Shown here: positions 1 through 64,000 of the stretch, one piece after another | Position numbering within the stretch: position 1 is the first letter of the stretch | Layout of the letters: every line of letters begins with the position of its first letter | Source of the DNA: a bacterium | GTDB taxonomy: Bacteria; Pseudomonadota; Alphaproteobacteria; Rs-D84 | Assembly (NCBI GenBank): GCA_014803525.1 | Contig: JAAVBP010000004.1 | Coordinates: 54,918-118,917, forward strand | Length of the DNA: 64,000 nt | Direction of reading: 5' to 3' | Notes under the pieces: model-generated | Told to the model about the DNA's origin: nothing | The model's input: only the letters and a program-made list of their open reading frames with translations | Database searches by the model: none | Program-made: the position numbers and the translations under genes

Positions 1-341
1 CGGCCGCGACCCACGGCAAACGCGCACTGTGATGATCCAAATCAGACACCGCCACACGTAAATCACGACGCAACGTCCCACAAATAATCCGCTGCGCGCG
101 GTTCAGCCCATCTGTCGCACCGGACGTAAAAACGATTTGTTCTGACGCGGCATTTATAAAATCCGCAACCGCGCGACGCGATGCGCAAACCATGTCATCC
201 ACCGCGGCCGCACGCGCACAAATACCACGCCCGGCATTGGCATAATGATACCGCAAAAAATCCGTTTCCGCATCAATCACCGCATCCGATTTCAAGCTTG
301 AGGCCGCCGCGTCTAAGTATATGATTTTATTCATTTTATGA
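1..341 (-). CDS. cysteine desulfurase / class V aminotransferase, partial (window edge)
   Basis: Minus-strand translation from the ATG at 341 reads MNKIIYLDAAASSLKSDAVIDAETDFLRYHYANAGRG..., like a NifS/SufS/CsdA N-terminus; truncated by the window start. Confidence 0.5.
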
Positions 342-407
342 TTTCTCTTGCTTTTTATAACGATTATAATACACTTAATGCAAATATCAACAAAGAAGGA
401 GAAAAAG

Positions 408-728
408 ATGGCCATTCAACACGCAAATGATGCGAATTTCGCTGATTTAATATCAAATGGGATAACACTGGTGGATTTCTGGGCGTCTTGGTGCGGCCCA
501 TGTCGCATGTTCGGCCCGATTTTTGAACAGGTATCAAATCAAATCCCGGATGTAAATTTTGTGAAATTTGAAATTGATGAAACAAACCGCCGCACACCGG
601 CCAAATACGGCATCCGCAGTATTCCGTCCGTATTGGCATTCAAGAACGGCGAATTGGTCGAGGCGCGCACCGGCCTGATGGATCCGGAAACACTGACCGA
701 TTGGATAATGGAATTAAAAGGAGCCTGA
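408..728 (+). CDS. trxA: thioredoxin
   Basis: WCGPC active site; AAGGAG Shine-Dalgarno upstream of the ATG at 408 (the ORF-track start at 348 is an over-extension). Confidence 0.9.
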   Translation: MAIQHANDANFADLISNGITLVDFWASWCGPCRMFGPIFEQVSNQIPDVNFVKFEIDETNRRTPAKYGIRSIPSVLAFKNGELVEARTGLMDPETLTDWIMELKGA

Positions 729-732
729 ACAC

Positions 733-1161
733 ATGGCCAAACAAGATTTTAAGAAAATAGAATTGCCACCGAAATATGTCCCAAAAAAATCGGAACCATA
801 TATGTGTCCGAATCATTTGGCGTATTTCTATCAATTATTAAACGCACAAAAAGAAGAATTGGTCCAGGACAGTGATTCTGTGCTAAGTGCGGTTCGCATG
901 GCCGAAAAGTCCGAAAGTGCAGGCGTCGGCGACGATTCCGACAACGCAACATACGAACAGGAAATCACAATGAACCTGCGTATGGCGGGCCGTGATAACA
1001 ACCTGTTGCGCAAAATAAATGCGGCGTTGGATCGCCTGGAAAACGGGACGTTTGGATACAGTGTTGTTTCCGGCGAAGAAATCGGCCTGAACCGCATGTT
1101 GGCGCGACCACTGGCCACAATGACCACCGAAGAACAAGAAGAATACGAAAGTCGCAGATAA
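733..1161 (+). CDS. dksA: RNA polymerase-binding transcription factor, DksA/TraR family
   Basis: DksA-like coiled-coil with acidic tip (VGDDSDNATYEQE); no C4 zinc finger; immediately downstream of trxA. Confidence 0.75.
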   Translation: MAKQDFKKIELPPKYVPKKSEPYMCPNHLAYFYQLLNAQKEELVQDSDSVLSAVRMAEKSESAGVGDDSDNATYEQEITMNLRMAGRDNNLLRKINAALDRLENGTFGYSVVSGEEIGLNRMLARPLATMTTEEQEEYESRR

Positions 1162-1192
1162 AAAAAACACCGGGAAATCCCGGTGTTTTTTT
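1161..1192. terminator. bidirectional intrinsic terminator (A-run, caccgggaaatcccggtg hairpin, T-run)
   Basis: Hairpin flanked by A and T runs, seen in the sequence. Confidence 0.7.
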
Positions 1193-1207
1193 GTGATCCG
1201 TAATCCA

Positions 1208-1507
1208 TCATTCGTTATCCGATTCGGATTTGTTTGCTTGTTTTATTTTTGCCATCATTTTGCGCAGTTTGATGTATCGACGATCAAAACGACGTGCCTG
1301 CATCATTTTGTACCCCATTACGGTTATTCGTTGCATGATATCCGCCGGGATTTGGGCGGTGCCGGCCTCAAACTCGGCCAAATCCATCGGCAATACACGC
1401 AACAGTACCGCCGCTGCATCAATTGATAGCTGACAATTCTCGCGCGCAAGTCTGATTGCGCGCCCCAGACGCACGGCCGTGTCATCGATTGGTGTTTTGT
1501 TTTGCAT
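1208..1507 (-). CDS. small XRE-family helix-turn-helix transcriptional regulator (paralog family member)
   Basis: HTH pattern LGRAIRLARENCQLSIDAAAVLL...EFEAG; AAGGAGG Shine-Dalgarno before the ATG; paralogous to 47554..47844. Confidence 0.7.
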   Translation of the reverse strand: MQNKTPIDDTAVRLGRAIRLARENCQLSIDAAAVLLRVLPMDLAEFEAGTAQIPADIMQRITVMGYKMMQARRFDRRYIKLRKMMAKIKQANKSESDNE

Positions 1508-1720
1508 TTTTTCCTCCTTTATCTTTTTTGCAAATAAAAAGTCCGCTTTGATGAGAAGCGGTTGGAGGTTAAGAACTACTGCAATGGTAGTGCTGTTTAT
1601 TCATATATATCACAGCCCTCCAACCAAGGTTGGAGCTTATTGCATGAGGTTCTTATACCCCGCATCGGTCATCACCCGATGCACGACCATTATAGCGGAT
1701 TGTTTTCAGTTTTGCAAATT
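1508..1720 (-). promoter_or_regulatory. conserved structured leader element, copy L1: sigma70 promoter + multi-helix RNA + terminator hairpin + Shine-Dalgarno
   Basis: Minus strand has TTGCAA at 1712-1717, a 17-nt spacer and TATAAT at 1689-1694. The leader contains the GGTTGGAGG...CCTCCAACC helix, an alternative CTCCAACC/GGTTGGAG pairing, and the ccgcttctcatcaaagcgg + T-run terminator just before the Shine-Dalgarno. Confidence 0.6.
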
Positions 1721-1734
1721 ATAAAAGACCACAC

Positions 1735-2030
1735 CGCCCCGTTGGGGCACCCCTCCACAGGAGGGGAACCAGTACGTTATCATACACGAACTAATTGCCA
1801 CCGCCTGGGCGGGGGCTGGCACCTCGGCGAAGCGATAGCAGAGACAGGTGACTGGGGGTGGTTATTACGTACCCCGCAATATTTGCCACCCCCCGGTGCT
1901 GAGCACCACCCCCCGCAATCCACCCACAAAAACATCCGTTTTTGTGGGACCCAGAAACGGCGGTGGGCATTTAGCACTGACCCCAGCACGAATAACTTTT
2001 TCACCCTTTCTCTTTTTAATTTTTTCACTA
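1735..2030. repeat. cluster of GC-rich palindromic repeat modules (REP/BIME-like)
   Basis: Modules cccctccacaggagggg, cccccgcctgggcgggggctggc, gactgggggtgg, gccaccccccggtgctgagcaccaccccccgc and cccacaaaaacatccgtttttgtggg recur at 34290-34740 and 48076-48560. Confidence 0.65.
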
Positions 2031-2059
2031 AAAAAACGGGCGAATGCCCGTTTTTTTTA
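2030..2059. terminator. bidirectional intrinsic terminator (aaaaaaacgggcgaatgcccgtttttttt)
   Basis: GC hairpin with flanking A and T runs, downstream of tatA. Confidence 0.7.
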
Positions 2060-2305
2060 TTTCTTTTTCGGTGCGGATTTTTTTACCGCTTTTTTCGGTG
2101 CAACCTTTTTGGTCGCCGCCTTCTTGGTCGCGGCTTGTTTTGCCGCCGCATCCTTTTTGGACGCCTTGCCGTCATCCTTTAATTCTTTTTTAAAGGCATT
2201 TATTCCGCCCGCCAGATTTTTCATCAAATCCGGAATCTTGCCATGACCGAACAGAATCAGAACAAGTACAACAATTAACAGAATTTCCCAAAATCCAGCT
2301 CTCAT
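2057..2305 (-). CDS. tatA: twin-arginine translocase subunit TatA/E with a long Lys/Ala-rich C-terminal tail
   Basis: N-terminal transmembrane segment plus amphipathic helix (WEILLIVVLVLILFGHGKIPDLMKNLAGGINAFKK) typical of TatA. Confidence 0.8.
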   Translation of the reverse strand: MRAGFWEILLIVVLVLILFGHGKIPDLMKNLAGGINAFKKELKDDGKASKKDAAAKQAATKKAATKKVAPKKAVKKSAPKKK

Positions 2306-2317
2306 AATAAATACTCC

Positions 2318-3118
2318 TTATTTCGCGACGTAACAATCCAAACCATCTGATTTGGCATTGCGACAGAAACTGTTGGCATCCGCGGATGTTGCAAACGGAA
2401 CGCGCAGACGATATACCGTGCCCCCATCGTTCAGGACGGCCGCCAAAACAACAAACTGGCGTCCATTGAACAATGATCCGTGTGATTTTTTCAGATTGTT
2501 ACCCGCAGCCTCGGCCATGGCACGTGTACTGTATGATCCAAACTGAACATACCACGAACCGTTTGCCGCCGCGACCTGCTTTTTCGGGGCGGGTTTTGCG
2601 GCCGGCTTTGGTTTCGCGGCCGGTTTCGGTTTTGCCGCCGGCTTTACCACTGGGGCCGGTGCCGCGGCCGGGGCCGCATCCGGATTAAATGTCACAGGCT
2701 TTCTATCTTCTATTACGCGAACAGGACTGCCCACGGGTTCCGGCATGGCATTCGGTACCGCATTTGCATTCTGCCCAGGCTGTACCACCGGCGACGGCGC
2801 AACCACCGGAACAACGGGCCCCGGCTGTTCCTGGGGTACGGGCTGTGGCTGGGGCAGCGGTGGAACATCCAACGCATCACCCGGCGCATCAACAACAACC
2901 GCCGGCGCATCCAAATCAACATCCATCGAAGTGGACGAATCGGATGCAATCGTGCGAACAATTATATATGTCGCCAATATTATAACGACAACCCCAATTC
3001 CCAATAACAGCCACGGCTTTTTCGGCCGCGGCGCGGCAAACGGCGCCGCATCCGGTAACACGTCCACAGACGTACCATCATCTAAATCCAACAAATCCAA
3101 GTTATCGTCGTTATTCAT
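2318..3118 (-). CDS. SPOR-domain cell-division protein (single transmembrane segment, Pro-rich linker with PAAKPK repeats)
   Basis: C-terminal SPOR domain (GSWYVQFGSYSTRAMAEAAG...YRLRVPFATSADANSFCRNAKSDGLDCYV). Confidence 0.75.
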   Translation of the reverse strand: MNNDDNLDLLDLDDGTSVDVLPDAAPFAAPRPKKPWLLLGIGVVVIILATYIIVRTIASDSSTSMDVDLDAPAVVVDAPGDALDVPPLPQPQPVPQEQPGPVVPVVAPSPVVQPGQNANAVPNAMPEPVGSPVRVIEDRKPVTFNPDAAPAAAPAPVVKPAAKPKPAAKPKPAAKPAPKKQVAAANGSWYVQFGSYSTRAMAEAAGNNLKKSHGSLFNGRQFVVLAAVLNDGGTVYRLRVPFATSADANSFCRNAKSDGLDCYVAK

Positions 3119-3209
3119 TTATGAAATCCCCCATACATTTTTATACACCCATTATATCATAAAAAAATTCCCATAACAAAGATTATCTGTGTCATGGGAA
3201 TATTTATCT

Positions 3210-3350
3210 TTATTTCGGCATTTGGCCAAAATTCGGTGGCACAATCAGTTTATGATTTTCTGCGACAATGGGTTCACTCTCGCATTTACCGGCGCCGCAC
3301 GCCGCCAGCAACGGCATCGCAACAACCAATAATAGAATCGCTTTTTTCAT
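3210..3350 (-). CDS. small lipoprotein (lipobox LLAAC)
   Basis: MKKAILLLVVAMPLLAACGAG signal/lipobox; start is the internal Met of the ORF-track entry. Confidence 0.4.
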   Translation of the reverse strand: MKKAILLLVVAMPLLAACGAGKCESEPIVAENHKLIVPPNFGQMPK

Positions 3351-3366
3351 TCTTTTTCTCCTTAAT

Positions 3367-5100
3367 TTATAATGGCATTTTGACGGCCGCGGCCATGTCA
3401 TTCACAAACGCATCCAACGCCACAGTTTCCTGTTTATCTTGGCCCAAACGACGCAGCGTTACAGTTTGGTCTGCCGCCTCTTTTTCACCAACGACCGCAA
3501 TAATCGGCGTCTTGGCCAAAGATAATTCGCGGATTTTATAATTTACCTTTTCGTCACGCAGATCCGCGCGGGCATATACGCCGGACGCACGCAGACGTGC
3601 AACAACGTCGTTTGCATAATCCGCATATTTTTCAGAAATCGGCGTTACAACAACCGGTTCTGGCGACAACCACAGTGGTAAATTTCCACCCGTCGATTCC
3701 AGCAATACACCCATAAAGCGTTCAATAGAACCCAATATTGCACGATGCAACATAATCGGACGATGTTTTTCACCATCTTCGCCAACATAAGACAAATCAA
3801 AGCGTTCCGGCAAATTCATATCCAATTGGATCGTACCACACTGCCACGTACGACCAATAGAGTCTTTTAAATAAATATCAATTTTCGGGCCGTAAAATGC
3901 GGCATCACCTGTCGCCACTTCGAATTCGATACCATTCGCCTCCAGCGCATGACGCAGCCCATCCTCTGCCTTGTCCCAGATTTCATCCGATCCAATGCGG
4001 AATTCAGATTCTTTGCGCGTGGCCAGTTTCATCCAAACCTGATCAAAGCCAAATTTGTAATAAATATCTTTTACAAAGGACAAGATTTTAACAATTTCTG
4101 CCTCAAACTGATCTTCGGTACAGAATATATGTGCATCATCCTGGGTAAATTCACGCACACGCATCAGGCCTGCCAGGCCCCCCGCGGCCTCGTACCGATT
4201 AACCTTGCCAAATTCGGCCAGATACATCGGCAGGTCTTTGTACGACTTAATCCCCTGGCCAAACACCAGCATACCGCCCGGGCATGACATCGGCTTTACA
4301 CAGAATGTTTTACCGTCCTGGGTTTTACCGGAATAATTATGTTCACCATATTTGGCCCAGTGACCGGATTTTTCCCACAGACACCGATCCATAACAGACG
4401 GTGTAGAAATTTCCATGTATCCGCTGCGTTCCTGGCGTGCACGCATATATTCGATTAACTTGCGATAAATCTTATAACCCTTGTCATGCCAGAACACCGC
4501 ACCCGGCGCATATTCCGGTTCAAAATGGAACAGATCCATGTCGCGCCCCAGTTTACGGTTATCACGGGCGGCGGCCTCTTCCATCATCTTTAAATGCGCA
4601 TCCAAGTCTTCTTTTGTTGCGAACGCATCAACATAAATACGCTGCAGCATTTTGTTTTTTGCGTCACCTTTCCAGTATGCACCGGCGACACTGCGAATTT
4701 TAAACGCATCACGTGGCAGGTCTTTGGATGATTCCACATGCGGTCCGCGGCACAGATCCGTAAAATCACGGAAAGTATAAATTGATAATTTTTCGCCCGC
4801 GGCATCGTATTCATTCAACCATTCCATCTTATATGGCTGATTTGCAAATAAATCTTTGGCTTCGTCCAATGTGACATCACGCTGTTCGAATCGGCCGTTT
4901 GATTTAATCAGTGCACGCATTTCGCGTTCAATTGCGTCAAAGTCTTCTTCGGAAAATCTGTGTTCTGTATCAAAATCGTAATAAAAACCGTTTTCGATGG
5001 CGGGCCCACCCGCAAATTTAACATCCGGATACAATTTTTTTACCGCCGCGGCCATCACATGGGCCAACGAATGACGTACTGTTTCAATAGGATATGACAT
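3367..5100 (-). CDS. thrS: threonine--tRNA ligase (lacks the N-terminal TGS domain)
   Basis: RHSLAHVMAAAV...GFYYDFD editing-domain motif, class II aaRS core, anticodon-binding C-terminus; 577 aa versus about 640 typical. Confidence 0.9.
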   Translation of the reverse strand: MSYPIETVRHSLAHVMAAAVKKLYPDVKFAGGPAIENGFYYDFDTEHRFSEEDFDAIEREMRALIKSNGRFEQRDVTLDEAKDLFANQPYKMEWLNEYDAAGEKLSIYTFRDFTDLCRGPHVESSKDLPRDAFKIRSVAGAYWKGDAKNKMLQRIYVDAFATKEDLDAHLKMMEEAAARDNRKLGRDMDLFHFEPEYAPGAVFWHDKGYKIYRKLIEYMRARQERSGYMEISTPSVMDRCLWEKSGHWAKYGEHNYSGKTQDGKTFCVKPMSCPGGMLVFGQGIKSYKDLPMYLAEFGKVNRYEAAGGLAGLMRVREFTQDDAHIFCTEDQFEAEIVKILSFVKDIYYKFGFDQVWMKLATRKESEFRIGSDEIWDKAEDGLRHALEANGIEFEVATGDAAFYGPKIDIYLKDSIGRTWQCGTIQLDMNLPERFDLSYVGEDGEKHRPIMLHRAILGSIERFMGVLLESTGGNLPLWLSPEPVVVTPISEKYADYANDVVARLRASGVYARADLRDEKVNYKIRELSLAKTPIIAVVGEKEAADQTVTLRRLGQDKQETVALDAFVNDMAAAVKMPL

Positions 5101-5266
5101 AACTAAAAACCCTTTGTATTTTTATAAAAATTAAAATTATTTGTTTGATTATATCGCACGCGAGCAACTTCGCAAATAGAATTCACACCCCCGCAGGGGT
5201 TGTAGTTGTTGTAGTGAAAATAAACAACATTTCTAACATTTCGTGCTAATTATATACCATCTGTTT

Positions 5267-6013
5267 TTAAAAATCAATAATGCATCCGAACAGTACCGCG
5301 AAAAAGAAGCATACCGTTCCGCCAATTACAAACAGATGCCATACCGCGTGTGAAAAACGCATCTTCCGCCACAGGTAAAATATCACCCCCAATGAATATG
5401 ACAATCCACCCGCCAAAATAAACCACATTCCACGTGCCGATATACTGCGCAGCATCGCCGGCAATATAAAGATCAGCGTCCATCCCATAATCAGGTATAA
5501 TAACACCATCCATTTTGGCTGCTCTTTTGGACGCGCGATTTTCATAACGGCCCCAAATATCGTTATCGCCCACAGTATTCCAAATACCGTCCAACCAATC
5601 CACCCACGCAGATTTACCAAACAAAACGGGGTATATGTTCCGGCAATCAATGCATAAATTGCAACGGTGTCCCAAACCTCAAAAAAACATTCTGATTTCT
5701 GGCCAATCATTGCGTGACACATGGTGGAACCAAAATACAGCGTAAACATGGTCAAGCCAAATATCGCGCATGACACCATCGCCCACACGTTGCCCGCCAA
5801 AACGGCAAATACCTCAAGCAATACCAACCCCGCCATCGCGAGTCCTATACCGATGCCATGGGTTAAAATGTTTAAAACCTCTTCCGACTTTGTACTTGGG
5901 CGTTCCCAACGAAACAATCCCGCCGCACGCAGCGCGCGCAACAAATGCGACGCATGCGAATCGCGTTTAACCTCTTTTAATCTTTTGCGAACAACTTTTT
6001 TGATTTTTGTCAT
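5267..6013 (-). CDS. hemolysin III / PAQR family channel protein
   Basis: 7-transmembrane protein with the NILTHGIGIGL motif typical of HlyIII. Confidence 0.8.
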   Translation of the reverse strand: MTKIKKVVRKRLKEVKRDSHASHLLRALRAAGLFRWERPSTKSEEVLNILTHGIGIGLAMAGLVLLEVFAVLAGNVWAMVSCAIFGLTMFTLYFGSTMCHAMIGQKSECFFEVWDTVAIYALIAGTYTPFCLVNLRGWIGWTVFGILWAITIFGAVMKIARPKEQPKWMVLLYLIMGWTLIFILPAMLRSISARGMWFILAGGLSYSLGVIFYLWRKMRFSHAVWHLFVIGGTVCFFFAVLFGCIIDF

Positions 6014-7587
6014 TTTAACAGCTCCCCTATTCTGCTGCGAACGCGTGCCTCGCCCATAACAGTGATTATGGAATACAAATCCGGTGTAAATGCGCGGCCC
6101 GACAATGCCACGCGCAAATTCATTGCAACATCGCCGTTTTTAACGCCCAACTTCTCTGCAATTGCAACAATTTTATTCCACCAAGTGTCTTTGTCATCAG
6201 CCGGATTATAAACCGCCAAAAATTCACGCAAAGCATCACGGTTATATTCAAATTCGGTATTCGCCTGATACAACGCATCCCAGAAAAACGCAACCGTTTC
6301 CAATGTCTGGCGCCATGTGATAAAGTCCTTGCGAATACGCTTTGGATTATCGCGTTCAATGCCCAGCACCGCGGTCAAATAATCCACATCCGCCACCTGC
6401 ATTTTTTCGGTGTCCGTACCATATTCGGCCGCCCACGCGGCAACACGCGCGCTCAGATCAGATACCGGCAATGTCGCAATAAACTCTTTCGCCCACCATT
6501 CCAATTTTTTCATATCAAACAGCGCACCCGACATCGGGATCTTTTTAGGACGCATTTCATAATCCCAAATGGATTTCACCGCGCCTTTGGCCTTGGCCTC
6601 TTCATAGCCCGACGCCGCAATATTGCCGAGATACTCCAACACAGCCTCTACCGGCCAACCGTCGGCGATAAAATATTCAACATTGGCCTCTGGATCTTTG
6701 CGTTTGGACAGCTTGCGTTGCTTGCCCGTCTCACTATCGATTTTATCAATGGTCGATGTATGGATATACATCGGCGGCGTCCACCCCATCTTGCGGAACA
6801 ATGCCACATGCAGCGGGAATGACGGCAACCATTCTTCGCCACGAACAACGTGCGTTGTGCGCATAAAGTGATCATCAACCAAGTGCGCAAAATGATACGT
6901 CGGCAGACCGTCATTGGATTTTATAAGAACCAAATCTTCGTTATTTTCCGGAAACCCGATTGAGCCACGAACCGCATCCTTGCAGAATATACGACGTTCC
7001 GGATTACCATCGGAATACAGACGAATGGTCGGCTTTTCCCCGGCATCCAGATGCGCGATAATTTCTTCTTCGGTCAAATCGCGATCACGCGCAAATTCAC
7101 CATAAATACCCGTGGCAAATCCGGCCGCCTTTTGATTTTCACGGATACTCTCCATATCGTCCGCATTCATAAAGCATGGATATGCAAAGCCCCGCGCCAT
7201 CAAATCCGCCACAACACTGTGATAAATATCACGGCGATCGGACTGATGATATGGGCCATATGCCGGATCATTATTATATTTCAAACCGAATCGATCCAAA
7301 GATTTGACAATGATGTCAACGGCGGATGCGACCTCGCGCTTGGTGTCTGTATCCTCGATACGCAGCATGAATACACCACCCGACTGCTGTGCTAATTTAC
7401 AGTCAATCAGCGCGCCGTACAGCCCACCCAGATGCATAAAGCCCGTGGGACTGGGCGCGAAACGCGTGACAAATGCCCCGTCCGGCAATGTGCGCGGCGG
7501 AAACAGCGCCTCTAATTCATCCATTGTATATTTCGGTGCGCCGCCCAATATGCGCGCGATCAAATCTGCGGATAATCCCTGTCTCAT
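6010..7587 (-). CDS. gltX: glutamate--tRNA ligase
   Basis: FAPSPTGFMHLGG (HIGH-type) motif and KLSKRK (KMSKS-type) motif; possible short N-terminal over-extension. Confidence 0.9.
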   Translation of the reverse strand: MRQGLSADLIARILGGAPKYTMDELEALFPPRTLPDGAFVTRFAPSPTGFMHLGGLYGALIDCKLAQQSGGVFMLRIEDTDTKREVASAVDIIVKSLDRFGLKYNNDPAYGPYHQSDRRDIYHSVVADLMARGFAYPCFMNADDMESIRENQKAAGFATGIYGEFARDRDLTEEEIIAHLDAGEKPTIRLYSDGNPERRIFCKDAVRGSIGFPENNEDLVLIKSNDGLPTYHFAHLVDDHFMRTTHVVRGEEWLPSFPLHVALFRKMGWTPPMYIHTSTIDKIDSETGKQRKLSKRKDPEANVEYFIADGWPVEAVLEYLGNIAASGYEEAKAKGAVKSIWDYEMRPKKIPMSGALFDMKKLEWWAKEFIATLPVSDLSARVAAWAAEYGTDTEKMQVADVDYLTAVLGIERDNPKRIRKDFITWRQTLETVAFFWDALYQANTEFEYNRDALREFLAVYNPADDKDTWWNKIVAIAEKLGVKNGDVAMNLRVALSGRAFTPDLYSIITVMGEARVRSRIGELLK

Positions 7588-7635
7588 GTTTATTTAACCT
7601 TGTTTTCTTGATCTTGGGATTTTATACTATCGTTT

Positions 7636-8262
7636 ATGGAAAAACAAGAAATAAGAACTTTTGGGCGCCGGCACGGAAAAAAGCTGTCCGCGCGCCAAAC
7701 ATGGCTAACCCAAAACGCCATCCCACACCCGACGGATGTGCCCGCGACCGGCGCAATCCTTGAAATCGGGTTTGGTGCGGGTGAACACGTACGCGAATTG
7801 GCATTGGCCAACCCTGATAAAATTATCATTGGCGCGGAACCATTTATGAACGGCGTGGCATCGCTGATGTCTGCGATAACCGACGAAAAAACGAACGAAA
7901 TTTTACCGGAATATAAAAACATAAGAATCTGGCCGGATGATGTGCGCGATTTCCTGCGCGGCACAGACGCCAAATTTGCCCAGATTTGGATCCTGCACCC
8001 CGACCCATGGCCAAAGGCGCGACATGAAAAACGCCGCCTGTTGCAAACCGAATTCATAAAATTGCTATCGAATTATTTGGAACCGCATGGCGAAATAATT
8101 ATCGGCACCGACCATTGGGGATACTTTGACTGGATTTTGGAACGCGCGACCGAATCGGGCCAGTCCTTTGAAACGCCGGAATTGGATATTATTCAGACCC
8201 GGTACCAGGCAAAAAACATGGCTGACACCGACGCACCGAAATATATTATCATAAAAAAATAG
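7636..8262 (+). CDS. trmB: tRNA (guanine-N7)-methyltransferase
   Basis: SAM-binding motif EIGFGAGEH; TrmB-like length. Confidence 0.85.
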   Translation: MEKQEIRTFGRRHGKKLSARQTWLTQNAIPHPTDVPATGAILEIGFGAGEHVRELALANPDKIIIGAEPFMNGVASLMSAITDEKTNEILPEYKNIRIWPDDVRDFLRGTDAKFAQIWILHPDPWPKARHEKRRLLQTEFIKLLSNYLEPHGEIIIGTDHWGYFDWILERATESGQSFETPELDIIQTRYQAKNMADTDAPKYIIIKK

Positions 8263-8287
8263 CCGGCATATACCGGCCTTTTTTTAT
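8262..8287. terminator. intrinsic terminator (gccggcatataccggc + T-run)
   Basis: Hairpin plus T-run after trmB. Confidence 0.6.
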
Positions 8288-8829
8288 CTATCAACACAGC
8301 ACATTAAATCGGGGCGACCTGGCATTAATACATATCCATCTGGCACGCGATTTGGACGGTGACCACGACGAACACAAAACGATTCGACCGTCGGCGCCAT
8401 TTCTGTTACCGCAATACCGGCAATTGCAACCGCCAATGCATCCGGCATCGGCGCCGGCTTGGCCCGGACAATCGGACGCGCAACAACCCGGCGCGGTGGA
8501 ACAACAATAACATCTGGCATTGGTGCGGCGACCGTCGCTTTGACCGGCACTGCAACCTTGGCGGTGGCTTTGTTTTTTGCCGGCTTTTTCTTGTTCAACT
8601 TTTTCTTGGGCGCAACCTTTTTGGGTTTTACCGGCATTTTTGCCGCCATGTTTTTTGCACCTGCGCCATACAGTGCGGCCGCACGCGAAACATCGGCGAC
8701 ATCTGTTTCATATTCGCCATATAATGTTGGGCGACCATATACCGGCGGCGTACCATCCGCCATGGCAAATGCCGCACATGGAATAAAAAACAATATGAAA
8801 AATATCCGTATCATAATATATACCCCCAT
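8284..8829 (-). CDS. secreted Lys/Ala/Pro-rich protein of unknown function
   Basis: Signal peptide (IFFILFFIPCAAFA); central KKVAPKKKLNKKKPAKNKATAK low-complexity region. Confidence 0.5.
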   Translation of the reverse strand: MGVYIMIRIFFILFFIPCAAFAMADGTPPVYGRPTLYGEYETDVADVSRAAALYGAGAKNMAAKMPVKPKKVAPKKKLNKKKPAKNKATAKVAVPVKATVAAPMPDVIVVPPRRVVARPIVRAKPAPMPDALAVAIAGIAVTEMAPTVESFCVRRGHRPNRVPDGYVLMPGRPDLMCCVDR

Positions 8830-8835
8830 ACCATT

Positions 8836-9507
8836 TTAGACCGTTGGAACAAACATCCGAACACCGCCCGCCATATCCGGACGCAAAGACCGCACCAGTC
8901 GCATAGCCTGTTCCATCCGAATGGGCGAATTACCCAATACGAAATGCAAATCGCACGCGCCATCTGTATTTTTTAATGCCGCATACACACGCCCGACAAA
9001 ATCCGACTTGTTTCCTGCGTCGCGCGGCAGTACCAAGACCAATGCACGCGCCCGCAACGTACGCAGTGCCGCGTATACATTATCCCAATCGGCCGCCCCG
9101 ATTTCCGTGATATCAATCCCGATGGATAAATCACGATTAAAGAATAAATCATCGCGAACGCCCGATACCTCGGCTACAAAGGATGGCAAATCCGCCATAC
9201 GCAAGAAAACCTGGGCACCGTGTGCACCCTGTTTAAATGCAGCGTTTATTTGTGCCGCCATATCGGAAATAACCGCGATATTACCACCATGCGCCGGCAA
9301 ATAAAACCGCGCATTAATCCGCACAGGTGTTTTTTCCAACCACGCCCACAGCATTTCAATATCCGATGCCGCGGCCGATACCAGTGTCATACCATGTTCG
9401 ACAATATATTCCGCCGTTTTGGCCAAATCCCCCGTATCCGATGACGCGGCACACCACACAGCCACATTCCCAGACATTTCATCAAAAAAAACATCCATAT
9501 CCATCAT
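8836..9507 (-). CDS. hypothetical protein
   Basis: Long ORF with coding character. I moved the start to the internal Met (MMDMDVFFDE) to avoid overlap with the divergent gene at 9551. Confidence 0.45.
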   Translation of the reverse strand: MMDMDVFFDEMSGNVAVWCAASSDTGDLAKTAEYIVEHGMTLVSAAASDIEMLWAWLEKTPVRINARFYLPAHGGNIAVISDMAAQINAAFKQGAHGAQVFLRMADLPSFVAEVSGVRDDLFFNRDLSIGIDITEIGAADWDNVYAALRTLRARALVLVLPRDAGNKSDFVGRVYAALKNTDGACDLHFVLGNSPIRMEQAMRLVRSLRPDMAGGVRMFVPTV

Positions 9508-9550
9508 TGTACTTTTTACTTTACCATAAATATGATACAATAAAAGACAA

Positions 9551-10456
9551 ATGAGCAAACAAATCGAACGTATTTTTATTTGTCTGTTATGGCTGCTGGC
9601 GACCAGTCTTGGGGCATGCTTTTGGCTGAATACATTTTTTGGATTTAATATCTTTTCCACCCAGCATTGGCAATACCTGGCGTATCTGCAGGCATCCCAG
9701 ACACCTGTGCGCGGCGGTTTTTACATATCGATTATCATTTTGGCCTTGATTACTGTGATTGGGCTGTATGTATTGATGCGTCCGACGGACGCGCTAAGAC
9801 GCCTGCGCCGCGGACGGCGATCACAAAATGCGCCCGCACAAACCACAACAACACAAACAATGACACAGCCCGCACAACAAATCGAAACGGCCGTGCCACA
9901 ACCTGTGCCGGATATCCAACCCACCGCCACACCAAACGTTAACAGACCGCCCCGCCCTATAAACGCACTGCGCGGCGCACAAACACCGGGCACAACGACA
10001 AATGCCGCACCCGCACCATCTGTGATGCCGAACGCGGCACCAAATAATTTCGAAGAAATAAAAAGCATTTTCACCGACGCCGGATATTTGGTAAAACGCA
10101 GCCCGCAAATCGGAAACTTTAAACCGGCCCTGTTTGCAATTGGGACGAACGAACAATTGTGGATGGGCGGCATTGGCATCAGTCAAAAACCAATAATGGA
10201 TGCAGCCGAACGTATGGCAGGAATATTTTCTGACACACTGGATGACATAGAAATAAGTATAAATACTTTTGTCATTGCGCCAACCGAACCGATTGCGAAC
10301 CCGGATATACTGACATTTGATACGGTTAATCAGTTACGTGAATATATTGATGAAAATAAAAATATTCCGCCCACGGATACAGATGGCGGCCAGGAAAACT
10401 TTGACGCATATTCAGAATACATAGACACAGTCATAACATATATGGATAAAACATAA
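9551..10456 (+). CDS. membrane protein with Pro/Thr/Gln-rich linker, unknown function
   Basis: Two N-terminal transmembrane segments, a disordered P/T/Q-rich region, and a C-terminal globular part; first of four co-directional genes. Confidence 0.5.
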   Translation: MSKQIERIFICLLWLLATSLGACFWLNTFFGFNIFSTQHWQYLAYLQASQTPVRGGFYISIIILALITVIGLYVLMRPTDALRRLRRGRRSQNAPAQTTTTQTMTQPAQQIETAVPQPVPDIQPTATPNVNRPPRPINALRGAQTPGTTTNAAPAPSVMPNAAPNNFEEIKSIFTDAGYLVKRSPQIGNFKPALFAIGTNEQLWMGGIGISQKPIMDAAERMAGIFSDTLDDIEISINTFVIAPTEPIANPDILTFDTVNQLREYIDENKNIPPTDTDGGQENFDAYSEYIDTVITYMDKT

Positions 10457-10962
10457 TGCAACTAAGTCAGAATTCTGCAGAAAAAATTATGGCGGATATG
10501 AATATGGACGATATGCCGCTGACACTGTTGCGGCCAACCACGGCCAATTTGCCCGCCGACTGGTTTGCGAAATATAAAATCGCATGTCATAAATTTATGC
10601 AATCACTGACTGATTCCGTCGAAGAATTAGCATTTATAAATCTGAACCAGCAAGAATTTATGGATTTGTTAACCGGCCAGGCAATACCGACGAATATGTC
10701 AATTCGCATGCGTGTTCCAATTTTCTGGGGTGGCGAAATCAGTCCAGAAAATATGTTCATGTGTTCAACATTTCCGCATTCACAAAATATTGACCGTTTT
10801 ATAATCGGACAATCCGGATATGATGCCGTATGGGTTCCAAACCCCGCAAAAAAAATATATGTTTCCGCGCATACCGGTGGCGGCGGTGCCGGCGGAAACG
10901 CAACCGAAGACAGATTGGCCCAAATGGCCGCACAAATCGCGGCCAGTCACGGCATGGAATAA
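10456..10962 (+). CDS. hypothetical protein
   Basis: Stop/start adjacent to the upstream gene (operon); no recognisable motif. Confidence 0.45.
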   Translation: MQLSQNSAEKIMADMNMDDMPLTLLRPTTANLPADWFAKYKIACHKFMQSLTDSVEELAFINLNQQEFMDLLTGQAIPTNMSIRMRVPIFWGGEISPENMFMCSTFPHSQNIDRFIIGQSGYDAVWVPNPAKKIYVSAHTGGGGAGGNATEDRLAQMAAQIAASHGME

Positions 10963-10982
10963 CACGGGGGACATAACAACAC

Positions 10983-11417
10983 ATGACACGCGACGAATTT
11001 TTATCATCTGTGCGCAGCCGCGGTGCATTCACCGCAAATTCTGCAACGCCGCGCGACATCGCAACAACCAATGCGTTACTGCAGGGAATGCGGGCCGCAA
11101 TGTTACCGCCGGCATTAATAGAACTGTATAACGCAACAACCGCCATATCACGCGGCAGTGCATATATCTTTGGTCCGACCGAGGTCCCACGCCCCAACCA
11201 TCACCCCATACCATCCATTATTGATATTAACCGTGACATGGCACACATTCAATCACTGCGTGGAAAAACAATTTTTGCACGAAACGATTTGTTCTTGTTT
11301 ACGTTTGACGCATTCGGTGTATTTTTCATGATGGATCCGTTGAACCTGCGGTGTCTGCGCAAATATGATGACGCATATCGCGCAATGACAGATTGTCTGG
11401 CGGTGGGGAAAATATAG
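10983..11417 (+). CDS. hypothetical protein
   Basis: ORF in the same operon; no recognisable motif. Confidence 0.45.
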   Translation: MTRDEFLSSVRSRGAFTANSATPRDIATTNALLQGMRAAMLPPALIELYNATTAISRGSAYIFGPTEVPRPNHHPIPSIIDINRDMAHIQSLRGKTIFARNDLFLFTFDAFGVFFMMDPLNLRCLRKYDDAYRAMTDCLAVGKI

Positions 11418-11419
11418 TC

Positions 11420-11614
11420 ATGAAAAAAATTTCCGTTTCTTTATCTGGACATCATACCAGTATTTCTATCGAACCTGAATTTATCACAGAACTGAATCAA
11501 ATTGCGGCGCGCCGTGGCGTATCCGTCGCATCAATCATATCGGACATTGATAATTCACGCGATAGACGCAATTTATCATCCGCCGTGCGGGTATGGATTC
11601 TGAAAAACAAGTAA
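11420..11614 (+). CDS. ribbon-helix-helix DNA-binding protein (COG4321-like)
   Basis: KISVSLSGHHTSISIEPEF...NLSSAVRVWIL matches the conserved RHH-family pattern. Confidence 0.5.
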   Translation: MKKISVSLSGHHTSISIEPEFITELNQIAARRGVSVASIISDIDNSRDRRNLSSAVRVWILKNK

Positions 11615-11647
11615 AAAAAAGACCGGTAACTACCGGCTTTTTTTATA
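11613..11647. terminator. bidirectional intrinsic terminator (aaaaaaaagaccggtaactaccggcttttttt)
   Basis: Hairpin flanked by A and T runs. Confidence 0.65.
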
Positions 11648-11652
11648 ATATT

Positions 11653-13608
11653 TTAATCGTCAATCCGGCGACCAAAAATTACCACACCCAACACAGACAC
11701 CAATAAAACAATTATCGTCCACACATCGCGACCAATGCGACGATATGGCGTCATATGCGCGTCACCTGCGCGCCCGTCCAGCCACCCTGTCACACCAATT
11801 GGAATCTGTGAAATAATTTTACCGTCCGGTGCAACAAATGCACTGATACCAGAATAATTTGCACGAATAACCGGCAACCCTGATTCGATCGCATAGCGCC
11901 GCACCATATCCAAATGCTGGTACGTTCCAGGCGTACGCCCAAACCATGTATCATTGGTAATATTGATTATTGCGCTGGGCAATTCACCACGCGGGATCAA
12001 AGAATCAGAAAAAATAATTTCATAACAAATCGCCGGCACAAAAACAAATTCGCGACCATTTATATCGATACTTAATAACCGCGGCCCATCGCCCGACGTC
12101 AGGTCTGCTGGCGACGGCATTATTCCCATTGGACTGTATTCGCCAAACGGTACCAGATGCGATTTTGCATAAATATCGGAAACACGCCCCACAGGTGTGG
12201 CCAACACCATTGAATTATACATATGACCATCCATATACGCCGTTGCCCCCATCACAACAGGCACACCCAATATTTTTGAAAACGGCATATCATCGTCTGT
12301 TATAACAAACGGATACGACGTTTCTGGATAGACAATCAAATCAGGCCGCGCCGACATATCTCCATCGGCCCCCAACGCCAATAACATGCGAACATTACGT
12401 TCGGCACGCGCAATCACATCGGCATGGGAATACGACATCTTTTCATCCTGGGGCGCGGCCGGCTGCACAATACGAACAAGCGGAGAATCCGTATCCGGCA
12501 TTTGATTTGAAATATAAATATTATGACGCCCATACCATACACCACACACCAACATAAAAACGAATACAAGCCACGGAATCATGTACATAGCGCGTTTTTT
12601 CGCACGTAAAAATTCAACCGTCGCCGCGATAATTCCGACTATAATAAACGTCAGCCCAACCGCCCCAAACAATGCCATAGAATTTGCAACCATCGGCATC
12701 GGCATCATAATATTTGCCAAGGGATTCCATGGAAATCCGGTCAACACCCATTCACGCGCCCACAGCACCGCGACCCACGCGCCCGCAAAAACGAATGGTC
12801 TGGCCAAGGGCCGTGCGCGCGCTGCTGCAACAAACGGAAATGAAAAGATAATCGCACCCGCCAACGCCAGCCCCAGTATTCCCGGCACCGTCCATATGGC
12901 AAATTGTTGCGCCAGTTCAGGCACAACATATATTGAATGCAGTGCCCACCAAAACATAGCAACCGAATATGCTGCACCAAATGGTGCCACACATAAAAAC
13001 GTGCGCCATACAGATGTACGCGGTGCACCGGTTATCAACCAATATGCCCCCCCTATCCCCAGCAATGTTATCGGCCACATATAAAACGGTGCAAAACCCA
13101 AGGCCGCCGCCACACCACACGCAATCAACGCAACCGTGCGCCAAAATCCGCCACAACGCTGCGGCATCACACTATCAGATTCATATGGATTTTTTATCCC
13201 CAATTTTTCCAATATTTTTATTTCCTTGGCCTCCATTATTTCAGCCTCGTCATCCTGGATATGATCATATCCCTGCAGATGCAGCATTCCATGCACAACC
13301 ATATGCGCAGTGTGTTCGGCAATCGATATTCCGGCGTCACGCGCCTGGCGCGCAACGGTATCCAGCGATATATAAATATCACCTAATAACAGGTCATCAC
13401 CCAGTTCAAATGATAAAACATTTGTCGGTTTGTCTATCCCGCGATATTCTTTGTTTAATTGATGAATTTCCGTATCATCGGTCAGTATAATAGAAACCTC
13501 AACCCCGGCGCGGCGCGGCCCGGCGGCGGTTGCGATTTTCTTAAAATCTATCTTGTACTTTTTCCAGCGCGGATCGTTATAATTAACAAAAACTTGCATA
13601 TCCATCAC
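11653..13608 (-). CDS. lnt: in-frame fusion: endoribonuclease YbeY domain (about aa 1-145) + apolipoprotein N-acyltransferase Lnt (about aa 148-651)
   Basis: HGMLHLQGYDH zinc motif of YbeY; Lnt transmembrane region plus CN-hydrolase motifs (VYPETSYPF, PAICYEIIF); no stop codon between the two domains. Confidence 0.8.
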   Translation of the reverse strand: MMDMQVFVNYNDPRWKKYKIDFKKIATAAGPRRAGVEVSIILTDDTEIHQLNKEYRGIDKPTNVLSFELGDDLLLGDIYISLDTVARQARDAGISIAEHTAHMVVHGMLHLQGYDHIQDDEAEIMEAKEIKILEKLGIKNPYESDSVMPQRCGGFWRTVALIACGVAAALGFAPFYMWPITLLGIGGAYWLITGAPRTSVWRTFLCVAPFGAAYSVAMFWWALHSIYVVPELAQQFAIWTVPGILGLALAGAIIFSFPFVAAARARPLARPFVFAGAWVAVLWAREWVLTGFPWNPLANIMMPMPMVANSMALFGAVGLTFIIVGIIAATVEFLRAKKRAMYMIPWLVFVFMLVCGVWYGRHNIYISNQMPDTDSPLVRIVQPAAPQDEKMSYSHADVIARAERNVRMLLALGADGDMSARPDLIVYPETSYPFVITDDDMPFSKILGVPVVMGATAYMDGHMYNSMVLATPVGRVSDIYAKSHLVPFGEYSPMGIMPSPADLTSGDGPRLLSIDINGREFVFVPAICYEIIFSDSLIPRGELPSAIINITNDTWFGRTPGTYQHLDMVRRYAIESGLPVIRANYSGISAFVAPDGKIISQIPIGVTGWLDGRAGDAHMTPYRRIGRDVWTIIVLLVSVLGVVIFGRRIDD

Positions 13609-13617
13609 CTCTATACA

Positions 13618-15123
13618 CTATGCCATACCATGCCCATTGAACGTCAAATCTGACAGATCAAAATCCGCGCTATGTGCATTGTTTCCAAGCTTTTTTACCC
13701 CATTATTAAACACCGTCTTTTTATTACCAGTTATATTTATATCACACTGGCCACTGCGACATGCGTCAACAACATCCGCCGGCAATACATCGCGAACTTT
13801 CTGTTTGCCCGCCATTGAATTTCCATTTTTATCCACAGGATTTTTTAACCATTCGTGAAATTTTTTATACGTTGCACGATTAATTTTTCTGTAATTTTTT
13901 GTTTCCTTTGTGAAAAAAGCCTTCTTTTTATCGCCGCCAACCTGGGCACACATTATCTTATAAAATTCAGGCAAGCCATCAACTGGCACATCCAAAATAT
14001 CAACCGGATTTATATCACCGGACAATAATCCTGCCTCTATCCATCTACGATATATCAATCCAGGTGCCGGCTGACCACGCGCGACAATATACAATCCCAC
14101 AACATCCGTCAGCTTTTCTGTTTTATCTAATTCCAACAGCACACGCCCAAAACTTGTTGGATTTTTTACCGGATATTTTTTAAATAATTCGCGAATAGTT
14201 TCATCGGAAATATTTGCACCCTCTTTCTTGTAAATTTTTCGCAACTGGGCAAAACGCTCTCTATGATTCCGGTCATTTTTATCCTCTATTGCACCCGTGC
14301 CCATATTATAAACCATAGAGGCCACCATCAATGCCTTTTTCGTGGAATCAAATATTGATTTTCCCAACCCAACTTCATAGCAATACAATTCAAAGTATGT
14401 TTGTTCATCCAAGTGATTACAAGCCAATTCATATGCCTCGGCCGGTGTGATTGGGGGCGTTTCTGGCGTAACAGATTTCCCATTTAACAACATTGTTGAA
14501 CCAAAACCAATTGTGGGTTTTCCCTTGGCCTGTTGCCCGGGTTTTAATGGTTGCCCGGTCGCATCATCATATACGACGTGCATACCATCCCGCATACGCA
14601 CCCCTTCCACAGATACCAAATGCGCCATCAACAGCGGCGACATTGGGCGTAATTTTTCCCGATATGCCCCATATGTATTTTCTGCATAATGTGACGCATT
14701 CCCAAATGGCGTTATTGACTGCTCTGTCTGGGCAATTTGTTTACCTGCATCTTTGCTGTCTGTAATTTTTTCATATGCCTTGCCCCCGCCAAATGTCATG
14801 GCCGCCGCCAGATAATAAATCAAATGCGCAGATATATTCGGGTTCTTTTTTATGTACGCGGGCAGTACCTTGGGCTGGCCCTGTTTGTTTTTCCCGACAC
14901 GTATTTTGGACAATCCGCGTCCACCCGCACGCAACAAGTGATTATCCAATGCCACATATTTCGTTACCCACAGCAAAAACCGAAATGCATCCGCCTCTAC
15001 CCGCTCTATCTCTTGTTCAAGCATGCCGCCAATTGTGGTTGGTTGGCGGTCCTCTATCTCGCGACTGATACGCGCCATGGTGCGGTGTGGCGTATTTACA
15101 GCGTTTCTAAATTTCTCAGACAT
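13618..15123 (-). CDS. multidomain protein with a central GH24 (phage-type) lysozyme domain; no signal peptide
   Basis: EGVRMRDGMHVVYDDATGQP..TIGFGST...ITPAEAYEL...KKALMVASMVYNMGTGA matches the GH24 lysozyme core; unknown N-terminal (about 180 aa) and C-terminal (about 150 aa) regions. Confidence 0.7.
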   Translation of the reverse strand: MSEKFRNAVNTPHRTMARISREIEDRQPTTIGGMLEQEIERVEADAFRFLLWVTKYVALDNHLLRAGGRGLSKIRVGKNKQGQPKVLPAYIKKNPNISAHLIYYLAAAMTFGGGKAYEKITDSKDAGKQIAQTEQSITPFGNASHYAENTYGAYREKLRPMSPLLMAHLVSVEGVRMRDGMHVVYDDATGQPLKPGQQAKGKPTIGFGSTMLLNGKSVTPETPPITPAEAYELACNHLDEQTYFELYCYEVGLGKSIFDSTKKALMVASMVYNMGTGAIEDKNDRNHRERFAQLRKIYKKEGANISDETIRELFKKYPVKNPTSFGRVLLELDKTEKLTDVVGLYIVARGQPAPGLIYRRWIEAGLLSGDINPVDILDVPVDGLPEFYKIMCAQVGGDKKKAFFTKETKNYRKINRATYKKFHEWLKNPVDKNGNSMAGKQKVRDVLPADVVDACRSGQCDINITGNKKTVFNNGVKKLGNNAHSADFDLSDLTFNGHGMA

Positions 15124-15191
15124 TAAAACTAATCCCTTGTTTATTTAATAAAATAATTATACCATAAAAAGGTAACAAAAACCTAACCAAA

Positions 15192-16457
15192 ATGACTGAT
15201 ATACAACGCCCGCTTGCCGATTTAATGCGCCCCACAGACATAGACAGTGTCGTGGGCCAGACGGCATTACTGGGGGAAAATGGACTGGTGCGCCGCATGG
15301 TTGATGCGGGGAAATTATCAAACCTGATTTTGTGGGGGCCGCCCGGATGCGGCAAGACGACGATTGCCCGCGCATTGGCCGCATCGGTTGATATGGATTT
15401 CGTACCGATGTCCGCCGTATTTTCCGGCACACCCGATATTAAAAAGGCCATGGACGCCGCGCGTCTGCGTCGTGATATCGGTCGCCAAACATTACTGTTT
15501 ATCGACGAAATCCACCGCTTTAATAAAACACAACAGGATACCCTGTTGCCATATCTGGAAGATGGCACAGTTATCTTTATCGGTGCGACAACAGAAAACC
15601 CCAGCTTTAATTTAAATAACGCATTGCTGTCGCGGTGTCATGTTGGTGTACTGACGGCACTGGGGACCGAAGATTTATTGACATTGATGTCACGTGCCGA
15701 AGAATTTATGGACAAGAAACTGCCACTTAGCCCTGATGCGCGCACACATTTGGCCCAGATTGCGGACGGCGACGCACGTTTTATGTTGAACACCGTTGAA
15801 TATTTGTTGACCGCGAAATTCAAACAGGAATTAGATGCAGACGCGTTGGATAACGCCGTCCAGAAACGCGCCCCCATGTCTGATAAATCCGGCGATGAAC
15901 ATTATAATTTAATATCCGCGGTGCATAAATCACTGCGCGCGTCGGATACGGATGCGGCGCTGTATTGGGTGGCACGCATGATGACATCGGGCCAGGATCC
16001 GAAATATATATTCCGCCGCCTGTCGCAATTCGCAATGGAAGATATTGGCCTGGCCGATCCAAATGCGATGCAGATGGCCCTCGCCGCGTGGCAAATATAC
16101 GAACGAATGGGCAGTCCTGATGGCGACCTGGCATTAACGGAATTGGTAATATATCTGGGTACGGCCCCAAAAAGCACCGGAAATTACAAGGCGATGAATG
16201 CCGCATATGCCGCCGCCAAAAAGTATGGCAGCCTGCCACCACCAAAAAACATTTTAAATGCGCCAACAAAAATGATGCGCGAAATGGGATACGGCGCAGG
16301 ATATATTTATGACCCAGACACCGCATCCGGATGCAGTGGCCAAAACTGTTTCCCGGAACAAATGGGACGCCAAAAATTCTATCACCCAATTGAACGTGGG
16401 TTCGAACGCGAAATAAAAAAACGCCTGGAATACTGGGACAGCTTTCGCAAGAAATAA
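15192..16457 (+). CDS. rarA: replication-associated recombination protein A (AAA+ ATPase)
   Basis: Walker A motif GPPGCGKTT; MgsA/RarA C-terminal domain. Confidence 0.9.
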   Translation: MTDIQRPLADLMRPTDIDSVVGQTALLGENGLVRRMVDAGKLSNLILWGPPGCGKTTIARALAASVDMDFVPMSAVFSGTPDIKKAMDAARLRRDIGRQTLLFIDEIHRFNKTQQDTLLPYLEDGTVIFIGATTENPSFNLNNALLSRCHVGVLTALGTEDLLTLMSRAEEFMDKKLPLSPDARTHLAQIADGDARFMLNTVEYLLTAKFKQELDADALDNAVQKRAPMSDKSGDEHYNLISAVHKSLRASDTDAALYWVARMMTSGQDPKYIFRRLSQFAMEDIGLADPNAMQMALAAWQIYERMGSPDGDLALTELVIYLGTAPKSTGNYKAMNAAYAAAKKYGSLPPPKNILNAPTKMMREMGYGAGYIYDPDTASGCSGQNCFPEQMGRQKFYHPIERGFEREIKKRLEYWDSFRKK

Positions 16458-16959
16458 GAATCAAAATCCACATGAATATATTCTTGTAAACCCGGCAAAT
16501 CTATTATATAATAATACATGAATCCAGATGGGAATTTGGGTTCGGGGCCTTAGAAAAGCTCGTCAAGTACGGTGCAAATTGCATCTGTCTGAAATCCATA
16601 TACGGCTGCATCCTTGCACCGTTACACTCTGGCAACAATATATGGTCGGGGTGCCGTTGGTTATAAGATTTGTCAAAGGCTAACGGGGGCACTTACTTGA
16701 TGCTTTTTCTAACACCCCGGCCTTCCACTCTCTGGCGGGTTTATTTTTTTACAGGGCGGTAGTTTGGCAATTGTGCACCTTCTCATCAACAGTGCCGCCG
16801 CCCAACTGTTTTATTCTTTCAGAATTCATATGCGTTATGCACGCATCCGTGACCCGTGCGTGTCATGACCAGAAAATCCCACGCGAACCCACCACGGGAA
16901 TTATATTTCCGCGGGCCCCGGTATGGGCGGAGGCAAATAGATTAAGCCCAAAACGAACT

Positions 16960-17203
16960 ATTTGCATTCAAAAAAACAATCCGTTATAACATGCGGGCAT
17001 CGGGTGACGCCCGGCGCGAGGCTTCAAAACCTCTGTGCAAGAATCCTCCAGCATTGGTTGGAGGGTCGTGATATAAATGAATAAACGACGCTACATCTTG
17101 CAGTAGTTTTGAACCTCCAACCGTCTTTCGTCAGGACGGTGTTTTTTATTAATAAAAACCACGGAGGAAAAAATATAAACCAATTGACAAGACGGCCCAT
17201 CGC
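16960..17203 (+). promoter_or_regulatory. conserved structured leader element, copy L2 (plus orientation)
   Basis: TTGCAT at 16962-16967, 17-nt spacer, TATAAC at 16985-16990; same helices as L1/L3/L4; terminator ccgtctttcgtcaggacgg + T-run. Confidence 0.55.
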
Positions 17204-17467
17204 ATGGGCGCAATGCTACGTCGGGCACGCCAGATGTGCCACATGTCGACAGATGATGCATCGATGCTGCTGCATATTATGCCAAACGAACTTGCACAAT
17301 ATGAACGTGGTGTATGCGAAATACCAATAAATATACTAGAGCACATTTTTATAATGGCATACAAAATGATACAGGTTCGTAAACAAGAAAAAAGATACCA
17401 GCACCAGCGTGTATTGTTTTACAAACTAAAAAAAGGAACAGATAAAGCACGAGTGACAGATTACTGA
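17109..17467 (+). pseudogene. XRE-type HTH regulator paralog, apparently degraded (start codon lost, frameshift)
   Basis: The N-terminus (KNINQLTRRPIAW) is in a different frame from the body (MGAMLRRARQ...EIPINILE), compared with the intact paralog 47554..47844. Confidence 0.45.
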
Positions 17468-17471
17468 TCAC

Positions 17472-17499
17472 AAAAAAACGGGGCGATGCCCCATTTTTT
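17472..17499. terminator. bidirectional intrinsic terminator (aaaaaaacggggcgatgccccatttttt)
   Basis: Hairpin flanked by A and T runs. Confidence 0.65.
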
Positions 17500-18205
17500 A
17501 TAATTCTACCTTGCCATTTGTGGCGACCAGATCCGCCATCATTTCTATTTGACCACCAGCCTCGCACACGATCAAATCACCCGCCGCGATTTCAGCAAAA
17601 TCCAATGCATCTGATACAAACGCATCAAAACGGCCCGCCGCAACCCATGCCAGATCCAATGCCGGACATCCCGTGCGACGCGGATTGGCGCAACGCGGCG
17701 CACGAATATCCGACGTATTATATGCAATCGTTAAATCCGCCGGATCATCCAGGTTTGATACCTTTAACCGCGCAGAATGAAATGCAGAAAACGCGTATGC
17801 ACCACTGCCCTGCTCTGCATAAAACAGATTTTCATCAATCGGGGAATAAACCAGCGCAATTTTCGTTTCATCATTTGTACGCAATGCCAATGATATCGCA
17901 AAACGCGGATTGGCACGAACAAAGTTCGACGCACCAGATATGGCCAAAACAAATTCATCACGCCCATCACCGGGACGACTGATATTCGGGGTCAACAACC
18001 CTGCCGCCGGTCGCACCAACAACAAATCGCGCAGTATACTTTCTTCGATACGTGCCGATGCCTTTTGCACAAAGTCACGTGCCCCGCGCAGGGATTGCTG
18101 TAATTGTTCAACCTCGCCAAAATCGCGACGCAGACCATCGGCCGTACGTTGCAGTGCGTTGAACATTTTATTTAGTTCTGTTGAACCTTTTAACAGCAAA
18201 TCCAT
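17498..18205 (-). CDS. suhB: inositol monophosphatase family protein
   Basis: IMPase motifs (ALDLAWVAAGRFDAF); start trimmed to avoid overlap with rpmE. Confidence 0.7.
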   Translation of the reverse strand: MDLLLKGSTELNKMFNALQRTADGLRRDFGEVEQLQQSLRGARDFVQKASARIEESILRDLLLVRPAAGLLTPNISRPGDGRDEFVLAISGASNFVRANPRFAISLALRTNDETKIALVYSPIDENLFYAEQGSGAYAFSAFHSARLKVSNLDDPADLTIAYNTSDIRAPRCANPRRTGCPALDLAWVAAGRFDAFVSDALDFAEIAAGDLIVCEAGGQIEMMADLVATNGKVEL

Positions 18206-18233
18206 TTTGCGCCCCCGTTCCCCCACTGTTAAA

Positions 18234-18446
18234 TTAGAAATTAAAGCCTGCAAACTTTTTCTTAAATTCACTGGCACGCTGACCCTTGTCACCGGCGTTT
18301 GTACGCTGACCGGTCCATGCGGAATGATTCAAGTTATCGGTCGACAGGATCAAATCCTTTTTAACCGAAGAATACATTTTAACCGTGTTACCATCCGTCA
18401 TTGTGACGTTGATTTCATGATAATCGGGATGAATACCTTTTTTCAT
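18234..18446 (-). CDS. rpmE: 50S ribosomal protein L31
   Basis: MKKGIHPDYHEI N-terminus. Confidence 0.9.
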   Translation of the reverse strand: MKKGIHPDYHEINVTMTDGNTVKMYSSVKKDLILSTDNLNHSAWTGQRTNAGDKGQRASEFKKKFAGFNF

Positions 18447-18515
18447 TATAATACCCTTTTTACGTTATATTAGCCTGTGGATTATACAAGCATTTTTGCG
18501 AAAATCAAGCGTTAG

Positions 18516-19025
18516 TTAATACCGCCCGATACAGCCCAAATACGAATTGCCCGTTGATTCCAGTATATTTATAAACGGCGCGGGACTTTTCCCAGAAAAC
18601 AGTGCCAGGATCGTACCACTGTCGGTCGCCAACATATCGGAAACCGTGGCAATACCAGAATTCATCTTTTTAAAAAAACCGCTGGCCGGGTAAATTTCAG
18701 CCGCGAACAAATGTGTACCCCCGCGTGCACGGGCATGGTGCACACCTTCGATCACCATTAACTGACATTCCGGGGAAATAATTAATTTATCGGTTACAAC
18801 CGCCGTCCCCCCCAGTAATTCGCCCCACCATCCGGTCGATTCGCAAAACACGGGATAGTATACGCGTGCATCCGGATTTTCGGCAAATATACCCGCCAAA
18901 TCCAAATCACCCGCCGCCAAACGTGGCATAACGCCGGTAGTACTGCTTACCACTTTGCGCGCCAGATGATATTCTGCATCACCCTTGGTATTACGTGGCC
19001 AGTAAAGAATCGGAAACGTCTTCAT
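18516..19025 (-). CDS. hypothetical protein (downstream of membrane paralog P0)
   Basis: ORF co-directional with and adjacent to 19094..20389. Confidence 0.45.
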   Translation of the reverse strand: MKTFPILYWPRNTKGDAEYHLARKVVSSTTGVMPRLAAGDLDLAGIFAENPDARVYYPVFCESTGWWGELLGGTAVVTDKLIISPECQLMVIEGVHHARARGGTHLFAAEIYPASGFFKKMNSGIATVSDMLATDSGTILALFSGKSPAPFINILESTGNSYLGCIGRY

Positions 19026-19093
19026 TGCTATGAATTATATCAGATTCGGATGCATCAAAAAAGTACCACACGTTAAATAAAGCACTTGATTTT

Positions 19094-20389
19094 TTATTTT
19101 TTTATCGCCTCGTACCACTTTTTCGCACTATTCCACATGATATTTATGTTGTTTTTCGCCGTCTGATAGAACTTGTCCGATATCTGAATATTAAATAACG
19201 TCTTGACCAGTGCTGGAATCATCGTCATAAACATTGAAATAAATATACCCATCATCAGGATTGTTATCACACTGTCGTTGCGCATCATCAGTCCATCCAT
19301 CAAAATTCGCGAATCGTTTTGCGCCAATGCCATTCCTAATCGCGATGCCCCACCCCATTTGCCGAACACCGCATTTAAAAACATTATCGCAAACGTCAGG
19401 AATACACCCGTCATTGCAATACCGACGGTGCCCTTTATAACATCGTCAATCATCTGTTTTATGGTGCGGCCACCCTGGGGAAAAATCTGCCATCCAGAAA
19501 ACAACCACCCCATCAGCATCAATGGCAACATAATTAAATCCATCGCCAACGTTATAAATATTTCCAGGAAATACACCGGGATCGGCAACAACGCCATAAT
19601 AAACAACACCAATATGGTCAGACCCGCAAAAAATATCGGCACATTTGGAAAAATCGGAATTCCCCACATTATCTTGTGCATATATTCCGAATCAAACGCC
19701 ATGTTCAACATCGCCCACCCTATCGTCATCCCCAGGCCGGTTATCTGGTGAACATTTCCAACCTCGCACGCCAGGTTATATCGCAGCATTGGCGAAAACG
19801 CCCCGGCATCCGCCGACGCCGATGTGGAAATCGCCGGATCTGCCATTGCGGTGGCAACAACGCATTCTGTAAAATTACCATCACCGCCGATATTTGCGGC
19901 AATATGATTCACAGACAGACCGACTGTAAATATCGGTTGGATAACAATTGAACTGATCATACGGGGCAACGGCATCACCAGAACCGCACACACCAATCCC
20001 AATTTTATCAAATGCACCCCGAAATCAGACGTAATCGACCACGGCTGATCTATTTTTGCATTTATGAATCCGGAAAAAATCTTCCATCCAAACCACACAC
20101 ATGACAAAATTACAACAAATGGAATTATCACAGTGCCCAGCGCACTGTACGCCTTGGGCAACAAATCAGACATAGTGGCCATAACACCACTGAACATGTC
20201 ACACGACCAACAGGTTGAAAAAAACGACAGCGCATCCGACATATCAAACGGTACCGCATTACGATATACTGAAAATCCAACTATTCCGACCGCACCCGCA
20301 ATTCCACCGACAATAAATGGCGCGACCGCCCCGGCAGACAACGGCAAGAACGACAAAAATACAATCCAAAATTTTTTTAATGCGCTCAT
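19094..20389 (-). CDS. polytopic membrane protein, paralog P0 of a 5-member family (VirB6/TrbL-like hypothesis)
   Basis: Start at the internal Met (MSALKKFWIVFLSFLPLSAGAVAP, signal-like); many transmembrane helices; CWSC motif shared with paralogs; hydrophilic C-terminus. Confidence 0.6.
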   Translation of the reverse strand: MSALKKFWIVFLSFLPLSAGAVAPFIVGGIAGAVGIVGFSVYRNAVPFDMSDALSFFSTCWSCDMFSGVMATMSDLLPKAYSALGTVIIPFVVILSCVWFGWKIFSGFINAKIDQPWSITSDFGVHLIKLGLVCAVLVMPLPRMISSIVIQPIFTVGLSVNHIAANIGGDGNFTECVVATAMADPAISTSASADAGAFSPMLRYNLACEVGNVHQITGLGMTIGWAMLNMAFDSEYMHKIMWGIPIFPNVPIFFAGLTILVLFIMALLPIPVYFLEIFITLAMDLIMLPLMLMGWLFSGWQIFPQGGRTIKQMIDDVIKGTVGIAMTGVFLTFAIMFLNAVFGKWGGASRLGMALAQNDSRILMDGLMMRNDSVITILMMGIFISMFMTMIPALVKTLFNIQISDKFYQTAKNNINIMWNSAKKWYEAIKK

Positions 20390-20399
20390 TGCTTTTAAG

Positions 20400-20429
20400 T
20401 ATATCACATTTTGTCCCAAATGTGATATA
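20400..20429. promoter_or_regulatory. perfect 12-6-12 inverted repeat (TATATCACATTT-tgtccc-AAATGTGATATA) in the divergent promoter region
   Basis: Seen directly in the sequence; lies between the start codons at 20389 (minus) and 20451 (plus). Confidence 0.65.
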
Positions 20430-20450
20430 ATTGAAAAAAATATATTATAA

Positions 20451-21743
20451 ATGAAAACGTTGCACAGAATCTTATCCGGAACATTGTTGGCATGTATTAT
20501 GCTGTGCCCGTGCGCCGCGCATGCCGAATGGGGCATCGTGGACAGCCTGAATCTGGCGCCGTTTGTTCCACTGGTTTTGGATGCGTTTATGACGGTTGCA
20601 ACCGGCGGATATGAATTCTTGGTTCGTGACACAAATGGCCACATGGGAATTATATACGTTCTGATATGGGGATTTTTAGCCATATCTATGGGGTTGTATC
20701 TGGTAAAGATGTACTTTCCATCAAAATGGCTGGGCGTGTTTGGATTTTCCGGCGGCGGTGAAATGATTTCCGGCAAAGCAACCGGTATGACCATCGCACA
20801 AAACATGCTAAAGCCTGCCATGCGCGCAATTATCGCGGCGGTTGTTTTACTGCAGATAAAGCCGATATATGTAACAGAATGGCTGGTAAATCCATTTATG
20901 GAATTCGGCGCAATTTATACAGATGCCATCACCAGCGGGATTAACACCGGCGGCATTACGGGTGGCACCACAGAACCGGTCGAATGTCCGCAGGATATAC
21001 TGTCCCAGGGATGGATTTCCGCGCGCAGTTGCACATTCATAACCCAACCCGTTGCCGACATCAGTCACGTAAACAATCAAATGATAAAGCGCGGCCTGGA
21101 CTTTGTGCACCGTGGGCTGCGGGGATTAATCACACTGATCCCGCATGGCGGTACAGATTTCATGAATCTGGTATCAGGTATATTGTTGGTCGTGACATTT
21201 GTCGGATGCAATCTGTTTATGGCCCTGCTGATTATCCAGGCGATATTTGATTTCGGCATGTCGTTGATTCTGTATCCGTTCCAGGTTTTGACATGGGTCG
21301 CAAAACCAAAAAATCCAGACAAATGGTTTGATGTATGGCCGGCATTTTCTGGAATTATCAAGGCACTGCAGAGTATGGTTATAACCATGATTGCATGCGC
21401 GTTTATATTAACAATCAATATCGCAATTATACGCGCATTGTTTAATTGGAACAATTCTGTGTTTGTCGTGGCCGCTGGCGGCAGCGCGTCCAGCAACGTT
21501 CCCACCCCCGCGGGCACCGCCATGGGATTTGGCGAACATTCCATTTTATGGCTGTCTGCGATACTGACGTTTTATTTGATGTTGCGCATATTTAATTTAA
21601 CACGCGAAAGATTAAGTATGTACGCACCCGCCAAAGACACCATGTACAAAAAGGTAACCGGCGATACAAAACGTCTGTTGGGCGATGCCAAGAATTGGGG
21701 CAAAACAATCGGCCGGGCCGCTGGATGGATAAAGAAAAAATAA
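20451..21743 (+). CDS. polytopic membrane protein, paralog P1
   Basis: Signal peptide, at least 6 transmembrane helices, Lys-rich C-terminus. Confidence 0.65.
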   Translation: MKTLHRILSGTLLACIMLCPCAAHAEWGIVDSLNLAPFVPLVLDAFMTVATGGYEFLVRDTNGHMGIIYVLIWGFLAISMGLYLVKMYFPSKWLGVFGFSGGGEMISGKATGMTIAQNMLKPAMRAIIAAVVLLQIKPIYVTEWLVNPFMEFGAIYTDAITSGINTGGITGGTTEPVECPQDILSQGWISARSCTFITQPVADISHVNNQMIKRGLDFVHRGLRGLITLIPHGGTDFMNLVSGILLVVTFVGCNLFMALLIIQAIFDFGMSLILYPFQVLTWVAKPKNPDKWFDVWPAFSGIIKALQSMVITMIACAFILTINIAIIRALFNWNNSVFVVAAGGSASSNVPTPAGTAMGFGEHSILWLSAILTFYLMLRIFNLTRERLSMYAPAKDTMYKKVTGDTKRLLGDAKNWGKTIGRAAGWIKKK

Positions 21744-22919
21744 ATGAACAATGTGCTGAACCCTTTGATTGATGAAACGGTGCAATGTTGGGGTTGCCCG
21801 GTATTTGACCGCCTGTTTGGCGTGATATCCACCGCGGCGGCGGCCGTGTACGACCGGTTTGTGGTTATATGCGCCGTTTTGTTCTGTATATTGTTTGCAT
21901 TCTTTGCATTAAATGCGGTATGGAAAAACATTCGCGGCGGCGGCACTGATCCGTTTTATCAAAAATCACTGCGCCCGGTTATTATAAATTCAATTGTTGC
22001 ATTTTCATTGCTGGGACTTGGGGTGGCATTGCCCCGTTTTGTGTCGCAAATCACATTTGAACCGGTTGCCGATATAACAACAATTTATACACAAAGCATT
22101 TTGCAAACAGATGCGGACACCGTAAACGAACGCGTCACGTATCAACCCATGCCAATGCCGGATGATGGTTTCTATCGGCCCCAATTGCGTGATAAAATAA
22201 TACTGATTATGAAGACAACAATCACCCAGTTTCAATCATATATGAAACTGGGGCTGGCGGTGATAGATCGCGCATTCGAATGGGATGCCATGTTGGGGAT
22301 CGGGGCGTTTTTAAAACATATAATCATTCTGTTTTTAGGGATATATTTGTTTTATGGATTTTTCAAATTATTTATAAAGTTCTGTTTTTATTTTGCAGAT
22401 GTAATTATCGCAATGACATTTTTTGCATTCTTTTTCCCATTTTCTATAACCATGGTGGCATTCCGTGGCGCAGACGGACCAAAGTGGATGTCAGGGCTGG
22501 CCAAAAACGTTGGCACAGACCAATTTAAAAAAGTTGTTGGTGCCATAATCGGCCTGGCGGCAACAGTGTTAACATACACTGTGATGATGGTAATAATTGC
22601 AAAATATTTTTCCGCACCGGGCCAATCACCAACGGAATTAATGACACTTATCCAAGACGGCAATGTGTTTTCCGCCGACCTGAACGAAGACAACATTGCC
22701 CAGATTACGTTATTCAGTGCAATCGTTTTGGTTTATGTTCTGAACTTTATATATGAACAAATCCCCAAGGCAACACAAATGGTGCTTAGCGCGTTTGACG
22801 TCAGCACGGAAACCGCCCTTAGCGAGCAATTGGCCAATGACGCAATGCGGCTGACATCTGTGGCGGCCAGTTATATAAAAAACATTGGCGGCAAAATAAC
22901 AAACGGCGGTAATAAATGA
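21744..22919 (+). CDS. polytopic membrane protein, paralog P2
   Basis: Starts immediately after the P1 stop; CWGC motif; multiple transmembrane helices. Confidence 0.65.
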   Translation: MNNVLNPLIDETVQCWGCPVFDRLFGVISTAAAAVYDRFVVICAVLFCILFAFFALNAVWKNIRGGGTDPFYQKSLRPVIINSIVAFSLLGLGVALPRFVSQITFEPVADITTIYTQSILQTDADTVNERVTYQPMPMPDDGFYRPQLRDKIILIMKTTITQFQSYMKLGLAVIDRAFEWDAMLGIGAFLKHIIILFLGIYLFYGFFKLFIKFCFYFADVIIAMTFFAFFFPFSITMVAFRGADGPKWMSGLAKNVGTDQFKKVVGAIIGLAATVLTYTVMMVIIAKYFSAPGQSPTELMTLIQDGNVFSADLNEDNIAQITLFSAIVLVYVLNFIYEQIPKATQMVLSAFDVSTETALSEQLANDAMRLTSVAASYIKNIGGKITNGGNK

Positions 22920-24355
22920 AAGCGCAACTGATCATGATTGGCATACGACTGGTAATGGGTGCAATTGCGCTGGGGGTTGGTATATGGTATTTGTCATCAT
23001 CGATCGGCGGCGCGGCAATTACATATACCAGCATGGATAATTTCATGTCCGCCATCGGTGCATCCAATGATATTGCCGGCGCCAATGGATGCTTTATGTG
23101 CGGATATGTATCGGAACTGTTCGGTGTAATCGGACGTGCAACCGAAATGTTTTGGACAGCGATATTGGATTGGCTGTGGGTGCTGATGGCCCTGGGGTTT
23201 GGCGTATTTTTATTTATCAGTGCCATCCAGCATATATTCGCCGCCGCCAAAGACACCGCAAAAGTGGATGCCAACGAAAAAAAATTGGAATTCAAATCCT
23301 GGTTTGACAAGGTCTGGCGCCAAGGCGCGCGCATAATGATTGTTGGCGCGATGATTGGGGCACTGGGCATGGGCGGAACAACCGCACTGAGAAGTGTTGC
23401 AAGCGTAACAATTACACCCGTAATGTTTGTGGGCGCTGAATTATCCATGGCGGCGACCGGCACAGGATCCGCTGCACAATGTAATGCCATTCGCACATCA
23501 GCCAATGATGCAGGCGATATTCTAAACCCGATAATGGGCCCGTTTATGTGCGTCGTCGGAAATTTAAACAGTGTAATGTTGGCGGGCGCGGCCGGCGGAT
23601 TTGCATTGATGAACTATGCGTGGATGGGAATGGGCGGCGGAATATTTACGTGGGTCGCGGGATTGGCACTGGTTCTGATGTTTTTGGTGATTGGATTTAA
23701 TTTATTTTTCCAGGTTCTGTCGGTCGTATTTAAACTGGTGTTTTTGATAATATTCCTGCCGTTCTTTTTGGCGGCCGCCGCATTTGAAAAGACATGGAAG
23801 ATGGCATCGGGCCTGACCAGTAATGCGATAAACATGCTGGTAAAATCCGCAGTGCAAATTGTCGGTATCACATTAAAAGTATTAATTATTTACGCAACCG
23901 TGTCATATGCCGCCGATGAATTTTTCCCCGGCCCCGCCGATGGATACAGTGCGATTTTTCCACCAATCCTTAGTGCAACACCACAAAACCCAGACGCACA
24001 AACAATGTCCGTGATACAGGTATTTTCAGAATGCGAACGCGTGGCAACGATCGGCGGCGAAATGGATGCGGATGCATTCAAAAACTGTTTTGTCACCCGC
24101 AAAGCATCGGTTGAACAACAATACCCCGGCGCATTTGATTTCATGTCCGATGGGTGGGATTTCCTGATGTTGATGATTGGATTATTCCTGTTGTATTTCT
24201 ATGTTGTTGAACCGCGTGTGAACAAGATACTGGCCGCCCCCGGCAAGGATGAATTTGACTTTGGCACATGGACCAAAGATTTAGGCAAAAAGATATGGTC
24301 GGCACCCACACAAATATTTGGCGCCGTGTCCAAGGCAATGGGCAAAAAGGACTGA
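22916..24355 (+). CDS. polytopic membrane protein, paralog P3
   Basis: ATGA overlap with P2 (translational coupling); CFMC motif; multiple transmembrane helices. Confidence 0.65.
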   Translation: MKAQLIMIGIRLVMGAIALGVGIWYLSSSIGGAAITYTSMDNFMSAIGASNDIAGANGCFMCGYVSELFGVIGRATEMFWTAILDWLWVLMALGFGVFLFISAIQHIFAAAKDTAKVDANEKKLEFKSWFDKVWRQGARIMIVGAMIGALGMGGTTALRSVASVTITPVMFVGAELSMAATGTGSAAQCNAIRTSANDAGDILNPIMGPFMCVVGNLNSVMLAGAAGGFALMNYAWMGMGGGIFTWVAGLALVLMFLVIGFNLFFQVLSVVFKLVFLIIFLPFFLAAAAFEKTWKMASGLTSNAINMLVKSAVQIVGITLKVLIIYATVSYAADEFFPGPADGYSAIFPPILSATPQNPDAQTMSVIQVFSECERVATIGGEMDADAFKNCFVTRKASVEQQYPGAFDFMSDGWDFLMLMIGLFLLYFYVVEPRVNKILAAPGKDEFDFGTWTKDLGKKIWSAPTQIFGAVSKAMGKKD

Positions 24356-24359
24356 CGCG

Positions 24360-25670
24360 ATGAAATGGCCAAATAAATTTTTAAAGAAAATTATCACGTG
24401 CCTGGTCGTGGCAACATTGGTTTTTTCCGCGGCGCACGCGGCCGGAAACCTGCCCGGCGCCGCAGGTGGCGACATTGGCGATTATGGCGCATGGACAACA
24501 CCAAACAATCGCGAACAAATCACAGGCGCCATGTCACGCGACCTGGATGCATTTCAATCTGAATTTCAAACCCAGGTTATAGATAATTATGTCCCGATCG
24601 AGGCCAAAGTCGGCATCGCATTTATAAACGGCATGGCGTATATAGGCCGCGTTTTGGACGGTTCACTGGTGCGTTTTATGACAATATTCATATTGATAAT
24701 GTTCATATTCTGGGTCAGTTTTGAGGCATACCAGATTATAACCGGCACCACAGAAATTAAAAAGTCAATCGAAGGCATCGTCAAAAAAGGCGGCATGATT
24801 GCAATATGGTTAATCGTACTGCAATTTGGTGCCGCACAAATTTTCATGTGGGTGATGGGCCCGATTATAACCATCGGCACATATACATCGGATTTAATTT
24901 TGAATGCGGTAACATCAACCGCGGGCGCATCCCTGCCGGACACATGTGGCGCGATACGCGAATACGCCGCCACGCACGTATCAAACGCCGCCATTGTCGA
25001 TGCAAATGCGGCGGCAGATTTGATATGTTTGCCAACGCGACTGTCCGGATTTTTCTATACCGCCGTGGCGGTTGGATTTAAATGGATGTTGCTTGGGATC
25101 GGGTTCAGTGCCCTGACCTTTATGGCGGGTGCGATATTTGTAGTGGTGTTTTTAATTTTGATTTGGAAATTTGCATTGCTGGCACTTGGCGTGATTGCAG
25201 ATCTATTTTTAGCCGTATTCATGTTGCCGTTCACCGCGGTCGCGGAAACAATTGGTCAAACATCGTACAAGGGAATCGCCGGCAACATATTCAACGGATT
25301 TTTAAAAATATTTAATGCAGAATCATTATCAACACAAATCGGACGCTTTATTAACGCGGCATTGTTCTTTGTGTCTTATTCAATTGTGATCGCGGTATGC
25401 GCGGCATTGATGACCGGTATAATTGATGTTAAATTATCGGCCGTCACACCATTGATAAACACCGATCAATGGATTATCGTTATACTGATCGGGGCACTGG
25501 TATGGTATCTGGCGGACAAGGCATCGAAAATCGCAAAAGATCTGGGCGGCAATATCGACGACAACATCGGCCAGCAATTTGGCAAAGATATCGTAACCTG
25601 GGCCAAGGATATTCAGAAAACATATCAGAAATATCGCAAATTATACCAAGACAGCAAAAAATCATCTTAG
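24360..25670 (+). CDS. polytopic membrane protein, paralog P4
   Basis: Start MKWPNKFLKK... with signal peptide, 5 nt after the P3 stop. Confidence 0.65.
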   Translation: MKWPNKFLKKIITCLVVATLVFSAAHAAGNLPGAAGGDIGDYGAWTTPNNREQITGAMSRDLDAFQSEFQTQVIDNYVPIEAKVGIAFINGMAYIGRVLDGSLVRFMTIFILIMFIFWVSFEAYQIITGTTEIKKSIEGIVKKGGMIAIWLIVLQFGAAQIFMWVMGPIITIGTYTSDLILNAVTSTAGASLPDTCGAIREYAATHVSNAAIVDANAAADLICLPTRLSGFFYTAVAVGFKWMLLGIGFSALTFMAGAIFVVVFLILIWKFALLALGVIADLFLAVFMLPFTAVAETIGQTSYKGIAGNIFNGFLKIFNAESLSTQIGRFINAALFFVSYSIVIAVCAALMTGIIDVKLSAVTPLINTDQWIIVILIGALVWYLADKASKIAKDLGGNIDDNIGQQFGKDIVTWAKDIQKTYQKYRKLYQDSKKSS

Positions 25671-27748
25671 GATTCAAAGGTTAAAAATTCGCGTGCAACC
25701 TTTTTTATCCCACGGGATGAAAATGCAACCGTTATGATGTTACCACTGTCTTCTATAACAACGCCGCGGCCCATCTGGGCATGCGAAACCAATCGCCCGA
25801 CACTGTTTGCGCTGGCGCGTGGCGCCGGCCGACGATATTTGTTTGCATATGTGTTTGGCGTATATGACGATGCCGCGCGGCGCGGCGTGCCACCCTGGAA
25901 ATCCAAAAATCGGCCGTCAATTTCCGCGATAAAGCGACTGGGGGAATTATACTTTTGTTCACCAAACAACCGCCGCGCCATCGTGTTTATAATAATTGCA
26001 CGCCGGCGGCCGCGCGTTATCGCAACATATGCCAGACGTCGTTCTTCTTCCAGTGCGCCCTCCTCCACGGTTTTGTCGTTGGGGAATAATCCCTCTTCCC
26101 AGGCGGGCAAAAAAACCGTATCGAACTCTAACCCCTTGGCCGCGTGAATTGTCATAATTGAAACAGTACCAATATTACCCGCCGCCGAATCCGCATCATC
26201 ATCGGTCATCATTAGGGCGGCCTGCTCTAAAAATTCGGCCAATGTTTCATACTTTGCAATAACGTTTGTAATCAATTCGCGCAGGTTATCTAAACGCTCC
26301 GCCGCGTCTGCATCTTTGGATTCGCGCCACATTTGCATATATCCCACGCGTTCCAGCAACGTTTGCGCCGCCGCGTCTGGTGTCATCCCCGCCCAGTCAA
26401 AATTATACGCATCTAAAAAGCTATCTGCCGCAGCGCGTTGTTTCGGCGAAAGTGTCGCAGACCGCAATCCCGCCATCATGTTTGGCCCCGCCGTACGCAG
26501 TTTGTCCAATGCCGCCGCGCCAAACCCGCGTCGCGGCTTTGCGATGATACGCTGAAAAGAAATGTCATCAAACGGATAGACCAGCAATCGGATATACGCA
26601 ATCGCATCCCGGATTTCCGCACGATCATAAAACTTCGTCGCACCGACCAAACGATACGGAATTCCGCGACGCGAAAATTCTTCTTCGAACAAGCGTGACA
26701 GTGCGCCCGCACGAATTAAAACCGCAAATTTGCCAAATTCCGTGCCATCACGTAAAATGGCGTCGGCGACAACACGCGCCTCGTCCCAATCGGATGGTAC
26801 GGTCAAAACATAAACCGGTTCGCCCGCGCCCACACCCGGCGCGGCACACAAATCTTTGCCCAAACGTCCCCGATTTCGCCGTATTAATGAATTCGCCGCC
26901 CCCAAGATATTTCCCGTACTGCGATAATTTGTTTCCAATCGAATGATTTGCACATTATCAAACGTCTTGTCAAAATTCAGGATATGTTTTATTTCCGCCC
27001 CACGCCAAGAATAAATCGATTGATCATCATCACCGACACAGCAAATATTTGGTGACGTCGTCCCACGTGTTAACATTTCCAAAAACTCCATCTGGGCGTG
27101 ATTGGTATCCTGGAATTCGTCGACCAAAATATATTTAAACTGATTTTGATACCGCGCCAGTATTTCAGGATTTGAATCAAATAGTTTCAATACCAATAAA
27201 ATAATATCGCCAAAATCAACCGCATTCAAACGGCGCAATTCCGCATTATACGCCTGATACATTTTATCGGAATTTTCCAGCGCTGACAACCCCTTGTCCT
27301 TGATCGAAGAAAAACGTTCAATATAGTCGCCGGGCGTTTTGGCGGATAACCCCATCGTTGTCAAAATATTTTTTACCACCGCCTTTTGGTCATCATCGCC
27401 AAAGATTACAAAGTCACGATCCAATCCCGCCGCCGCATAATTTGCCCGCAAAATTCGCAATGCCACCGAATGAAACGTCCCACACCACAAATCGCGCGCC
27501 GAAAACACATCACCGTCACCGGCAAATTCTGCAATTCGGGCCTTCATTTCATTTGCGGCCTTGTTAGTAAATGTCAGGGCCAACACCTGCCACGGGGCGG
27601 CAAGATTCTGATCCAAAATATATGCAACGCGCGTGGTCAACACCCGCGTCTTGCCCGTCCCCGCCCCCGACAGCACCAACAACGGTCCATCGGTTGTGGT
27701 GACCGCCGCGCGTTGCGCATCATTAAGATTTTCTAGCATTAAATTCAT
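25667..27748 (-). CDS. uvrD: ATP-dependent DNA helicase, UvrD/Rep family
   Basis: Walker A motif GAGTGKTRVL; UvrD helicase motifs throughout. Confidence 0.85.
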   Translation of the reverse strand: MNLMLENLNDAQRAAVTTTDGPLLVLSGAGTGKTRVLTTRVAYILDQNLAAPWQVLALTFTNKAANEMKARIAEFAGDGDVFSARDLWCGTFHSVALRILRANYAAAGLDRDFVIFGDDDQKAVVKNILTTMGLSAKTPGDYIERFSSIKDKGLSALENSDKMYQAYNAELRRLNAVDFGDIILLVLKLFDSNPEILARYQNQFKYILVDEFQDTNHAQMEFLEMLTRGTTSPNICCVGDDDQSIYSWRGAEIKHILNFDKTFDNVQIIRLETNYRSTGNILGAANSLIRRNRGRLGKDLCAAPGVGAGEPVYVLTVPSDWDEARVVADAILRDGTEFGKFAVLIRAGALSRLFEEEFSRRGIPYRLVGATKFYDRAEIRDAIAYIRLLVYPFDDISFQRIIAKPRRGFGAAALDKLRTAGPNMMAGLRSATLSPKQRAAADSFLDAYNFDWAGMTPDAAAQTLLERVGYMQMWRESKDADAAERLDNLRELITNVIAKYETLAEFLEQAALMMTDDDADSAAGNIGTVSIMTIHAAKGLEFDTVFLPAWEEGLFPNDKTVEEGALEEERRLAYVAITRGRRRAIIINTMARRLFGEQKYNSPSRFIAEIDGRFLDFQGGTPRRAASSYTPNTYANKYRRPAPRASANSVGRLVSHAQMGRGVVIEDSGNIITVAFSSRGIKKVAREFLTFES

Positions 27749-27801
27749 GATGTTATTATAATGCATCCGGCACAGCATATCAAAGGGGAAATAAAAAAAA
27801 C

Positions 27802-28479
27802 ATGAAACGCATTATTTGCTTTGACATTGAAACAACCGGATTTGAATACATGCGCGGCGACCGATGCATTGAAATCGGCGCGGTAGAGGTGATTGACGGC
27901 CACATTACCGACAAAACGTTTCATGAATATATTAACCCCGAAGGTAAAATCATCCCCCCTGAAACATACATGGTTCACAAAATTTCCAACGCATTTTTGG
28001 AAGACAAACCAAAAATGAAGGATGTTGCGCCACGATTTTTAGAATTCATTGCCGATTCCCCGATTGTTGCGCACAACGGTCTGGACTTTGACTTTCCATT
28101 TGTAAATTTTGAATTGGCAAAATTAAACCTGCCCCAAATTCCGCGCAGCCAACAGGTGGATTCATTGGTACTGGCACGCAATCGCGTGTTTGGCCCCAAA
28201 AGTTATACTTTGGACGCATTGGCAAAATGGTATGGAATTTCACTGACCGCGCGTGCGGACGCGCACGGGGCGTTAATCGACTCGGAAATTCTGGCCAAGG
28301 TTTATTTGGAATTGGAAAACACGGCGCCGGCACCCGATGTTGCGGACGTAATCGCCGAACAACACGCGGCATTTTTGGCGCATCCGAAAATTGGTGCCAA
28401 TTTTCCGCGACGCACATTCCCCGCACCCGCCGATGACGTTGCCGCACATGATGAATTCATCGCAAAAATCACCGCATAA
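27802..28479 (+). CDS. dnaQ: DNA polymerase III epsilon subunit (3'-5' exonuclease)
   Basis: FDIETTG Exo I motif, HNGLDFDFPF Exo II motif. Confidence 0.85.
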   Translation: MKRIICFDIETTGFEYMRGDRCIEIGAVEVIDGHITDKTFHEYINPEGKIIPPETYMVHKISNAFLEDKPKMKDVAPRFLEFIADSPIVAHNGLDFDFPFVNFELAKLNLPQIPRSQQVDSLVLARNRVFGPKSYTLDALAKWYGISLTARADAHGALIDSEILAKVYLELENTAPAPDVADVIAEQHAAFLAHPKIGANFPRRTFPAPADDVAAHDEFIAKITA

Positions 28480-28603
28480 CAGCTGGAAAATTCCGTTTTT
28501 TTGGCCGACGGCCTGCTCTGTTTGGATACACCACTTGTAAACAAAGGCAACGTTGGTACGTTCCAAGATCGGACTAATTACCCCGCCCCGATGGCTGGCC
28601 CCA

Positions 28604-31033
28604 TCATTCCCCGCTTGGGCTGCATACGCCATTTTTCAAACTATATCCCGACTTACAAACACAAATACCGGTTGTCGGATTACGTTCCATATTTTTACCA
28701 CCGCACTTTTGCACACATGAACTACCAAATACCTCGTATCCAACTTTACATCTGCAATACTCATTGACATATGCGCTATAGACATCAGTCGATGTTATTA
28801 TTCTGTCGCCAGAATAAATAGTCGACCAAAACAGATCCTTGGACCAGCCCGTTATACCAACACCCGTTAAGTGGATTGGGGTACACGTCATATCATTGCT
28901 TCGCGCCCTTTCAGGGGAACAAGTACTACCGTCGTTTTCTATAAGTTCCAATACCTCTGTACGTGATTTTGATACATATTCCGAATTTTCTGGGCACAGC
29001 ATAGATTGATAGAATATCTTGGACACTTCTTCGATATAACATTGTGGTGAATCATCAGTATATCCATCCATTTCACAACTGTTGTTATCATATATCGCCA
29101 TACCACAGGTCAGTGCCACATTCCGGCATGCACCATTCATTACGTTTTTAATACTGGATGCCGCGGCCGACGTGGTCCATGTATTAATCTGGGTAACCTG
29201 TTGGTTATAACATGCGGCCACATCCAACATACAATTGGACGCATAATCAGAAATAATTTTTTCCTGGCCCGATTTGATATTAACCATTGCACGCTGGATA
29301 TAATTTACAACAATGTCATTATATTTATTATAGTTACCGTTGCTGTCATACGTGTAACGCTGACACTTGTCCAAAACGGCACGGCACAATCCCCCGTCGG
29401 TGGATTTGGCGCCGGTTCCGATTTTTTGTAACAAATATGCAACCGTGCACGATCCGTTTCCAACATTTTTTACATACGTTCCTTTATCATTTTCAGAGGA
29501 ACCAACAGTACCATCTGTATATGCTGTCAGAGTATTACCATTCTGGTATACAGGATATGGCTTGCAAGTGTTATCCGATATCAACAGCCCAGCAGCATCG
29601 GTTAAGAATTTTGTATTTATTTGTGAATTATCATACGCGTACATCAAATCACGGATATTGGTTACGTCCATCCCCAGAACAACTTCGCCATTTTCGTCGA
29701 TATACTTTTTGGTCGGATCCAGACACTTTTCATAATTTTCACCACAAACCATTTCGTCGGTCATGCACGCATCCAATGCGGCAATACAACCCTTGGCATC
29801 ATATTCGTTTTTATTTTGCAACACGGCCAGTCGCGCCTTTTGCAGCATTAAATTCGCACTGCGTACATTCGACACCAATGTTTCATTCATTTTGTTCAAA
29901 CCGGCCTCGTACGCGATACAATCGCGATCAATCGCCAGGTCGTAATTTGATGTAATCTGATCCTTGGTCGCGCCGGCGTCTTTGCATTGTGTCAGAATTG
30001 AATTGCAACGCTTTTTCGCCGCGTTATATAATTCGGTCCCACGCAGGTTTGAAATACTGCTGCTGTTGTTATTTAAAAAATCCAAACTAAACAAATCCGA
30101 CGAATCAGAAAAATCCAGATTCATATCCATCAAGGATATTCCATCCGTACCGGCAACACTGCTGGTGGAACTGGATGGATCTTTGATTAATGCCGCAATA
30201 TCGTCCAGCATGCTGCGTGTTTCCGATGTATCACGCGAACCAGACAGTGCCTCTTCTGCCTCGGTCGCGGACATGATCGCACTGATTTCATCCGCAGACA
30301 GGCCAACATAACGAATACGCTGGGCCACGTCATTTAATTGCGAATTCGCATCCTTGACCGCGGTTTCAACCTTGGTATAACGGGATAAATTGGCACTGCA
30401 TGAACAGCGCTTTTGATTTGAATCAACAACGGCACAAAATTGATCCATGCAATCGTTATACTGTTCTTGGCAAGACTTGTTCAATTCGGCTGTTTGTTCA
30501 AGACGCTCTTTGGCCTCTGAAATTGTTTCGCGTTGATTTTTTGCGGTACCCGCGCGCGACTGTAATGCACGCACAGAATTCCCGACATTTGATCCCGTCT
30601 GAACACCGGTATTACCAATTGTGGCGCGACCGCCAACCTCGGCCGTGGATGGGCGCAGTGTCAATCCCGCACGCCGCACCGGCGCCGTATTATTAATCGA
30701 TGATGCCGCACGCGTGGAATTACGGCCAACTGTATTCGTCGCCGCATCCAAACCGGTACGCGAGGATGATACATTTGCGGTCGTGCCACGGGCCGCGGTT
30801 GCGCGTGATGACACGGTTCCGGTGCCTGATGTTGACGTGGCGGTTGCATTGGAACGCGTTGCACGCGACACCGCGCTGCGCGATGCATCGCCGTCCCCAC
30901 GCGTCGATGTTGATGTGGCGGTGGTATCCGCGGTGGCGTTTGAATTTCCCGACGGTAACGCACGCGACGCCGTGGCGCCACTGGCACCAGACATAACAAA
31001 AACTGATAAAATATATGCAATCAGCCTTTTCAT
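28604..31033 (-). CDS. large secreted Cys-rich protein with an S/T/A/R-rich low-complexity N-terminal region
   Basis: Signal peptide MKRLIAYILSVFVMSGASGA; about 170 aa of low complexity; then a Cys-rich globular region of about 600 aa. Confidence 0.6.
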   Translation of the reverse strand: MKRLIAYILSVFVMSGASGATASRALPSGNSNATADTTATSTSTRGDGDASRSAVSRATRSNATATSTSGTGTVSSRATAARGTTANVSSSRTGLDAATNTVGRNSTRAASSINNTAPVRRAGLTLRPSTAEVGGRATIGNTGVQTGSNVGNSVRALQSRAGTAKNQRETISEAKERLEQTAELNKSCQEQYNDCMDQFCAVVDSNQKRCSCSANLSRYTKVETAVKDANSQLNDVAQRIRYVGLSADEISAIMSATEAEEALSGSRDTSETRSMLDDIAALIKDPSSSTSSVAGTDGISLMDMNLDFSDSSDLFSLDFLNNNSSSISNLRGTELYNAAKKRCNSILTQCKDAGATKDQITSNYDLAIDRDCIAYEAGLNKMNETLVSNVRSANLMLQKARLAVLQNKNEYDAKGCIAALDACMTDEMVCGENYEKCLDPTKKYIDENGEVVLGMDVTNIRDLMYAYDNSQINTKFLTDAAGLLISDNTCKPYPVYQNGNTLTAYTDGTVGSSENDKGTYVKNVGNGSCTVAYLLQKIGTGAKSTDGGLCRAVLDKCQRYTYDSNGNYNKYNDIVVNYIQRAMVNIKSGQEKIISDYASNCMLDVAACYNQQVTQINTWTTSAAASSIKNVMNGACRNVALTCGMAIYDNNSCEMDGYTDDSPQCYIEEVSKIFYQSMLCPENSEYVSKSRTEVLELIENDGSTCSPERARSNDMTCTPIHLTGVGITGWSKDLFWSTIYSGDRIITSTDVYSAYVNEYCRCKVGYEVFGSSCVQKCGGKNMERNPTTGICVCKSGYSLKNGVCSPSGE

Positions 31034-31118
31034 TCCTGATATTTATTATACCACAACGTAACAGCACAAAAAAGGCCAAAATAAACACCGCCCCGTTTTT
31101 ATTCGGGGCGGCGCATAA

Positions 31119-31847
31119 TCAGAACAATATATTTAATTTCAAACCAACCTGAAATTCGCTGTCTTCGAATTCATAATCGACATGCCCGATATATTGCGTG
31201 CGACCATATTGGCGAATAATCTGTCCGTTTATCCATTCCTGGTCAAAGTCCGGATTGGTGGACTTTCGCAAATCCGCCCCCAGCCCCAGACGCCACGCGG
31301 CACGCAATCTAAAATAAACCTCTGGTATGAAATCAATGTATGACATGCCACGGTCATCATCGAAAATCCAACTGGACTTTACCGTACCGGCCAATGTCAT
31401 TGTATCATATTCGCGCCCGAAACGCAGACCCGCATAATATGTTGAATCTGCAAACCATGGGGTGCGCACACGTGATGAACCGCCAAACTTAAAACCAAAC
31501 AAAACATCGGATATGATACGCACATCATTGTCCGCCGCGGTCATCATGCGATATTTTCCGCCCAAATCAAAGCTTGAGAAACCGTCTTCACCACCCGCAA
31601 AATCATTTTGATAATGCAGCGAAATTCCCATATTAAACCGATCGGTAAACCCGTACGACAATGCCTGGCCCAGGCGCAAAATACTGTCGTAATATGCAAC
31701 GTTTGATGTCGATAAAATATCACCCCGCCCGTTCATATATAACGGATCCGATGTATCATATTCTGCAACATTTGCGTGCGCCGACACCACCGCACCAGAC
31801 ATGACAACCGCCGCCGCGGCCGCCATAAATATTTTTTTGAACCACAT
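31119..31847 (-). CDS. outer-membrane beta-barrel protein (OMP1)
   Basis: Signal peptide; alternating hydrophobic pattern; C-terminal ...NILF. Confidence 0.6.
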   Translation of the reverse strand: MWFKKIFMAAAAAVVMSGAVVSAHANVAEYDTSDPLYMNGRGDILSTSNVAYYDSILRLGQALSYGFTDRFNMGISLHYQNDFAGGEDGFSSFDLGGKYRMMTAADNDVRIISDVLFGFKFGGSSRVRTPWFADSTYYAGLRFGREYDTMTLAGTVKSSWIFDDDRGMSYIDFIPEVYFRLRAAWRLGLGADLRKSTNPDFDQEWINGQIIRQYGRTQYIGHVDYEFEDSEFQVGLKLNILF

Positions 31848-31874
31848 TTTTATTTACCCCCGCATTATAAACAC

Positions 31875-31907
31875 GCGCCACACCCCGGATTAATCCGGGG
31901 GGCGCGC
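31875..31907 (-). terminator. GC-rich hairpin between OMP2 and OMP1
   Basis: cgcgccacaccccggattaatccggggggcgcg nested stem. Confidence 0.45.
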
Positions 31908-31919
31908 ACATGACCAACT

Positions 31920-33188
31920 TTAGAACTGGAATATTGCCTGCAGACCAATGGTCGTTTCCTTGTAATCGGATAATTTGGCATCACCCTGCTTCATCCATCC
32001 GTTTACATAGGCCGCATCCTCTTCGGACCAATAACCATATGCCCAGTATCCCAATTTTTTATCATCCGCACTGTCATAGAACGCGGTCTTGGCATACAGG
32101 TTCAATGCAAACCAATCATTGGGCTGCCAACCGATGGCACCCTTGATCGACGCCTGGTTGTGCCAGTCATAATCGCCAAACACCGCCTCCAGATTCAATG
32201 TCCAATCTTCGTCCAGAACAGTGAACGCACCGATACCACCTTCGACATAGAACACATTGTCGACATCCGTATCATACGCGATAAAGATAGATGCCTCGTT
32301 TCCTTCTTCGGTCGTTCCGGTTATACCATTACCATATGAATTACCGTCAAAGTCAACATACCACCCGCGCAGTACGCCATATATTGTGCTGCGTGAAACT
32401 TTGTATCCCCCCTTTAGATCCAGGATATAACTGTTGGCAATATCTTTTTGATGTTGGAAATATCCGGACAATGTTCCAATCCATTTTGCATCGTCGATAA
32501 AGCGCCACTGGGCACCCAACCCCCACAGGTTCAGACCATTGTCATCCATTTTATCATCCGGCGCGGTCGACCAATCGAATTTGTATTTTGTTGAATCATA
32601 CTTTGCCATCGCAATAACTGCCAAACGATCTGTGATACCATAGCTGAAATCTTCTTTGATCGAAAACGCCTTGGCATCCCATTTGGCACGTGTATCGGAA
32701 ATCGTTATACCTTCGGCCGGGGTTAATGCAATGTCATACGAATTCATGTCATAAGATAAATCGGTGACCGAACCGAACTTGCCCTTTAACGGTTGAAAGA
32801 ACGGATGCGCCAAATAATATTTACGTTTCAGTTCGCTGCGTACGGTTTCGGCACGGGTTGTGCGAACATTGCGTGAAGTTGTGGTTGTCGTCGCCGAAGT
32901 ATACGCCGAAGTCCCCAGACGGGTATTGCTGTCGTACTGTTTGTACATGGCGCTGCGCGAACTTGGCTGTGAATAATACAAATCACCCGCATCACGTGAC
33001 TGATATGTCGTGGTTGTGCTGCGCGTCTGATACTTTTGATAATTGACATTATCGCGACTGCGCATGGCCGGCGCACCAGTTAAATCCGCACTGGATGCCG
33101 CGCGCGGACGAACATTTGTTGCGGCCCAAACCGGGCTTAACCCCAATACAGCCGCCGCCCATACAAATAAAGACATCTGCTTTTTCAT
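31920..33188 (-). CDS. outer-membrane beta-barrel protein / porin-like (OMP2)
   Basis: Start at the internal Met (MKKQMSLFVWAAAVLGLSPVWA); Tyr/Gln/Thr-rich N-terminal region; C-terminal ...LQAIFQF. Confidence 0.6.
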   Translation of the reverse strand: MKKQMSLFVWAAAVLGLSPVWAATNVRPRAASSADLTGAPAMRSRDNVNYQKYQTRSTTTTYQSRDAGDLYYSQPSSRSAMYKQYDSNTRLGTSAYTSATTTTTSRNVRTTRAETVRSELKRKYYLAHPFFQPLKGKFGSVTDLSYDMNSYDIALTPAEGITISDTRAKWDAKAFSIKEDFSYGITDRLAVIAMAKYDSTKYKFDWSTAPDDKMDDNGLNLWGLGAQWRFIDDAKWIGTLSGYFQHQKDIANSYILDLKGGYKVSRSTIYGVLRGWYVDFDGNSYGNGITGTTEEGNEASIFIAYDTDVDNVFYVEGGIGAFTVLDEDWTLNLEAVFGDYDWHNQASIKGAIGWQPNDWFALNLYAKTAFYDSADDKKLGYWAYGYWSEEDAAYVNGWMKQGDAKLSDYKETTIGLQAIFQF

Positions 33189-33262
33189 GATTTTATTTCT
33201 CCTTTTGGCTTGGATTATATCACAAAAAGGTAACCCAAAAAAGCATAAAGTAATTCGTACAT

Positions 33263-33850
33263 CTAAAACAGATATCCGATCGCGACCCCGGCGCGACTGT
33301 GACGCGCAGATATTTTTACCGGCACGTCCGATATACTGTAACGCAGGCGCGCACGCGACCATATCTCATATATTTTTATAAACGTATTGGCCGATATGTT
33401 TATCCGCATGCCAATGCCGCCACCATATATAAACCCGCGGTCATGAAAATGCGCGTCATCAAACTTTACGTCCGTAATGCCAATTTCCCCGATTGCATAC
33501 GGTGTGATGGCAAACGGTAAAATCGGCATTTCCAAGATGGACGTAATATTGCGCATACGCATTCCATCCACATCACGCCAAGACACATTTGCACCAACAG
33601 CAACACCATAAACATCAATTCCGGCAGTGATATTCGGCGCATCAAATTTGTATTTTTGTGTTTCGTTAAATTTATATCCCATTACATCTATTTTTGCGTG
33701 CGTTTTGGCACGAATATCAAATCCGGTGGATATGTAAAAGTAATTATCCTTATGCTCTGTTATACAATCTGAATATATTTCGATTATTTCATCCGCATAT
33801 GCCATGCCACTTATCAGCCCCAGCGTTAATGCGATTGCTGCCTTACGCAT
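33263..33850 (-). CDS. small outer-membrane beta-barrel protein (OMP3)
   Basis: Start MRKAAIALTLGLISGMAYA; C-terminal ...AIGYLF. Confidence 0.55.
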   Translation of the reverse strand: MRKAAIALTLGLISGMAYADEIIEIYSDCITEHKDNYFYISTGFDIRAKTHAKIDVMGYKFNETQKYKFDAPNITAGIDVYGVAVGANVSWRDVDGMRMRNITSILEMPILPFAITPYAIGEIGITDVKFDDAHFHDRGFIYGGGIGMRINISANTFIKIYEIWSRARLRYSISDVPVKISARHSRAGVAIGYLF

Positions 33851-34035
33851 ATTTGCCCCCATTGTTACAATCAAACAAAAAACCACTGGAAACAAATTTC
33901 AAGTGGTTGGAGGTTAAGAACAACCTAGGGATTGCCCACCTTATTCAGATATATCGGTGGCCTCCAACCGTGGTTGGAAAAAATGCGCCTGCGTCCGTAC
34001 CAGACGCACCCTAGGATATCGAGGTTCTTAAGCCC
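33851..34035 (-). promoter_or_regulatory. structured leader element, variant copy B1, upstream of OMP3
   Basis: GGTTGGAGG...CCTCCAACC helix, outer helix TAAGAAC/GTTCTTA, inserted tgcgtc...gacgca hairpin, ccact...agtgg + T-run terminator, then Shine-Dalgarno. Confidence 0.5.
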
Positions 34036-34057
34036 CTTTTACCTTTGTAACAAGGAT

Positions 34058-34273
34058 TCAAATATACCTTGCATTATATAATGTTGTTTGAATAAATTCA
34101 AACGCAAAAATACAACGCCCGTCCAAAATTTGAACGGGACTGGAGTCAGCTATTGCACGGTAAGATGCAAGCGATTTATTGTTATTATTCATCACCATCC
34201 AGTCCCATTTGGGATGGATGTATGAATTTCGCACATACGGGCGCTTACCGGGCCTGGATAGCTGATCCAGCAT
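34058..34273 (-). CDS. small hypothetical protein (71 aa) with its own promoter and a strong Shine-Dalgarno
   Basis: Upstream on the minus strand: TTGCAA, 17-nt spacer, TACTAT, then AAGGAG 6 nt before the ATG. Confidence 0.35.
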   Translation of the reverse strand: MLDQLSRPGKRPYVRNSYIHPKWDWMVMNNNNKSLASYRAIADSSPVQILDGRCIFAFEFIQTTLYNARYI

Positions 34274-34289
34274 AATAAGTCTCCTTACT

Positions 34290-34740
34290 ACAAAGGTAAT
34301 AGTATCCTAAAAAAATCCAAATTGCAAATATTAACTGGATTGCCCCGCCTGCGTTCCTTTTGTCACTCCCGCGGCGGCGGGAGTGGGTCTATTAAATTTT
34401 AATGGTTTTATCTGCACAATTTAACGCAATCGTTTTGTAATAACTTTATAGACCCTATTCCCGTTCTTTGAAAAACAATTATCAATTGTTTTTCAAATTC
34501 AGTGCGGGAATGACAAATTTGCCACCCCCCGATGGCTGGCGCCATCACCCCCCGCCCACGGCGGTGGGAATTAATACATTCCACACTCGGACGAATTGCC
34601 CCCGCCTGGGCGGGGGCTGGCAGTCGATAGACTGACTGGGGGTGGCCTGTTACGTACCCCGCGACACTTGCCACCCCCCGGTGCTACGCACCACCCCCCG
34701 CCCGCGGCGGTGGGCATTAGTATATTGCAAGCACAAATAA
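34290..34740. repeat. cluster of GC-rich palindromic repeat modules
   Basis: Same module set as 1735-2030 and 48076-48560, plus modules tttgtcactcccgcggcggcgggagtgggtctatt and tttatagaccctattcccgttctttgaaaaacaattatcaattgtttttcaaattcagtgcgggaatgacaa (the latter also at 54365-54440). Confidence 0.65.
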
Positions 34741-34799
34741 CTTTTTCACTATATCGCTGCCCCTGCCTGTACTAGGCTCAGATTAAAGTTCTCCTCCGG

Positions 34800-35095
34800 C
34801 GGAGGAGAACTTGGACCGTTCGCCGGACTCCTGAAAATTTATTAGAATGATACAGATGCACGAAAAATGGGTTGCAAAAAAACAAAGCTCGTTTACCGGG
34901 CTCTCGTAAAATAATTAGAATGATGTAGATATGTGAAATTCCGGCAACGTAGTGTACAAGACGTACATGAGTTACAAAAATAAAGCCCGTTCGCTAGACT
35001 CCTGAAAATTTATTAGAATGATACAGATGCACGAAAAATGGGTTGCGTAGTGTATTGGACATACATGAGCAACCCATTTTACGCGCAGATGCGTT
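34800..35095. repeat. tandem direct repeat, unit about 90 bp in three diverged copies with an about 180 bp period, ending in a 12-bp-stem hairpin
   Basis: gactcctgaaaatttattagaatgatacagatgcacgaaaaatgggttgc occurs at about 34817 and about 34997 with a diverged copy between; terminal hairpin aaaatgggttgc...gcaacccatttt. Confidence 0.6.
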
Positions 35096-35096
35096 A

Positions 35097-37358
35097 TTAT
35101 AATAAATTTCTTTTGTTGTTTGCGTCCGGCGCCGACACAATCCCATCCGCCTCCATCCGTTCGATAAAGGTCGCGGCCTTGTTATAACCAATGCCAAGGC
35201 GCCGCTGCAGATATGAAATTGTCGGCTTTTTATCACGGATAACGATTTCTTTGGCCTGTTCATACAGGTCGGCATTTTTATCCGCGCGAATTTCGGCGGC
35301 CGATGGCGCGGGCGCTGCGGTGGCGGGTTCTTCTTCGCCCTCGGTCACGCCGGCGGCATATTCGGGCGCACCCTGGGCGCGCAGGAAATCGCCAATCGTA
35401 TTTAATTCGGCGTCTGATATAAATGCGCCGTGGATACGCACGGGAACGCGTCCGGCCTCGCTAAACAACATGTCACCACAGGCCAGCAGGTTTTCCGCCC
35501 CACCCTCGCCCAATGTTGTGCGGGAATCGATATTGCTGCGCGCCTGGAATGAAATACGTGTCGGGAAATTCGCCTTGATAACGCCGGTGATTGTTGTCGC
35601 GTCCGGACGCTGGGTCGCCATAACCAGGTGAATACCCGCCGCGCGCGCCTTTTGCGCGATACGCTGGACACAGGCTTCGACCTCTTTACGGGCCAGTGCC
35701 ATCAGGTCGGCAACCTCGTCAATAATAATGACGATATACGGCATGTCGTTAATCTCAACCTCTTGCGTTTCGAATAATAACTCACCGGTAACCTCGTCCG
35801 TACCGACGGCAACCTGGCGCGTTATTTTTTCGCCCGACGCGCGTTTGGCAGCGGCCGCCTCGTTATAACTTTCGATATTGCGCGCATCCAAAACCTGTAA
35901 TTGTTTATAACGCTCTTCCATTTCGCGCACCGCCCATTTCAGTGCATTTACCGCCGCCGCCGGATCCAGTTTTACAATCGGCGTAATCAGATGCGGCACA
36001 TCATCCCAGAATCCAAAGTCAACACCCTTAGGATCAATAATAATCAGTTTACACTTATCCGGTGTAAAGTGATAAACGATGGATGTAATAATTGATTGAA
36101 CAAATACAGACTTACCCGAACCCGTACGCCCCGCAACCAACATGTGCGGCATTTTCGCCAAATCGAAATACATCGGATTTCCGCCAATATCCACACCCAA
36201 TGCCAATGGAATTTTATACTTAGAATTTACAAACGTCGGGTTTTCAACCAATTCGCGATAACGCACGGTTTGCGTTGTTAAATTCACCATTTCCACACCG
36301 ATAAAGTTCGTGCGTGGAATATGCGCAATACGCATGTTTTCGGTCGCCATGGCGCGGGTCATATCCTTGACCGTTTCGGTGATTTTCGCAATGCGCATAC
36401 CGGTATCAGGCTCAAATTCATACAACGTCACAATCGGTCCCGGTTTAATACCAACAACCTTGCCGTATACACCAAATTCTTCAAAGTGATCTTCCAATGA
36501 CGCGGCATTACGCTTTAATTCGGGCGTAATAACATTTTTACCAAATCCCGATTTTTCCAAAAATGCCGGATCCGGCAACTCATACGCACCAGTTGCGATT
36601 GCAACACTGCGACTGCGCGGGGCGCGGGCCTCTTTGGCGGGTGCCGGTACACTGGGTTCGGCGGCCACACGGCGACGGGACGTACGAATGCGCGATACAA
36701 CGGATTTTTCGCCCTTATCTTCTGTACCAACCACGACCACATCTTCTGTATCAGATGCCGGCATCGCGCCGCGGGTTAAATGGAACGCCGCCATCAGCCA
36801 ACGCAGCGCGCGCCACGCCCGCGCCAGGGCACTTTTCACATGCGACCATTTGATATGCAAAACAATGCCGCCCATAACAATAAACACGCACAAAAACAAA
36901 ATACCAAACAGAACTGTCCATCCGCCGACCAATGCGCTGATATCCGTCGCCACACATGCCCCAGCCAGCCCCCCAAACGTCGAAGACGGCACCAATAATC
37001 CAAAACCCGCCGCCCCCGCACATACGGCAATAAATCCTTTTAATAAATTATATTCGGGCGCACTATCATCCGACATATTCAGCATTAAAACAAAACCACG
37101 CCGCGCCACACACAGAAAAACAAATAACGCCGGCATAAATCCAATCAAGTAACGAACCACGCCAACAACATTTCCAATAATGCTTTGTGTTCCCATATTG
37201 CCGGCGGCCGCAAACCCGGTTAAATACGGATTATGAAACATTAATGCGAACGTCAACCATGCCCCCAGTCCCAATGTCACCGCACCAGCAACGCGCCACG
37301 CCAGTTTTTTCAGTGCCCCGGCAACACTGTCTGGTAAAAATTTTGATTGTTCGCTCAT
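35097..37358 (-). CDS. ftsK: DNA translocase FtsK
   Basis: N-terminal transmembrane region; Walker A motif GRTGSGKS; C-terminal gamma winged-helix (TISYLQRRLGIGYNKAA); start at the internal Met (MSEQSKF...). Confidence 0.9.
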   Translation of the reverse strand: MSEQSKFLPDSVAGALKKLAWRVAGAVTLGLGAWLTFALMFHNPYLTGFAAAGNMGTQSIIGNVVGVVRYLIGFMPALFVFLCVARRGFVLMLNMSDDSAPEYNLLKGFIAVCAGAAGFGLLVPSSTFGGLAGACVATDISALVGGWTVLFGILFLCVFIVMGGIVLHIKWSHVKSALARAWRALRWLMAAFHLTRGAMPASDTEDVVVVGTEDKGEKSVVSRIRTSRRRVAAEPSVPAPAKEARAPRSRSVAIATGAYELPDPAFLEKSGFGKNVITPELKRNAASLEDHFEEFGVYGKVVGIKPGPIVTLYEFEPDTGMRIAKITETVKDMTRAMATENMRIAHIPRTNFIGVEMVNLTTQTVRYRELVENPTFVNSKYKIPLALGVDIGGNPMYFDLAKMPHMLVAGRTGSGKSVFVQSIITSIVYHFTPDKCKLIIIDPKGVDFGFWDDVPHLITPIVKLDPAAAVNALKWAVREMEERYKQLQVLDARNIESYNEAAAAKRASGEKITRQVAVGTDEVTGELLFETQEVEINDMPYIVIIIDEVADLMALARKEVEACVQRIAQKARAAGIHLVMATQRPDATTITGVIKANFPTRISFQARSNIDSRTTLGEGGAENLLACGDMLFSEAGRVPVRIHGAFISDAELNTIGDFLRAQGAPEYAAGVTEGEEEPATAAPAPSAAEIRADKNADLYEQAKEIVIRDKKPTISYLQRRLGIGYNKAATFIERMEADGIVSAPDANNKRNLL

Positions 37359-37407
37359 ATGGCCCAGTATATCACAAAAATGCGTCCGAATGTATATAAA
37401 AACGGAA

Positions 37408-38103
37408 TTATTTCTGACACAGCGACATACGTGCCAATCCCCACTTGGTAATATCCGCCATGACCATACCGATAAACGCCCCCAGCAATACATCCGTCGG
37501 CCAATGATCACCAACACACACGCGCGCCACACCGATCAAAATAGCCAGTCCCCATGCAGGAACCTTAAACCGGGGGGCCAACATCCCCATCATAACCAAC
37601 GCCGCAAACGATATCGCGGTATGTCCAGACGGCATTGAATTAAACACCCATTCAAACGATGGTGGAAAAAATCCGGTCAGCCCAACCATCTCAAACAATA
37701 TTGGACGCGCGCGGCCAAGTGCGATCTTTAACACCTCTATTACCACACCCGTGGCCAAGATAGAGCAAAATATAAAAAACACATTACTATTCTTTGTTTT
37801 TTGCCAAAAATCACAAAAAAACGACCGAAGGCTAAACCCGTTTCTACATTCTCGACATCGAAAGTCTGATTTTACTGTTTTTTTAATATAAAGCCCCAGT
37901 ATTGCCAACGCAAATGCACCGGCCCAGATCTTATCGTCAAAAATCACACTTAAAACACGCCAAAATCTGCAATCAAATTGTCGCATAAACATCAAAACAG
38001 GCACGTCAAACCACAACAGCCCCGCCCCAATAACGGCCGCCATCACAACCGCGCCCACCAATAATCGCAACCATCTCATTTTATTATCAGACGTTAAAAA
38101 CAT
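37408..38103 (-). CDS. PAP2-family membrane phosphatase
   Basis: PSGH and GDHWPTDV acid-phosphatase motifs. Confidence 0.75.
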   Translation of the reverse strand: MFLTSDNKMRWLRLLVGAVVMAAVIGAGLLWFDVPVLMFMRQFDCRFWRVLSVIFDDKIWAGAFALAILGLYIKKTVKSDFRCRECRNGFSLRSFFCDFWQKTKNSNVFFIFCSILATGVVIEVLKIALGRARPILFEMVGLTGFFPPSFEWVFNSMPSGHTAISFAALVMMGMLAPRFKVPAWGLAILIGVARVCVGDHWPTDVLLGAFIGMVMADITKWGLARMSLCQK

Positions 38104-38123
38104 GTTACATCCCTATGTTAAAA

Positions 38124-39623
38124 TTATTTATCCATCAACCTGTGATAAACGTTGTTATCAGTCAAGATTTTTACCGCAACCGCTGACGCCAACGCATCTT
38201 CGTCGGCACCACTGGTTATCACCGGACATCCACGTCGAATGGCATCCGCCGGAACGTCTGTTTTTGCATTAAAGTCAGATTTATTAAAATCGCCGTTCAA
38301 CACGTTTAAGAAAAACGCATCCTGTTGTGACGCCGAACGAATATTTGACAGACACACAACCGGGAACACACCGCGTCCATCAATCAAACGCCCCGCCCCA
38401 GTTTTTATCGATTTGTTTAATAATTCCAATGCCCCACCATCTGCCAGGTCAATTGTTGTCGCAATGCGCGCCGCGCCCGCCGTGGGTGTTCCAACCAATA
38501 CGCCACGCTCGGCATCATAAAACGCGGCGGCGATAGCTTCGGCCGTGCCACGCGTCTGATCAGATATTAAAACAACAACCGGCACATCTGTGACCGCAGC
38601 ACCACCGGGCACAACCTCTAATTCGTCACGGGCGGTTTCGACAATTCGCATGATGGGGCGCGCCCCCAGGAATAATCCCGCCAATTTTGCGGCCGCGCGT
38701 TCATCATCACCCGTTGTCGAACGCAGATCCAATATTATCGCGCCAATATCCGGATATTTGGCCAATGCCTCGTTCACAATGGCCGCCGCATTATCAGATG
38801 CATGATGTACAATTATCTCTAACACGCCACCATCGGTCCCAACGCCACGACGATGCACAACATCCGCATCCGCAATCACAACCGTCGCCCGACGCAAAAC
38901 CACGCGACGAGTGCCCGACGGGGTCGCCAAAGTAATTTTCGCCGTGCCGGAATTAAATCCGGACATCACGGCATCCAGTTCTGCATCCGACATTTCGGCC
39001 ACAGCCTGTCCATTTATATCTGTTATTAAATCATCCGCACTGATTCCGGCCAAATCAGCACCGGATCCCTTGTACACACCGGTGACGCGCAGATTTCCGC
39101 GCATATCACGTGCCCCGGTCAGGCCCGCACTGGTCAGCAATCGGCCGTCCTCGGTTAATTCGGCCTCGCGCGAATATATATATCGACCATTTTCATCAAT
39201 CCCGCGCATCAGTGCATCTACAACCGTTTGATACAGTTCACTGATGGATTTTTGGCGCAGCGTCGCATCACGTTCACGAATTTTTAAGACCAATGCCGTC
39301 GTGATTTCACCAAAGCTCTTCCAGTCACCGGCGGCGGGCCGTGGATAATTTGCAATAATATCGTCGCCCCAGACCAACACCACACGATTATCTGTTGCGG
39401 CGATATGGGCATTTTTATTCAGATTTTCCAAACTTTCAATCGCGATATTTACGTTTTTTCCGCCCCACTTTACACCATCCAGCTTTTCATAAATATCGGC
39501 AAAAGTCGCGGACGCATCCACGACATTTATGCCCTGCTGAACTGTTTCGCCTTCAAAGAATAAACTTTCTGCACGCAGCGGCGCCACAATGAATAAGGCC
39601 AACAAAGATAAAAATATCATTCT
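38124..39623 (-). CDS. S41-family (C-terminal processing) peptidase homolog with a PDZ domain; catalytic dyad apparently substituted
   Basis: Signal peptide, PDZ domain, IILDLRSTTGDD motif; the expected SASE...GKG positions read GTAE...GAAR. Confidence 0.7.
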   Translation of the reverse strand, partial: RMIFLSLLALFIVAPLRAESLFFEGETVQQGINVVDASATFADIYEKLDGVKWGGKNVNIAIESLENLNKNAHIAATDNRVVLVWGDDIIANYPRPAAGDWKSFGEITTALVLKIRERDATLRQKSISELYQTVVDALMRGIDENGRYIYSREAELTEDGRLLTSAGLTGARDMRGNLRVTGVYKGSGADLAGISADDLITDINGQAVAEMSDAELDAVMSGFNSGTAKITLATPSGTRRVVLRRATVVIADADVVHRRGVGTDGGVLEIIVHHASDNAAAIVNEALAKYPDIGAIILDLRSTTGDDERAAAKLAGLFLGARPIMRIVETARDELEVVPGGAAVTDVPVVVLISDQTRGTAEAIAAAFYDAERGVLVGTPTAGAARIATTIDLADGGALELLNKSIKTGAGRLIDGRGVFPVVCLSNIRSASQQDAFFLNVLNGDFNKSDFNAKTDVPADAIRRGCPVITSGADEDALASAVAVKILTDNNVYHRLMDK

Positions 39624-39664
39624 CATGCCAATCCCCCCATATAATTGCGGCGCCACAATATGCA

Positions 39665-40528
39665 TTAATATTTCGTCTCGCGCAGGTTAAAATGATACAG
39701 GATCACGTTCGAGATATAGATACTGGTAAGTGTTCCCATCACAATCGCAAATGTCATTGCGACCGCAAAATCCTTCAGCATCAAACCGCCAAAGAAATAC
39801 AACCCAACCATGGCCAGAATCGTAGACAAACTGGTCATAACGGTACGGTGCAACATTTCATTAATAGACAGATCAATCAATTCCGTCATCGGCATTTTAT
39901 GGTATTTCTTGATATTTTCATCAATGCGGTCATAGTTCACAACCTTGTCATTAATGGAATATCCGATACCCATCAGGATCACCGCAATGGATGTCTGGTT
40001 GAATTCCAATCCCACCACAGAAAAGAACCCAAACATCAAAATAAAGTCCAGAACCAGCGACACAAATGAACCCACAGCATATCCGCCACGATAACGAATC
40101 CAGATATACACACTCATTAATACAAACGATACCAATATAGCCAAGATACCGCCGCGAACCAATTCACCGCCGATTTTCGGGCCCACGATTTGCACCTGGG
40201 AATATTTAACCTTGTTGCCCAGAATTTCTTTGATTTCACGCACGCGCGCATTCTGCTGGGCGTCCGTCGCACCCTTGGGCAGGCCAACACGCAACAGAAC
40301 GGAACCACCGTCAACAGATTGCAATTCCGGACTGAACGCGGCCAGCGACTCGCGCATTTTATCAATGGTGTAATCTGCCGCAACCGGTGTCACCTCCATC
40401 GATATACCACCGGCAAAGTCAATGCCATAATTCAATCCGCGCGTTGCCAGTGACAATATGGAAACCGCCACCAAAATACCGGAAATCCAATATGACAACT
40501 TGCGATATTTCATAAAGTGAAATTTCAT
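39665..40528 (-). CDS. secF: protein translocase subunit SecF
   Basis: SecF 6-transmembrane topology and conserved motifs; immediately downstream of secD. Confidence 0.85.
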   Translation of the reverse strand: MKFHFMKYRKLSYWISGILVAVSILSLATRGLNYGIDFAGGISMEVTPVAADYTIDKMRESLAAFSPELQSVDGGSVLLRVGLPKGATDAQQNARVREIKEILGNKVKYSQVQIVGPKIGGELVRGGILAILVSFVLMSVYIWIRYRGGYAVGSFVSLVLDFILMFGFFSVVGLEFNQTSIAVILMGIGYSINDKVVNYDRIDENIKKYHKMPMTELIDLSINEMLHRTVMTSLSTILAMVGLYFFGGLMLKDFAVAMTFAIVMGTLTSIYISNVILYHFNLRETKY

Positions 40529-40550
40529 AACAATAACCCCTTGTCTACCT

Positions 40551-42113
40551 TTATTTAATATATCCGATCTTTTTGTTTTTACCATTCATGTACCAGTCGA
40601 TCATAACCTTGCTCAGTGCCAGGCATGTGAACAATGTCGTAATCACACCAATCGACAGTGTCACCGCAAACCCGCGAATTGGACCAGCACCAAATTGGAA
40701 TAAAATCAACGAACAGATCAAGTTGGTTAAATTACCGTCCATAACCGTCTTCATTGAACGATGGAAACCGGTATCGACCGCACGCAGGGTCGGAACGCCG
40801 GCGCGCACCTCGTCCCGGATACGTTCAAACGGCAAGATATTCGCGTCCACCGCCATACCCAATGTCAACACGATACCCGCAATACCCGGCAGTGTTAATG
40901 TCGCACCAAACAGCGCAGATATTCCGATTATCATGGCCAGATTTACCAACAATACAATGTCTGCAATCACACCAAAACCACGATAAAAGAATACCATGAA
41001 TATCAAAACAAACAGCACACCAACCGCCGAACCGATTTTACCCTGGGCAATTGTATCCGCCCCCAGTCCCGCACCAACCGTGCGTTCTTCGACAACAGAC
41101 AATGGCGCCGGCAACGCACCACTGCGCAGCAATACCGCCAGGTCTTTTGCCTGTTGCAGTGTAAATCCACCGGAAATCTGGCCGCGACCACCCGGTATCG
41201 GTTCACGAATAACCGGGGCCGACAAAACTTTGCCGTCCAAGACGATCGCAAAGCGTTCACCCACATGTTCAGTTGTCAGTTTTGCAAACCGGCGCGCGCC
41301 CGTGCTGTCGAACACTGTGGACACAACCGGCATATTATTCTGGTCAAAGTCCGCCTGGGAATCTTTCAATGATTCACCCGATACCTCTACACGTGAATAG
41401 ACCGGAACCATACGTTCGCCCATATCTTCATCGTCCATGTATGGCAAAAACTCCGTTCCCGCCGGGGCGCGTCCCAACGCCATCTGTTCATTCGTTACAT
41501 TTTCATTTACCAGATGGAACGTCATCTTGGCCGTCTGACCAATCAGCTCTTTGATATGTTCCGGATTGTCGACACCCGGCAACTGGATCAAAATGTATTT
41601 ACCACCCTGGGTTTGGATTGACGGTTCCTTGGTCCCCAGCGCATCAATACGACGACGAACGATTTCAATACTGCGCGCCAATGCGTCCGCAACCAGTTCT
41701 TCGCGTTGTTTATCCGAATAAGATAATTTGATCGTATTTCCATCCGATGCAATATCAACAGATGTCCCCAGAACACTTTTCAGACGTCCCTTGGCCTTTG
41801 ACACATCTGCCCCATCACGCACGACAAAAGACACCGTTCCATCAACATTACGCAGATTTGAAAAACGGATTACACCCTTGTCCCGGTCAATTAATGATGC
41901 GCGCACATCTTCGTACAACTGGGCCGACTTTTCACGCATCATTGTATCGGTATCAACCTCTAACAACAATTGCGCACCACCCTTTAAATCCAACCCCAGT
42001 GGTATTGGACGAATCCACGAAGGAAAATATTTGGCCGCATTGGGGCTCATTGTCGGCACCGCCAGCAATACACAAAACACTGCAACAAATACTATCGCCA
42101 GTTTTTTAAACAT
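40551..42113 (-). CDS. secD: protein translocase subunit SecD
   Basis: Large periplasmic domain plus C-terminal transmembrane bundle typical of SecD. Confidence 0.85.
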   Translation of the reverse strand: MFKKLAIVFVAVFCVLLAVPTMSPNAAKYFPSWIRPIPLGLDLKGGAQLLLEVDTDTMMREKSAQLYEDVRASLIDRDKGVIRFSNLRNVDGTVSFVVRDGADVSKAKGRLKSVLGTSVDIASDGNTIKLSYSDKQREELVADALARSIEIVRRRIDALGTKEPSIQTQGGKYILIQLPGVDNPEHIKELIGQTAKMTFHLVNENVTNEQMALGRAPAGTEFLPYMDDEDMGERMVPVYSRVEVSGESLKDSQADFDQNNMPVVSTVFDSTGARRFAKLTTEHVGERFAIVLDGKVLSAPVIREPIPGGRGQISGGFTLQQAKDLAVLLRSGALPAPLSVVEERTVGAGLGADTIAQGKIGSAVGVLFVLIFMVFFYRGFGVIADIVLLVNLAMIIGISALFGATLTLPGIAGIVLTLGMAVDANILPFERIRDEVRAGVPTLRAVDTGFHRSMKTVMDGNLTNLICSLILFQFGAGPIRGFAVTLSIGVITTLFTCLALSKVMIDWYMNGKNKKIGYIK

Positions 42114-42135
42114 TCGCTTTACCCTTACCTAATTA

Positions 42136-42444
42136 TTATTCAACACTTGCGACGGCGTTCTTGTTAACTTCAATCACGACGCCCTTTGCAATCTCTAACT
42201 CCAGCGTTTTGTCCCCCACCTTTTTAACCGTGCCGTAAATTCCGGCGGCCATCACACGATTGCCAACCTTGATAGAATCCAGCATTTTTTTATATTCGGC
42301 CATGCGACGCTTGTTCGGGCGCACCATAAACAGATAGATAATTGCAAACACAATCGCCAGATAAATCAGCATCCCCCAGATATCATTTTTCGGGGCCGCC
42401 GCGGCCGCATTATTTGTGGCAACAACGATATTTTCAGCTTCCAT
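42136..42444 (-). CDS. yajC: preprotein translocase subunit YajC
   Basis: Single transmembrane segment followed by the YajC-type beta domain; upstream of secD. Confidence 0.8.
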   Translation of the reverse strand: MEAENIVVATNNAAAAAPKNDIWGMLIYLAIVFAIIYLFMVRPNKRRMAEYKKMLDSIKVGNRVMAAGIYGTVKKVGDKTLELEIAKGVVIEVNKNAVASVE

Positions 42445-42525
42445 TTCAATTTCTCCTTGATCTTTTTATAATCATCAGAATAGACAAAATCACAACATCT
42501 GTAAAGGAAATAGTTACGTCCCACC

Positions 42526-44331
42526 CTAGCCCCGCTCGAACCATCCGTCGATTTCATGCATCGGTATAATTTTATAGACCGGGCGGCCATGATTACATTG
42601 TCCCGCACGCGCGGTATTTTCAATATCACGCATCAATGCGATCATTTGTTCGGTATCCAAACGTTGCCCCGCGCGCACACTGTGATGGCATGCAAAATTC
42701 GCCAATTTTAGATGTAATTTTTCCTGTAATTTCGATGATGCGCCGTTTGCCCGCACCTCGTCCGCGACGGCATGCAAAACACTTGCCCAATCCAAATCCC
42801 AGTCGGCAGGCTTTTCAGAAATCGCGATCGCATCCATGCCGAATTCTTCGACCTTTAGACCACATGCCGCCAATTCATCCGCCACATCGATCACCGCCGC
42901 CACATCTTCGGCGCGCAGTGTCACAACAATCGGTGTTAACAACGGCTGGACCTTGATCTGGTGCGTGCGCAGACGTTCATATGTAATGCGTTCATGTGCG
43001 GCATGCTGATCAATAATAATCAAATCGTCACCGCGTGCGGCGATAATATATTTATTTGCAAATTGACCAATCGGCCGCCCCAATGGAAATTTATCAAATA
43101 TATCAGACGGCGCTGTTTCCGGATGCGAATGCACCGGTACAGATGCGGGCCGCGCAGCAAAATCAGACGCAAACATGCCGCCACTGGATATGTTTTTTAC
43201 AGGCTGGCACACACGCATTGCGGCCGGTGCCGCAGGCGACGACGATGGCATTGGGGTTAAATGAAAATCGGTATACGGCCGCAATGTCTGCTGTACCGGT
43301 GCGGGCGAAATGTTTGGCGGTATCGGCGATGCCGGCGCGACGATTTCGGCCGCCACATCCATCGTTTCGGCCAACTTTGCACGCAGTGTTTTTATAATAA
43401 ACGCGCGCACATGTGCAGGTTCCAGAAAATGCACCTCTGTCTTGGCGGGCGACACATTCACATCAACATTTCGCGGATCCAGTGTCAAATACAATGCGCA
43501 CAGCGGAAATTCACGCGCATGCATCACATCCATATAGGCAGCCCTCAGGGCGCCGACCAAAACCTTGTCCTTGACCGGGCGACCATTTACAAACAAATAC
43601 TGATCAATTGACGATGCACGCCGCAATGTCGGCTTGGAAATAAAACCCGTCAGTTTCATTGACGCATCCGACCCAGATGCGGCATCCACGCGCAGCATAT
43701 TACCACGCACATCCGCGCCCATAACGTCCGCAATACGATGCTCTAATTCATCGCCCTTTGGAAAGCGCCACCGATCATTTAACATAAACCCAACATCAGG
43801 CCGCGCCATGGCCAGACGCTTTACAACCTCTAACACACTGGCCAATTCCGCCCGATCCGCCCGCAGGAATTTTAACCGTGCCGGTGTTTTTCCAAACAGA
43901 TTTTTTACCCGTACGCGCGTGCCGGCGTCCCAGGAACTGGGGCGAACTTCACCAGTCGTGGCATCAATCTGCCATCCGGTGTCATCCGCCCCACGTCGCG
44001 TATCAATCGTCATGTCGGCGACCGACGCGATTGATGGCAATGCCTCGCCCCGGAAACCCATAAAGTTTATATTTAGCAAATCATCATCGGGTAATTTCGA
44101 TGTCGCATGACGTGTTATTGCGGTTTGCAAATCATCGCGCGTCATCCCTGCGCCATTATCAATAACAGATATCAGTGTGCGTCCACCATCGGCGACATCA
44201 ACAACAATCTGGTCTGCACCCGCATCCAGCGCATTTTCCACCAATTCTTTGACGACCGACGCGGGACGCTCGACCACCTCGCCTGCGGCGATTTGGTTGA
44301 TTAAATAATCCGGTAAAACGCGTACAACCAT
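42526..44331 (-). CDS. mutL: DNA mismatch repair protein MutL
   Basis: GHKL ATPase N-terminus (INQIAAGEVVERPASVVKELVENALDAGA); MutL C-terminal dimerisation domain. Confidence 0.9.
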   Translation of the reverse strand: MVVRVLPDYLINQIAAGEVVERPASVVKELVENALDAGADQIVVDVADGGRTLISVIDNGAGMTRDDLQTAITRHATSKLPDDDLLNINFMGFRGEALPSIASVADMTIDTRRGADDTGWQIDATTGEVRPSSWDAGTRVRVKNLFGKTPARLKFLRADRAELASVLEVVKRLAMARPDVGFMLNDRWRFPKGDELEHRIADVMGADVRGNMLRVDAASGSDASMKLTGFISKPTLRRASSIDQYLFVNGRPVKDKVLVGALRAAYMDVMHAREFPLCALYLTLDPRNVDVNVSPAKTEVHFLEPAHVRAFIIKTLRAKLAETMDVAAEIVAPASPIPPNISPAPVQQTLRPYTDFHLTPMPSSSPAAPAAMRVCQPVKNISSGGMFASDFAARPASVPVHSHPETAPSDIFDKFPLGRPIGQFANKYIIAARGDDLIIIDQHAAHERITYERLRTHQIKVQPLLTPIVVTLRAEDVAAVIDVADELAACGLKVEEFGMDAIAISEKPADWDLDWASVLHAVADEVRANGASSKLQEKLHLKLANFACHHSVRAGQRLDTEQMIALMRDIENTARAGQCNHGRPVYKIIPMHEIDGWFERG

Positions 44332-44339
44332 TTTGTGAA

Positions 44340-44810
44340 TTAATCCTTGAACGTGACGGATAGTATTTCATATTCACGTTCACCCGACGGCAGACGCACC
44401 ACACACGTATCACCCACGCACCGCCCGATAAGGGCCCGTCCCATCGGTGACGTACATGAAATAACGCTGCGCCCGTCGGATTCGATATCGGACAAAATGC
44501 GGCATTGCATACGGTTACCATCATCGTCTTCGGCAACAACCTTGGCACCGAACACGACGCGATCCCCAGACAGCGATTCCACATCAATCACCTCGGCATT
44601 TCCGATAAAGTTTTCAATAAACTGGATCCGCTTGTCAATTTGGCGCTGTTTTTCCTTGGCCGCACTGTAATCTGCGTTTTCAGACAAATCGCCCAAGCTT
44701 CGCGCCCACTGAACCGTTTTCAAGATCTCTGGGCGTTGAACCTCTTTTAAATCCTTTAATTCTTTGATCAGCGCATCAAATCCTGCACGTGAAATTGGTT
44801 TCTTTTCCAT
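44340..44810 (-). CDS. greA: transcription elongation factor GreA
   Basis: GreA coiled-coil plus FKBP-like C-terminal domain; DLSENADY motif. Confidence 0.9.
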   Translation of the reverse strand: MEKKPISRAGFDALIKELKDLKEVQRPEILKTVQWARSLGDLSENADYSAAKEKQRQIDKRIQFIENFIGNAEVIDVESLSGDRVVFGAKVVAEDDDGNRMQCRILSDIESDGRSVISCTSPMGRALIGRCVGDTCVVRLPSGEREYEILSVTFKD

Positions 44811-44893
44811 TTTGCTTTCCTGTATTTTATTGGGGAATTATAAGCATTCATTTTAATTTTGCAATTATCAATTCAAGGATATATACTAAAAAG

Positions 44894-45955
44894 ACTATGT
44901 TTAAGTTCAATATTCTAAACCGATTTTTAATGCGGCGTTTTTTCTCGGGCTTTGGCCTGGTGATGTTAATTGTTGGCGGGATAATATTGGCGGTTACATT
45001 TGTGGAACGCCTGCCGGCGAATCCGGATGTACCGGCGGCAATGTTTGACGCATGGATGCGATTGCTGGAATACGTACCAATGTTTTTGCCAATGGCGGTG
45101 TTTATGGGGACACTCTTGGCATCGTATAATTTAACCAAGTCCACCGAAAGCATTATTGTATCCAGTGCGGGCCTGTCCCCGTATCAGGCGGCGCGGCCAT
45201 TACTGCTGGGGGCGGCAATTATCGGCATCGTTGCAACAACGGCGGTCAATCCATATTCGGTTTCATTGGCAACACGTAATATATCCGCATCACAACTGCG
45301 TCTGGTTGATGACACAATATGGCTGCGCGATGCATCAGATTCCGGATTTATCACGATGCAGGCAATCGGCATGCACACCACCCCCGACAGTTTGGTTTTC
45401 GAAAATGCCAGTCTGTATGTGCAAAACGAAAAATTTAAAATAACCCAGCGTATTGTGGCCGATGAAATAACACTGACAAACGATGGATTCAGCACAACAT
45501 CTGCCAATATATGGGATGATATGGGCCGCATGCACACGGGCGCCTGGCACAGCCCCAGTTTACTAAACCCGCAAAACGTATTGGACCGATATCTGCAACC
45601 GGACCAAATATCATTTTGGCAGTTACCCGGATTTATCCACAAAATGTCAACCATCGGCGTGCCGGTGCGCGGCCATTTGATTCAGTTCTGGACATTATTG
45701 TTTTTACCATTGAACATGATTGCGATGGCATCACTTGGGGTGGCGTTTTCCCAAACGCGCCAACGTCGTAATTATTCATTCAGTGTGAAATTCAGCCTGG
45801 GGATAATCACGTGCTTTGCATTATATTTCATATTGAATATGTTTAATGCACTGGGGGCGACAGGCACATTGCCGCCGCTGCTGGCGGTGGTGGCGCCACC
45901 CATTATCATCATTGCAGGCGCCGGCGCATTTATCGCCAGTTTTGATACAATATAA
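44894..45955 (+). CDS. LPS export ABC permease, LptF/LptG (YjgP/YjgQ) family
   Basis: MFKFNILNRFLMRRF N-terminus; 6-transmembrane permease with a periplasmic beta-jellyroll. Confidence 0.75.
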   Translation, partial: TMFKFNILNRFLMRRFFSGFGLVMLIVGGIILAVTFVERLPANPDVPAAMFDAWMRLLEYVPMFLPMAVFMGTLLASYNLTKSTESIIVSSAGLSPYQAARPLLLGAAIIGIVATTAVNPYSVSLATRNISASQLRLVDDTIWLRDASDSGFITMQAIGMHTTPDSLVFENASLYVQNEKFKITQRIVADEITLTNDGFSTTSANIWDDMGRMHTGAWHSPSLLNPQNVLDRYLQPDQISFWQLPGFIHKMSTIGVPVRGHLIQFWTLLFLPLNMIAMASLGVAFSQTRQRRNYSFSVKFSLGIITCFALYFILNMFNALGATGTLPPLLAVVAPPIIIIAGAGAFIASFDTI

Positions 45956-45978
45956 CAAAATAAACGCAGGGAAAACAC

Positions 45979-46116
45979 TATGCCGTTAAAGAAAAAACAT
46001 AATACAAAACTTCGCAATCGCATAATTATCGGCGCCGTTGTTATTGCACTGGTTGCGCTGATGATAATATCGTTCCCACCGGCCCAGAATGTCACGGAAA
46101 TCGTGCTGTACCCATG
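45979..46116 (+). CDS. possible small membrane protein (45 aa)
   Basis: Short ORF MPLKKKHNTKLRNRIIIGAVVIALVALMIISF... between lptF/G and xer; not in the ORF track. Confidence 0.25.
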
Positions 46117-46983
46117 AAGTATATAGAATTATATATCGAAGCCATCGCCGCCGAACGTGGACGCAGCGAAAACACCCTGGCCGCGTATTCATCTGATTTA
46201 ATTGCGGCGAACATGGGCATATCCGGCGGACTGATGACCGCATCGGCGGCTGATTTGATGGAATATCTGGCGGCCCTGCCCGACAAATCATCATCCATCG
46301 CGCGCAAGGCCAGCGCCCTGCGCGGGTTTTACAAATTTTTAATGCTGGAAAAAATAATCTCTGAAAACCCAGCCGCGGATTTAGAGGTGCCAAAGCGTGA
46401 AAAGTTATTACCAAAACTATTAACGCTGGATGAAATCGAATTGCTGATATCATCGGCGGGCGACACACGACATTCAACGCGTCTGCGTGCGATGATTGAA
46501 TTGCTGTATGCATCGGGCCTGCGCGTGTCGGAATTATGTACATTGCCGACAACGGCGGTGCTTGGCGATCGATTATTAATTCATGGCAAAGGCGCCAAGG
46601 AACGCATGGTCCCGATGCACGCTGGTGCGGCGGCGGCGCTCGCCAAATGGATGGAAATTCGTGGTGATACAGATTCTAAATATGTATTCCCGTCAAACGG
46701 TGCATCAGGCCATATAACACGCGACGGATTTTTCAAGATTTTGAAAAAATGCGCAACTCTTGCCGGCATATCGCCCGCACGCGTGTCACCGCACGTACTG
46801 CGCCATTCGTTTGCGTCGCATTTGCTGGCGGGGGGTGCAAACCTGCGCGCGATCCAGACAATGCTGGGGCACGAAGATATTGCAACAACACAAATCTATA
46901 CGCACGTAATGCCGGACAGATTAATTCAGACGATGGAAAATTGCCATCCGTTGGGGCATAAAAATACAGGAACAAAAGAATGA
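46114..46983 (+). CDS. tyrosine site-specific recombinase XerC/XerD
   Basis: R..HxxR..Y catalytic motifs (HVLRHSFASHLL...TQIYTHV). Confidence 0.85.
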   Translation: MKYIELYIEAIAAERGRSENTLAAYSSDLIAANMGISGGLMTASAADLMEYLAALPDKSSSIARKASALRGFYKFLMLEKIISENPAADLEVPKREKLLPKLLTLDEIELLISSAGDTRHSTRLRAMIELLYASGLRVSELCTLPTTAVLGDRLLIHGKGAKERMVPMHAGAAAALAKWMEIRGDTDSKYVFPSNGASGHITRDGFFKILKKCATLAGISPARVSPHVLRHSFASHLLAGGANLRAIQTMLGHEDIATTQIYTHVMPDRLIQTMENCHPLGHKNTGTKE

Positions 46984-47483
46984 TAAAAAAATGTGAACAT
47001 GCGGGCTGTACCAAGGCCGGAACATGCCGTGCACCAAAAACGCGCGACTTAAAAGAATACTGGTATTTCTGCCAGGAACACGCGGCCGAATATAACAAGA
47101 ATTGGAATTTCTATGCCGACATGACCCCAGACGAAATCGAAGAAGACTGGGAACGCCAGGTATTTGGCGCACCCCTGCGAGACAAGGCGGCCGCCAATCG
47201 CGACGCCGACGATTACGTAAAATTTATCAACGATTTCATCACAGGCCGCAGCAGCTTTGACCACCGCGCAACCCCATCAAAAACATCCGGGCCCGTCACA
47301 TCTGCGTTACAGACATTGGGCTTGGCGCCGACGGCATCGTGGCGCGATGTGGGTGCGCGTTATCGAATGCTAGCCAAAAAATATCACCCGGATACGGCGG
47401 CAGATAAAGAAAACGCCGCGGCCGAATTTACCAAGATTTCCGCCGCATACGAACTGCTGAAAAAGCATTTCGGGAAAAAGTAA
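46980..47483 (+). CDS. J-domain protein with a Cys-rich N-terminus
   Basis: C-terminal J domain (YRMLAKKYHPDT, HPD motif); overlaps the xer stop codon. Confidence 0.65.
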   Translation: MIKKCEHAGCTKAGTCRAPKTRDLKEYWYFCQEHAAEYNKNWNFYADMTPDEIEEDWERQVFGAPLRDKAAANRDADDYVKFINDFITGRSSFDHRATPSKTSGPVTSALQTLGLAPTASWRDVGARYRMLAKKYHPDTAADKENAAAEFTKISAAYELLKKHFGKK

Positions 47484-47513
47484 TACCAACCGGCCACAGA
47501 TGTCTGATAACAG

Positions 47514-47548
47514 GTAAAAAACACCGGGAAACCCCGGCGTTTTTTTAT
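47514..47548. terminator. bidirectional intrinsic terminator (caccgggaaaccccggcg + T-run)
   Basis: Hairpin with flanking A and T runs. Confidence 0.65.
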
Positions 47549-47553
47549 TTATT

Positions 47554-47844
47554 TTACAATACGGCATCCACAGCCTGTTTTGTCATTCGCAAAAAATCTC
47601 GTTTTTTTATATATCGTTTTTCCAGTACGCGAACCTGTTTCATCTTGTATCCCATTATAAACATGTTTTCCAGTATCTCTATCGGGATTTCTGTTATGCC
47701 GTGTTCGTATTCAAACATCTCGTGCGGGGTTACGCGTAATAATTCCGCCGCATCATCGGTTGGCATACCGCAAACGCGTCGGGCGCGACGCAGCATTGCG
47801 CCCATACGACCGGCTGTTTCATTGATTTGTTTATATTTTGCCAT
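47554..47844 (-). CDS. small XRE-family HTH transcriptional regulator (paralog family member)
   Basis: HTH pattern GAMLRRARRVCGMPTDDAAELLRV...; AAGGAG Shine-Dalgarno. Confidence 0.7.
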   Translation of the reverse strand: MAKYKQINETAGRMGAMLRRARRVCGMPTDDAAELLRVTPHEMFEYEHGITEIPIEILENMFIMGYKMKQVRVLEKRYIKKRDFLRMTKQAVDAVL

Positions 47845-48075
47845 GTGTTTTCTCCTTACTTTTTGTTAATAAAAAAAGCCCGCTTTGACGAGAAGCGGTT
47901 GGAGGTTCAAAACTATTCGATCGATAGCGCTGTTTATTTATGTATATCACAGCCCTCCAACCGAGTTGGAGTTTTGACCGATGAGGTTTTGAAGCCTCGC
48001 GCCGGGCGTCACCCGATGCATACATATTATATCGGATTGTTTTCAGATTTGCAAATTATTATAGCCACCCCCCGG
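47845..48075 (-). promoter_or_regulatory. conserved structured leader element, copy L3
   Basis: TTGCAA at 48069-48074, 17-nt spacer, TATAAT at 48046-48051 (minus strand); conserved helices; ccgcttctcgtcaaagcgg + T-run terminator; Shine-Dalgarno. Confidence 0.6.
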
Positions 48076-48560
48076 TGCTACGCACCACCCCCCCGCCAAC
48101 GGCGGTGGGCATTATACCGAGCCTAGCACCAAGCTAATGGCCCCCGCCCGGGCGGGGGCTGGCGTGTGAAACACGACTGGGGGTGGCCAATATTTTCTGG
48201 ATTGCGACGGCTGCACTCCTTTTGTCACTCCCGCGCAGGCGGGAGTGGGTCTATTAAATTAATACTTCTTTGTTCTGATGTATGCACGAATGCAAAAATA
48301 GGAAAAAACTAAACAACTTTATAGACCCTATTCCTGCCTTCGCAGGAATGACAAATTTGCCACCCCCGGTGCTACGCACCACCCCCCGCAATACACCCAA
48401 AAAAACATCCGTTTTTGCGGGGCCCAGAAACGGCGGTGGGCATTGGTATGTCACAAGCATGAATAACTTTTGCACTCTTTCGCTATTCTCTTTTTCACTA
48501 AAAAAACGCCGGCAACTGCCGGGCCCCGCGGAAATATAATTTCCGTGGGTGGATTTCCGG
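48076..48560. repeat. cluster of GC-rich palindromic repeat modules, including an about 170-bp segment nearly identical to 1890-2060
   Basis: Direct comparison: gccaccccc(c)ggtgctacgcaccaccccccgcaat(a/c)cacccaaaaaaacatccgtttttg..cccagaaacggcggtgggcat...tttttcactaaaaaaacg + terminator hairpin. Confidence 0.65.
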
Positions 48561-48567
48561 CGTTTTT

Positions 48568-49845
48568 TTAGTGTTTCCCACCAATCTTGGTGCGCCCACC
48601 CATAAGCGGTTGCAGGCATTTCGGAATATTTACCGACCCGTCTGCATTCTGGTGATTTTCCAAAACCGGCACCAGCGCACGCGGCATCGCAATACCCGTA
48701 TTGTTAAGTGTTGCACAGAATTGCAACGTGCCATCCGCCGCGCGGTAACGCGTGTTTGTACGGCGCGCCTGGAATTGGCCAATGGATGAACAGCTGCCCA
48801 GCTCGCGATAGTTATTTTCACTGGGGAACCAGGCCTCGACATCATTCATTTTAACCTTGTTGAAACCCATGTCGCCGGTGCATGCCGCGATAACGCGATA
48901 TGGTAATTCCAAATCCTCCATAACCTCACACAAATTATTCAGCAAGAATTCATGCATTTTGTCACTTTGTTCCGGTGTACAGTAAATGTATTGTTCCACC
49001 TTGTTAAACTGGTGCACGCGTATCAGACCGCGTGTATCGCGACCGGCGGCACCGGCCTCTTTACGAAAGCATGCAGAAAATCCCGCATACATCAGCGGCA
49101 GGTCGGATTCATTCAGAACCTCGCCCGAATGCAGGGAATTCATTATAATTTCCGATGTCCCGGCCAGACAACGATCTGTACCCGATAACATAAACACATC
49201 GTCATTCATCACCGACATATCCGCGCCCATAAAGTGTCCGGCATTAAATATTGTTTGCGGACGCGTAATCGACGGACATTCGATAAAGCGAAATCCCTTG
49301 GCGATTAATTTCTGGATCACATACGTTTCAATGGCCAGTTGTAATTCTGCGGCCTCGCCCATTAATGCATACGTGCGCGCGCCACAAATATTTGAAATCT
49401 TTTCCGGCGCCCACCATCCGTTCATATCCAGCAAATCCCACTGTGCCCGCGGGGTAAAATCAAATTTGCGCGGCGTGCCAACGCGGCGAATCTCAACATT
49501 TTCCGTATCGTCCGCGCCAATTGGTGTATCACTTGACGGGATCTGGGGTACGCGATGCATCAGGTCAGACAGCTGCGCCTCTTTTTCTTCCAACTCTGCG
49601 ATTTCATTTGCAATCTCGGCCGCAATTTTCTTGGATGCCGCGATCAACGGCGCACGGTCGGTGGCCGTCGGTATTTCGCGTGTAATTTTATTCTTTTCCG
49701 CCGTCTTGGTCTGGGTCAGTGTTTTCAGTTCACGCACACGCACGTCCAGTGCCAGAATATCATCGACTACGTCAGGCAGATTTTTGACATTGCATGCGTT
49801 TTTTACAACATCCGGGTTTTCACGTATAAATTTAATATCCAGCAT
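48568..49845 (-). CDS. serS: serine--tRNA ligase
   Basis: N-terminal coiled-coil plus class II catalytic core; start at the internal Met (MLDIKFIRENP); the ORF-track start is over-extended. Confidence 0.9.
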   Translation of the reverse strand: MLDIKFIRENPDVVKNACNVKNLPDVVDDILALDVRVRELKTLTQTKTAEKNKITREIPTATDRAPLIAASKKIAAEIANEIAELEEKEAQLSDLMHRVPQIPSSDTPIGADDTENVEIRRVGTPRKFDFTPRAQWDLLDMNGWWAPEKISNICGARTYALMGEAAELQLAIETYVIQKLIAKGFRFIECPSITRPQTIFNAGHFMGADMSVMNDDVFMLSGTDRCLAGTSEIIMNSLHSGEVLNESDLPLMYAGFSACFRKEAGAAGRDTRGLIRVHQFNKVEQYIYCTPEQSDKMHEFLLNNLCEVMEDLELPYRVIAACTGDMGFNKVKMNDVEAWFPSENNYRELGSCSSIGQFQARRTNTRYRAADGTLQFCATLNNTGIAMPRALVPVLENHQNADGSVNIPKCLQPLMGGRTKIGGKH

Positions 49846-49978
49846 TTTTATTCCTCTTTTGCCCTTAAATATAATATCGCGCGCACGGATAAGCAAATAT
49901 AAAATACATTTGCGAATTGGACGCGCATATGCTAGCCTTGCATTGACAATATCTGTAACAAGGAAAGGAAAAATTAAA

Positions 49979-50887
49979 ATGAACGACATCATAATGCATG
50001 ACGTAATCATATTGGGTTCAGGCCCGGCGGGTCTGACGGCGGCGCTGTATTGCGCACGCGCAAATAAAAAGACATTGGTACTGGGGGGGGCGACCCTGGG
50101 TGGCCAGACGGCCGGCATTGCAAAGCTGGAAAATTATCCGGGGTTTATGGGATCCGGCACGGAACTGTCCGAATTTATGAAGAAACAGGCCGAAACGTTT
50201 GGCGCCGAGATAGTATTCGAAACCGCGACCAATATTTCCGGCGACGCCGAGGGTGGATTTAACATCACATGCACAAATGGCCGCCACTATGTTGGTCGCA
50301 CGGTAATTATCGCGACCGGCGCATCCCCGCGAAAACTGGAAATCCAGGGCGCACGCGAGTTAATGGGCAAAGGCGTCTCTTACTGTGCCACATGTGACGG
50401 ATTTTTCTATTATGGCAAAGATGTCATCGTCATGGGCGGTGGGAACAGCGCACTGAATGACGCACTGTATCTGGCGGACGTTGCAAAAAGCGTGAAAATC
50501 GTTTATCGCAAGGGCGCATTCACCCGGGCCGAGGCTGTTTTGCGCAACCGCGTTGCAGAACGTGAAAATATCGAATGCCTGTTTAATACGGATCTGGCAA
50601 AAATCATGGCCGGGCCGGATGATCGCCTGACCGTTACAACAACGGCCGGCGACGAAATCATAACCGACGGTCTGTTCGTTGCCATCGGGCACGAGGCGAA
50701 TACGGATTACCTGTCCGAGGAAATCGCGCGTGATAACATGGGCCGCCTGGCCCCCGATGCATTACCGACCGGCATGTATGTTGCGGGCGACGTGGAATCG
50801 GGGATCAAGATGCAGATCGCAACCGCGGTCGGCACGGGATGCACCGCCGCAATGGATGCGATTGCATACCTGAACTCAAAACAATAA
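49979..50887 (+). CDS. trxB: thioredoxin-disulfide reductase
   Basis: FAD motif GSGPAG; redox-active CATC; NADPH motif; start taken at MNDIIMHD. Confidence 0.9.
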   Translation: MNDIIMHDVIILGSGPAGLTAALYCARANKKTLVLGGATLGGQTAGIAKLENYPGFMGSGTELSEFMKKQAETFGAEIVFETATNISGDAEGGFNITCTNGRHYVGRTVIIATGASPRKLEIQGARELMGKGVSYCATCDGFFYYGKDVIVMGGGNSALNDALYLADVAKSVKIVYRKGAFTRAEAVLRNRVAERENIECLFNTDLAKIMAGPDDRLTVTTTAGDEIITDGLFVAIGHEANTDYLSEEIARDNMGRLAPDALPTGMYVAGDVESGIKMQIATAVGTGCTAAMDAIAYLNSKQ

Positions 50888-50889
50888 AT

Positions 50890-50930
50890 AAAAGAAAAAC
50901 GCCCGGGAAATCCCGGGCGTTTTTCTTTTA
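50890..50930. terminator. bidirectional intrinsic terminator (cgcccgggaaatcccgggcg + T-run)
   Basis: Hairpin flanked by A and T runs. Confidence 0.65.
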
Positions 50931-51119
50931 TATCTGATACTGATCCTTTTGCATTGCGACCGCAAAATGCGACGGCGACTTAAACGAAAAAGTAAAGTCT
51001 TTTAGTAAACTGGTGGAATTTCTATATTTAATCCCTTTTAACGCGTTCAACAGTTTGGTTTCCGCATCTTTGCGTTGCCATTTAAACTCACTCTTTAAAT
51101 CACCCATTGAATTCAACAC
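50928..51119 (-). CDS. small hypothetical protein (63 aa)
   Basis: ORF overlapping the upstream gene by 7 nt (coupled pair). Confidence 0.3.
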   Translation of the reverse strand: MLNSMGDLKSEFKWQRKDAETKLLNALKGIKYRNSTSLLKDFTFSFKSPSHFAVAMQKDQYQI

Positions 51120-51388
51120 TGCAAAAAAGCCAATGTTGCACTATTATTATTTGAACCCGCTGGGATAAAAGCCTCTGCCAGCTGGCCGTTTTCCATCCCT
51201 TCTTTTACGCGCACGCGATAATCTGCAAACTTTTGCGGATTGGCTATAATACGCCCAACCATGTCGATGGCGGTGGTAATTCTGTCGGCCGCCTTTTTAT
51301 CTTTTGTCTTGGCGCGCAGTTTTTCCAGATAAATTATATTCTCCATAAAAAACATTTTTAATGTCGCATCAAAATCAATATTTCTCAT
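51113..51388 (-). CDS. small hypothetical protein (91 aa)
   Basis: ORF in a three-gene minus-strand cluster. Confidence 0.35.
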   Translation of the reverse strand: MRNIDFDATLKMFFMENIIYLEKLRAKTKDKKAADRITTAIDMVGRIIANPQKFADYRVRVKEGMENGQLAEAFIPAGSNNNSATLAFLQC

Positions 51389-51411
51389 TGTTCTTCCCCT
51401 TTGTTTATTGC

Positions 51412-51810
51412 TTATAAGTAATAATCGGCGCGTTCGTATTCACAAATCTCTACGGCATAGAAACCATCGCGCCGCACATCCTTTTCCGTGATAAAGCGAT
51501 AACAGATCTGATCACTGTATCGTGTATCTGGCGAATTACGCACAACATTTACATAAATATAATCCGCATTTTCCGGAATTGAATCCAGAAACGTTCCCCG
51601 CGCATCGCCGTCATTATCCGCCCGAAAAAATTGTGGTGTGCCACCATCTATCGTTGCCAAAATCTTGTCATCCGGGGCGCATTTCAAGATATAATTGTCT
51701 GTGTTTGTGACAATTACCCCTTCGCATCGGCGCAGCATATTTGCCGTATCATTCATGGCAAATGCCGACGTCCCCCACATCACCATAATCATAACGATAT
51801 ATTTTTTCAT
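51412..51810 (-). CDS. small secreted protein (132 aa)
   Basis: Signal peptide MKKYIVMIMVMWGTSAFA; Cys-containing. Confidence 0.45.
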   Translation of the reverse strand: MKKYIVMIMVMWGTSAFAMNDTANMLRRCEGVIVTNTDNYILKCAPDDKILATIDGGTPQFFRADNDGDARGTFLDSIPENADYIYVNVVRNSPDTRYSDQICYRFITEKDVRRDGFYAVEICEYERADYYL

Positions 51811-51919
51811 CCGCGTTTCCTTTTACCATAATAAAATATTTTATCATAAAAATACGCTTATTTCTTGAATTTTTTTATTTATGTTATAACCTGTGCCCGA
51901 TAAGACAATGGGGATACAC

Positions 51920-53752
51920 ATGAAAATTCGCAATATTGCAATCATTGCACACGTTGACCATGGTAAAACAACACTGGTTGACAACATGTTAAAACAGGCG
52001 GGTACATTCCGCGAAAACGAAAAAGTTGAAGACCGCGTCATGGACAGTGGCGATATCGAACGCGAACGCGGAATTACAATATCTGCAAAGCCGACATCCA
52101 TTCAATGGCGCGACTATAAAATCAATATCGTTGACACTCCGGGCCACGCAGATTTCGGGGGCGAGGTAGAACGTATTTTATCCATGGTTGATGGTGTTGT
52201 ATTGCTGGTGGACAGTGCCGAAGGCCCACTGCCCCAAACCAAGTTCGTGTTGTCCAAGGCATTGAAACTGGGCCTGCGTCCCATCGTTTGCATTAACAAG
52301 GTTGACCGCGCAGATGCCCGCCCGGATGAAGTTTTAACCGAAACATTCGACCTGTTCGACAAACTGGGCGCGAATGACGCGCAATTGGATTTCCCATACC
52401 TGTATTCCGTTGGTCGCGACGGTTGGGCGGTGCGCGATTTGAACGACGAACACAAAGACCTGACCCCGTTGTTCCAATTGATTGTTGATCACGTGCCGGC
52501 GCCGGACTGCAATGGCGACCGCTGCCAGATTGATGCACCGTTCCGCATGCTGGCAACAACGCTGGAGGCGGATCCATACGTTGGCCGAATCCTGACCGGT
52601 AAAATCGAATCTGGTACCGTTCGCGTGGGCCAATCGGTCAAGGCCATCAATATGAACGGTGAATTTGTAGAAAATGCAAAAATCACAAAAATTATTGAAC
52701 ATCGCGGCGTTGAAAAGGTTTCCCGCGAAGAAGCATCTGCCGGCGACATTGTTGTCGTTGCCGGATTTTCCAAGGCAACGGTGGCCGATACCCTGTGCGC
52801 GCCGGATGTGACCGAACCGATCCCGGCGATTCCGATTGATCCACCGACGCTGACCATGACATTCTTTGTAAACACTTCGCCATTGGCCGGTAAATCTGGT
52901 AAGAAATTGACATCACGTATGATTGGCGAACGCCTGTTCAAAGAGGCCGAAACAAACATCGCATTAAAGGTCGCACAAAGCGAAAACAACGAAGCGTTTG
53001 AGGTTTCCGGCCGCGGTGAACTGCAACTGGGGATCTTGATCGAAACAATGCGCCGCGAAGGATTTGAATTGTCGGTATCCCGCCCGCGCGTTGTTATGCA
53101 TGACGGCCCGAATGGCGAAAAATTGGAACCAATCGAAGACGTTGTTATCGACGTTGACGATGAATTTTCCGGCGTCGTTATTGAAAAGATGACCAAGCGC
53201 AAGGCAACAATCACCGAAATGAAACCATCAGGAATTGGCAAGACACGTATTGTATTTTCGGCACCGTCACGTGGGTTGATCGGATACCTGTCTGAATTCC
53301 GCACAGACACACGCGGCACCGGTATTATGAACCGCGTCTTTGCAGAATACGGCGAATACCGTGGCCCGATTGTACAGTATCGTCCGGGCGTGCTGGTATC
53401 AATGGAGAAAGGCAGTGCCGCCACATATGCGCTGTTTAACCTGCAGCCGCGTGGTACACTGTTCATCACCCCCCAGACCGAGGTTTATTCCGGCATGATT
53501 ATCGGCGAACATACCAAGGAAAATGACCTGGAGGTAAATCCGATCAAGGGCAAGGAATTAACCAACATGCGATCTGTGACCGCGGATGAAAAACTGTTTC
53601 TGGCCCCGCCGCGCAGGATTACACTGGAAGAAGCGCTGTCATACATCCAGGACGACGAATTGGTAGAGGTAACACCCGAAACAATTCGCCTGCGCAAAAA
53701 AGAACTGGACAGCAATATGCGTAAGAAAGCGCGCAGAAATACAGAAATGTAA
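51920..53752 (+). CDS. typA: translational GTPase TypA/BipA
   Basis: AHVDHGKTT, DTPGH and NKVD G-motifs; EF-G-like domains; start at MKIRNIAIIA. Confidence 0.9.
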   Translation: MKIRNIAIIAHVDHGKTTLVDNMLKQAGTFRENEKVEDRVMDSGDIERERGITISAKPTSIQWRDYKINIVDTPGHADFGGEVERILSMVDGVVLLVDSAEGPLPQTKFVLSKALKLGLRPIVCINKVDRADARPDEVLTETFDLFDKLGANDAQLDFPYLYSVGRDGWAVRDLNDEHKDLTPLFQLIVDHVPAPDCNGDRCQIDAPFRMLATTLEADPYVGRILTGKIESGTVRVGQSVKAINMNGEFVENAKITKIIEHRGVEKVSREEASAGDIVVVAGFSKATVADTLCAPDVTEPIPAIPIDPPTLTMTFFVNTSPLAGKSGKKLTSRMIGERLFKEAETNIALKVAQSENNEAFEVSGRGELQLGILIETMRREGFELSVSRPRVVMHDGPNGEKLEPIEDVVIDVDDEFSGVVIEKMTKRKATITEMKPSGIGKTRIVFSAPSRGLIGYLSEFRTDTRGTGIMNRVFAEYGEYRGPIVQYRPGVLVSMEKGSAATYALFNLQPRGTLFITPQTEVYSGMIIGEHTKENDLEVNPIKGKELTNMRSVTADEKLFLAPPRRITLEEALSYIQDDELVEVTPETIRLRKKELDSNMRKKARRNTEM

Positions 53753-53754
53753 TT

Positions 53755-53782
53755 CACGGGGCATCTGCCCCGTGTTTTTATT
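53755..53782. terminator. bidirectional intrinsic terminator (cacggggcatctgccccgtg + T-run)
   Basis: Hairpin plus T-run. Confidence 0.65.
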
Positions 53783-53996
53783 CTTTATCCAACGCCATAT
53801 CCATTTTGACGGCGTATTTAATTATGCGTTTCAACGTGTCGCGTGGGATTAAATCCTTGCCTTGTTCATATCGGTGCAGTTGCTTGCCACCGCACCCCAA
53901 CAAGTGTTGCAATTGCTGTGATGTTATCTTGCCTTTTTCTCGGATTGATTGTATCACATGACCGAAATAATCGGCGCTGACTATTATTGTTGACAT
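53778..53996 (-). CDS. small XRE-type HTH protein (72 aa)
   Basis: ITSQQLQHLLGCGGKQLHRYEQG HTH; AAGGAG Shine-Dalgarno 8 nt before the internal ATG (the ORF-track start at 54041 lies inside the leader terminator). Confidence 0.6.
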   Translation of the reverse strand: MSTIIVSADYFGHVIQSIREKGKITSQQLQHLLGCGGKQLHRYEQGKDLIPRDTLKRIIKYAVKMDMALDKE

Positions 53997-54212
53997 TTTT
54001 TCACTCCTTAATTTTTTATTGTATAATAAAAAAGCCCGCATTGATGAGATGCGGTTGGAGGTTCAAAACTATAAGAGTATAGCGCTGTTTATTTATATAT
54101 ATCACAGCCCTCCAACCAATGTTGGAGTATTCTCTTAGAGGTTTTGAAGCCCCGCATCGGCCATCACCCGATGCATATTCATTATAGCGGATTGTTTTCA
54201 GATTTGCAAATT
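53997..54212 (-). promoter_or_regulatory. conserved structured leader element, copy L4
   Basis: TTGCAA at 54205-54210, 17-nt spacer, TATAAT at 54182-54187 (minus strand); helix 54053-54117; ccgcatctcatcaatgcgg + T-run terminator. Confidence 0.6.
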
Positions 54213-54229
54213 ATTATAGCCATTCAAAA

Positions 54230-54450
54230 TTAATCCGGGTTTCTCCCTGTCACGTTCGCCCCCCGCAAGAATCCCCTTTTGTCACTCCTGCGCAGGCAGG
54301 AGTGGGTCTATAAAATATTTGTTCATACAGGACGTTTTGTGTTGCAACAGACTTATCATTTACTATGGTTTATAGACCCTATTCCCGTTCTTTGAAAAAC
54401 AATTATCAATTGTTTTTCAAATTCAGTGCGAGAATGACAACATACAAGCG
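54230..54450. repeat. palindromic repeat modules (cactcctgcgcaggcaggagtg; tttatagaccctattcccg...gaatgacaa)
   Basis: Same modules as 34350-34510 and 48210-48360. Confidence 0.6.
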
Positions 54451-54565
54451 GTAAGCCAATCCAGAAAAAGCCTGAGACAAGTGCAAATGACGACTGTTTT
54501 TTATTGCAAATGGGGCCCAAACCACATAACATGGAATATATACCTACAGCCCAAGGATACAATAA

Positions 54566-55498
54566 ATGTCATTGCCGGTTATTTCAAAAAACAAAAAACG
54601 CATATCATCATTACTGACCTTTTGGATACCATTGCCGTCATATCGTCGTGCCCTGCGCGGCATATTGCAATTGGGCGTTCGGAAATACTTTCGTGTTTTG
54701 AAATCTGACCGCACAACACACTTTGAACACGAACTGGCCATTGGTGCAATCATGAAAGACGAAGGACCGTATTTAAAAGAATGGCTGGACTTTCACATAT
54801 TGGTTGGGGTGACTAAATTTTATTTATACGACAACGAGTCCGGTGATAATACACACAAGATACTGGAACCATATATCGATCGTGGCATTGTTGAATATAC
54901 GTGGTTCCCGGGCAAACAGATGCAGGCGCCTGCATACAAAGACATTCTTAACAAACATGCAAATGACGCACGGTGGATGGCACTGATTGATTTGGATGAA
55001 TTCTTGGTGCCGGTGGAACATAAAACTATTCCGGAATTTTTACACAGCCTGCCCGGCGGATGGGCCCAATTAATTGTCACATGGGTTATGTATGGGTCAT
55101 CGGGACATAAAAAGAAACCAGAGGGCATGGTTATGGAAAACTATAAATATCACGCAAACGACAAACGCAACAGTGGAATTAAGCCAATTATAAACCCGCG
55201 CCTGTTCTTGGAATATCGCAGTCCGCATATGAATCTGATTGGCGGATTTACAATCGATAATAACGGTAAAAAGCTGGGGCATATTGATCAAACAAATAAT
55301 CCGCCGGCCTTCAATAAACTGCGTTGCAATCATTATTACACAAAATCTTTCGAAGACTATATGGAAAAATACAGACGTGGCGCATCCGGATGCGCAAATA
55401 CCGAATACCGCAATGCGGAAAGATTTAAAATCTATGACCGGAACGAGGTTTATGATACAATAATGGATAAATACGTAAATATATTAAAAAAGAAATGA
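54566..55498 (+). CDS. glycosyltransferase, GT92 (DUF23)-like
   Basis: KEWLDFHILVGVTKFYLYDNESGDNT...YTWFPG matches the GT92 signature as recalled. Confidence 0.55.
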   Translation: MSLPVISKNKKRISSLLTFWIPLPSYRRALRGILQLGVRKYFRVLKSDRTTHFEHELAIGAIMKDEGPYLKEWLDFHILVGVTKFYLYDNESGDNTHKILEPYIDRGIVEYTWFPGKQMQAPAYKDILNKHANDARWMALIDLDEFLVPVEHKTIPEFLHSLPGGWAQLIVTWVMYGSSGHKKKPEGMVMENYKYHANDKRNSGIKPIINPRLFLEYRSPHMNLIGGFTIDNNGKKLGHIDQTNNPPAFNKLRCNHYYTKSFEDYMEKYRRGASGCANTEYRNAERFKIYDRNEVYDTIMDKYVNILKKK

Positions 55499-56340
55499 CC
55501 AAACGATTGTTTTTATTTGCAGGATATGATGCGCGCGGTCACGTGGATGCGTCGTTGATATATTTGGTTCGCGCACTGGCGGTTTTTGGTGACGTTGTGC
55601 TGCATATGGATAATGACTGTACAGATGGTTCAATCAATAACTTGGCGCCATATACGCTGCATGCTGACGCTGTGCGCCATGGTGAATATGATTTCGGGTC
55701 ATACAAACGCGCATATATTTGGGCGCATGATAATTTAAACCTGGCCGATTATGATTTTGTATATTTGATAAATGATTCTGTATACGGCCCGCTGTATGAT
55801 TTGGGACCGATTCTGGGTGATATGGAATCACGCGGATGGGATGCATTCGGCCTGGTATTAAATCCAAAGACATCACATCCACATATCCAATCATGGTTTA
55901 TTGGTATGCGGCCGGTGGCGTTTACCGCACCATGGTTTGACACGTTTATGCGATCCGTCACACGCCAGCGGGACAAAGGCGCAGTCACAAAATTATACGA
56001 ACAAGGATTCACCGCCGCGGTTTCCGCGCATGGATTATCGTGGGGATGCATATATACCGTGGCCGGTCGCGGCGTATATAACAAAATAAAAAGCCTGTAT
56101 AAACATGGCATGCCATTTATGAAAAAGGTTGCTTTTACACGACACAATGGTCGTCTGGGGCGGCAAATATTATATGTATTAAATCATATATCGCCGGATG
56201 CGCGCACAGGCATCTTGGAAAACGCACGCCGCACATGGGGTGATGAATATATACAATGGATGTTGACACGAAACCCGTTTAAAATAATGTGGCGTGGTAT
56301 CACATACGGCATAAACAAAGCACGCAAGGGGAATCTATGA
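55495..56340 (+). CDS. hypothetical protein in the glycosyltransferase cluster (possibly a polysaccharide-synthesis protein)
   Basis: ATGA overlap with the upstream GT gene; no firm motif. Confidence 0.4.
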   Translation: MTKRLFLFAGYDARGHVDASLIYLVRALAVFGDVVLHMDNDCTDGSINNLAPYTLHADAVRHGEYDFGSYKRAYIWAHDNLNLADYDFVYLINDSVYGPLYDLGPILGDMESRGWDAFGLVLNPKTSHPHIQSWFIGMRPVAFTAPWFDTFMRSVTRQRDKGAVTKLYEQGFTAAVSAHGLSWGCIYTVAGRGVYNKIKSLYKHGMPFMKKVAFTRHNGRLGRQILYVLNHISPDARTGILENARRTWGDEYIQWMLTRNPFKIMWRGITYGINKARKGNL

Positions 56341-57176
56341 AACCGCATGGCACAAAACGTATCGCGGCAATTACAATGGCCCGCAATGATGAATTTTTCC
56401 TTAATCGATGGATATCATATTACGGGGCGCAATTTGGCGAAGAAAACCTGTACATATACCTGGATGGGTTGGATCAGAAGATCCCGGCCCGCGCGGGGCA
56501 CGCAAACATAAAAAAAATGCCGCATCGTGAACAAGCGGTACAAAAAGGTGACAAGACGCGCATATTAATGCTGTCTGAATTGGCACGCAAATTATTTGCC
56601 GATGGATACGACATTGTTGTTGGATGCGATTGCGATGAATTTCTGATCGTTGATCCTGATGTAAACATGACACTGGCCGAATACTTGTCTGCTGTACATA
56701 TAAAAACATCACTGTCGGGACTGGGCCTGGATGTCGGAATGGATTTAAAAACGGAAAGCGCCCTGGATCCCACAATGCCATTTCTGGCCCAGCGTCGATA
56801 TGCCCTGATGTCAACGCGTTATACCAAGCCTGTTGTGCTAAGTCGGCCCGCCACATGGGGCAGCGGCTTTCACAGTGTCAAAGGTCACAATTTCCATATC
56901 GATGGAAATCTGTACCTGCTACATTTTGGCGGCGTCGATTTAGATATGATAAAAAATAAAATCGGTGATCGTAACCCATCATGGGCGCGGCATTTACGCA
57001 AACGTGCACGCACAATCGATATCATCACACGCGCAAAATTAAAAAACATGCCGATGCGCGCGGCGCGCATATTGCAACGCATCCTGCGCCCGATATATGA
57101 TTTGAACAAGCCTGCGATGCTGGGTCTGAAATGGGTGACAACCATCCCAATGCGATTTGAAAAAACCGGAATTTAA
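56337..57176 (+). CDS. glycosyltransferase (GT-A fold, GT92/GT2-like)
   Basis: IAAITMARNDEFFLNRWISYY...LYIYLDG pattern; DCDEF motif. Confidence 0.5.
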   Translation: MKPHGTKRIAAITMARNDEFFLNRWISYYGAQFGEENLYIYLDGLDQKIPARAGHANIKKMPHREQAVQKGDKTRILMLSELARKLFADGYDIVVGCDCDEFLIVDPDVNMTLAEYLSAVHIKTSLSGLGLDVGMDLKTESALDPTMPFLAQRRYALMSTRYTKPVVLSRPATWGSGFHSVKGHNFHIDGNLYLLHFGGVDLDMIKNKIGDRNPSWARHLRKRARTIDIITRAKLKNMPMRAARILQRILRPIYDLNKPAMLGLKWVTTIPMRFEKTGI

Positions 57177-57183
57177 CCGACAA

Positions 57184-58176
57184 TTATTCGGACAAAAATT
57201 TATAAATTATACGGCGATATTTACATGCACGCATACCGACGGGATTATCAAAGCATCCCGCATGCTGCATTTCATGCAAACGAGATTTTATAAATTTTAT
57301 ATCCGCATCAGACGTGCACCCACGCACCGCACGCATACATGTAAAAATAAACGGCCATAAAAATTCACGACGCCAACGTCGCAATTCACATGGTCGCCCC
57401 GCCCGACACGCAATATCATATGAACGAATTATCGCCCGACTGACATTATCAAACAGACGCATTGATTGTACACTGTTCAGCGCACTGGCCCCATTGGGGA
57501 TATAATAATACAACGGCAATCGCGTTACCGCCGCACGCGGATGCGCAAATATAATACGTGTCCACCATGGAAAATCTTCTGCGATACGAATATCGGTATC
57601 AAATCTCATATTTGCAATCAAATCCCTGCGATACAGATGCATCACCGGATAACAATGCCGAATTCGCCACCACCCCATCGAATGATTGCGTTCGGTCGTA
57701 TATTTGGCCAGACAATCTGTCCGCACGTACGTTACATGCGCCGGATTATAACACCGTATATGTGGATCAACATACGCCCCACGCCCCGAACACATCGCAT
57801 TCAAAATGCGGTTATACAAACGCGCATCATGACGAAAAGATACGATATCCACACCCGCATCACACGCGATACGATGCGTTATTTCCAGCGTCTGGGGATG
57901 AATAAAATCATCTGCGTCCAAGAACAACACATAATTCCCGCGCGCCATGGCCAACCCATCATTACGTGCGGCCGACACACCGGCATTTTCTTTCGTAATA
58001 ACACGCACGCGCGCATCACGTGACGCATATTCATCCAATATATCGCCAGAATTATCCGTACTGCCATCATTTATACAAATCAGTTCCCAATCATCATATG
58101 TCTGCGCACGCACACTGTTGATGCACCGACGCAAATATTTCTCGGCATTATAAACAGGAACAATTATCGAAATCAT
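57184..58176 (-). CDS. family 2 glycosyltransferase
   Basis: SIIVPVYNAEKYL, DGSTD and DADD GT2 motifs. Confidence 0.85.
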   Translation of the reverse strand: MISIIVPVYNAEKYLRRCINSVRAQTYDDWELICINDGSTDNSGDILDEYASRDARVRVITKENAGVSAARNDGLAMARGNYVLFLDADDFIHPQTLEITHRIACDAGVDIVSFRHDARLYNRILNAMCSGRGAYVDPHIRCYNPAHVTYVRTDCLAKYTTERNHSMGWWRIRHCYPVMHLYRRDLIANMRFDTDIRIAEDFPWWTRIIFAHPRAAVTRLPLYYYIPNGASALNSVQSMRLFDNVSRAIIRSYDIACRAGRPCELRRWRREFLWPFIFTCMRAVRGCTSDADIKFIKSRLHEMQHAGCFDNPVGMRACKYRRIIYKFLSE

Positions 58177-59201
58177 ACCGCGGTCCCGGATTTGATAAAA
58201 TCATAAATATCACGGCGCATACGCCGGGCGCGGCGCGTTGGCGGATTGCATAATACGCCCGCCTTTTTCAGGCGACAAAAACATTCGCGTGCCACCGCAA
58301 TATCCGCCGCATTGTCCAGATATCGCACCTTGCGCCAGGCCCATTTGATAAACGGCCACAAAAAATTGCGCGACCACATCGCCATCTGATAATCCGTTGC
58401 GCGCGCTGAATATAACGCATGCGCGTTTTCAATGCCGGCACACAAACTCTGCAGTATGCGCAACTGTTTCGCAGACAACACAATTCCGCCAAAATTCGGC
58501 ACATAGAAATATAACGGCAATGCGGTTATCGTAACGCGCGGACGTTGGAGCATAATTGCCGACCACCACGGAAAGTCTTCGAATAAAATCCCCTTGATAA
58601 ACGGTGTGTCGGCAATTAAATCGCGACGATATAAATTCTTCCATACCTGGCAATGTTTAATCAGCCATTTGCGCCGCGGATTAAATGCATTATGCGCATA
58701 TTCTGTTGCATAAATATACACATCATCGGTCACACGCGTTTTTATCTTATTCACATTGTATTTTTTATGCATACGTGCGGGCACCACAGAATCCGTATCC
58801 AACCCCAGTTTATGTCGCACCATTAATTGCGGACGATAAATTCTATCATATGTAAACGACACAATATCAGACCGATCACGCTTGGCCAATGCATATGTAA
58901 TTTCTAACGTTTGGGGGTGGATAAAATCATCACTGTCCAGATATAAAATATATTCGCCGGTGGCATGCGGCAAGCCGGCATTACGCGCATCCGACAATCC
59001 ACCGTTTTCTTTTGTAACAACAACAAAACGTTTGTCGCGCGCCGCATATTCGTCCAATATGGCCGCGCTGCCGTCGGGACTGCCATCATTTACACATATT
59101 GCCTGCCAATCGGCAAAAGTCTGATTTAAAACGCTGTCCAGACATCTGCGCAGATATTTTTCCACATTGTACACGGGAATGATTATTGATACCGCTGGCA
59201 T
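58173..59201 (-). CDS. family 2 glycosyltransferase (tandem paralog of 57184..58176)
   Basis: SIIIPVYNVEKYL, DGSPD and DSDD motifs; ATGA overlap with the downstream paralog. Confidence 0.85.
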   Translation of the reverse strand: MPAVSIIIPVYNVEKYLRRCLDSVLNQTFADWQAICVNDGSPDGSAAILDEYAARDKRFVVVTKENGGLSDARNAGLPHATGEYILYLDSDDFIHPQTLEITYALAKRDRSDIVSFTYDRIYRPQLMVRHKLGLDTDSVVPARMHKKYNVNKIKTRVTDDVYIYATEYAHNAFNPRRKWLIKHCQVWKNLYRRDLIADTPFIKGILFEDFPWWSAIMLQRPRVTITALPLYFYVPNFGGIVLSAKQLRILQSLCAGIENAHALYSARATDYQMAMWSRNFLWPFIKWAWRKVRYLDNAADIAVARECFCRLKKAGVLCNPPTRRARRMRRDIYDFIKSGTAV

Positions 59202-59219
59202 ATGCGCCCCCTTTTGCTT

Positions 59220-60128
59220 TTATTTATACATTTTGTTTATCATAACGTCAGCAAAGCTGCCCGGGATTGGATTTTCCGCACCGCGATAGGTCAACTTTTG
59301 AAAGAACGCACCCGACGTAATTTCATCAAACAGACGTTGATCAAACGCCGCATCACGCACATCCCACCACAACGCATGCGTTGGATCTTGATCAACCTGG
59401 GGCATTTTTGCAAAATACTTTGCGGCGGTTTTATCGTTTTGTACCAACGCCTTGAACATCAACTGATGCATGAAATAGTCAAATTCGCGTGGTTCCGCCA
59501 TCCAGAAATTCAATATCATTTGACGCCACGCGCCAATCAGATACGCGCCGCGCCGTGCATGAATAAAACAGTTTTGGATAAAGCTGTACGGACTGCCAAC
59601 CTTGTCACCGGCCATGTATACAAAAAAGTCTGTATCTGCAATCCAGTCTGGGATTGGGGCGGTTGCAAACCCGGTTGAATCCAACCAGAAACCACCATAT
59701 TGATACAACAATTCCACGCGACAAATATCTGCAAAATGCGCATTTGATATTTGTCCACGGCGACGTTTTTCCATTATAACATCCGGCAGCGTTATATAAT
59801 CCCACAGTGTTTTTTCATCCAAGATAACTAAATCCTGGTCTGTGCAATTTTTACGCACACTGCGCCAGCATGCCTTGACCAACGCCGGCGCATTTTCTTC
59901 ACCTTGGAACCAAATGGTGAATATTTTCTCGCGCCCGGCGGGCTTTTGGGCGGGCGTCTCGGCCACTGTACCGGGCGCTGGGATATAGCGTTTTAAATAC
60001 CGGGGTATGGCAACCGTTGCCACATTACAGCGATGCGCACGCCGCGCATCACGCGACCGCCACAATGGATTTAATATATGCGCCCGTAATACAATATCCG
60101 CCAACGCAAATGTCCGGCTAAGTTTCAT
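59220..60128 (-). CDS. glycosyltransferase, sugar-binding DXD type (Gly_transf_sug/Caps_synth-like)
   Basis: KIFTIWFQGEE start of domain and a DXD-like motif, as recalled. Confidence 0.5.
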   Translation of the reverse strand: MKLSRTFALADIVLRAHILNPLWRSRDARRAHRCNVATVAIPRYLKRYIPAPGTVAETPAQKPAGREKIFTIWFQGEENAPALVKACWRSVRKNCTDQDLVILDEKTLWDYITLPDVIMEKRRRGQISNAHFADICRVELLYQYGGFWLDSTGFATAPIPDWIADTDFFVYMAGDKVGSPYSFIQNCFIHARRGAYLIGAWRQMILNFWMAEPREFDYFMHQLMFKALVQNDKTAAKYFAKMPQVDQDPTHALWWDVRDAAFDQRLFDEITSGAFFQKLTYRGAENPIPGSFADVMINKMYK

Positions 60129-60148
60129 ACCATACCCCCTGTTTTACC

Positions 60149-61219
60149 TTATTCTCCATCAACCCCGACGTCATCTTCGTCCGACGGGCCAGTTGTCATT
60201 TCTTCGGCAATACCGCCAGCGCGCGCCATGATTTTATCCAGCAGTTCCTTTTGTGCATCCGTATGATCACGCAGCCATGCACGCGCATTTGCCTCGCCCT
60301 GGCCCATACGTTCGTTATTGTATGAATAGAAACTGCCCGCTTTTTCAATCAGGTCATACTTTACGCCCATATCCAAGATTTCGCTGATGCGGCTTATACC
60401 TTCGCCATACATGATTTTAAAGTCAACGGTACGGAATGGTGGTGCAACCTTGTTTTTCACAACCTTGACCCGCGTTTCATTACCAACGACGTTTTCTTTA
60501 TCCTTGATCTGGCCGGTGCGGCGAATATCCAGACGCACAGACGCATAGAACTTTAACGCATTACCGCCGGATGTTGTTTCGGGATTACCAAACATAACAC
60601 CGATTTTCATGCGAATCTGGTTGATAAAGATCAAAAGAGTATTACTGCGCGCAACCGATCCCGCCAGCTTTTTCAACGATTGCGACATCAAACGCGCGGT
60701 TGTACCAACGAACGAGTCACCGATATTACCCTCCAGTTCCGCCTTGGGCACCAGGGCCGCAACACTGTCAATAACCACAACATCAACCGCACCGGATTTA
60801 ACCAGTGTATCAGTGATTTCCAATGCCTGTTCACCGGAATCGGGCTGGGATATAATCAATTCAGAAACATTTACCCCCAGCTTTTTTGCATAACTTGGAT
60901 CCAATGCATTTTCCGCATCGATATACGCGCATGTGCCGCCTTTCTTTTGCGCCTCGGCCACAGCATGCAGGGCCAACGTTGTTTTACCGGAACTTTCCGG
61001 GCCATAAATTTCAATAATACGACCACGCGGATAACCGCCAATGCCCAGTGCGATATCCAACCCCAGCGAGCCTGATGAAATCGCCTCTATATTCTGTTGG
61101 GATCCATCGCCCATTTTCATGATCGCTTCTTTACCAAACTGCTTCTGAATTTGTGCCAATGCAGATTCCAGCGCCGGATTTTTTCCAGATGTCGCCGCTA
61201 CTTCTTTCTTTGCCATCAT
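60149..61219 (-). CDS. recA: recombinase RecA
   Basis: GPESSGKTT Walker A motif; full-length RecA conservation. Confidence 0.95.
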
Positions 61220-61374
61220 TTCCCCTTTTATTTCTTAATGGAAATCATACAAGGAAAAAAGCCACTGCGCAATGAAATAGTTATCAAATGTTTTTATTTG
61301 AAATTTACTGTTTTTCGTGTAATATTATACACGTGACGACATGCGTCGTCCAACATTGGGGCTTCATATCCCCG

Positions 61375-61568
61375 CACAGTTGTTTCTGCGTGGCTGTGAA
61401 AAAGTGCAGAAATATAAAAACTAAGCAGCCCTTCAACGACTTACCGTGGTTGGAGGGCGCTGAATAGGGCCCACGGGTCTAATAAGGCGCGCTATACTGT
61501 GTGTAGATATGAACCTCCAACCATCTGAATTTTTTCCGATGGTTTTATTTTTTGCAAAGGGGGAAAAT
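61375..61568 (+). promoter_or_regulatory. structured leader element, variant copy L5
   Basis: GGTTGGAGG...CCTCCAACC helix at 61448-61520, then a T-run and AGGGGGA Shine-Dalgarno before the ATG at 61569. Confidence 0.45.
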
Positions 61569-61919
61569 ATGTCGGGAAAGCCATATCGCACAACGTTATT
61601 TGACATTAAACTGGGTGAATTAATTGCCATGCATCGCCGCATGCTGGGCATGTCACAGAAAGATTTAGCAGAAAAACTTGGTGTATCATTTCAGCAAATA
61701 CAAAAATACGAAACCGCCAAGAACAATCTATCTGCATCGCGCCTTTTTGAAATTGCAACCGTATTTGAAATGTCGGTTGGTCAACTGGTCGACGGCACAG
61801 AACAAAAATATATACTGGATTCAACAGGCACGGCAATACTGAAAATCATGTATAAAAAAATGAACTTTCAACAGCGGCTTGCACTGCTGCAAGTTGCACG
61901 CACAATGATTTCTGTTTAG
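61569..61919 (+). CDS. XRE-family HTH transcriptional regulator with a C-terminal extension
   Basis: LGMSQKDLAEKLGVSFQQIQKYETAKN HTH. Confidence 0.75.
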   Translation: MSGKPYRTTLFDIKLGELIAMHRRMLGMSQKDLAEKLGVSFQQIQKYETAKNNLSASRLFEIATVFEMSVGQLVDGTEQKYILDSTGTAILKIMYKKMNFQQRLALLQVARTMISV

Positions 61920-61921
61920 AT

Positions 61922-63109
61922 TTACTTCTTTTTTGTCAGCAAGATTCCAACCGATATCGCCCCGATCGCGGCACTGACACCCCAAACGGCCGCTGTTACG
62001 CCATAGATTGCAATGCATGCCGCACCCAAAATCGGTGCAACAACATTGGGCAAATTTACGCTGGTGCGAAATACGCCATAGAAACGTGTCTGCTCTGACT
62101 TTTTCGTGTTATCAAAGAACATCAAATCATGCACCGATTCCATTAATGCGCCCGATACCTGCCACAGGACAAATATCGCCAACAACGGAAATCCCGTCAT
62201 AATTGTTGCCGCGGCCGAAAATATTGCAAACGACCCAAACCCCAGCCCCAGCCAAATGGACTTGCCATATTTACGCACGGCACGACCCATAAATTCACTA
62301 AGTATCAAATAAGGCACAATCCCCAACGTCAATACCCAACCCAGCGTATCCTTGGAAAAACCGTTTTCGATAACAACAATCGGAACATACAAATAACGCA
62401 TTGCGCGCAATGAATAGTATCCGAAATTTATCGCATATGCACGCGTCATGCCGGGTGTTCTGAAAAACAACCGCGTATTTCGCCACAGCGCGCGCATCGT
62501 ACGCCGCGGATTTACCGGGCGGGCCCGTTTATCTTCTTGGACAATGCCAAAAAACCGAAAGAACAGCACCGCCGCCATATATATCGCCGCCGATGCAAAG
62601 AACGCCGCGCGATTATCAAAACGCGACGCAATTGCCACCGCAATCATCGGCGCAAACAGTGCACCAACATTCAACCACAAATGATACCGCGCATTTAATC
62701 GCGCCATACCGACGTCACGCGAAAAATCAGACATAAACAGCGGTATTAACATACTGCTTAGCGTGATCGCAAAACCGGTTGTGAAATCCAGTGCGATAAA
62801 CGTCCCCGGCCGGATAGAAAATCCCATCATCGCATAACACACAGCCAACATTAATAACGAAAAATAAAATAATTTTGCCTTGGAAAACTGGCGCAACAAT
62901 TCATTTGCGAATAATCCCACAAACATACAGAATGCCGCATATGCCGCAACATACACACCGACAATGGCCGACGAACGAAAAATTTCCAGTATAACCAGGG
63001 AATATACCGCATTATAAATACCATCGGCAAAACCGGTGAATAAACCAAAGTTCGCAAACGAAAACCCACTGACGAATTTGCGCATTGAAATATATCTGTC
63101 TTTGGCCAT
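61922..63109 (-). CDS. MFS transporter
   Basis: 12 predicted transmembrane segments, MFS-like 6+6 organisation. Confidence 0.7.
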   Translation of the reverse strand: MAKDRYISMRKFVSGFSFANFGLFTGFADGIYNAVYSLVILEIFRSSAIVGVYVAAYAAFCMFVGLFANELLRQFSKAKLFYFSLLMLAVCYAMMGFSIRPGTFIALDFTTGFAITLSSMLIPLFMSDFSRDVGMARLNARYHLWLNVGALFAPMIAVAIASRFDNRAAFFASAAIYMAAVLFFRFFGIVQEDKRARPVNPRRTMRALWRNTRLFFRTPGMTRAYAINFGYYSLRAMRYLYVPIVVIENGFSKDTLGWVLTLGIVPYLILSEFMGRAVRKYGKSIWLGLGFGSFAIFSAAATIMTGFPLLAIFVLWQVSGALMESVHDLMFFDNTKKSEQTRFYGVFRTSVNLPNVVAPILGAACIAIYGVTAAVWGVSAAIGAISVGILLTKKK

Positions 63110-63201
63110 GTAAAAAATCCCCCCACTGTTACGGGACGATTGTATCATAAAAATGCCCCCCGCGCAAACCTGTTCGCGTTGGATGAAGCCTGGGGGAATT
63201 T

Positions 63202-63519
63202 TTATTTTTTCTTTTGTTTCGCCGTTTTATCTTTTTTCCATGTGCACATACCCATGGTATGCAGTGGCAATGGCGGATCTGGCAGATTTACCGTACATAT
63301 ATTACGCATCTTATCTTCTAACACTGCCGGATGCCCGTTTAACTGGGTTGCCAATATCTTCGTTAATAATAATATCCGCTGCATGGGCAGCTTTTTGTTC
63401 GGATTTTCTGTAAAAAAAAGATATAAATCAATAATTATCTTTTCAACATCCGTTTCTTCCAATATCATGTTCACATCCGCATTATCTAATAATTGATGCA
63501 GTTGGCGCATCGCCGTCAA
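63202..63519 (-). CDS. hypothetical protein
   Basis: ORF overlapping 63482..63712 in another frame; possibly one frameshifted gene. Confidence 0.3.
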   Translation of the reverse strand: MTAMRQLHQLLDNADVNMILEETDVEKIIIDLYLFFTENPNKKLPMQRILLLTKILATQLNGHPAVLEDKMRNICTVNLPDPPLPLHTMGMCTWKKDKTAKQKKK

Positions 63520-63712
63520 AATATATTTTGGTAACCTGGGTATGTGGGCGACGCACGAATTTATCCATTTCCTGGTGCGCCATGCGCATTAATAAACTTA
63601 TATTCGTGACCGACGTTTCATAATCAGGATTTTTGTTATAGAAATCATTTAGTCTATAAATTAAATCAGCTGGATTATCCGGCATGGATGTTATTTGCTG
63701 TTTTTTGGTCAT
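63482..63712 (-). CDS. small hypothetical protein preceded by a leader element
   Basis: Start MTKKQQITSM with a GGGGG Shine-Dalgarno; leader copy B2 upstream. Confidence 0.35.
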   Translation of the reverse strand: MTKKQQITSMPDNPADLIYRLNDFYNKNPDYETSVTNISLLMRMAHQEMDKFVRRPHTQVTKIYFDGDAPTASIIR

Positions 63713-63900
63713 ATTCGCCCCCTGTTGTTTTTTATTAAAAAACCACCAGAAAAATTTCAAGTGGTTGGAGGTTCACTACTATATTCAACTACAGCGCTGC
63801 TTATTCAACATATTCACAGCCCTCCAACCGAGGTTGGAGATTTTCTGCATAAACAGGTTGAATGGAGTAGTGAGCTCCGCCCACGGGGTTACCCGCCGGC
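63713..63900 (-). promoter_or_regulatory. structured leader element, variant copy B2, with promoter
   Basis: Minus strand has TTGCAA, a 17-nt spacer and TATAAT about 63925-63897; helices CACTACT/AGTAGTG and ATTCAAC/GTTGAAT; GGTTGGAGG/CCTCCAACC; hairpin + T-run; Shine-Dalgarno. Confidence 0.5.
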
Positions 63901-64000
63901 GGAATAATTATATACCAACAAAATCCCAATTGCAAATATTAACTGGATTGCCGCGGCCGGGCTCGGACCAATGGCCCCCGACGGTTGCCACAAGCAGTCA
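63900..64000. repeat. repeat module ccaattgcaaatattaactggattgcc (promoter-bearing module, also at 34316) plus GC-rich modules
   Basis: Direct sequence identity with 34316-34343. Confidence 0.55.

Follow-up and report, generated by a model that had tools for sequence, protein, structure and literature searches.

A probable lineage-specific family of mosaic extragenic palindromes, and a candidate leader RNA beside it, in a gut alphaproteobacterial genome

The window analysed here is a 64,000-nt stretch of a 201,727-bp contig from a MAG with locus tags HDR61_. At 90% identity the RecA of this MAG clusters with those of Candidatus Enterousia and other gut Alphaproteobacteria. For the order Rs-D84, which includes Enterousia, reduced genomes of 0.67-1.6 Mb have been reported (PMC12306168). 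The same DNA is present at 100% identity in an independent ENA assembly (ERZ27267576) and in the Logan assembly SRR11425431. Breaks in the Logan contig at window positions 1626 and 54401 were considered as a sign of extra copies and rejected, as they reflect only repeats already in the window. Gene maps around the repeats come from the gene tables of the ENA contigs, and the surveyed DNA of this genome amounts to 102 kb: the window plus 38 kb outside it.

Comparison of the window with itself reveals many short, very similar segments among four regions, at 1.5-2.1, 34.3-34.8, 47.9-48.6 and 54.0-54.5 kb, and exact 16-27-mers are common to the repeat loci. A first-pass annotation of this DNA had described six separate GC-rich modules recurring over six ranges. 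A mismatch-tolerant census places the module strings it named at the four loci and almost nowhere else in the window. Recurrence is borne out at 1797-2004, 34364-34749, 48064-48475 and 54275-54440; the range 28540-28620 holds one decayed unit, and 63840-64000 covers the putative promoter and 5′ part of a leader RNA (below). GC-rich hairpin-forming strings do recur, but three of the six modules belong to one unit or nest in its loop (the case of cccacaaaaacatccgtttttgtggg), and cccctccacaggagggg was found once, at 1750-1766, and is not a recurring module. The arrays fill gaps that start at the 3′ end or the terminator of the gene upstream (tatA, serS, ftsK) and extend to the next promoter. The first is bounded by the tatA terminator and the leader e1 promoter, the one at 48 kb by the serS terminator and the leader e47 promoter. 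The 34-kb array has the region downstream of ftsK on one side and the promoter of a divergent leader on the other, and the 54-kb array is flanked by the promoter of leader e54 and a glycosyltransferase gene. These intergenic positions, and the folding of the modules as hairpins, agree with their description as hairpin-forming, mosaic and extragenic. Fold energies are not clearly better than those of same-composition shuffles, and the density of perfect GC-rich hairpins (12.5 per 100 kb in the window vs 11.7 in relatives) does not discriminate.

The principal repeat is a GC unit of ~50 bp that reads, in order, GCCACCCCC, a variable hairpin, CCA(C/G)CCCCCGCC-nnn-GGCGG(T/G)GGG and ATT. In alignment A2 the gccaccccccggtgct...ggcggtgggcatt segments were set against the gcccccgccYgggcgggggc...gactgggggtgg segments in reverse complement. 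Both types form one family with 27 invariant columns and the consensus (G)CCACCCCC, variable hairpin, CCA(C/G)CCCCCGCC, three bases, GGCGG(T/G)GG(G), (C/A)ATT. The strings gcccccgccYgggcgggggc and gactgggggtgg are thus two ends of a single unit, and this unit is the gccaccccccggtgct...ggcggtgggcatt unit in inverted orientation. The composite pattern has an expectation of 0 matches (100 shuffles). Within the unit a 21-nt palindrome, CCCCCCGCC-nnn-GGCGGTGGG, is conserved; its one C-T mismatch is kept in seven of nine units, the palindrome being perfect in the inverted units at 34598 and 48140.

The variable hairpin behaves differently. Its sequence differs in every copy while its complementarity is always perfect, with no G-T pairs: the stems are GGTGC/GCACC, GATGGC/GCCATC, CAGTC/GACTG, GTGT/ACAC and CACCT/AGGTG, and GTCAC/GTGAC in a homologous metagenomic unit (L126, below). 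A smaller palindrome in the same arrays, CACTCCCGC-nnnn-GCGGGAGTG, has a fully compensated variant at 54284, in which CCTGC/GCAGG stands for CCCGC/GCGGG. Compensatory stem changes that avoid G-T wobble fit DNA palindromes working on either strand, and the occurrence of units in both orientations, together with the lack of wobble pairs, points to action at the DNA level.

Four GC-unit loci and one further array can be described. In the first array an inverted unit with an enlarged variable hairpin, CACCT..AGGTG (1797..1863, minus strand), has the ends gcccccgcc..gggcgggggc and gactgggggtgg. It is followed by a long-form unit, U′ (1885..1971, plus), in which a hairpin, CCCACAAAAAC-ATCC-GTTTTTGTGGG (1923-1948), is nested in the loop of the GC palindrome; this hairpin is the module cccacaaaaacatccgtttttgtggg, of which there are two copies, at 1923-1948 and 48396-48421. 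A tail containing AATAACTTTTTCAC and common with 48445-48508 comes next (1972..2029, plus) and abuts the tatA terminator (2030-2057), which is outside the repeat. A decayed plus-strand unit at 28578..28630, recognised by eye against 34520-34572, lies between an 809-aa ORF, whose 3′ end faces it, and an RNase T-like gene. It overlaps the final ~25 nt of an ORF and is the sole unit to do so.

The 34-kb array opens with the small palindrome, here CACTCCCGC-GGCG-GCGGGAGTG with its flanks (34355..34398), further copies of which lie at 48217-48260 and, with the CCTGC/GCAGG stem, at 54275-54316. An ATTCCCG..CGGGAAT palindrome follows at 34445..34516, then three GC units: one on the plus strand with the variable hairpin GATGGC-TGGC-GCCATC (34522..34572), an inverted one with CAGTC..GACTG (34598..34647, minus), and a third on the plus strand (34670-34718) succeeded by AATAACTTTTTCAC (34736-34749), the two together spanning 34670..34749. 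At 48 kb a plus-strand unit (48064..48113) begins 10 nt upstream from the leader e47 -35 box. It is followed by an inverted unit with the variable hairpin GTGT..ACAC (48140..48188, minus) and by a second U′ (nested hairpin at 48396-48421) plus tail (48358..48508, plus). Beside the serS terminator (48509-48522) a palindrome, GGCCCCGCGGAAATATAATTTCCGTGGG (48519..48548), sits within a larger ACGCCGG/CCGGCGT hairpin; it has a second copy, inverted, at 16892-16921. The 54-kb array (54275..54440), upstream of leader e54, consists of the two small palindrome modules alone, without a GC unit.

Orientation and relation to gene ends, which the first-pass annotation had left to be checked, come out as follows: plus and minus units alternate, in the order + - + at 34522/34598/34670 and 48064/48140/48358 and - + at 1797/1885, and the arrays follow gene 3′ ends or terminators. 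Linkers are short and semi-conserved, one of them, TTACGTACCCCGC, being common to two arrays.

The placement of the arrays and the perfect stems could also be read in terms of RNA. The modules would then be 3′ extensions of the tatA, serS and ftsK transcripts (minus strand), or plus-strand ncRNAs ending at bidirectional terminators, and would stabilise or regulate those transcripts. The arrays come directly after gene terminators, their hairpins are stable, the terminator at 2030-2057 is bidirectional, and the variable hairpin changes in sequence while keeping its structure. We nevertheless consider an RNA role improbable: both unit orientations occur within one array, the stems have no G-U pairs, the conserved mismatch would be C-U or A-G with no wobble on either strand, and promoter-like sites inside the arrays are only weak. 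Nor is there a match in Rfam, to which the first-pass annotation had pointed. Throughout the window no hit reaches a gathering threshold, and in E-value mode both array and leader give only chance-level hits. Relatives with units are also lacking among those surveyed.

Palindromes within the loops of other palindromes are a recurring theme. Besides the hairpin nested in U′, the ATTCCnGC..GCnGGAAT palindrome has a short, un-nested form at 48318-48352 and a long form whose loop contains a 42-nt palindrome. The two copies of the long form, 34445-34516 and 54369-54440, are 98.6% identical over 72 bp. Open reading frames through the arrays are spurious. Of the identical peptides that had been noticed in them, CHSRTEFEKQLIIVFQRTGIGSI is confirmed in the ORF 34408-34674, which runs through the repeat, and comes from the same 72-bp segment. 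Only one array ORF, of 206 aa, is in a protein collection, as a singleton; HMMER found no relatives of it among 1.84 billion representatives, returning the query itself and one irrelevant repeat protein. A six-frame pseudo-protein query was swamped by low-complexity words and missed even the known 206-aa ORF, and is uninformative.

The largest repeated segment had been given as about 170 bp of about 90% identity, with a terminator hairpin included. The duplication stands, at 88% identity between 1881-2046 and 48355-48510 (93.5% in the unit part, 84% in the tail); the terminator hairpin does not belong to it, the similarity stopping at the terminator A/T tracts and the terminator stems being different. 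It raises the possibility that there is no mobility here at all, and that the arrays are remnants of segmental duplications of array-promoter-leader-HTH cassettes, gene-converted and reshaped by deletions. The regions at 1 and 48 kb are indeed homologous at both ends and differ only in the modules between (leader plus promoter 87% identical, U′ plus tail 88%), the genes after leaders e1, e17 and e47 are paralogous (39-56% protein identity), and all assemblies of the organism are identical. Identity among the units, however, is 84-95%, against 60-72% DNA identity for the adjacent paralogous HTH genes, so that a single old event would need ongoing homogenisation. Units also stand before a very divergent leader (34101-34283) and, at 28578, where there is no leader; a leader of the same subfamily on a second contig has no modules; and the homologous L126 unit has a different context. 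We regard passive duplication as unlikely. That the units are more alike than the neighbouring paralogous genes points to recent spread or homogenisation.

The first-pass annotation had also assigned promoter boxes to some modules, which it viewed as mobile or recombining regulatory cassettes. Neither TTGCAA box, at 34316 or at 63920, is in the GC palindromes; both are minus-strand promoters, by prediction, of a separate element that occurs across the clade. Copies of a ~190-bp segment lie at 1536-1722, 47872-48067 and 54028-54222; another, in inverted orientation, is at 16973-17150, and three that have diverged further are at 33866-34085, 61345-61559 and 63726-63931. Each copy is predicted to have a TTGCAA (or TTGAAT)-17-TATAAT promoter, a transcript of ~150-170 nt and an intrinsic terminator. 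With a divergent eighth copy, the window holds eight of these leaders. We take the TTGCAA boxes to be the putative sigma-70 promoters of a covarying leader RNA of ~170 nt that ends in a terminator.

Five of the leaders are on the minus strand with assigned downstream genes. Leader e1 (1526..1717), outside the GC repeat family, has its TTGCAA-17-TATAAT promoter at 1717..1689 and terminator at 1561..1543 and precedes a 99-aa HTH gene (1507..1208). Leader e47 (47863..48054; promoter 48054..48026) precedes a 96-aa HTH gene (47844..47554), leader e54 (54019..54214, promoter included) a 72-aa HTH_31 gene (53996..53778), and leader e63 (63726..63931), whose promoter is the TTGCAA at 63920, a 76-aa ORF (63712..63482). 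Leader e33 (33866..34085), with a TTGAAT-17-TATAAT promoter, is followed by a gene for a 195-aa signal-peptide protein. Two leaders are on the plus strand: e17 (17005..17156), before an 87-aa HTH gene (17204..17467), and e61 (61345..61559), before a 116-aa HTH_3 gene (61569..61919). The divergent eighth copy with its promoter, the TTGCAA at 34316, occupies 34101..34330 on the minus strand. Its leader part (34101-34283) was found by covariance model at 25.6 bits, with three motif segments changed together (AUCCAUCCC, GGGACUGGAU and CUCCAGUCCC). The 34-kb array precedes this divergent leader, and what follows the leader is e33 with its signal-peptide protein, in place of an HTH gene.

When 185,579 species genomes were scanned by pattern, the leader was located in at least 119 stretches, mostly in gut Alphaproteobacteria MAGs among the matches listed; some of these MAGs are Candidatus Enterousia, and others bear the label 'Alphaproteobacteria' bacterium or 'Rickettsiales' bacterium. 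True leader copies are also present in four IMG/VR contigs. Relatives have mostly one copy per 8-kb locus (77 matches in 71 loci listed), and the eight copies in 64 kb are therefore a local excess. A Shine-Dalgarno sequence and start codon lie ~20-50 nt past the T-run in 82 of the 110 copies listed. Small XRE-type HTH proteins are the largest group among products of the genes after leaders, others being signal-peptide or cysteine-rich proteins. A text search for the leader motifs gave nothing relevant.

Structure was assessed on an alignment of 109 copies gathered by exact-motif pattern (A3). We specified by hand a long-range helix P1, a hairpin P2 (CUCCAACC/GGUUGGAG), a hairpin P3 and the terminator. 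In this structure 90.6% of positions are paired, against 30-48% with the partners slid, and double-sided changes number 333, where shuffles give 103. Covariation is seen in five of the seven P1 pairs, and U-G and G-U variants in P2 fix the transcribed strand. Two alternative leader helices likewise covary. GGUUGGAGG can pair with the 3′ CCUCCAACC, an invariance that comes partly from the search pattern, which required that pairing; in the divergent eighth copy, however, which the covariance model found, all three segments differ in concert. RNAalifold on a MAFFT alignment returned only the invariant 9-bp pairing and two hairpins, the other helices being set by hand, with a count of their pairs. 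In predicted folds the terminator-closed form is the more stable by 7-17 kcal/mol. The most economical reading of these predictions is that the leader would terminate by default and need some factor for read-through.

Three of the four unit-bearing loci are just upstream of leader promoters. This could reflect a link to the cassettes, or merely that these are the few long intergenic gaps. Another reading is autoregulation, the palindromes being operator arrays for the small XRE regulators encoded after the neighbouring leaders. Arrays do lie upstream of leader-HTH promoters at 1.7, 48 and 54 kb, and one unit starts 10 nt from a -35 box. Yet no common module stands at a fixed distance from the promoters, each of which has a different neighbour, and the arrays reach 350-500 bp away. 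The leader-HTH units e17, e61 and L142 have no GC units, and relatives with the same regulators and leaders have none either. Operators are thus a very improbable explanation of the palindromes.

The GC units number nine at four loci in the surveyed 102 kb, all within the window. None occur in the 18 kb flanking it, nor in the 20 kb covered of another contig of this genome (k119_2094), reached by a profile search with the HTH paralogs, where there is a leader copy 87% identical to e54. In relatives, GC modules are missing from ~870 kb at 119 loci of related MAGs and from the dksA-tatA interval of a related species. A scan of viral contigs gave no match to the unit, and blastn against plasmids gave none. 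Eight matches came from a scan of JGI metagenomes: six by chance in GC-rich contigs, one an unrelated repeat (L129), and one a true homolog (L126). The latter reads TTGCCACCCCCC-GTCAC-ttc-GTGAC-ACCCCCCGCC-cag-GCGGTGGGAA and adjoins a tRNA-Glu gene and other palindromes, one of them of ATTCC..GGAATGACA type. As to confinement of the modules to the window, which the first-pass annotation would have taken for local duplication, the 38 kb outside it in this genome have no copies, but one homologous unit does exist elsewhere. The family therefore extends beyond the window, is rare in public data, and is lineage-specific. The units are not bound to a single type of cassette, the decayed copy at 28578 having no adjacent leader. 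Their identity, higher than that of the genes, the lack of a fixed cassette and the foreign context of L126 together favour recent copying or homogenisation over a passive remnant.

Among known systems the closest likeness is to BIMEs, clusters of extragenic imperfect palindromes in alternating orientation with linkers (PMC2817692, PMC3333891). A REP is a single palindrome of 20-40 nt, with a copy number above 100 per genome; E. coli has about 600, ~1% of its genome (PMC3333891, PMC2817692). REPs carry a conserved GTAG tetranucleotide 5′ of the palindrome foot, and in E. coli the mismatch of the imperfect palindrome is needed for TnpA-REP binding (PMC3333891). The repeats described here are likewise extragenic GC-rich imperfect palindromes found 3′ of genes and keeping a stem mismatch, with two subtypes that alternate with short linkers in a composition that varies by locus. 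They are unlike REPs in their ~50-bp unit with two hairpins, one of them free to vary, in the loop-nested palindromes, and in having no GTAG, no RAYT found in 102 kb and a low observed copy number, nine in 102 kb. A2 has no conserved GTAG or CTAC at the palindrome foot; the palindrome is flanked by CCA and, at its other end, by ATT, and CTAC appears only inside the variable hairpin of three units. A RAYT gene had been suggested as something to look for, and among the called genes of the 102 kb there is none, nor any Pfam hit to a Y1 (PF01797) or other transposase. The REP/BIME-like label thus holds for the alternating, linked, extragenic units and fails on the tetranucleotide.

REPIN populations consist of many identical or nearly identical copies, each population tied to one REP-flanked RAYT gene (PMC3116915, PMC3337134). 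Our elements resemble them in being non-coding and lineage-restricted, and in that inverted unit pairs with a short spacer (34522/34598, 48064/48140) could form one long hairpin. Three inverted pairs are seen, 84-94% alike with different internal hairpins; unlike REPINs, the arrays are triplets mixed with other modules.

Two further comparisons were made. Neisseria genomes carry mosaic intergenic arrays in which dRS3 repeats (ATTCCC-N8-GGGAAT) flank RS units, as well as Correia elements. Mosaic arrays of short repeats are common to both cases, and ATTCCnGC..GCnGGAAT has the same form as dRS3 as generally described. The host here is alphaproteobacterial, however; the window has no Neisseria-type DNA uptake sequence of any dialect, and the repeats lack Correia-type terminal inverted repeats and TA duplications. 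A Neisseriaceae origin of the DNA, which strings resembling dRS3 and Correia elements had suggested, was rejected on the lack of uptake sequences and on the proteins, with RecA grouping with Candidatus Enterousia. RPEs are 100-150 bp long and typically inserted in frame within protein-coding genes. Like them, these are palindromic repeats of a reduced alphaproteobacterial genome; unlike them, they are all intergenic, apart from the decayed unit 28578-28630 that overlaps an ORF end. The RPE-like reading, which the first-pass annotation had offered, and the Correia-like one were both rejected: there is no in-frame copy inside a gene, no bounding terminal inverted repeat and no target-site duplication, the flanks being ..TT / unit / ATT.. 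with no duplicated target.

We conclude, with a probability of about 55%, that the GC modules form a family of palindromic DNA repeats, extragenic and specific to the lineage, with the build of BIMEs. As repeats they are far beyond chance, but ordinary in kind. We file them as BIME-like for working purposes and do not claim REP membership, given the lack of a conserved GTAG, the lack of a Y1 transposase in 102 kb and a high copy number that is unproven; membership of a REP/RAYT family and mobility are likewise unproven. The units would act at the DNA level as single-strand hairpins, copied or homogenised among intergenic sites through a REP/RAYT-like enzyme acting in trans from a gene elsewhere, or alternatively through template switching and gene conversion between hairpins. 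Any effect on the host would be structural at most, such as a block to read-through or protection of 3′ ends, and the units would not deliver promoters.

A broader reading, which we put forward tentatively, joins the two elements. The gaps would be the upstream halves of multi-copy cassettes, each with a palindrome array, then a sigma-70 promoter, a ~170-nt leader and a gene for either a small XRE regulator or a secreted protein, the leaders an undescribed riboswitch-like class of attenuator across gut Rs-D84/Enterousia-like bacteria, and the GC units elements that insert into hairpin loops. The leader would then possess mutually complementary CUCCAACC, GGUUGGAGG and CCUCCAACC and two alternative folds with support from covariation, the default keeping the terminator closed. 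If this were true, the GC units would be a second novelty beside the leader class, as palindromes that insert into the loops of other hairpins.

The repeats show that mosaic palindromes in the style of BIMEs can exist in the reduced genome of a gut alphaproteobacterium. Their unusual design, with a perfect hairpin that varies freely and palindromes nested in loops, could inform how repeats originate without an obvious transposase. A practical effect is the spurious ORFs, the 206-aa one being already in a public protein set. The interest of the GC repeats is modest, and the leader RNA is the better lead: strongly covarying, multi-copy and clade-wide in a gut lineage that is uncultured, and placed before genes of small regulators and of surface proteins, it is a candidate new class of cis-regulatory RNA that is directly testable.

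The leader RNA, the element behind the TTGCAA modules in which the first-pass annotation had noted promoter boxes, is a structured RNA of ~170 nt with a sigma-70 promoter and a terminator of its own. The motifs GGUUGGAGG and AACCUCCAACC are invariant, covariation is strong and two alternative folds are found; Rfam contains no match to it. Eight copies lie in the window: e17 (17005-17156) and e61 (61345-61559) on the plus strand, and e1 (1526-1717), e33 (33866-34085), a divergent eighth copy (34101-34330), e47 (47863-48054), e54 (54019-54214) and e63 (63726-63931) on the minus strand. The independent ENA assembly calls a 71-aa gene at 34058-34273(-) that overlaps the divergent copy, and a 206-aa ORF at 1562-2182(+) runs across e1, the GC array (extragenic palindromic repeats) and the antisense of tatA; probably neither is a genuine gene.

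Directly 3′ of leader RNAs are genes for a family of small XRE-type HTH proteins of 70-116 aa (P0020-P0103), found in the window at 1208-1507(-), 17204-17467(+), 47554-47844(-), 53778-53996(-) and 61569-61919(+). The family numbers at least eight paralogs in one related MAG (locus tags K2L95_), and contigs shorter than 1.2 kb account for many of the family's database entries.

Downstream of e33 is instead a signal-peptide protein gene, within which k119_36227 and k119_613, the two ENA contigs that together span the window, join (at about 33564-33648). Because the contigs meet inside this gene, a close paralog elsewhere is suggested; the GC repeats are not the site of the junction. Unrelated to the GC units is a 60-bp direct repeat downstream of ftsK (34816-34875 and 34987-35046; 96.7% identical, 171 bp apart), with a partial third copy near 34912-34935; it includes TTAGAATGATACAGATG and possibly a minus-strand promoter. 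Palindromes that resemble bidirectional terminators and are almost identical to one another (ACACCGGGAAATCCCGGTGT and ACGCCCGGGAAATCCCGGGCGT) follow dksA (1161-1192), a DnaJ-domain gene (47516-47546) and a thioredoxin-reductase-like gene (50888-50931).

Among gut Rs-D84/Enterousia-like MAGs the leader RNA is widespread (loci L002-L120), and some relatives have tandem copies, four at L053 38-1104 and two each at L116 738-1182 and L023 6888-7284. Full-scoring copies (115-144 bits) also occur on four IMG/VR ‘viral’ contigs (L137 12027-12205, L138 9510-9693, L140 8448-8625 and L141 775-953), which represent prophage-like regions or else bacterial sequence wrongly classed as viral.

Follow-up and report, generated by a model that had tools for sequence, protein, structure and literature searches.

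The lysozyme gene analysed here probably encodes a lineage-specific GH24 muramidase of 'Ca. Enterousia'/Rs-D84 gut Alphaproteobacteria that is tethered to the inner membrane, lies in the periplasm and acts on the peptidoglycan of its own cell. This judgement concerns the mechanism itself, whichever process the enzyme serves. The gene was found in a 64,000-nt (64-kb) stretch of DNA, the whole of which is referred to below as the window, and the features on which the argument depends are collected in Table 1.

The open reading frame runs from an ATG start to a TAG stop codon (13618-13620) and, as the initial annotation had noted, specifies 501 residues. An identical protein is present in public databases (MBD5400379.1, 'lysozyme [bacterium]', P0001 in the alignments), and 154 homologues were recovered with E-values down to 1e-173, so the reading frame is not a chance one. 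Its GC content (0.46-0.47) is like that of the flanks, and its neighbours are the housekeeping genes rarA, ybeY-lnt, trmB, gltX and thrS. The spacer to the divergent rarA gene is 68 bp long. It contains a Shine-Dalgarno-like AAGGGA ending 9 nt 5' of the ATG and a TATAAT that matches the consensus exactly, but a full promoter match was absent from the spacer in the consensus scan, so these elements are weak evidence. On the other side, the ATG of ybeY-lnt (13599) follows the lysozyme stop codon by 18 nt and is preceded by a Shine-Dalgarno-like site (AGAGGTGA, 13605-13612). The same scan gave no terminator-like site between the two genes, and the hairpin and T-run just past lnt are likely to mark the end of the transcription unit. 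Judged from the sequence, the two genes are probably co-transcribed; a gene order kept in reduced genomes supports a functional link between them only weakly. Also encoded in the window are a SPOR protein, FtsK, CtpA (an S41 C-terminal protease), LptF/G and Lnt, which indicate that peptidoglycan is made and that an outer membrane is probably present. RodA, MreB and MrdA have been reported for Rs-D84 (PMC12306168). PADLOC gave no match that would assign the gene to a defence system.

Table 1. Coordinates in the window of the lysozyme gene, its protein regions and adjacent elements.
Feature	Position	Strand	Evidence
Lysozyme gene, whole	13618..15123	-	ORF list; identity to MBD5400379.1; 154 homologues
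Putative upstream signals: TATAAT (15156-15161) and Shine-Dalgarno-like AAGGGA (15133-15138)	15133..15161	-	Read from sequence
Residues 1-96, family-specific K/R-rich all-helical N-module (MSEKFR..VN.PH; LDNH.LR; KK.PN)	14836..15123	-	Alignments A1-A3, AF2, profile search
Residues 97-117 (ISAHLIYYLAAAMTFGGGKAY), weakly hydrophobic Gly/Ala-rich segment	14773..14835	-	Hydropathy, charge, alignment
Residues 118-147, variable linker/tether, predicted disordered	14683..14772	-	pLDDT, low identity
Residues 148-378, GH24 (T4/P22-type) lysozyme domain	13990..14682	-	Pfam, PHROG, AF2, Foldseek
E173 codon, candidate catalytic Glu (T4L E11 equivalent)	14605..14607	-	E173-G174-V175 invariant 81/81
D187 codon (putative T4L D20 equivalent)	14563..14565	-	At least 90% conserved; motif alignment
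Residues 188-199 (ATGQPLKPGQQA), subgroup-specific loop insertion between D187 and T204	14527..14562	-	Alignments
T204 codon (putative T4L T26 equivalent)	14512..14514	-	Invariant; motif alignment
Residues 379-461, conserved 84-aa alpha/beta C-terminal domain (FFTG..VN..TY..F..WL.NPV)	13741..13989	-	Conservation, AF2
Residues 462-501, low-confidence C-terminal tail; marks TPR loss site	13621..13740	-	Alignment A1, lengths
ybeY-lnt fusion gene, downstream	11653..13612	-	Sequence; Pfam YbeY + LNT_N + CN_hydrolase, single ORF
Terminator-like hairpin and T-run just past lnt	11622..11637	-	Consensus scan

The gene was kept between rarA and ybeY-lnt in about 60 species-level genomes of 'Ca. Enterousia'/Rs-D84, which are small (about 0.75-1 Mb). 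The order rarA (-), lysozyme gene (+), ybeY-lnt (+) recurred in about 60 of 69 loci from different species, and very divergent family members still adjoined rarA. Among the ORFs scanned in the 64-kb window there was no holin, spanin, capsid, tail or integrase gene, and tblastn gave no match in 50,697 phage records or in 72,556 plasmid records. The only tyrosine recombinase lies about 31 kb away (46114..46983) and has a two-domain XerC/D-like Pfam architecture, which we read as that of a putative housekeeping enzyme. The conserved synteny and the non-phage context indicate that the family is vertically inherited and lineage-specific, and uphold the initial annotation in placing the gene outside a prophage. 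That it is instead a prophage endolysin left behind in the chromosome, perhaps one of SAR type, without a function in its host, has a negligible probability. Such a remnant would share the GH24 fold seen in phage endolysins, among them P1 Lyz and R21 of the SAR class, and the Gly/Ala-rich, weakly hydrophobic composition of the anchor, but it is contradicted by the shared position in so many species, by the intact reading frame with conserved extra domains, and by the lack of phage genes nearby, of phage matches and of any unusual GC content. An origin by close similarity to phages was also rejected: besides the tblastn result, the viral lysozymes in BFVD, which are fold matches too, are only 15-22% identical. 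In the absence of close similarity, any phage ancestry must be ancient.

Assignment of the central region to GH24 came from several directions. PF00959 (Phage_lysozyme) was matched over residues 191-281 with 25.5 bits, against a gathering threshold of 22.3, and is recorded in many of the homologues; PHROG_7 (endolysin) was matched over residues 199-375 (E=8e-8). The AlphaFold2 model has a pLDDT above 90 over residues ~145-460, and its best matches in the PDB by Foldseek were the GH24 endolysins 6et6, 9kbq, 8app, 1xjt, 3hde and 4zpu. Fourteen GH24 endolysin chains were matched with probabilities of 0.95-1.00 and target TM-scores of 0.43-0.70, their E-values being at or below 0.01 for seven and above 0.001 for all. 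The model points to a T4-lysozyme-like, two-lobed GH24 fold. The central location given in the initial annotation was correct, while the boundaries it proposed (residues 180-340) were too narrow, the domain extending from about 148 to 378. Searches of the PDB by sequence were less informative, with no match for the whole protein, a family profile swamped by TPR matches, and weak matches of a GH24-only profile to 9kbq, P22 lysozyme (2anv) and 7m5i.

The active site is well conserved. All of the motifs quoted in the initial annotation are present in the protein, namely E173-G174, Y185-D-D187, G201-K-P-T204-I-G-F-G208, ITPAEAYEL and ALMVASMVYNMGTGA. Among 81 relatives, E173, Y185 and T204 never vary and D187 is kept in at least 90%, so that the catalytic Glu/Asp/Thr set, which had been named as a point to check, is in place. 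The family sequence 'pYkDskGvpTiGfG' aligns to 'aYsDsrGiPTIGvG' of P22 lysozyme and to 'iYkDteGyyTIGiG' of T4 lysozyme (T4L). E173 lies at the C-terminal end of helix 151-173 in the AlphaFold2 model and is the candidate equivalent of E11 in T4L. The HMM alignments are misled by the loop insertion that follows D187, which can be seen in alignment A1 and which 31 of 81 family members have and 50 lack. They fail to bridge the hairpin insertion and put the profile Glu-Gly on T190-G191 of the insert or on the hairpin turn, so the proposed equivalence rests on the motif, its invariance and the position in the model. For annotation this means that automatic alignments can falsely suggest that the catalytic Glu has been lost.

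The flanks of the domain had been described as showing no recognisable motif, but they were found to comprise a conserved N-module, a putative internal hydrophobic anchor and a folded C-terminal domain. The N-module is modelled as four helices (residues 3-24, 31-59, 62-72 and 86-93; pLDDT 61-89) and had no match in Pfam, in NCBIfam or, by sequence, in the PDB. A word-indexed homologue search with the N-terminal 120 residues alone returned nothing, which is a limit of that search type. An exhaustive profile search of 1.84e9 representative proteins gave 127 matches, all but one at or near the N-terminus, and thereby identified the module as family-specific. In every sequence inspected it stands before the hydrophobic segment. 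A strong form of the idea that the module is a general anchor swapped among hydrolases was rejected, as members with an M23 domain retain a divergent E...Y.D..G..T.G.G stretch (read by eye); M23 is therefore an addition and not a replacement.

The polar N-terminus means that there is no classical signal peptide, in agreement with the initial annotation, but its description of the protein as cytoplasmic was not supported, in view of the segment at residues 97-117. The net charge is +5.4 in the 25 residues before this segment and -1.9 in the 25 after it, an asymmetry seen in 81 of 81 sequences. Divergent short homologues lack the first ~95 residues and start with a K-rich n-region followed by a Gly/Ala-rich segment ('K-rich + SALGIATAALVAGGVA..' in L059-L068) and then the GH24 domain; the segment of the long form aligns with their N-terminal signal-anchor. 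We infer that residues 97-117 act as an uncleaved signal-anchor of SAR-like composition (G, A and L, 14% each) in an N-in/C-out orientation, with the N-module in the cytoplasm. From the charge asymmetry and the start of the short homologues, the catalytic domain is most likely periplasmic. The segment is marginal in this copy, with a Kyte-Doolittle 19-residue mean of 0.87 (family ~1.2, up to 1.76) against a usual transmembrane cut-off of ~1.6. There is a second semi-hydrophobic helix at about residues 36-59; were it also to span the membrane, the catalytic domain would be cytoplasmic.

A cytoplasmic or non-catalytic GH24 scaffold for protein-protein interactions was considered very unlikely. 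It would accommodate the weak hydrophobic segment, the two semi-hydrophobic helices could form a hairpin with both ends in the cytoplasm, and there is a precedent in SpmX of the Caulobacterales, whose muramidase domain was concluded to have been repurposed for protein interactions (10.1101/418723). SpmX, however, carries the attenuating change D20L, whereas the Enterousia family keeps D187 in at least 90% of its members and has an invariant E173, Y185 and T204. A scaffold of this kind is also opposed by the charge distribution, which in all 81 sequences assigns the K-rich loop to the cytoplasmic side of the membrane and the acidic linker to the outer side, by the plain N-terminal signal-anchor of the short homologues, and by conserved cysteines in the putatively exported region (C248 in 79/81, C455 in 81/81, C460 in 74/81 and a fourth in 53/81).

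Beyond the anchor, the linker is variable, with a median identity to the query of 9% compared with 42-46% in the folded parts, and has a pLDDT below 50 for residues 112-139. The 84-aa domain that follows GH24 has four invariant residues (W425, P429, P448 and C455) and was predicted to fold on its own (pLDDT 91.4, pTM 0.77), but had no fold match in the PDB (Foldseek best E=2.7, probability 0.02). Most orthologues bear in addition a TPR domain of ~160 residues, which this copy has lost in-frame: the block is missing from the query, P0005, P0008 and P0014 in alignment A1 and present in the other 11 sequences. Family lengths agree, being 480-525 residues in 6 of 81 members and 592-674 in the rest, and TPR Pfam families are recorded in the homologues. 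The last residue of the family is usually Ala. In genome annotation, labels such as 'lysozyme' and 'TPR protein' thus conceal a single coherent family of orthologues.

The lysozyme evolves much faster than its neighbours, and is the fastest-evolving gene in the neighbourhood. Median identities are 37% for the lysozyme versus 56% for YbeY-Lnt and 82% for RarA, and orthologues are at most 57% identical, a divergence at which synonymous sites would be saturated. Hydrolase and TPR modules have also come and gone in the exported part of the orthologues, with Peptidase_M23 domains among the additions. Fast evolution and periplasmic remodelling would be equally expected of a protein directed at other organisms. 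An offensive enzyme that breaches the wall of a host or prey bacterium, once freed from the membrane or where two cells touch, was weighed and is judged improbable. A life as obligate symbionts or parasites drawing metabolites from other cells has been predicted for Rs-D84 (PMC12306168), and the catalytic triad is fully intact, unlike that of the attenuated SpmX. However, with a membrane anchor and an apparent outer membrane (LptF/G, Lnt), an enzyme held at the inner membrane would not reach another cell without release and an export route. Neither a gene recognisable as encoding immunity nor a T6SS, Rhs or PAAR marker lies near it in the 64-kb window, and the gene is single-copy, at a fixed chromosomal position and not in a variable island. 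A search for polymorphic-toxin features (PAAR, VgrG, Rhs and T6SS/T7SS Pfam domains) in the gene and its neighbours was likewise negative within the window. The exported antibacterial or host-targeting effector suggested in the initial annotation finds no direct support, given this lack of a secretion marker or immunity gene and the apparent membrane anchor.

The initial annotation had also advised looking for a type IV secretion system (T4SS) elsewhere in the genome, and a virB8-cagX/virB9-trbI/virB10 cluster was indeed present on another contig of the same assembly (ERZ27267576). Its VirB10 (MBD5400253.1, HDR61_00690) is 126 accession numbers from the lysozyme, and no VirB1-like gene lies beside the cluster. 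A T4SS could be served by the same tethered muramidase, dedicated to opening peptidoglycan locally for assembly of the VirB8/9/10 core. This is possible but somewhat doubtful; it is a special case of the preferred explanation and not a different mechanism. Local wall opening for a T4SS has been reported for Brucella SagA and for VirB1-type enzymes. Close VirB10 homologues (more than 120, at ~50-55% identity) were present in metagenome-assembled genomes that carry similar labels, as gut Alphaproteobacteria or 'Rickettsiales', and the gene for a distant family member, P0204, precedes virB10 by 75 nt in the same orientation in each of two independent assemblies. SagA provides a parallel as a T4L-like, putatively transmembrane-tethered enzyme with Glu/Asp/Thr (PMC8334348). 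Against a dedicated role, about 60 genomes place the gene beside rarA and ybeY-lnt and not beside T4SS genes, and the single virB10 adjacency is in a rearranged genome, with a chance rate roughly estimated at a few per cent. The TPR and M23 additions are, moreover, more typical of the hydrolase systems of growth and division, such as NlpI, LpoA, CpoB, EnvC and DipM. Searches by tblastn with VirB8, VirB9 and VirB10 found nothing in the window or in ~70 other 17-kb loci. Five adjacent polytopic membrane paralogues were considered as VirB6-like, and had no support from Pfam, the PDB or plasmids.

In the mechanism favoured here, a helical module (residues 1-96) would remain in the cytoplasm, the uncleaved signal-anchor would cross the membrane N-in/C-out, and a disordered tether of ~30 residues would carry the catalytic domain and the 84-aa accessory domain in the periplasm. 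E173 would serve as the acid, and D187 and T204 would position water, as in T4 lysozyme. The tether would confine cleavage of MurNAc-GlcNAc bonds to the region within its reach, and the C-terminal TPR domain of most relatives, lost here, would probably dock the enzyme to partner proteins. As to the process served, general wall remodelling (growth, division, turnover) is a tentative candidate, given only slightly more weight than the T4SS role discussed above. It is unlikely, though conceivable, that the cytoplasmic module, previously undescribed, gates an intact phage-type lysozyme across the membrane, opening the envelope for the T4SS conserved in the clade or for a cell-cell contact apparatus. 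Such gating would be specific to obligately partner-dependent, tiny-genome gut Alphaproteobacteria, in some lineages with an M23 endopeptidase joined to the enzyme, and the contact apparatus would draw metabolites from host cells. If this were true, the fast evolution and domain shuffling would represent adaptation to partners and not housekeeping.

Compared with known systems, the lysozyme is a moderately unusual variant of tethered wall-cutting enzymes such as SagA/TtsA, SpmX and the SAR endolysins. Brucella abortus SagA and Salmonella Typhi TtsA resemble it in being chromosomal, non-phage proteins with a T4L-like domain and Glu/Asp/Thr. In the case of SagA, one transmembrane segment is hypothesised to fix the protein to the inner membrane, with a linker confining its activity (PMC8334348), but that anchor is C-terminal (residues 223-245) whereas the putative one here is N-proximal, after the 96-aa module. 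The peptidoglycan-binding domain of SagA is helical and is not accompanied by a TPR; the 84-aa domain of the Enterousia family is a different one, and in most members a TPR is added. Neither SagA nor TtsA was among the Foldseek and sequence matches, and a SagA-type peptidoglycan-binding domain was not detected. SpmX is likewise a phage-type GH24 protein that is single-copy, clade-restricted within the Alphaproteobacteria and membrane-anchored, with extra regions (10.1101/418723). Its order of N-terminal GH24, proline-rich region and two C-terminal TM segments is, however, the reverse of that found here (N-module, anchor, linker, GH24, C-domain, usually TPR), and the SpmX structure 6H9D was not among the PDB sequence matches of the family profile.

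SAR endolysins (Lyz of phage P1 and R21 of phage 21) share the GH24 fold, 1xjt and 3hde being among the Foldseek matches, and the weakly hydrophobic, Gly/Ala-rich segment before their catalytic domain has a putative counterpart here. By hand count, G/A/S/T residues make up 9 of 18 in the query segment and 10 of 17 in the short form L060. The segment would give holin-independent export, which is how SAR domains are reported to work (Xu et al. 2004; Sun et al. 2009). SAR endolysins are phage-encoded together with a pinholin or spanin, whereas the Enterousia gene has neither and sits beside housekeeping genes, and in the long forms the segment is internal, after the 96-aa module, and followed by the 30-aa linker and extra C-terminal domains. 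VirB1-type GH23 enzymes (T4SS, T3SS, flagella) may share a role, that of opening the wall locally for an envelope-spanning machine, but differ in fold and chemistry, GH24 enzymes with Glu/Asp/Thr being expected to be hydrolytic and GH23 enzymes being lytic transglycosylases; the Enterousia gene also lies outside the virB cluster. In joining a wall hydrolase to TPR, most members of the family recall TPR-assisted systems (NlpI-MepS-Prc, LbcA-CtpA, LpoA, CpoB), a resemblance shared by the S41 protease gene of the window and the usual final Ala, but which is only an analogy, since the TPR there belongs to a separate lipoprotein adaptor, while in this family it is fused to the enzyme and in this copy absent.

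To our knowledge, few cases are known in which a domesticated phage lysozyme has become a permanent host gene (SpmX, SagA and TtsA). The present family represents an independent case, found throughout an entire order of uncultured gut bacteria in which it has become fixed. Their genomes measure only about 0.75-1 Mb, and genes retained in such small genomes are usually needed. It pairs a catalytic site that appears to be fully active with two modules without known relatives and usually a TPR domain, and so lends itself to work on the means by which an enzyme that could kill its own cell is restrained. Together with virB8/9/10, the lysozyme offers a concrete handle on how these partner-dependent bacteria manage their envelope.

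The reading frame on the minus strand starts with ATG and encodes 501 residues, and the deposited protein MBD5400379.1 ('lysozyme [bacterium]') is identical to its product. That the gene is real and conserved is clear from the 154 homologues recovered by a database search, the lowest E-value being 1e-173. The protein matched PF00959 (Phage_lysozyme) in Pfam at 25.5 bits, above the gathering threshold (22.3), and PHROG_7 (endolysin) at E=8e-8, while NCBIfam and PDB sequence searches gave nothing useful. An AlphaFold2 model built from 81 relatives had a mean pLDDT of 82.7 (>90 at residues ~145-460), and its best PDB matches by Foldseek were all GH24 endolysins (6et6, 9kbq, 8app, 4zpu, 1xjt of P1 Lyz and 3hde of R21), with probabilities of 0.95-1.00, yet with every E-value above 0.001. 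Viral structure models also matched the fold as GH24, at 15-22% identity. The family belongs to GH24, and the lysozyme domain recognised in the initial annotation is borne out.

Across 81 aligned sequences (the query protein and 80 relatives), E173, G174, V175, Y185, T204, I205, G206 and G208 were invariant, and D187 was conserved in at least 90%. In a profile made from members without a loop insertion, pYkDskGvpTiGfG aligned with aYsDsrGiPTIGvG of P22 and iYkDteGyyTIGiG of T4, so that Y185, D187 and T204 correspond to Y18, D20 and T26. The catalytic glutamate, E11, probably has its equivalent in E173, because E-G-V is invariant in 81/81 sequences, because E173 closes model helix 151-173 much as helix A of T4 lysozyme ends at E11, and because the helix pattern LIADLIAKEGV resembles IFEMLRIDEGL. 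In the proposed comparison of the Glu/Asp/Thr triad with T4 and P22, the Asp and Thr thus align directly and the Glu is placed by motif and position. In HMM alignments (Pfam, HMMER) the profile Glu-Gly slides onto T190-G191 of the loop insert, an alignment artefact that could pass for a missing catalytic Glu and is a pitfall for annotation.

Coordinates of the features discussed (L-numbers are loci outside the window)
Feature	Location	Strand	Remarks
Lysozyme gene	window 13618..15123	-	
Last codon of lysozyme gene	window 13621..13623		
Loop insert, 11-12 residues, including T190-G191	window 14527..14562	-	in 31/81 family members
N-module, K/R-rich, helical	residues 1-96		conserved motifs MSEKFRK.VN.PH, LDNH.LR..E, KK.PN
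Weakly hydrophobic Gly/Ala-rich segment	residues 97-117		
Disordered linker	residues 118-147		identity to query 9%
GH24 domain	residues 148-378		
Conserved alpha/beta domain	residues 379-461		
Low-confidence tail	after residue 461		
SPOR-domain protein	window 2318..3118	-	266 aa; SPOR domain C-terminal
Three ORFs	window 9551..11417	+	301, 168, 144 aa; convergent toward ybeY-lnt
YbeY endoribonuclease-apolipoprotein N-acyltransferase (Lnt) fusion	window 11653..13608	-	648-670 aa
Five adjacent polytopic membrane proteins	window 19094..20407, then 20451..25670	-, then +	391-479 aa
Orphan proteins, signal-peptide-bearing or membrane	window 28604..33895	-	809, 242, 480, 210 aa
S41 C-terminal-processing protease with PDZ domain	window 38124..39665	-	
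Six clustered glycosyltransferase or capsule-synthesis genes	window 54566..60128		
Shortened lysozyme orthologue	L067 8001..9311		436 aa
Ros/MucR genes	L078 5746..6123; L081 7634..7990; L082 3256..3612		
P0204 and TrbI/VirB10 gene	L075 6001..11780; L076 2327..8106		
virB8-cagX/virB9-trbI/virB10 cluster	L084 7728..12412; L079 7721..12427		L084 in assembly ERZ27267576

The flanks of this domain had been described as devoid of recognisable motifs, but alignments and the AlphaFold2 model resolved an N-module, a hydrophobic segment, a linker and a folded C-terminal domain. When 1.84 billion representative proteins were searched exhaustively with an N-module profile, only 127 matched, all but one at or near the N-terminus and mostly in proteins of 450-680 aa, so the module is family-specific. 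Modelled alone, the alpha/beta domain reached a pLDDT of 91.4 and a pTM of 0.77; it had no fold match in the PDB (best Foldseek E=2.7). The C-terminal TPR domain found in most orthologues has been lost cleanly and in frame from six of the 81 aligned sequences (480-525 aa), the query among them. The C-terminal residue is Ala in 51/81 sequences, 20 of them ending in '-MA', and a link to control by the S41 protease encoded in the window is purely speculative.

From the missing signal peptide, the initial annotation placed the protein in the cytoplasm. The hydrophobic segment is indeed marginal in the query, with a 19-residue Kyte-Doolittle mean of 0.87 (family about 1.2, maximum 1.76), but charge asymmetry, short forms and conserved cysteines all oppose that location. 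On average, the 25 residues before the segment hold 7.4 K+R and 2.0 D+E and the 25 after it 3.9 K+R and 5.8 D+E, a net charge of +5.4 versus -1.9, and the asymmetry is present in 81/81 sequences. Under the positive-inside rule, which relates flanking charge to membrane orientation, residues 97-117 would form an N-in/C-out membrane anchor. A second semi-hydrophobic helix, at about residues 36-59, is positively charged on both flanks, so a two-span hairpin would break the rule. Divergent homologues from rumen metagenome-assembled genomes (MAGs; L059-L068) entirely lack the N-module; they open with a short stretch rich in K and then, for example, 'SALGIATAALVAGGVAMHG', a plain N-terminal signal-anchor by its sequence, and continue with the same GH24, C-terminal and TPR domains, their tblastn alignments to the query beginning within residues 105-112. 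In the putatively exported part, cysteines are conserved at C248 (79/81), C455 (81/81), C460 (74/81) and a fourth position (53/81). A cytoplasmic or non-catalytic scaffold is accordingly very improbable.

Searching a single genome for each GTDB species turned up 69 loci of the family. Almost all belong to MAGs that carry the label 'Candidatus Enterousia' or that of uncultured gut/rumen Alphaproteobacteria; a closed chromosome of 958,618 bp holds one. About 60 of the 69 share the gene order of the window: rarA(-) / gene(+) > ybeY-lnt(+) / three conserved ORFs / ... gltX. The short forms of L059-L068 also have housekeeping neighbours: queA, tgt, lemA and a gene for a class II tRNA synthetase. 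The window is ordinary chromosome of even GC content, with thrS, gltX, trmB, rarA, uvrD, ftsK, secDF, mutL, lptF/G, typA, recA, greA and dksA annotated, as well as an XerC/D-type recombinase, a SPOR protein, an S41 protease and glycosyltransferases; it contains no tRNAs and no phage genes. Tblastn against 50,697 phage and 72,556 plasmid records found no relatives. Thus, despite the endolysin-like fold, origin as a prophage remnant can be practically dismissed, and the gene lies outside a prophage, as the initial annotation held. It is a vertically inherited core gene of the clade, apparently single-copy. Enterousia has been placed in the order Rs-D84, whose genomes of 0.75-1.0 Mb encode RodA, MreB and MrdA, whose metabolism is very limited and which is suspected of depending on partner cells (PMC12306168). 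An offensive role of the lysozyme against partner cells is unlikely for this core gene.

The lysozyme gene is divergent from rarA, with 68 bp between the starts, and is preceded by an exact TATAAT and a ribosome-binding-like AAGGGA. The ATG of ybeY-lnt, preceded by AGAGGTGA, lies 18 nt past its end, with no terminator-like site between the two genes and a hairpin and T-run after lnt; a bicistronic unit is therefore likely. E. coli has ybeY and lnt as distinct genes within a single operon. In this clade the fusion is conserved, and it also occurs in L001, L078, L081 and L082. The three facing ORFs keep their synteny in about 58 genomes. Neither Pfam nor PADLOC matched any of them, and the product of the first has two TM segments at its N-terminus and a linker rich in Pro and Thr.

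Elsewhere in the window, the five membrane proteins each have several hydrophobic segments (Kyte-Doolittle >= 1.6) and are weakly paralogous (23-27% identity, E 1e-4 to 6e-6); they had no Pfam match even at E<0.1 and no PDB or plasmid match. Their arrangement is reminiscent of the tandem virB6 arrays in Rickettsiales. The orphan block had no family match. The SPOR-domain protein indicates septal peptidoglycan processing in the organism. The lowest GC in the window, 0.418 at 54-56 kb, falls at the glycosyltransferase cluster.

Median identity to the query was 37% for the lysozyme family, versus 56% for the syntenic YbeY-Lnt, 78% for GltX and 82% for RarA, so the protein evolves fast relative to its neighbours. 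The weakest N-module matches were positional orthologues with remodelled exported parts: P0153, between rarA and trmB, carries TPR and, after the anchor, an inserted Peptidase_M23 domain; P0237, between rarA/ros-mucR and ybeY-lnt, has a C-terminal M23; and P0142 and P0223 adjoin rarA, yet have no Pfam detection. By eye, an E...Y.D..G..T.G.G-like stretch persists in them, so M23 was added to the lysozyme-like domain rather than substituted for it. The L067 orthologue, with an internal deletion from the GH24 C-lobe into the TPR region, could be a gene in decay or a product of misassembly. Two deeper lineages, represented by three loci, have a gene for a Ros/MucR regulator immediately upstream of the lysozyme orthologue; the window contains no such gene. 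For Brucella, both sagA and virB genes appear in a list of MucR ChIP peaks (PMC10746212).

Brucella SagA and Salmonella TtsA offer the closest functional models for the family. In SagA, the T4L-like hydrolase domain carries E17/D26/T31, and a TM segment with a linker is hypothesised to keep activity close to the T4SS (PMC8334348); unlike the family, SagA has its anchor at the C-terminus and a different accessory domain. SpmX, a known GH24 lysin domesticated in Alphaproteobacteria, carries an attenuating D20L change (10.1101/418723); its domain order is the reverse of that in the family, where neither that order nor D20L was found. SAR endolysins share the GH24 fold and have a Gly/Ala-rich export segment similar in composition to the putative anchor of the family, but they are encoded for phage lysis. 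By the definitions of these groups, the family is thus a GH24 member outside SpmX and the SAR endolysins, and probably outside the SagA group.

A link to type IV secretion rests on one adjacency together with analogy: in two assemblies, P0204, a homologue of 1137 aa with N-module, Peptidase_M23 and TPRs, is encoded 75 nt upstream of a 763-aa TrbI/VirB10 gene on the same strand, with no virB8 or virB9 near the pair. MAGs labelled Alphaproteobacteria or Rickettsiales encode more than 120 proteins closely related to this VirB10, at about 50-55% identity and with lengths of about 760-850 aa. Among these homologues, P0351 (MBD5400253.1, locus tag HDR61_00690) is 126 accession numbers from the query lysozyme, and its gene also occurs in ENA assembly ERZ27267576, which holds the contig of the window; from these two facts we infer that both genes come from one MAG. 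In that assembly the gene for P0351 lies in a virB8-cagX/virB9-trbI/virB10 cluster, a secretion locus of the kind that the initial annotation advised looking for elsewhere in the genome, which makes a T4SS core very probable in the organism. The cluster adjoins (secE-)nusG-rplKAJL-rpoB, in the same layout in L084 and L079, with no VirB1-like gene beside it; searches with VirB8/9/10 queries found no T4SS genes in the window or the other family loci.

The initial annotation is thus confirmed in its observation and supported in part in its interpretation. The protein is probably a periplasmic muramidase tethered to the inner membrane, with an intact rather than attenuated site, that would cut glycan strands of its own cell within a reach set by the ~30-residue tether. 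The N-module on the cytoplasmic side, and the C-terminal domain and TPR on the periplasmic side, would be candidate control or docking elements, the query copy having dispensed with TPR. For such a tethered muramidase, general wall remodelling and wall opening dedicated to the T4SS, to which the P0204-virB10 pair points, are both tentative assignments, the former slightly the likelier. Conserved throughout an order of uncultured bacteria, the family is a T4-type lysozyme that has been domesticated and is probably tethered to the membrane, and two of its modules are uncharacterised.

Follow-up and report, generated by a model that had tools for sequence, protein, structure and literature searches.

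The perfect inverted repeat at positions 20400 to 20429 of the window (the whole stretch of 64,000 nucleotides that was analysed) most probably consists of two near-consensus extended −10 sigma-70 promoters that lie opposed to each other and drive the diverging operons of membrane proteins on either side, a reading to which we assign a probability of about 0.75. Each arm of the repeat reads as a complete box of the TRTGnTATAAT type, correctly placed for its gene, and on this reading the symmetry results from two boxes on opposite strands that converge on one consensus, each after an A/T tract. This genome shows it in perfect form, most relatives only approximately.

The repeat has a 12-6-12 geometry, TATATCACATTT-tgtccc-AAATGTGATATA, with 12/12 complementary arm positions, and direct reading of the DNA confirmed it as the sequence-only reading had described it. 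It occupies an intergenic region of 61 bp (20390–20450), bounded by the start of a − strand gene at 20389 (CAT at 20387–20389) and that of a + strand gene at 20451, in the context CAT tgcttttaag TATATCACATTT tgtccc AAATGTGATATA attgaaaaaaatatattataa ATG. Both start codons and the 61-bp divergent gap were likewise found as reported, and the element does sit in the divergent control region of both operons; its placement between the divergent starts therefore stands, but the exact centring claimed for it does not, as the left start codon is 10 nt away and the right one 21 nt. Around the perfect core, imperfect symmetry reaches arms of 24 nt (20388–20411 and 20418–20441, 83%), and the symmetric block covers about 45 bp (20393–20437), with T[A/G]AAAA after each hexamer. 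The parts of the core, as read from the sequence, are the following.

20400–20411, no strand: left arm, TATATCACATTT
20412–20417, no strand: spacer tgtccc between the arms; within the core, only 20414–20417 vary freely
20418–20429, no strand: right arm, AAATGTGATATA

The palindrome is real and beyond chance. In 200 first-order Markov simulations of the window (arms of at least 12, loop of at most 12), the mean was 0.11 perfect inverted repeats per 64 kb and 9% of the simulations had any, while the full palindrome pattern with up to 3 mismatches occurs once in the 64-kb window against 0.00 expected. That it is a chance palindrome or an artefact of assembly is thus next to impossible, the more so as the region is kept in 80 independently assembled genomes. 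The palindrome is also under strong selection.

The genes on both sides encode polytopic membrane proteins, which were assigned through profile matches and BLAST.

19094–20389, − strand: membrane paralog M1, 431 aa
20451–21743, 21744–22919, 22916–24355 and ~24357–25670, + strand: four tandem membrane paralogs (P1 to P4)

Pairwise BLAST identity among the paralogs is just 20–27%. Profiles built from ~80 orthologs of each paralog are linked over nearly their full length (M1–P2 96.8%, P1–P4 93.3%, M1–P4 90.4%, P3–P4 85%, M1–P3 80%), and since they connect all five proteins in one chain, at 80–97% probability, the earlier designation of a membrane-paralog array is justified and borne out. The − ORF listed for M1 extends to 20821; the conserved N-terminus and the promoter geometry point to 20389 as its real start. 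The gene order of the array is kept in 79–80 loci, flanked by inositol monophosphatase, a 169-aa protein and uvrD.

The membrane proteins gave no Pfam or NCBIfam match, TrbL/VirB6 included, even at E ≤ 10, a PDB sequence-profile search with them gave none, and neither did an exact-sequence lookup of the + gene product. The AlphaFold model of the first + paralog is of modest quality at best, with a mean pLDDT of 61, and a Foldseek search with it returned TrwI/VirB6 chains of the R388 type IV secretion system as 8 of the top 9 matches, the best at E 4.7e-3 with a target-normalised TM-score of 0.56. As a lead and not a finding, the flanking genes may tentatively be called VirB6-like. A Pfam scan of ~50 of the ~55 window ORFs, which left out 58173–59201, 60149–61219 and 61922–63148, detected no other type IV secretion genes. 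Tandem arrays of VirB6 paralogs are a feature of the vir-homolog type IV secretion system of Rickettsiales. The present array is like these in that a reduced-genome alphaproteobacterium carries several tandem, highly diverged polytopic membrane paralogs, and unlike them in that the proteins measure 390–480 aa and have no TrbL/VirB6 family match.

The surroundings of the array are those of an ordinary chromosome, with genes for ThrRS, a GltX-like tRNA synthetase, YbeY/Lnt, MgsA, UvrD, FtsK, SecDF and YajC, as well as MutL, GreA, DksA, a XerC/D-like recombinase, BipA and glycosyltransferases. The YbeY/Lnt gene is a 651-aa ORF at 11653–13608 on the − strand, in which the N-terminal part matches YbeY (rRNA maturation RNase) and the C-terminal part Lnt (apolipoprotein N-acyltransferase), an apparent gene fusion or a mis-joined ORF. 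A search of the window for RNA families and tRNAs gave no match. A protein of a gut metagenome-assembled genome shares 100% identity with the + gene product, whose relatives were found in genomes that carry the labels Alphaproteobacteria, "Rickettsiales bacterium" or Candidatus Enterousia. These labels correspond to the order Rs-D84, whose members have genomes of <1 Mb and a proposed partner-dependent lifestyle (PMC12306168).

The promoter elements that can be read in the 61-bp gap are listed here with their strands.

20421–20431, + strand: extended −10 box TGTGATATAAT for the + operon (TRTG at 20421–20424, n at 20425, hexamer TATAAT at 20426–20431)
20408–20398, − strand: extended −10 box TGTGATATACT for the − gene (TG at 20406–20405, hexamer TATACT at 20403–20398)
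20409–20420, no strand: inner flanks ATTT(T) and AAA(T), the A/T tract directly upstream of each TRTG, from the alignment
20387–20391, − strand: predicted, unmapped transcription start of the − gene and its start codon (ATG at 20389–20387, 8 nt past the hexamer)
20432–20450, + strand: discriminator and short leader of the + operon, with a predicted start at ~20438

Each box overlaps its arm and runs 2 nt past the arm end, and TGTG-A-hexamer is present in both arms. A promoter scan picked out the same hexamers, as ATCACA-17-TATAAT with TG on the + strand (20403–20431) and as ATCACA-17-TATACT with TG on the − strand (20426–20398). A role of the opposite arm's ATCACA as a −35 element (4/6 match, 17 bp) is not relied on here: these bases are TG/TR positions of the other box, they vary to ACCATA, and the other promoters of the genome have no −35. 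The + box ends 19 nt before the ATG at 20451, which would leave a leader of ~13 nt that has no Shine-Dalgarno sequence; the TGA at 20432–20434 is invariant among the related loci. The − box ends 8 nt before the ATG at 20389, for which reason the − mRNA is probably leaderless or has a leader of ≤2 nt. The two hexamers lie 22 bp apart and the predicted starts ~47 bp apart.

In the proposed mechanism, the holoenzyme would read each arm via the −10 hexamer and the TG, so that a −35 element would be unneeded. The right arm would drive the four-gene + operon from ~20438, and the left arm the − gene from ~20389–20391, with leaderless or near-leaderless mRNA. The footprint of RNA polymerase extends from about −55 to +20, and because each box occupies the upstream (−35) zone of the other, two polymerases would probably exclude each other. 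The near-identical boxes may share or compete for polymerase, and this would result in a roughly balanced output of paralogs that presumably cooperate.

The same box recurs in the window. TRTGNTATAAT is found in 5 copies against 0.57 expected, a number reached by 0/100 shuffles, and the other four exact copies are single, non-palindromic boxes. Three of them are intergenic and lie upstream of genes in the right orientation (3151–3161, 15156–15166 and 31045–31055); the fourth, at 33214–33224, is inside the longest ORF 31920–33362 and is followed by an AAGGAG Shine-Dalgarno sequence. In all, 14 candidate promoters of the window have the form (A/T tract)-TRTG-n-TAnnnT, and a conserved −35 is absent from all 14. 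TGnTAnnnT is located 7–11 nt before the ATG of seven window genes (9551, 9507, 19025, 20389, 27766, 31033 and 37358), among them ftsK, uvrD and the 169-aa neighbour gene, which suggests leaderless mRNAs. The TRTGn box thus appears to be the general promoter form in this genome. Two of the other promoters of the window are useful for comparison.

9518–9541, both strands: second back-to-back extended −10 pair, TATGGTAAAGT on − and TATGATACAAT on +, between divergent genes starting at 9507 and 9551
19034–19042, − strand: lone extended −10 promoter TGATATAAT that forms no palindrome; the ATG of the 169-aa gene follows after 8 nt

The second pair occupies a 43-bp divergent gap (9505–9553) with boxes at 9518–9528 (−) and 9531–9541 (+), which together form an imperfect palindrome; the starts lie 9–10 nt from the hexamers, so both genes appear leaderless. 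The single promoter and its flanks are conserved in 76 aligned sequences. The stretch from the M1 stop codon to the 169-aa gene, 19026–19093, is near-invariant in these 76 sequences (TAAAAAAATAAAAAATCAAGTGCTTTATTT...CCCCCTTTTTTG...CCGAATCTGATATAATTCATAGCAATG) and appears to hold a terminator-like T-run and then a leaderless promoter.

Some gene starts in the window look different in the light of the boxes. They suggest that ftsK starts at 37358 and not at the longest-ORF position 37532, that uvrD starts at 27766 and not at 27778, that gene 8836–9660 starts at 9507, and that gene 31920–33362 starts at about 33190, downstream of the box at 33214–33224.

How the palindrome varies was followed in 80 orthologous loci with the same gene order from species-representative genomes (order Rs-D84, Candidatus Enterousia relatives); counts at arm positions come from the 66 sequences with canonical spacing. 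Upstream of the + gene, TGnTATAAT is found in 81/81 sequences (the window and the 80 loci), and the − box, as TRTGnTA[T/A]A[C/A/G]T, in 80/80 sequences examined (the window and 79 loci, with the truncated L050 left out). Among the 66 sequences, 20394–20412 and 20418–20434 are nearly invariant and 20423–20434 fully so (66/66), as are T−12, A−11 and T−7 of both hexamers (66/66); the TG of the boxes is invariant and R is G or A only. At 20414–20417 of the spacer, the top base accounts for just 50–68%. Variable arm positions are limited to 20399, which is hexamer position 5 on the − strand, 20404, the n of TGn, and 20407 and 20422, the R of TRTG. In this alignment, the arms thus differ at precisely the positions at which the promoter consensus is permissive.

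The arms match at 12/12 positions in 17 of the 66 sequences, at 11/12 in 32 and at 10/12 in 17, and no compensatory change in the other arm was detected among them. The left arm drifts, varying at three positions that are fixed in the right arm, which stays consensus; at 20404/20425, 20/66 species carry a C.A mismatch. In 67 sequences the hexamers are 22 bp apart; the distance is 21 bp in 1, 23 in 4 and 25–26 in 7, with one outlier (L015) that could not be placed. From the − hexamer to the ATG, in contrast, it is 7–8 nt in 58 of the 73 sequences with a placeable − start, and on the + side, too, the distance from box to start codon is conserved among the loci. In the main clade, the inner flanks ATTTT (20408–20412) and AAAT (20418–20421) and the 22-bp spacing are almost invariant. 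In a distant clade (e.g., L021, L039 and L063), the flanks are replaced by AAAA / TTTT and the inner arm halves read TATATCATAAAA...TTTTATGRTATA(AT), which amounts to a pair of the usual T-tract-TATG-n-TATAAT promoters (TTTTTATGRTATAAT) set 4 bp further apart; both genes appear leaderless there. Two opposed consensus promoters are therefore sufficient to give an inverted repeat at this locus.

The palindrome had at first been taken for the operator of a dimeric repressor or activator, and in this form the claim is not supported, given that the arms coincide with promoter boxes, the box recurs singly, the variation is uncompensated, the spacing shifts and no further copy is found in the window or in ~1 Mb of related loci. 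A dimeric or tetrameric factor encoded elsewhere could still bind two AAATGTGATATA half-sites and co-regulate both operons, and might coexist with the promoters; such a factor would probably be a repressor, because the site covers both −10 boxes. The perfection of the symmetry in this genome, its extension to ~45 bp, the invariance of the AAAT/ATTT flanks and the 22-bp box spacing in 66–67 related species, and the presence of at least one XRE-type HTH protein in the window speak for it. This HTH protein, the sole one found in the window, is encoded by the ORF 61509–61919, 41 kb from the palindrome. The absence of an adjacent regulator gene, which had been noted before, was confirmed: the neighbours are the 169-aa protein, which has no family match, and the inositol monophosphatase.

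Against such a factor, it is the positions free in the promoter consensus that vary and they are never compensated, so that a perfect palindrome is kept in only 17/66, and in some lineages the spacing departs by +1, −1 or +3 to +4 bp (up to 4–5 bp between lineages). No second half-site or palindrome was found in the 64-kb window, or in ~1 Mb of related loci outside the orthologous position. The proposed half-site search did not define a regulon: ATATCACATTT with ≤2 mismatches has 32 matches in the window against 42 expected, and just the two arms are exact. A search of the ~1 Mb of loci for the inner palindrome and for everted TCAYA/TRTGA pairs returned only the orthologous site and chance matches. 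Nor is deep conservation specific to the palindrome, because the non-palindromic promoter at 19034–19042 is equally conserved, flanks included, and this control also implies that strong conservation alone is no sign of an operator. On balance, a regulator of this kind is unlikely: the DNA searched offers neither a second site nor a linked regulator gene as positive support for it.

A factor of the CRP type has to be considered separately. Operators of the CRP/FNR family have the form TGTGA-N6-TCACA, with the consensus half-site AAATGTGA. Each arm does contain AAATGTGA / TCACATTT, in which respect it resembles these operators. In contrast to them, the half-sites here are everted and point outward (TCACA-N12-TGTGA), their centres are 17 bp apart and not 11, and most left arms have A in place of the G of TGTGA. 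Half-sites that face outward do not suit a CRP-type dimer, and a CRP-like site was ruled out by orientation and spacing; no CRP-family gene was seen in the window. To our knowledge, the arms have no likeness to the consensus sequences of dif/Xer (11-6-11 geometry), DnaA, CtrA, LexA or Fur. A dif/Xer-type site was rejected because the element is fixed at a syntenic promoter position in 80 species and not at the terminus, and the local change of GC skew at ~20 kb simply follows gene orientation.

It is very improbable that the element acts through its structure, either as an RNA hairpin (terminator or attenuator) or as a cruciform extruded under the negative supercoiling of divergent transcription. 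Folding of a single DNA strand of the region gives −10.1 kcal/mol, with z = −5.8 relative to shuffled sequences, and its AT-rich arms are situated between divergent genes. Transcription of the element is not expected, however, as both predicted starts are downstream of it, its two neighbouring genes face away and no gene reads in; a GC-rich stem and a T-run are both absent, its arm substitutions are not compensatory, and a terminator scan of 20390–20450 gave no match. The fallback of a bidirectional terminator-like hairpin, which had been offered alongside the operator, is rejected on these grounds. Intrinsic terminators of the window such as 50888–50931 and 1161–1192 look quite different. Together with 2030–2057, these two are long perfect palindromes (arms ≤21 nt) whose GC-rich cores lie between an A-run and a T-run, and resemble typical bidirectional intrinsic terminators between convergent or adjacent genes.

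The reading as two opposed promoters can be placed among known systems. Back-to-back divergent promoters with overlapping upstream regions are a classical gene organisation, a name that goes back to Beck & Warren 1988. The locus is like these in having promoters on opposite strands of one 61-bp gap, each in the upstream zone of the other, and unlike them in that the palindrome region is unusually compact and symmetric; no regulator site between or over the two promoters is demonstrable at the locus. The arrangement is a compact case of classical back-to-back divergent promoters.

Sigma-70 promoters with an extended −10 (TGn) or TRTGn "−16 region" are best known from Bacillus and other Gram-positives, and genome-reduced bacteria use them as well (PMC2613000; PMC4245973, citing Voskuil & Chambliss 2002). 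As in Gram-positive TRTGn promoters, both arms match TRTGnTATAAT, there is no conserved −35, conservation follows the degeneracy of the consensus and the box recurs in the same genome. Differences are the host, here an uncultured genome-reduced alphaproteobacterium, and the fact that the boxes form a near-perfect inverted repeat, one of them 8 nt from a start codon.

Another type of divergent transcription is that of the bidirectional promoters studied by Warman, Grainger and colleagues, which arise from the symmetry of the −10 element (PMC12825309, PMC10268837); in these, the −10 elements overlap and a distance of 18 (or 10 or 23) bp typically separates the divergent starts (PMC12825309). In both cases a pseudo-symmetric sequence would engage polymerase both ways, and one binding would exclude the other. 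The assignment to this type was rejected, since the −10 elements at the locus do not overlap: the hexamers are separated by 22 bp and the predicted starts by ~47 bp, as given above.

One feature goes against a reading in which the promoters are all there is. In the main clade, the inner flanks and the 22-bp spacing are more constrained than a minimal extended −10 box requires; directly upstream of TRTG, most other promoters of the window have TTTT and not AAA, and AAAA flanks are found at some single promoters in relatives. An overlapping protein site over the promoters is possible, as the half-site AAATGTGA equals the consensus half-site of the CRP family. We regard it as quite unlikely that the ~45-bp block 20393–20437 is a switch, in which a dimeric regulator or the mutual exclusion of polymerases sets the ratio or timing of the five VirB6-like paralogs.

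The window contains a second perfect palindrome, TTTGAAAAACAATT-atc-AATTGTTTTTCAAA, in two identical copies 20 kb apart (34467–34497 and 54391–54421), and this is a better candidate for a repeated protein-binding site than the palindrome at 20400–20429. The copies sit in longer repeats (~34355–34517 and ~54275–54437), a two-module direct repeat in which one module is CCTTTTGTCACTCC..GGAGTGGGTCTAT and the other TTTATAGACCCTATTCCCGTTCTTTGAAAAACAATTATCAATTGTTTTTCAAATTCAGTGCGrGAATGACAA. Housekeeping genes lie between the copies, so the repeats are not an obvious mobile island; they gave no Rfam match and may represent a small RNA gene or a recurring regulatory element. A further stretch, 34500–34800, is non-coding and GC-rich; it contains repeated CCACCCCCCG...GGCGGTGGG units and, at 34786–34812, a perfect 13-nt palindrome, AAGTTCTCCTCCG-g-CGGAGGAGAACTT.

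For the locus at 20400–20429, the preferred reading of two back-to-back promoters removes a candidate regulon, and because the palindrome need not imply a hidden regulator, a hunt for a "cognate HTH protein" would probably be unrewarding. The promoter picture can improve start-codon calling, as for ftsK, uvrD and the gene at 8836–9507. The conserved cluster of five VirB6-like paralogs, which is probably highly expressed, merits study of its own; if the switch were true, the paralogs under its control would make up an apparatus for secretion or contact with a central part in the partner-dependent lifestyle of the genome-reduced gut order Rs-D84. More generally, the promoters of Rs-D84 appear to be of the Gram-positive style, TRTGnTATAAT with no −35 and often directly before the start codon, which would imply leaderless mRNAs.

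Follow-up and report, generated by a model that had tools for sequence, protein, structure and literature searches.

The trypanosome VSG and HpHb receptors, with their three-helix bundles, and the Plasmodium proteins with DBL domains are eukaryotic, are anchored by GPI or a transmembrane segment, and combine a long-helix bundle and conserved disulfides with a fast-evolving exposed part. TraN of F-type conjugation and chlamydial OmcB are Sec-exported, envelope-associated, beta-rich proteins with many conserved cysteines, and the variable region of TraN selects the outer-membrane protein (OMP) of the partner cell. Listeria-Bacteroides repeats and EGF-like Cys repeats are typical of surface proteins. 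Among outer-membrane barrels of 12 to 14 strands, FapF, COG4313 and FadL have a conserved N-terminal segment before the barrel, and small 8-strand OMPs (OMP_b-brl / OmpA-OmpW-Opa type, DUF3187) combine a signal peptide with an aromatic beta-signal and strong period-2 amphipathicity.

The locus compared here with these systems lies in a window of 64,000 nucleotides (the whole stretch of DNA that was analyzed). Its source, an uncultured alphaproteobacterium of the gut, belongs to the Rs-D84 / 'Candidatus Enterousia' lineage, in which genomes are mostly smaller than 1 Mb. These bacteria have been described as genome-reduced and are suspected of partner dependence; standard transporters are missing from their genomes, and hypothetical membrane proteins are numerous (PMC12306168). 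A first-pass annotation had likened the locus to those of obligate intracellular alphaproteobacteria, but the source is instead a genome-reduced gut bacterium of the order Rs-D84, for which no obligate intracellular life is documented. The annotation had also described four consecutive minus-strand genes, for three OMPs (OMP1, OMP2 and OMP3) and an 809-residue secreted protein (big809), and all four open reading frames were found. The features are as follows.

28604..31033, minus strand: big809, 809 aa, secreted, Cys-rich (ORF; identical to NCBI HDR61_01420)
28607..29083, minus strand: variable Cys-rich C-terminal tail of big809, aa 651-809 (alignment, composition, AlphaFold)
29084..30523, minus strand: conserved all-alpha core of big809, aa 171-650 (family alignment, AlphaFold)
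30524..30970, minus strand: basic S/T/A/R-rich disordered N-terminal region of big809, aa 22-170 (composition, charge)
30971..31033, minus strand: signal peptide of big809, about aa 1-21, without a lipobox Cys (read from sequence)
31085..31114, minus strand: putative terminator-like hairpin between OMP1 and big809, 11 pairs (9 G-C) then a T-run (consensus scan, pattern match)
31119..31847, minus strand: OMP1, 242 aa, probable small outer-membrane beta-barrel (homologues, amphipathicity, hhalign)
31920..33188, minus strand: OMP2, 422-aa outer-membrane beta-barrel (homologues, AlphaFold, Foldseek)
31923-32777, minus strand: barrel of OMP2, aa 138-422 (AlphaFold)
32778-33122, minus strand: conserved basic disordered N-terminal extension of OMP2, aa 23-137, 115 aa (AlphaFold, alignment)
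33263..33850, minus strand: OMP3, 195 aa, probable small 8-strand-type OMP (identical to NCBI MBD5400394.1)
33862..33982, minus strand: repeated structured leader ending in a hairpin and U-run, directly upstream of the OMP3 ribosome-binding site (alignment)
19094..25670, strand not given: five orphan polytopic membrane proteins (437, 430, 391, 479 and 436 aa), outside the reported span

As annotated, each of the four proteins begins with a signal peptide, comprising a basic n-region, a hydrophobic core and an AxA-type cleavage site when read from the sequence and family alignments (SGASG/ATAS in big809, AHA/NV in OMP1, VWA/ATN in OMP2 and AYA/DE in OMP3). The aromatic C-terminal residue noted for the OMPs was likewise present in all three (NILF, IFQF and GYLF), together with alternating hydrophobic residues and a Gly at position -7. 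The cell-envelope nature proposed for the four proteins was upheld. None of them reached a threshold in Pfam or NCBIfam, and the suggested comparison with the Sca, OmpA/B and OmpW families found no such signature, nor that of an autotransporter, by Pfam, NCBIfam, AlphaFold or fold search.

The start of OMP2 was placed at MKKQMSLF (33188), as in public gene calls and conserved in homologues, of which there were 972; the mechanical ORF reaches 33362. AlphaFold produced a confident beta-barrel (pLDDT 75-88) preceded by disorder over aa 1-123, and Foldseek matched the model with probability 1.0 to the EstA, FapF, COG4313, FadL and Pla/OmpT barrels. E values were 7e-8 to 1e-6 for FapF (5O65/5O67), the COG4313 channel (4RL8), EstA (3KVN), EspP (3SLT) and FadL, with target-normalised TM-scores of 0.56-0.64 for FapF and COG4313. 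Sequence identity to these 12- to 14-strand barrels was 8-11%, and no match was found in Pfam, NCBIfam or PDB sequences. With 15 strand segments in the model, a barrel of more than 12 strands is probable. OMP2 resembles FapF, COG4313 and FadL in its conserved N-terminal segment, but its 115-aa extension is basic, S/T/R/Y-rich and predicted to be disordered instead of forming a coiled coil or hatch domain, and its context, unlike those of the FapF, EstA and FadL systems, has no fap, autotransporter passenger or fatty-acid genes. The extension, described earlier as Y/Q/T-rich, consists over aa 23-137 of 16% T, 12% S, 11% R, 10% A, 9% Y and 5% Q, with a net charge of +12. It is not sloppy low complexity but strongly conserved across homologues; the motif RKYxLAHPF(F)QP..G.FGS is invariant except for one near-invariant Phe.

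OMP1 and OMP3 share with the small 8-strand OMPs their size (176-216 mature residues), signal peptide, aromatic beta-signal and strong period-2 amphipathicity (0.33 for OMP1 and 0.375 for OMP3; helical controls gave 0.05 and the verified OMP2 barrel 0.25). Their matches to PF13505 and PF11383 were all under the curated thresholds: OMP3 matched PF13505 (OMP_b-brl) at an E value of 0.22, and 9 of 40 OMP1 family members matched PF11383 (DUF3187) weakly. OMP1 also aligned with the OMP2 barrel by hhalign (E ~1e-3). Of the three annotated barrels, OMP2 was therefore confirmed by AlphaFold and fold search, and OMP1 and OMP3 are probably outer-membrane barrels as judged from amphipathicity, the weak Pfam matches and, for OMP1, hhalign. 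OMP1 represents a tightly conserved family specific to the lineage (558 homologues, none with a Pfam domain; 56 invariant columns). OMP3 is species-restricted and recently duplicated, with no detectable relatives outside its own species: its 90% cluster has three members, including a 96% identical second copy on the same contig (HDR61_01850), and it was absent from 82 related loci and JGI metagenomes. The structured leader reported at OMP3 was found directly upstream of the gene. Four copies occur in the window (core motif, 6 matches versus 0 expected), with a fold of 20 predicted pairs, 7 of which have compensatory changes, and no match in Rfam.

The signal peptide of big809 provides its only hydrophobic 19-mer. 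The low-complexity segment that follows (aa 24-170) contains 18% T, 16% A, 15% S, 12% R and 11% G with a net charge of +12, and the 237 family members compared are similar in composition (14% S, 14% T, 11% R, 16% A, 1.7% K and 6% D+E; median length, 159 aa), with near-invariant Arg columns in the family alignment. Among about 48 real proteins of the window, such an S/T/R-rich stretch is confined to big809 and OMP2. The AlphaFold model (pLDDT 79.7, pTM 0.65) was composed almost entirely of long helices of up to 51 residues, with small beta hairpins at the C-terminal end. The low-complexity segment had been taken for a stalk; it is instead a basic, disordered N-terminal region, and the rod-like part of the model is the all-alpha, Cys-rich core. 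In the core, 18 Cys are invariant or nearly so, most of them arranged in C-x6-C pairs; the core also has a head motif of C-x6-C-x4-C-x9-C-x-C and a weak internal repeat (aa 330-470 versus aa 530-650; hhalign E 1e-3). In total, big809 has 32 Cys (4.0%, versus 0.95% pooled over 28 other window proteins), and 223 of the 237 family members have an even number of Cys, with totals from tens to >100 (binomial p = 1e-49). We infer that the Cys are oxidised to predicted disulfide pairs outside the cytoplasm, in keeping with the annotated secreted, Cys-rich protein.

The annotation's remark that this protein had no recognisable family held in Pfam, NCBIfam, PDB sequences and, for the core, fold searches of PDB and BFVD. 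It is a member of a large, undescribed orphan family, with 1093 homologues among 90%-identity clusters (627 representatives at 50%) and with members in 401 species genomes. The family is restricted to Rs-D84-type gut Alphaproteobacteria; among genomes listed, 80 of 80 were Alphaproteobacteria from gut or rumen, 'Ca. Enterousia' MAGs or MAGs with no label beyond 'uncultured proteobacterium'. The likeness to VSG, HpHb receptor and DBL proteins is one of design and not homology, as no significant structural or sequence similarity was seen; the T. brucei HpHbR (4WJG) was among weak Foldseek matches at E = 9.6. In Sec export, conserved Cys and envelope association big809 recalls TraN and OmcB, but it is all-alpha, and it had no match at E <= 1 to the Pfam TraN or chlamydial Cys-rich OMP families and no fold match. 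As in Listeria-Bacteroides/EGF-like surface proteins, long members of the big809 family carry PF09479 repeats (E = 4e-15 and 2e-11) and CxCxxG(Y/F)...C arrays. The tail of big809 itself ends in two EGF-like CxCxxGY...C hairpin units without the PF09479 repeat, and neither unit matched an EGF model of Pfam at E <= 1. Nothing in those repeat proteins corresponds to the 650 conserved residues at the N-terminal end of big809.

The tail (7.5% Cys; beta hairpins with pLDDT 86-90) is a short one of 159 aa, in which Pfam recognises no adhesion domain. Whereas the core is conserved, the tail aligned with those of family members at an identity of 0-0.13 with 39-95% gaps. In pairs with core identities of 85-95%, tails retained 52% identity x coverage; in pairs with 55-70%, 6%. 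P0284 and P0287 share 98.6% identity through aa 1-990, beyond which the register shifts and identity drops to about 40%. Family lengths range from 650 to 2338 aa, the extra length consisting of EGF-like Cys repeats and Listeria-Bacteroides repeats. As judged by these alignments, the tail far outpaces the core in divergence and in the swapping of modules; relaxed constraint, and not diversifying selection, could be the cause of the fast divergence.

The proposal of a coherent surface-protein locus was contradicted by synteny. The OMPs adjoin the large gene in 3 of 84 related loci, all of them from the species of the window or a single close relative. The OMP2-OMP1 pair follows ftsK in relatives (OMP1 after OMP2 in L085, L086 and L005), and the large gene lies between rplU-rpmA and dnaQ-uvrD, near the membrane-protein gene array. 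A single surface-antigen or adhesin operon, with the OMPs as anchors or secretion pores in a two-partner or autotransporter-like arrangement, would accord with the shared strand, the gaps of 72-85 nt, the basic S/T/R-rich N-terminal segment common to OMP2 and big809, and the resemblance of the OMP2 barrel to the 12-strand secretion barrels EstA, EspP and FapF (target-normalised TM-score <=0.64). We give it very little credence, as both families are otherwise conserved at separate places, the strong terminator-like hairpin separates OMP1 from big809, and big809 has no TPS, passenger or barrel domain by Pfam or AlphaFold; moreover, from what is established for T5SS, a disulfide-stapled helical rod could not traverse a 12- to 16-strand barrel. 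Equally improbable in our view is a role for big809 as a secreted effector or polymorphic toxin, whose conserved N-terminal part would direct trafficking while the variable C-terminal part carried the payload. The division into a conserved and a variable region and the abrupt tail replacement between near-identical genes do recall polymorphic toxin systems, but none of the tails scanned yielded a toxin domain, the tails are Cys-rich and Listeria-Bacteroides repeats and not enzymes, the gene downstream is the convergent dnaQ and not immunity-like, and the gene occurs once per sampled locus and is present in about 400 species genomes of the lineage.

More weight, though well short of a favored reading, is due to big809 as a periplasmic or envelope-spanning part of a lineage-specific membrane apparatus with the five orphan membrane proteins and unk690; such an apparatus might work in uptake, in connecting one cell to another or in dedicated oxidative folding. 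The five are distant paralogues of one another, and three carry C(W/F)xC motifs, which would handle thiol-disulfide chemistry or bind a Cys-rich partner; CxxC was present in 46 of 46 unkB, 6 of 6 unkE and 35 of 46 unkC proteins. The array is the most conserved non-housekeeping neighbor of big809 (44-47 of 84 loci), and adjacency is kept after rearrangement in L020 and in L024, where the array is immediately upstream of big809 in the same orientation, 49 nt away. In 35 of 81 loci big809 is linked with the paralogous unk690, and the missing transporters and many hypothetical membrane proteins of these genomes (PMC12306168) also fit such an apparatus. However, in most genomes the array is on the opposite strand and is separated from big809 by dnaQ and uvrD, so that the linkage may reflect ancestral gene order retained by genomes that are small and stable. 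The array was not within 8 kb in about 9 rearranged loci with full flanks, and its proteins matched neither DsbB, VKOR, DsbD, TrbL, VirB6 nor other families. The big809 family also includes members as long as 2300 aa, whose Listeria-Bacteroides repeats and hypervariable tails suit the cell exterior more than the periplasm.

The explanation we prefer, at roughly even confidence, is that big809 is a disulfide-stapled envelope or surface stalk protein presenting a variable tip, in a span of three units joined by rearrangement. A rearrangement in the lineage would have brought together OMP2-OMP1, OMP3 and big809: the first a conserved, lineage-specific barrel pair behind ftsK across Rs-D84 / 'Ca. 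Enterousia', with the 115-aa basic disordered extension of OMP2, a mid-sized barrel, predicted to lie in the periplasm, and the second a seemingly young, duplicated, species-specific small OMP behind a repeated structured leader. Against surface display, no export signal or genes were found for moving a folded, disulfide-bonded 80-kDa protein across the outer membrane: big809 has no barrel, lipobox or recognisable T1SS, T5SS or T9SS signal, and no secretion-system or conjugation genes were seen in the window. A periplasmic location would also account for its disulfides. If the stalk reading is correct, big809 would be exported through Sec, and nine conserved Cys pairs would staple its elongated all-alpha core into a rigid stalk, with more in the tail. 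From its composition, the Arg/Ser/Thr-rich N-terminal segment may serve as a tether, either to an anionic component of the envelope or to a common partner. The fast-changing tail suggests that big809 makes contact with other cells, and this exposed, diversifying, Cys-rich part may bind a partner cell, the host or mucus.

The four minus-strand genes that the first-pass annotation had grouped as a surface-protein locus were all present as open reading frames (ORFs), three of them outer-membrane-protein genes (OMP1 to OMP3) and the fourth encoding a secreted protein of 809 aa, here called big809:

28604..31033, minus strand, big809, 809 aa, ORF call
31119..31847, minus strand, OMP1, 242 aa, ORF call
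start at 33188, minus strand, OMP2, 422 aa, conserved start
33263..33850, minus strand, OMP3, 195 aa, identical to a deposited protein

The mechanical ORF of OMP2 reaches 33362; MKKQMSLF is the start in public gene calls and in all homologues. As the annotation had described, a typical signal peptide with an AxA-type cleavage site could be read directly at the start of all four proteins, and OMP1, OMP2 and OMP3 end in NILF, IFQF and GYLF, respectively, with the final F following an alternating-hydrophobic strand. The three OMPs thus carry both the signal peptide and the C-terminal aromatic beta-signal of BAM substrates, and both features are kept across their families. The 809-aa protein is indeed Cys-rich (32 Cys, 4.0% versus 0.95% in 28 neighbouring proteins) and has a T/A/S/R/G-rich N-terminal stretch of low complexity of ~150 aa. 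None of the four proteins reached threshold in Pfam or NCBIfam, sub-threshold matches to DUF2959, Ppl and Asr being rejected as coiled-coil or compositional noise, and searches of PDB sequences with single sequences and profiles of all four returned nothing.

The gene order around the OMPs was compared by searching the window proteins by tblastn against 84 loci encoding a big809 relative. The OMPs adjoined big809 in just three loci, two from the window's own species (L001 and L002) and one from a close relative (L005), with OMP3 doing so in the window's own species alone. The order in other genomes was mutL-yajC-secD-secF-S41 peptidase-PAP2-ftsK-OMP2-OMP1-rarA, identifying OMP2-OMP1 as a pair that is conserved behind ftsK. 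In the window this order is retained, except that an insertion of OMP3 and a repeat-rich spacer of 1.2 kb separates ftsK from OMP2 and that the big809 block is joined after OMP1, past a strong terminator-like hairpin at 31085-31114. Judged by this synteny, the four genes do not constitute one locus, and the coherent surface-protein locus of the first-pass annotation did not hold. Its observations were confirmed and its interpretation was supported in part.

The structured leader that had been claimed for OMP3 was found just upstream of that gene as an RNA-like element, and three further copies were located in the window:

33862-33982, minus strand, just upstream of OMP3
1518-1638, minus strand, just upstream of an XRE/HTH-like ORF of ~90 aa (1208..1507)
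54010-54130, minus strand, just upstream of an XRE/HTH-like ORF of ~90 aa (53778..54041)
63722-63842, minus strand, just upstream of an ORF at 63482..63760

The core motif of the leader, TCCAACCnnGGTTGGAGG, had six matches versus none expected. RNAalifold predicted 20 pairs, 7 of them with compensatory changes, and the terminal hairpin, which is followed by a U-run, exhibited a compensatory change of CCAC/GTGG versus CCGC/GCGG; no Rfam family matched the element. The ftsK-OMP3 spacer (33896..35096) is built of dispersed repeats, a 60-nt unit present three times and GC-rich hairpins (CCCGCGGCGGTGGG...), that are found again between other genes of the window (54275-54440, 1781-1916, 48064-48484, 63905-63955 and 28578-28614), one copy lying just beyond the big809 stop codon.

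The big809 family was large, with 1093 scored matches among 90% clusters and 627 representatives at 50%, and its members ranged from 650 to 2338 aa. AlphaFold, given 81 diverse aligned sequences, modelled residues 171-809 (pLDDT 79.7, pTM 0.65) as a structure made up almost entirely of long helices (e.g., 51 and 47 residues in length), with small beta hairpins at the C terminus. A Foldseek search of PDB and BFVD with this model produced nothing significant, the matches being generic coiled coils (best E values of 0.6 to 1.5); together with the Pfam, NCBIfam and PDB searches this bears out the earlier statement that the large protein has no recognisable family. The family has 18 invariant or near-invariant Cys, the majority of them arranged on helices as C-x6-C pairs that follow a head motif, C-x6-C-x4-C-x9-C-x-C. 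Within the protein, aa 330-470 and aa 530-650 form a weak repeat (E value of 1E−3, probability 21%), suggesting that the core may comprise two units of the form C-x6-C, long helix, C-x6-C. Past the signal peptide, the Cys total, which ranges from tens to more than 100 across the family, was even in 223 of 237 members (p = 1E−49). This is strong statistical evidence that all Cys of big809 are disulfide-bonded, and cysteine parity and invariance together place the formation of these bonds, and hence the folding of the protein, outside the cytoplasm.

The N-terminal segment of the family (median length, 159 aa) is Arg-rich and Lys-poor (R 11%, K 1.7%, D+E 6%). Among real window proteins, an S/T/R-rich stretch was found only in big809 and OMP2. 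A third candidate, the 633-aa ORF at 48986..50887 (plus strand), was rejected as a trxB-like gene called too long on the 5' side: its true start lies near MNDIIMHDV, and its first ~320 codons run antisense to the seryl-tRNA synthetase gene serS (48568..~49850, minus strand), so that its S/T/R-rich stretch is an artefact of the extension.

We compared big809 with several known classes of surface protein. The first-pass annotation had suggested a comparison with Sca, OmpA and OmpW proteins, which was not borne out. Autotransporters, including rickettsial Sca proteins, are defined by a C-terminal barrel that is missing from big809, there being no PF03797 or other Pfam match, and the C terminus of the AlphaFold model consists of small EGF-like hairpins with no 12-strand barrel. 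TraN and the chlamydial Cys-rich outer membrane proteins (OmcB) gave no Pfam or NCBIfam match and no PDB fold match, and these proteins are beta-rich whereas the big809 model is all-alpha. The nearest analogues of big809, helical surface proteins that are stabilised by disulfides and vary in their exposed parts, and bacterial surface proteins with EGF-like or Listeria-Bacteroides repeats, are like it in design only. The protein founds an undescribed family, whose probable role as a variable envelope or surface protein is of a known kind and whose structural form is new.

Conservation of the big809 family collapses past residue 650, and tail similarity, expressed as identity multiplied by coverage, drops much faster than core identity, being 52% at a core identity of 85-95%, 40% at 70-85% and 6% at 55-70%. 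Two family members, P0284 and P0287, share 98.6% identity over residues 1-990 and ~40% thereafter, in a shifted register, a pattern that points to recombination having replaced modules. In long members the tail is extended by Listeria-Bacteroides repeats (PF09479, E values of 4E−15 and 2E−11) and by EGF-like units, CxCxxG(Y/F)...C, in arrays. Two EGF-like units close the window protein, in which the pattern CxCxxGYxxxGxxC is seen twice, and these C-terminal units were modelled as beta hairpins with a pLDDT of 86 to 90. The Pfam EGF models gave no match to big809 at an E value of ≤1, and the sole Foldseek match to the EGF-like region was a weak one to the EGF domains of Pfs25 (E value of 6.4).

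Of the three OMPs, OMP2 was the best defined structurally. No Pfam domain is present in its family, which numbers at least 972 clusters (60-80% identity). The AlphaFold model, built on a 62-sequence alignment, contained a closed antiparallel beta-barrel at aa 138-421 (pLDDT 75-88) after a disordered or low-confidence region at aa 1-123, and its 15 DSSP strand segments suggest a barrel of ~14-16 strands. In Foldseek, 223 barrel chains of the PDB matched at an E value of ≤0.001, the top matches having a probability of 1.0, in agreement with the beta-barrel that had been claimed. Target coverage was best for FapF and the COG4313 channel (target-normalised TM-score of 0.56 to 0.64), with further matches to the EstA and EspP autotransporter barrels, FadL and Pla/OmpT. 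The likeness to FapF, COG4313 and FadL is structural only, with 8-11% identity and empty profile searches of PDB sequences, and the genomic context of OMP2 is ftsK, OMP1 and rarA rather than a fap operon or hydrophobic-substrate genes; on sequence homology and context OMP2 therefore lies outside these families. As modelled, it resembles mid-sized transport or secretion barrels in look and working and is a member of none. The N-terminal extension noted earlier proved to be basic (net charge +12), T/S/R/Y/Q-rich and strongly conserved rather than sloppy low complexity, and the motif RKYxLAHPF(F)QP..G.FGS, invariant except for one near-invariant Phe, directly precedes the barrel.

OMP1 and OMP3 are probably beta-barrels as well, according to a period-2 amphipathicity index of 0.33 for OMP1 and 0.375 for OMP3; in its calibration the verified barrel of OMP2 scored 0.25 and helical controls scored 0.05. 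A cruder strand count, based on 9-mers in which all five alternate positions are hydrophobic, could not tell barrels from controls and was dropped. The OMP1 family had 558 matches and 56 invariant columns, and its alignment with the OMP2 barrel in hhalign was weak (E value of about 1E−3, probability 15-20%). Both proteins resemble small 8-strand OMPs, yet lie below every curated threshold. OMP1 and OMP2 had no match to the OmpA, OmpW or OMP_b-brl families of Pfam, and no OMP reached the curated gathering threshold of any of the three. The matches of OMP1, OMP3 or their relatives to PF11383, PF13505 and PF03349 were all sub-threshold: 9 of 40 OMP1 family members weakly matched DUF3187 (PF11383), 1 of 40 OMP1 relatives matched within the OmpA, OmpW and OMP_b-brl group (E value of 0.021), and OMP3 scored 12.1 bits against PF13505 (OMP_b-brl), for which the cut-off is 28.7. 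A second copy of OMP3, HDR61_01850, is 96% identical and lies on the same contig; neither the related loci nor JGI metagenomes yielded a relative of OMP3. The OMPs belong to a known kind of protein, as new members of it.

Downstream of big809, a convergent dnaQ-like exonuclease gene and uvrD were found in 59-60 of the 84 loci. Past these lie four tandem genes and a fifth, divergent gene (19094..25670), encoding orphan polytopic membrane proteins of 437, 430, 391, 479 and 436 aa. The five had no match in Pfam, NCBIfam or the PDB, are mutually distant paralogues (blastp 1E−4 to 1E−6, hhalign probability 74%), and in three cases have a conserved C(W/F)xC motif before a transmembrane segment; a DsbB/VKOR-like role was demoted to a lead because no family matched. 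An array of VirB6/TrbL paralogues, as in the rvh type IV secretion system (T4SS) of Rickettsiales, was rejected, since TrbL/VirB6 (PF04610) gave no match at an E value of ≤10 with single sequences or 46 family members, profile searches matched neither solved VirB6/TrwI nor any other PDB sequence, and no T4SS or other secretion-system genes were seen within the window. The array is kept near big809 across the lineage, directly upstream on the same strand in one locus (L024) and adjacent in another (L020), but is not near it in about nine other rearranged loci, so that the link is a lead rather than a result. A distant paralogue of big809, unk690 (blastp 3E−11), has the same plan of signal peptide, SR-rich segment and head motif (CxxxYYxCMDEIC...RRCAC). 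In 35 of 81 related loci (e.g., L003:6660-8732) it lies upstream of big809 with rplU and rpmA between the two (unk690-rplU-rpmA-big809); the window has no equivalent.

The window protein is identical to HDR61_01420. The best 80 of the 401 species genomes matching big809 were gut or rumen metagenome-assembled genomes labelled Alphaproteobacteria, 'Candidatus Enterousia' or just 'uncultured proteobacterium'. The order Rs-D84, or 'Ca. Enterousia', is common in human, mouse and livestock guts; its genomes are mostly <1 Mb and are without the TCA cycle, respiratory chain, standard transporters and part of glycolysis, dependence on a partner is suspected, and the mode of attachment and feeding is not described (PMC12306168). 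The remaining window genes are those of an ordinary chromosome (thrS, gltX, lnt, rarA, secDF, mutL, lptFG, a xerC-type recombinase gene, trxB and typA), and the genes for LPS export and lipoprotein maturation show the organism to be a diderm. In one ORF (11653..13608, minus strand) a YbeY endoribonuclease domain is fused to apolipoprotein N-acyltransferase (Lnt), a fusion likewise called in two relatives (L085 and L086), and a 181-aa ORF at 8284..8829 (minus strand), which is without a Pfam match, has a dense Cys cluster, CCSTAPGCCASDCPGQAGADAGCIGGCNC. A viral origin of the proteins was rejected, there being no relatives in IMG/VR, and the literature searched contained no description of these proteins.

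Next, we considered what big809 may do. Its sequence carries a Sec-type signal peptide, its modelled core is elongated and helical, and by sequence comparison its tail is hypervariable and modular and the protein is restricted to one lineage. We give roughly even odds to its being a disulfide-stapled stalk protein of the envelope or surface with an exposed, variable binding tip. The basic N-terminal segment would tether it to an anionic polymer of the envelope or to a partner that it shares with OMP2, the core would serve as a rigid stalk, and the tail may contact a partner cell, the host or mucus. The reading is weakest at the route across the outer membrane: big809 has no barrel, lipobox or secretion signal of its own, and there are no secretion genes in the window.

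That big809 instead joins the membrane array in an apparatus of the periplasm or envelope seems unlikely; the array's persistence near big809 speaks for it and the rearranged loci against. Less probable again is a more specific proposal, that big809, an unk690-type paralogue and the five CxxC-bearing membrane proteins make up an unrecognised Rs-D84 envelope apparatus of stapled stalk, Arg-rich tether and recombining docking tip, in which the Cys-rich tip would dock the bacterium onto a partner cell or host surface and the array would supply dedicated machinery for assembly or uptake. The single-operon adhesin locus of the first-pass annotation, for which the adjacency of the four genes in the window speaks and the order in other genomes does not, is very improbable, and we give just as little credence to big809 being a polymorphic toxin, its replaceable tail modules notwithstanding.

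The core family, its paralogue, OMP2, OMP1 and the CxxC membrane array, all now annotated as 'hypothetical', are newly defined here, and if big809 has an ordinary function in envelope structure the value of the work would be chiefly in annotation. If the apparatus with the docking tip exists, it would be a bacterial analogue of the variant surface proteins of parasites, coupled to a feeding device. A conserved secreted protein of 700-2300 aa is conspicuous in a genome mostly <1 Mb, and with a disulfide-stapled helical core without precedent and a tail that recombines between strains otherwise almost identical, the putative stalk protein is a candidate contact molecule of the lineage and a candidate target for antibodies, localisation or enrichment of uncultured Rs-D84 cells.
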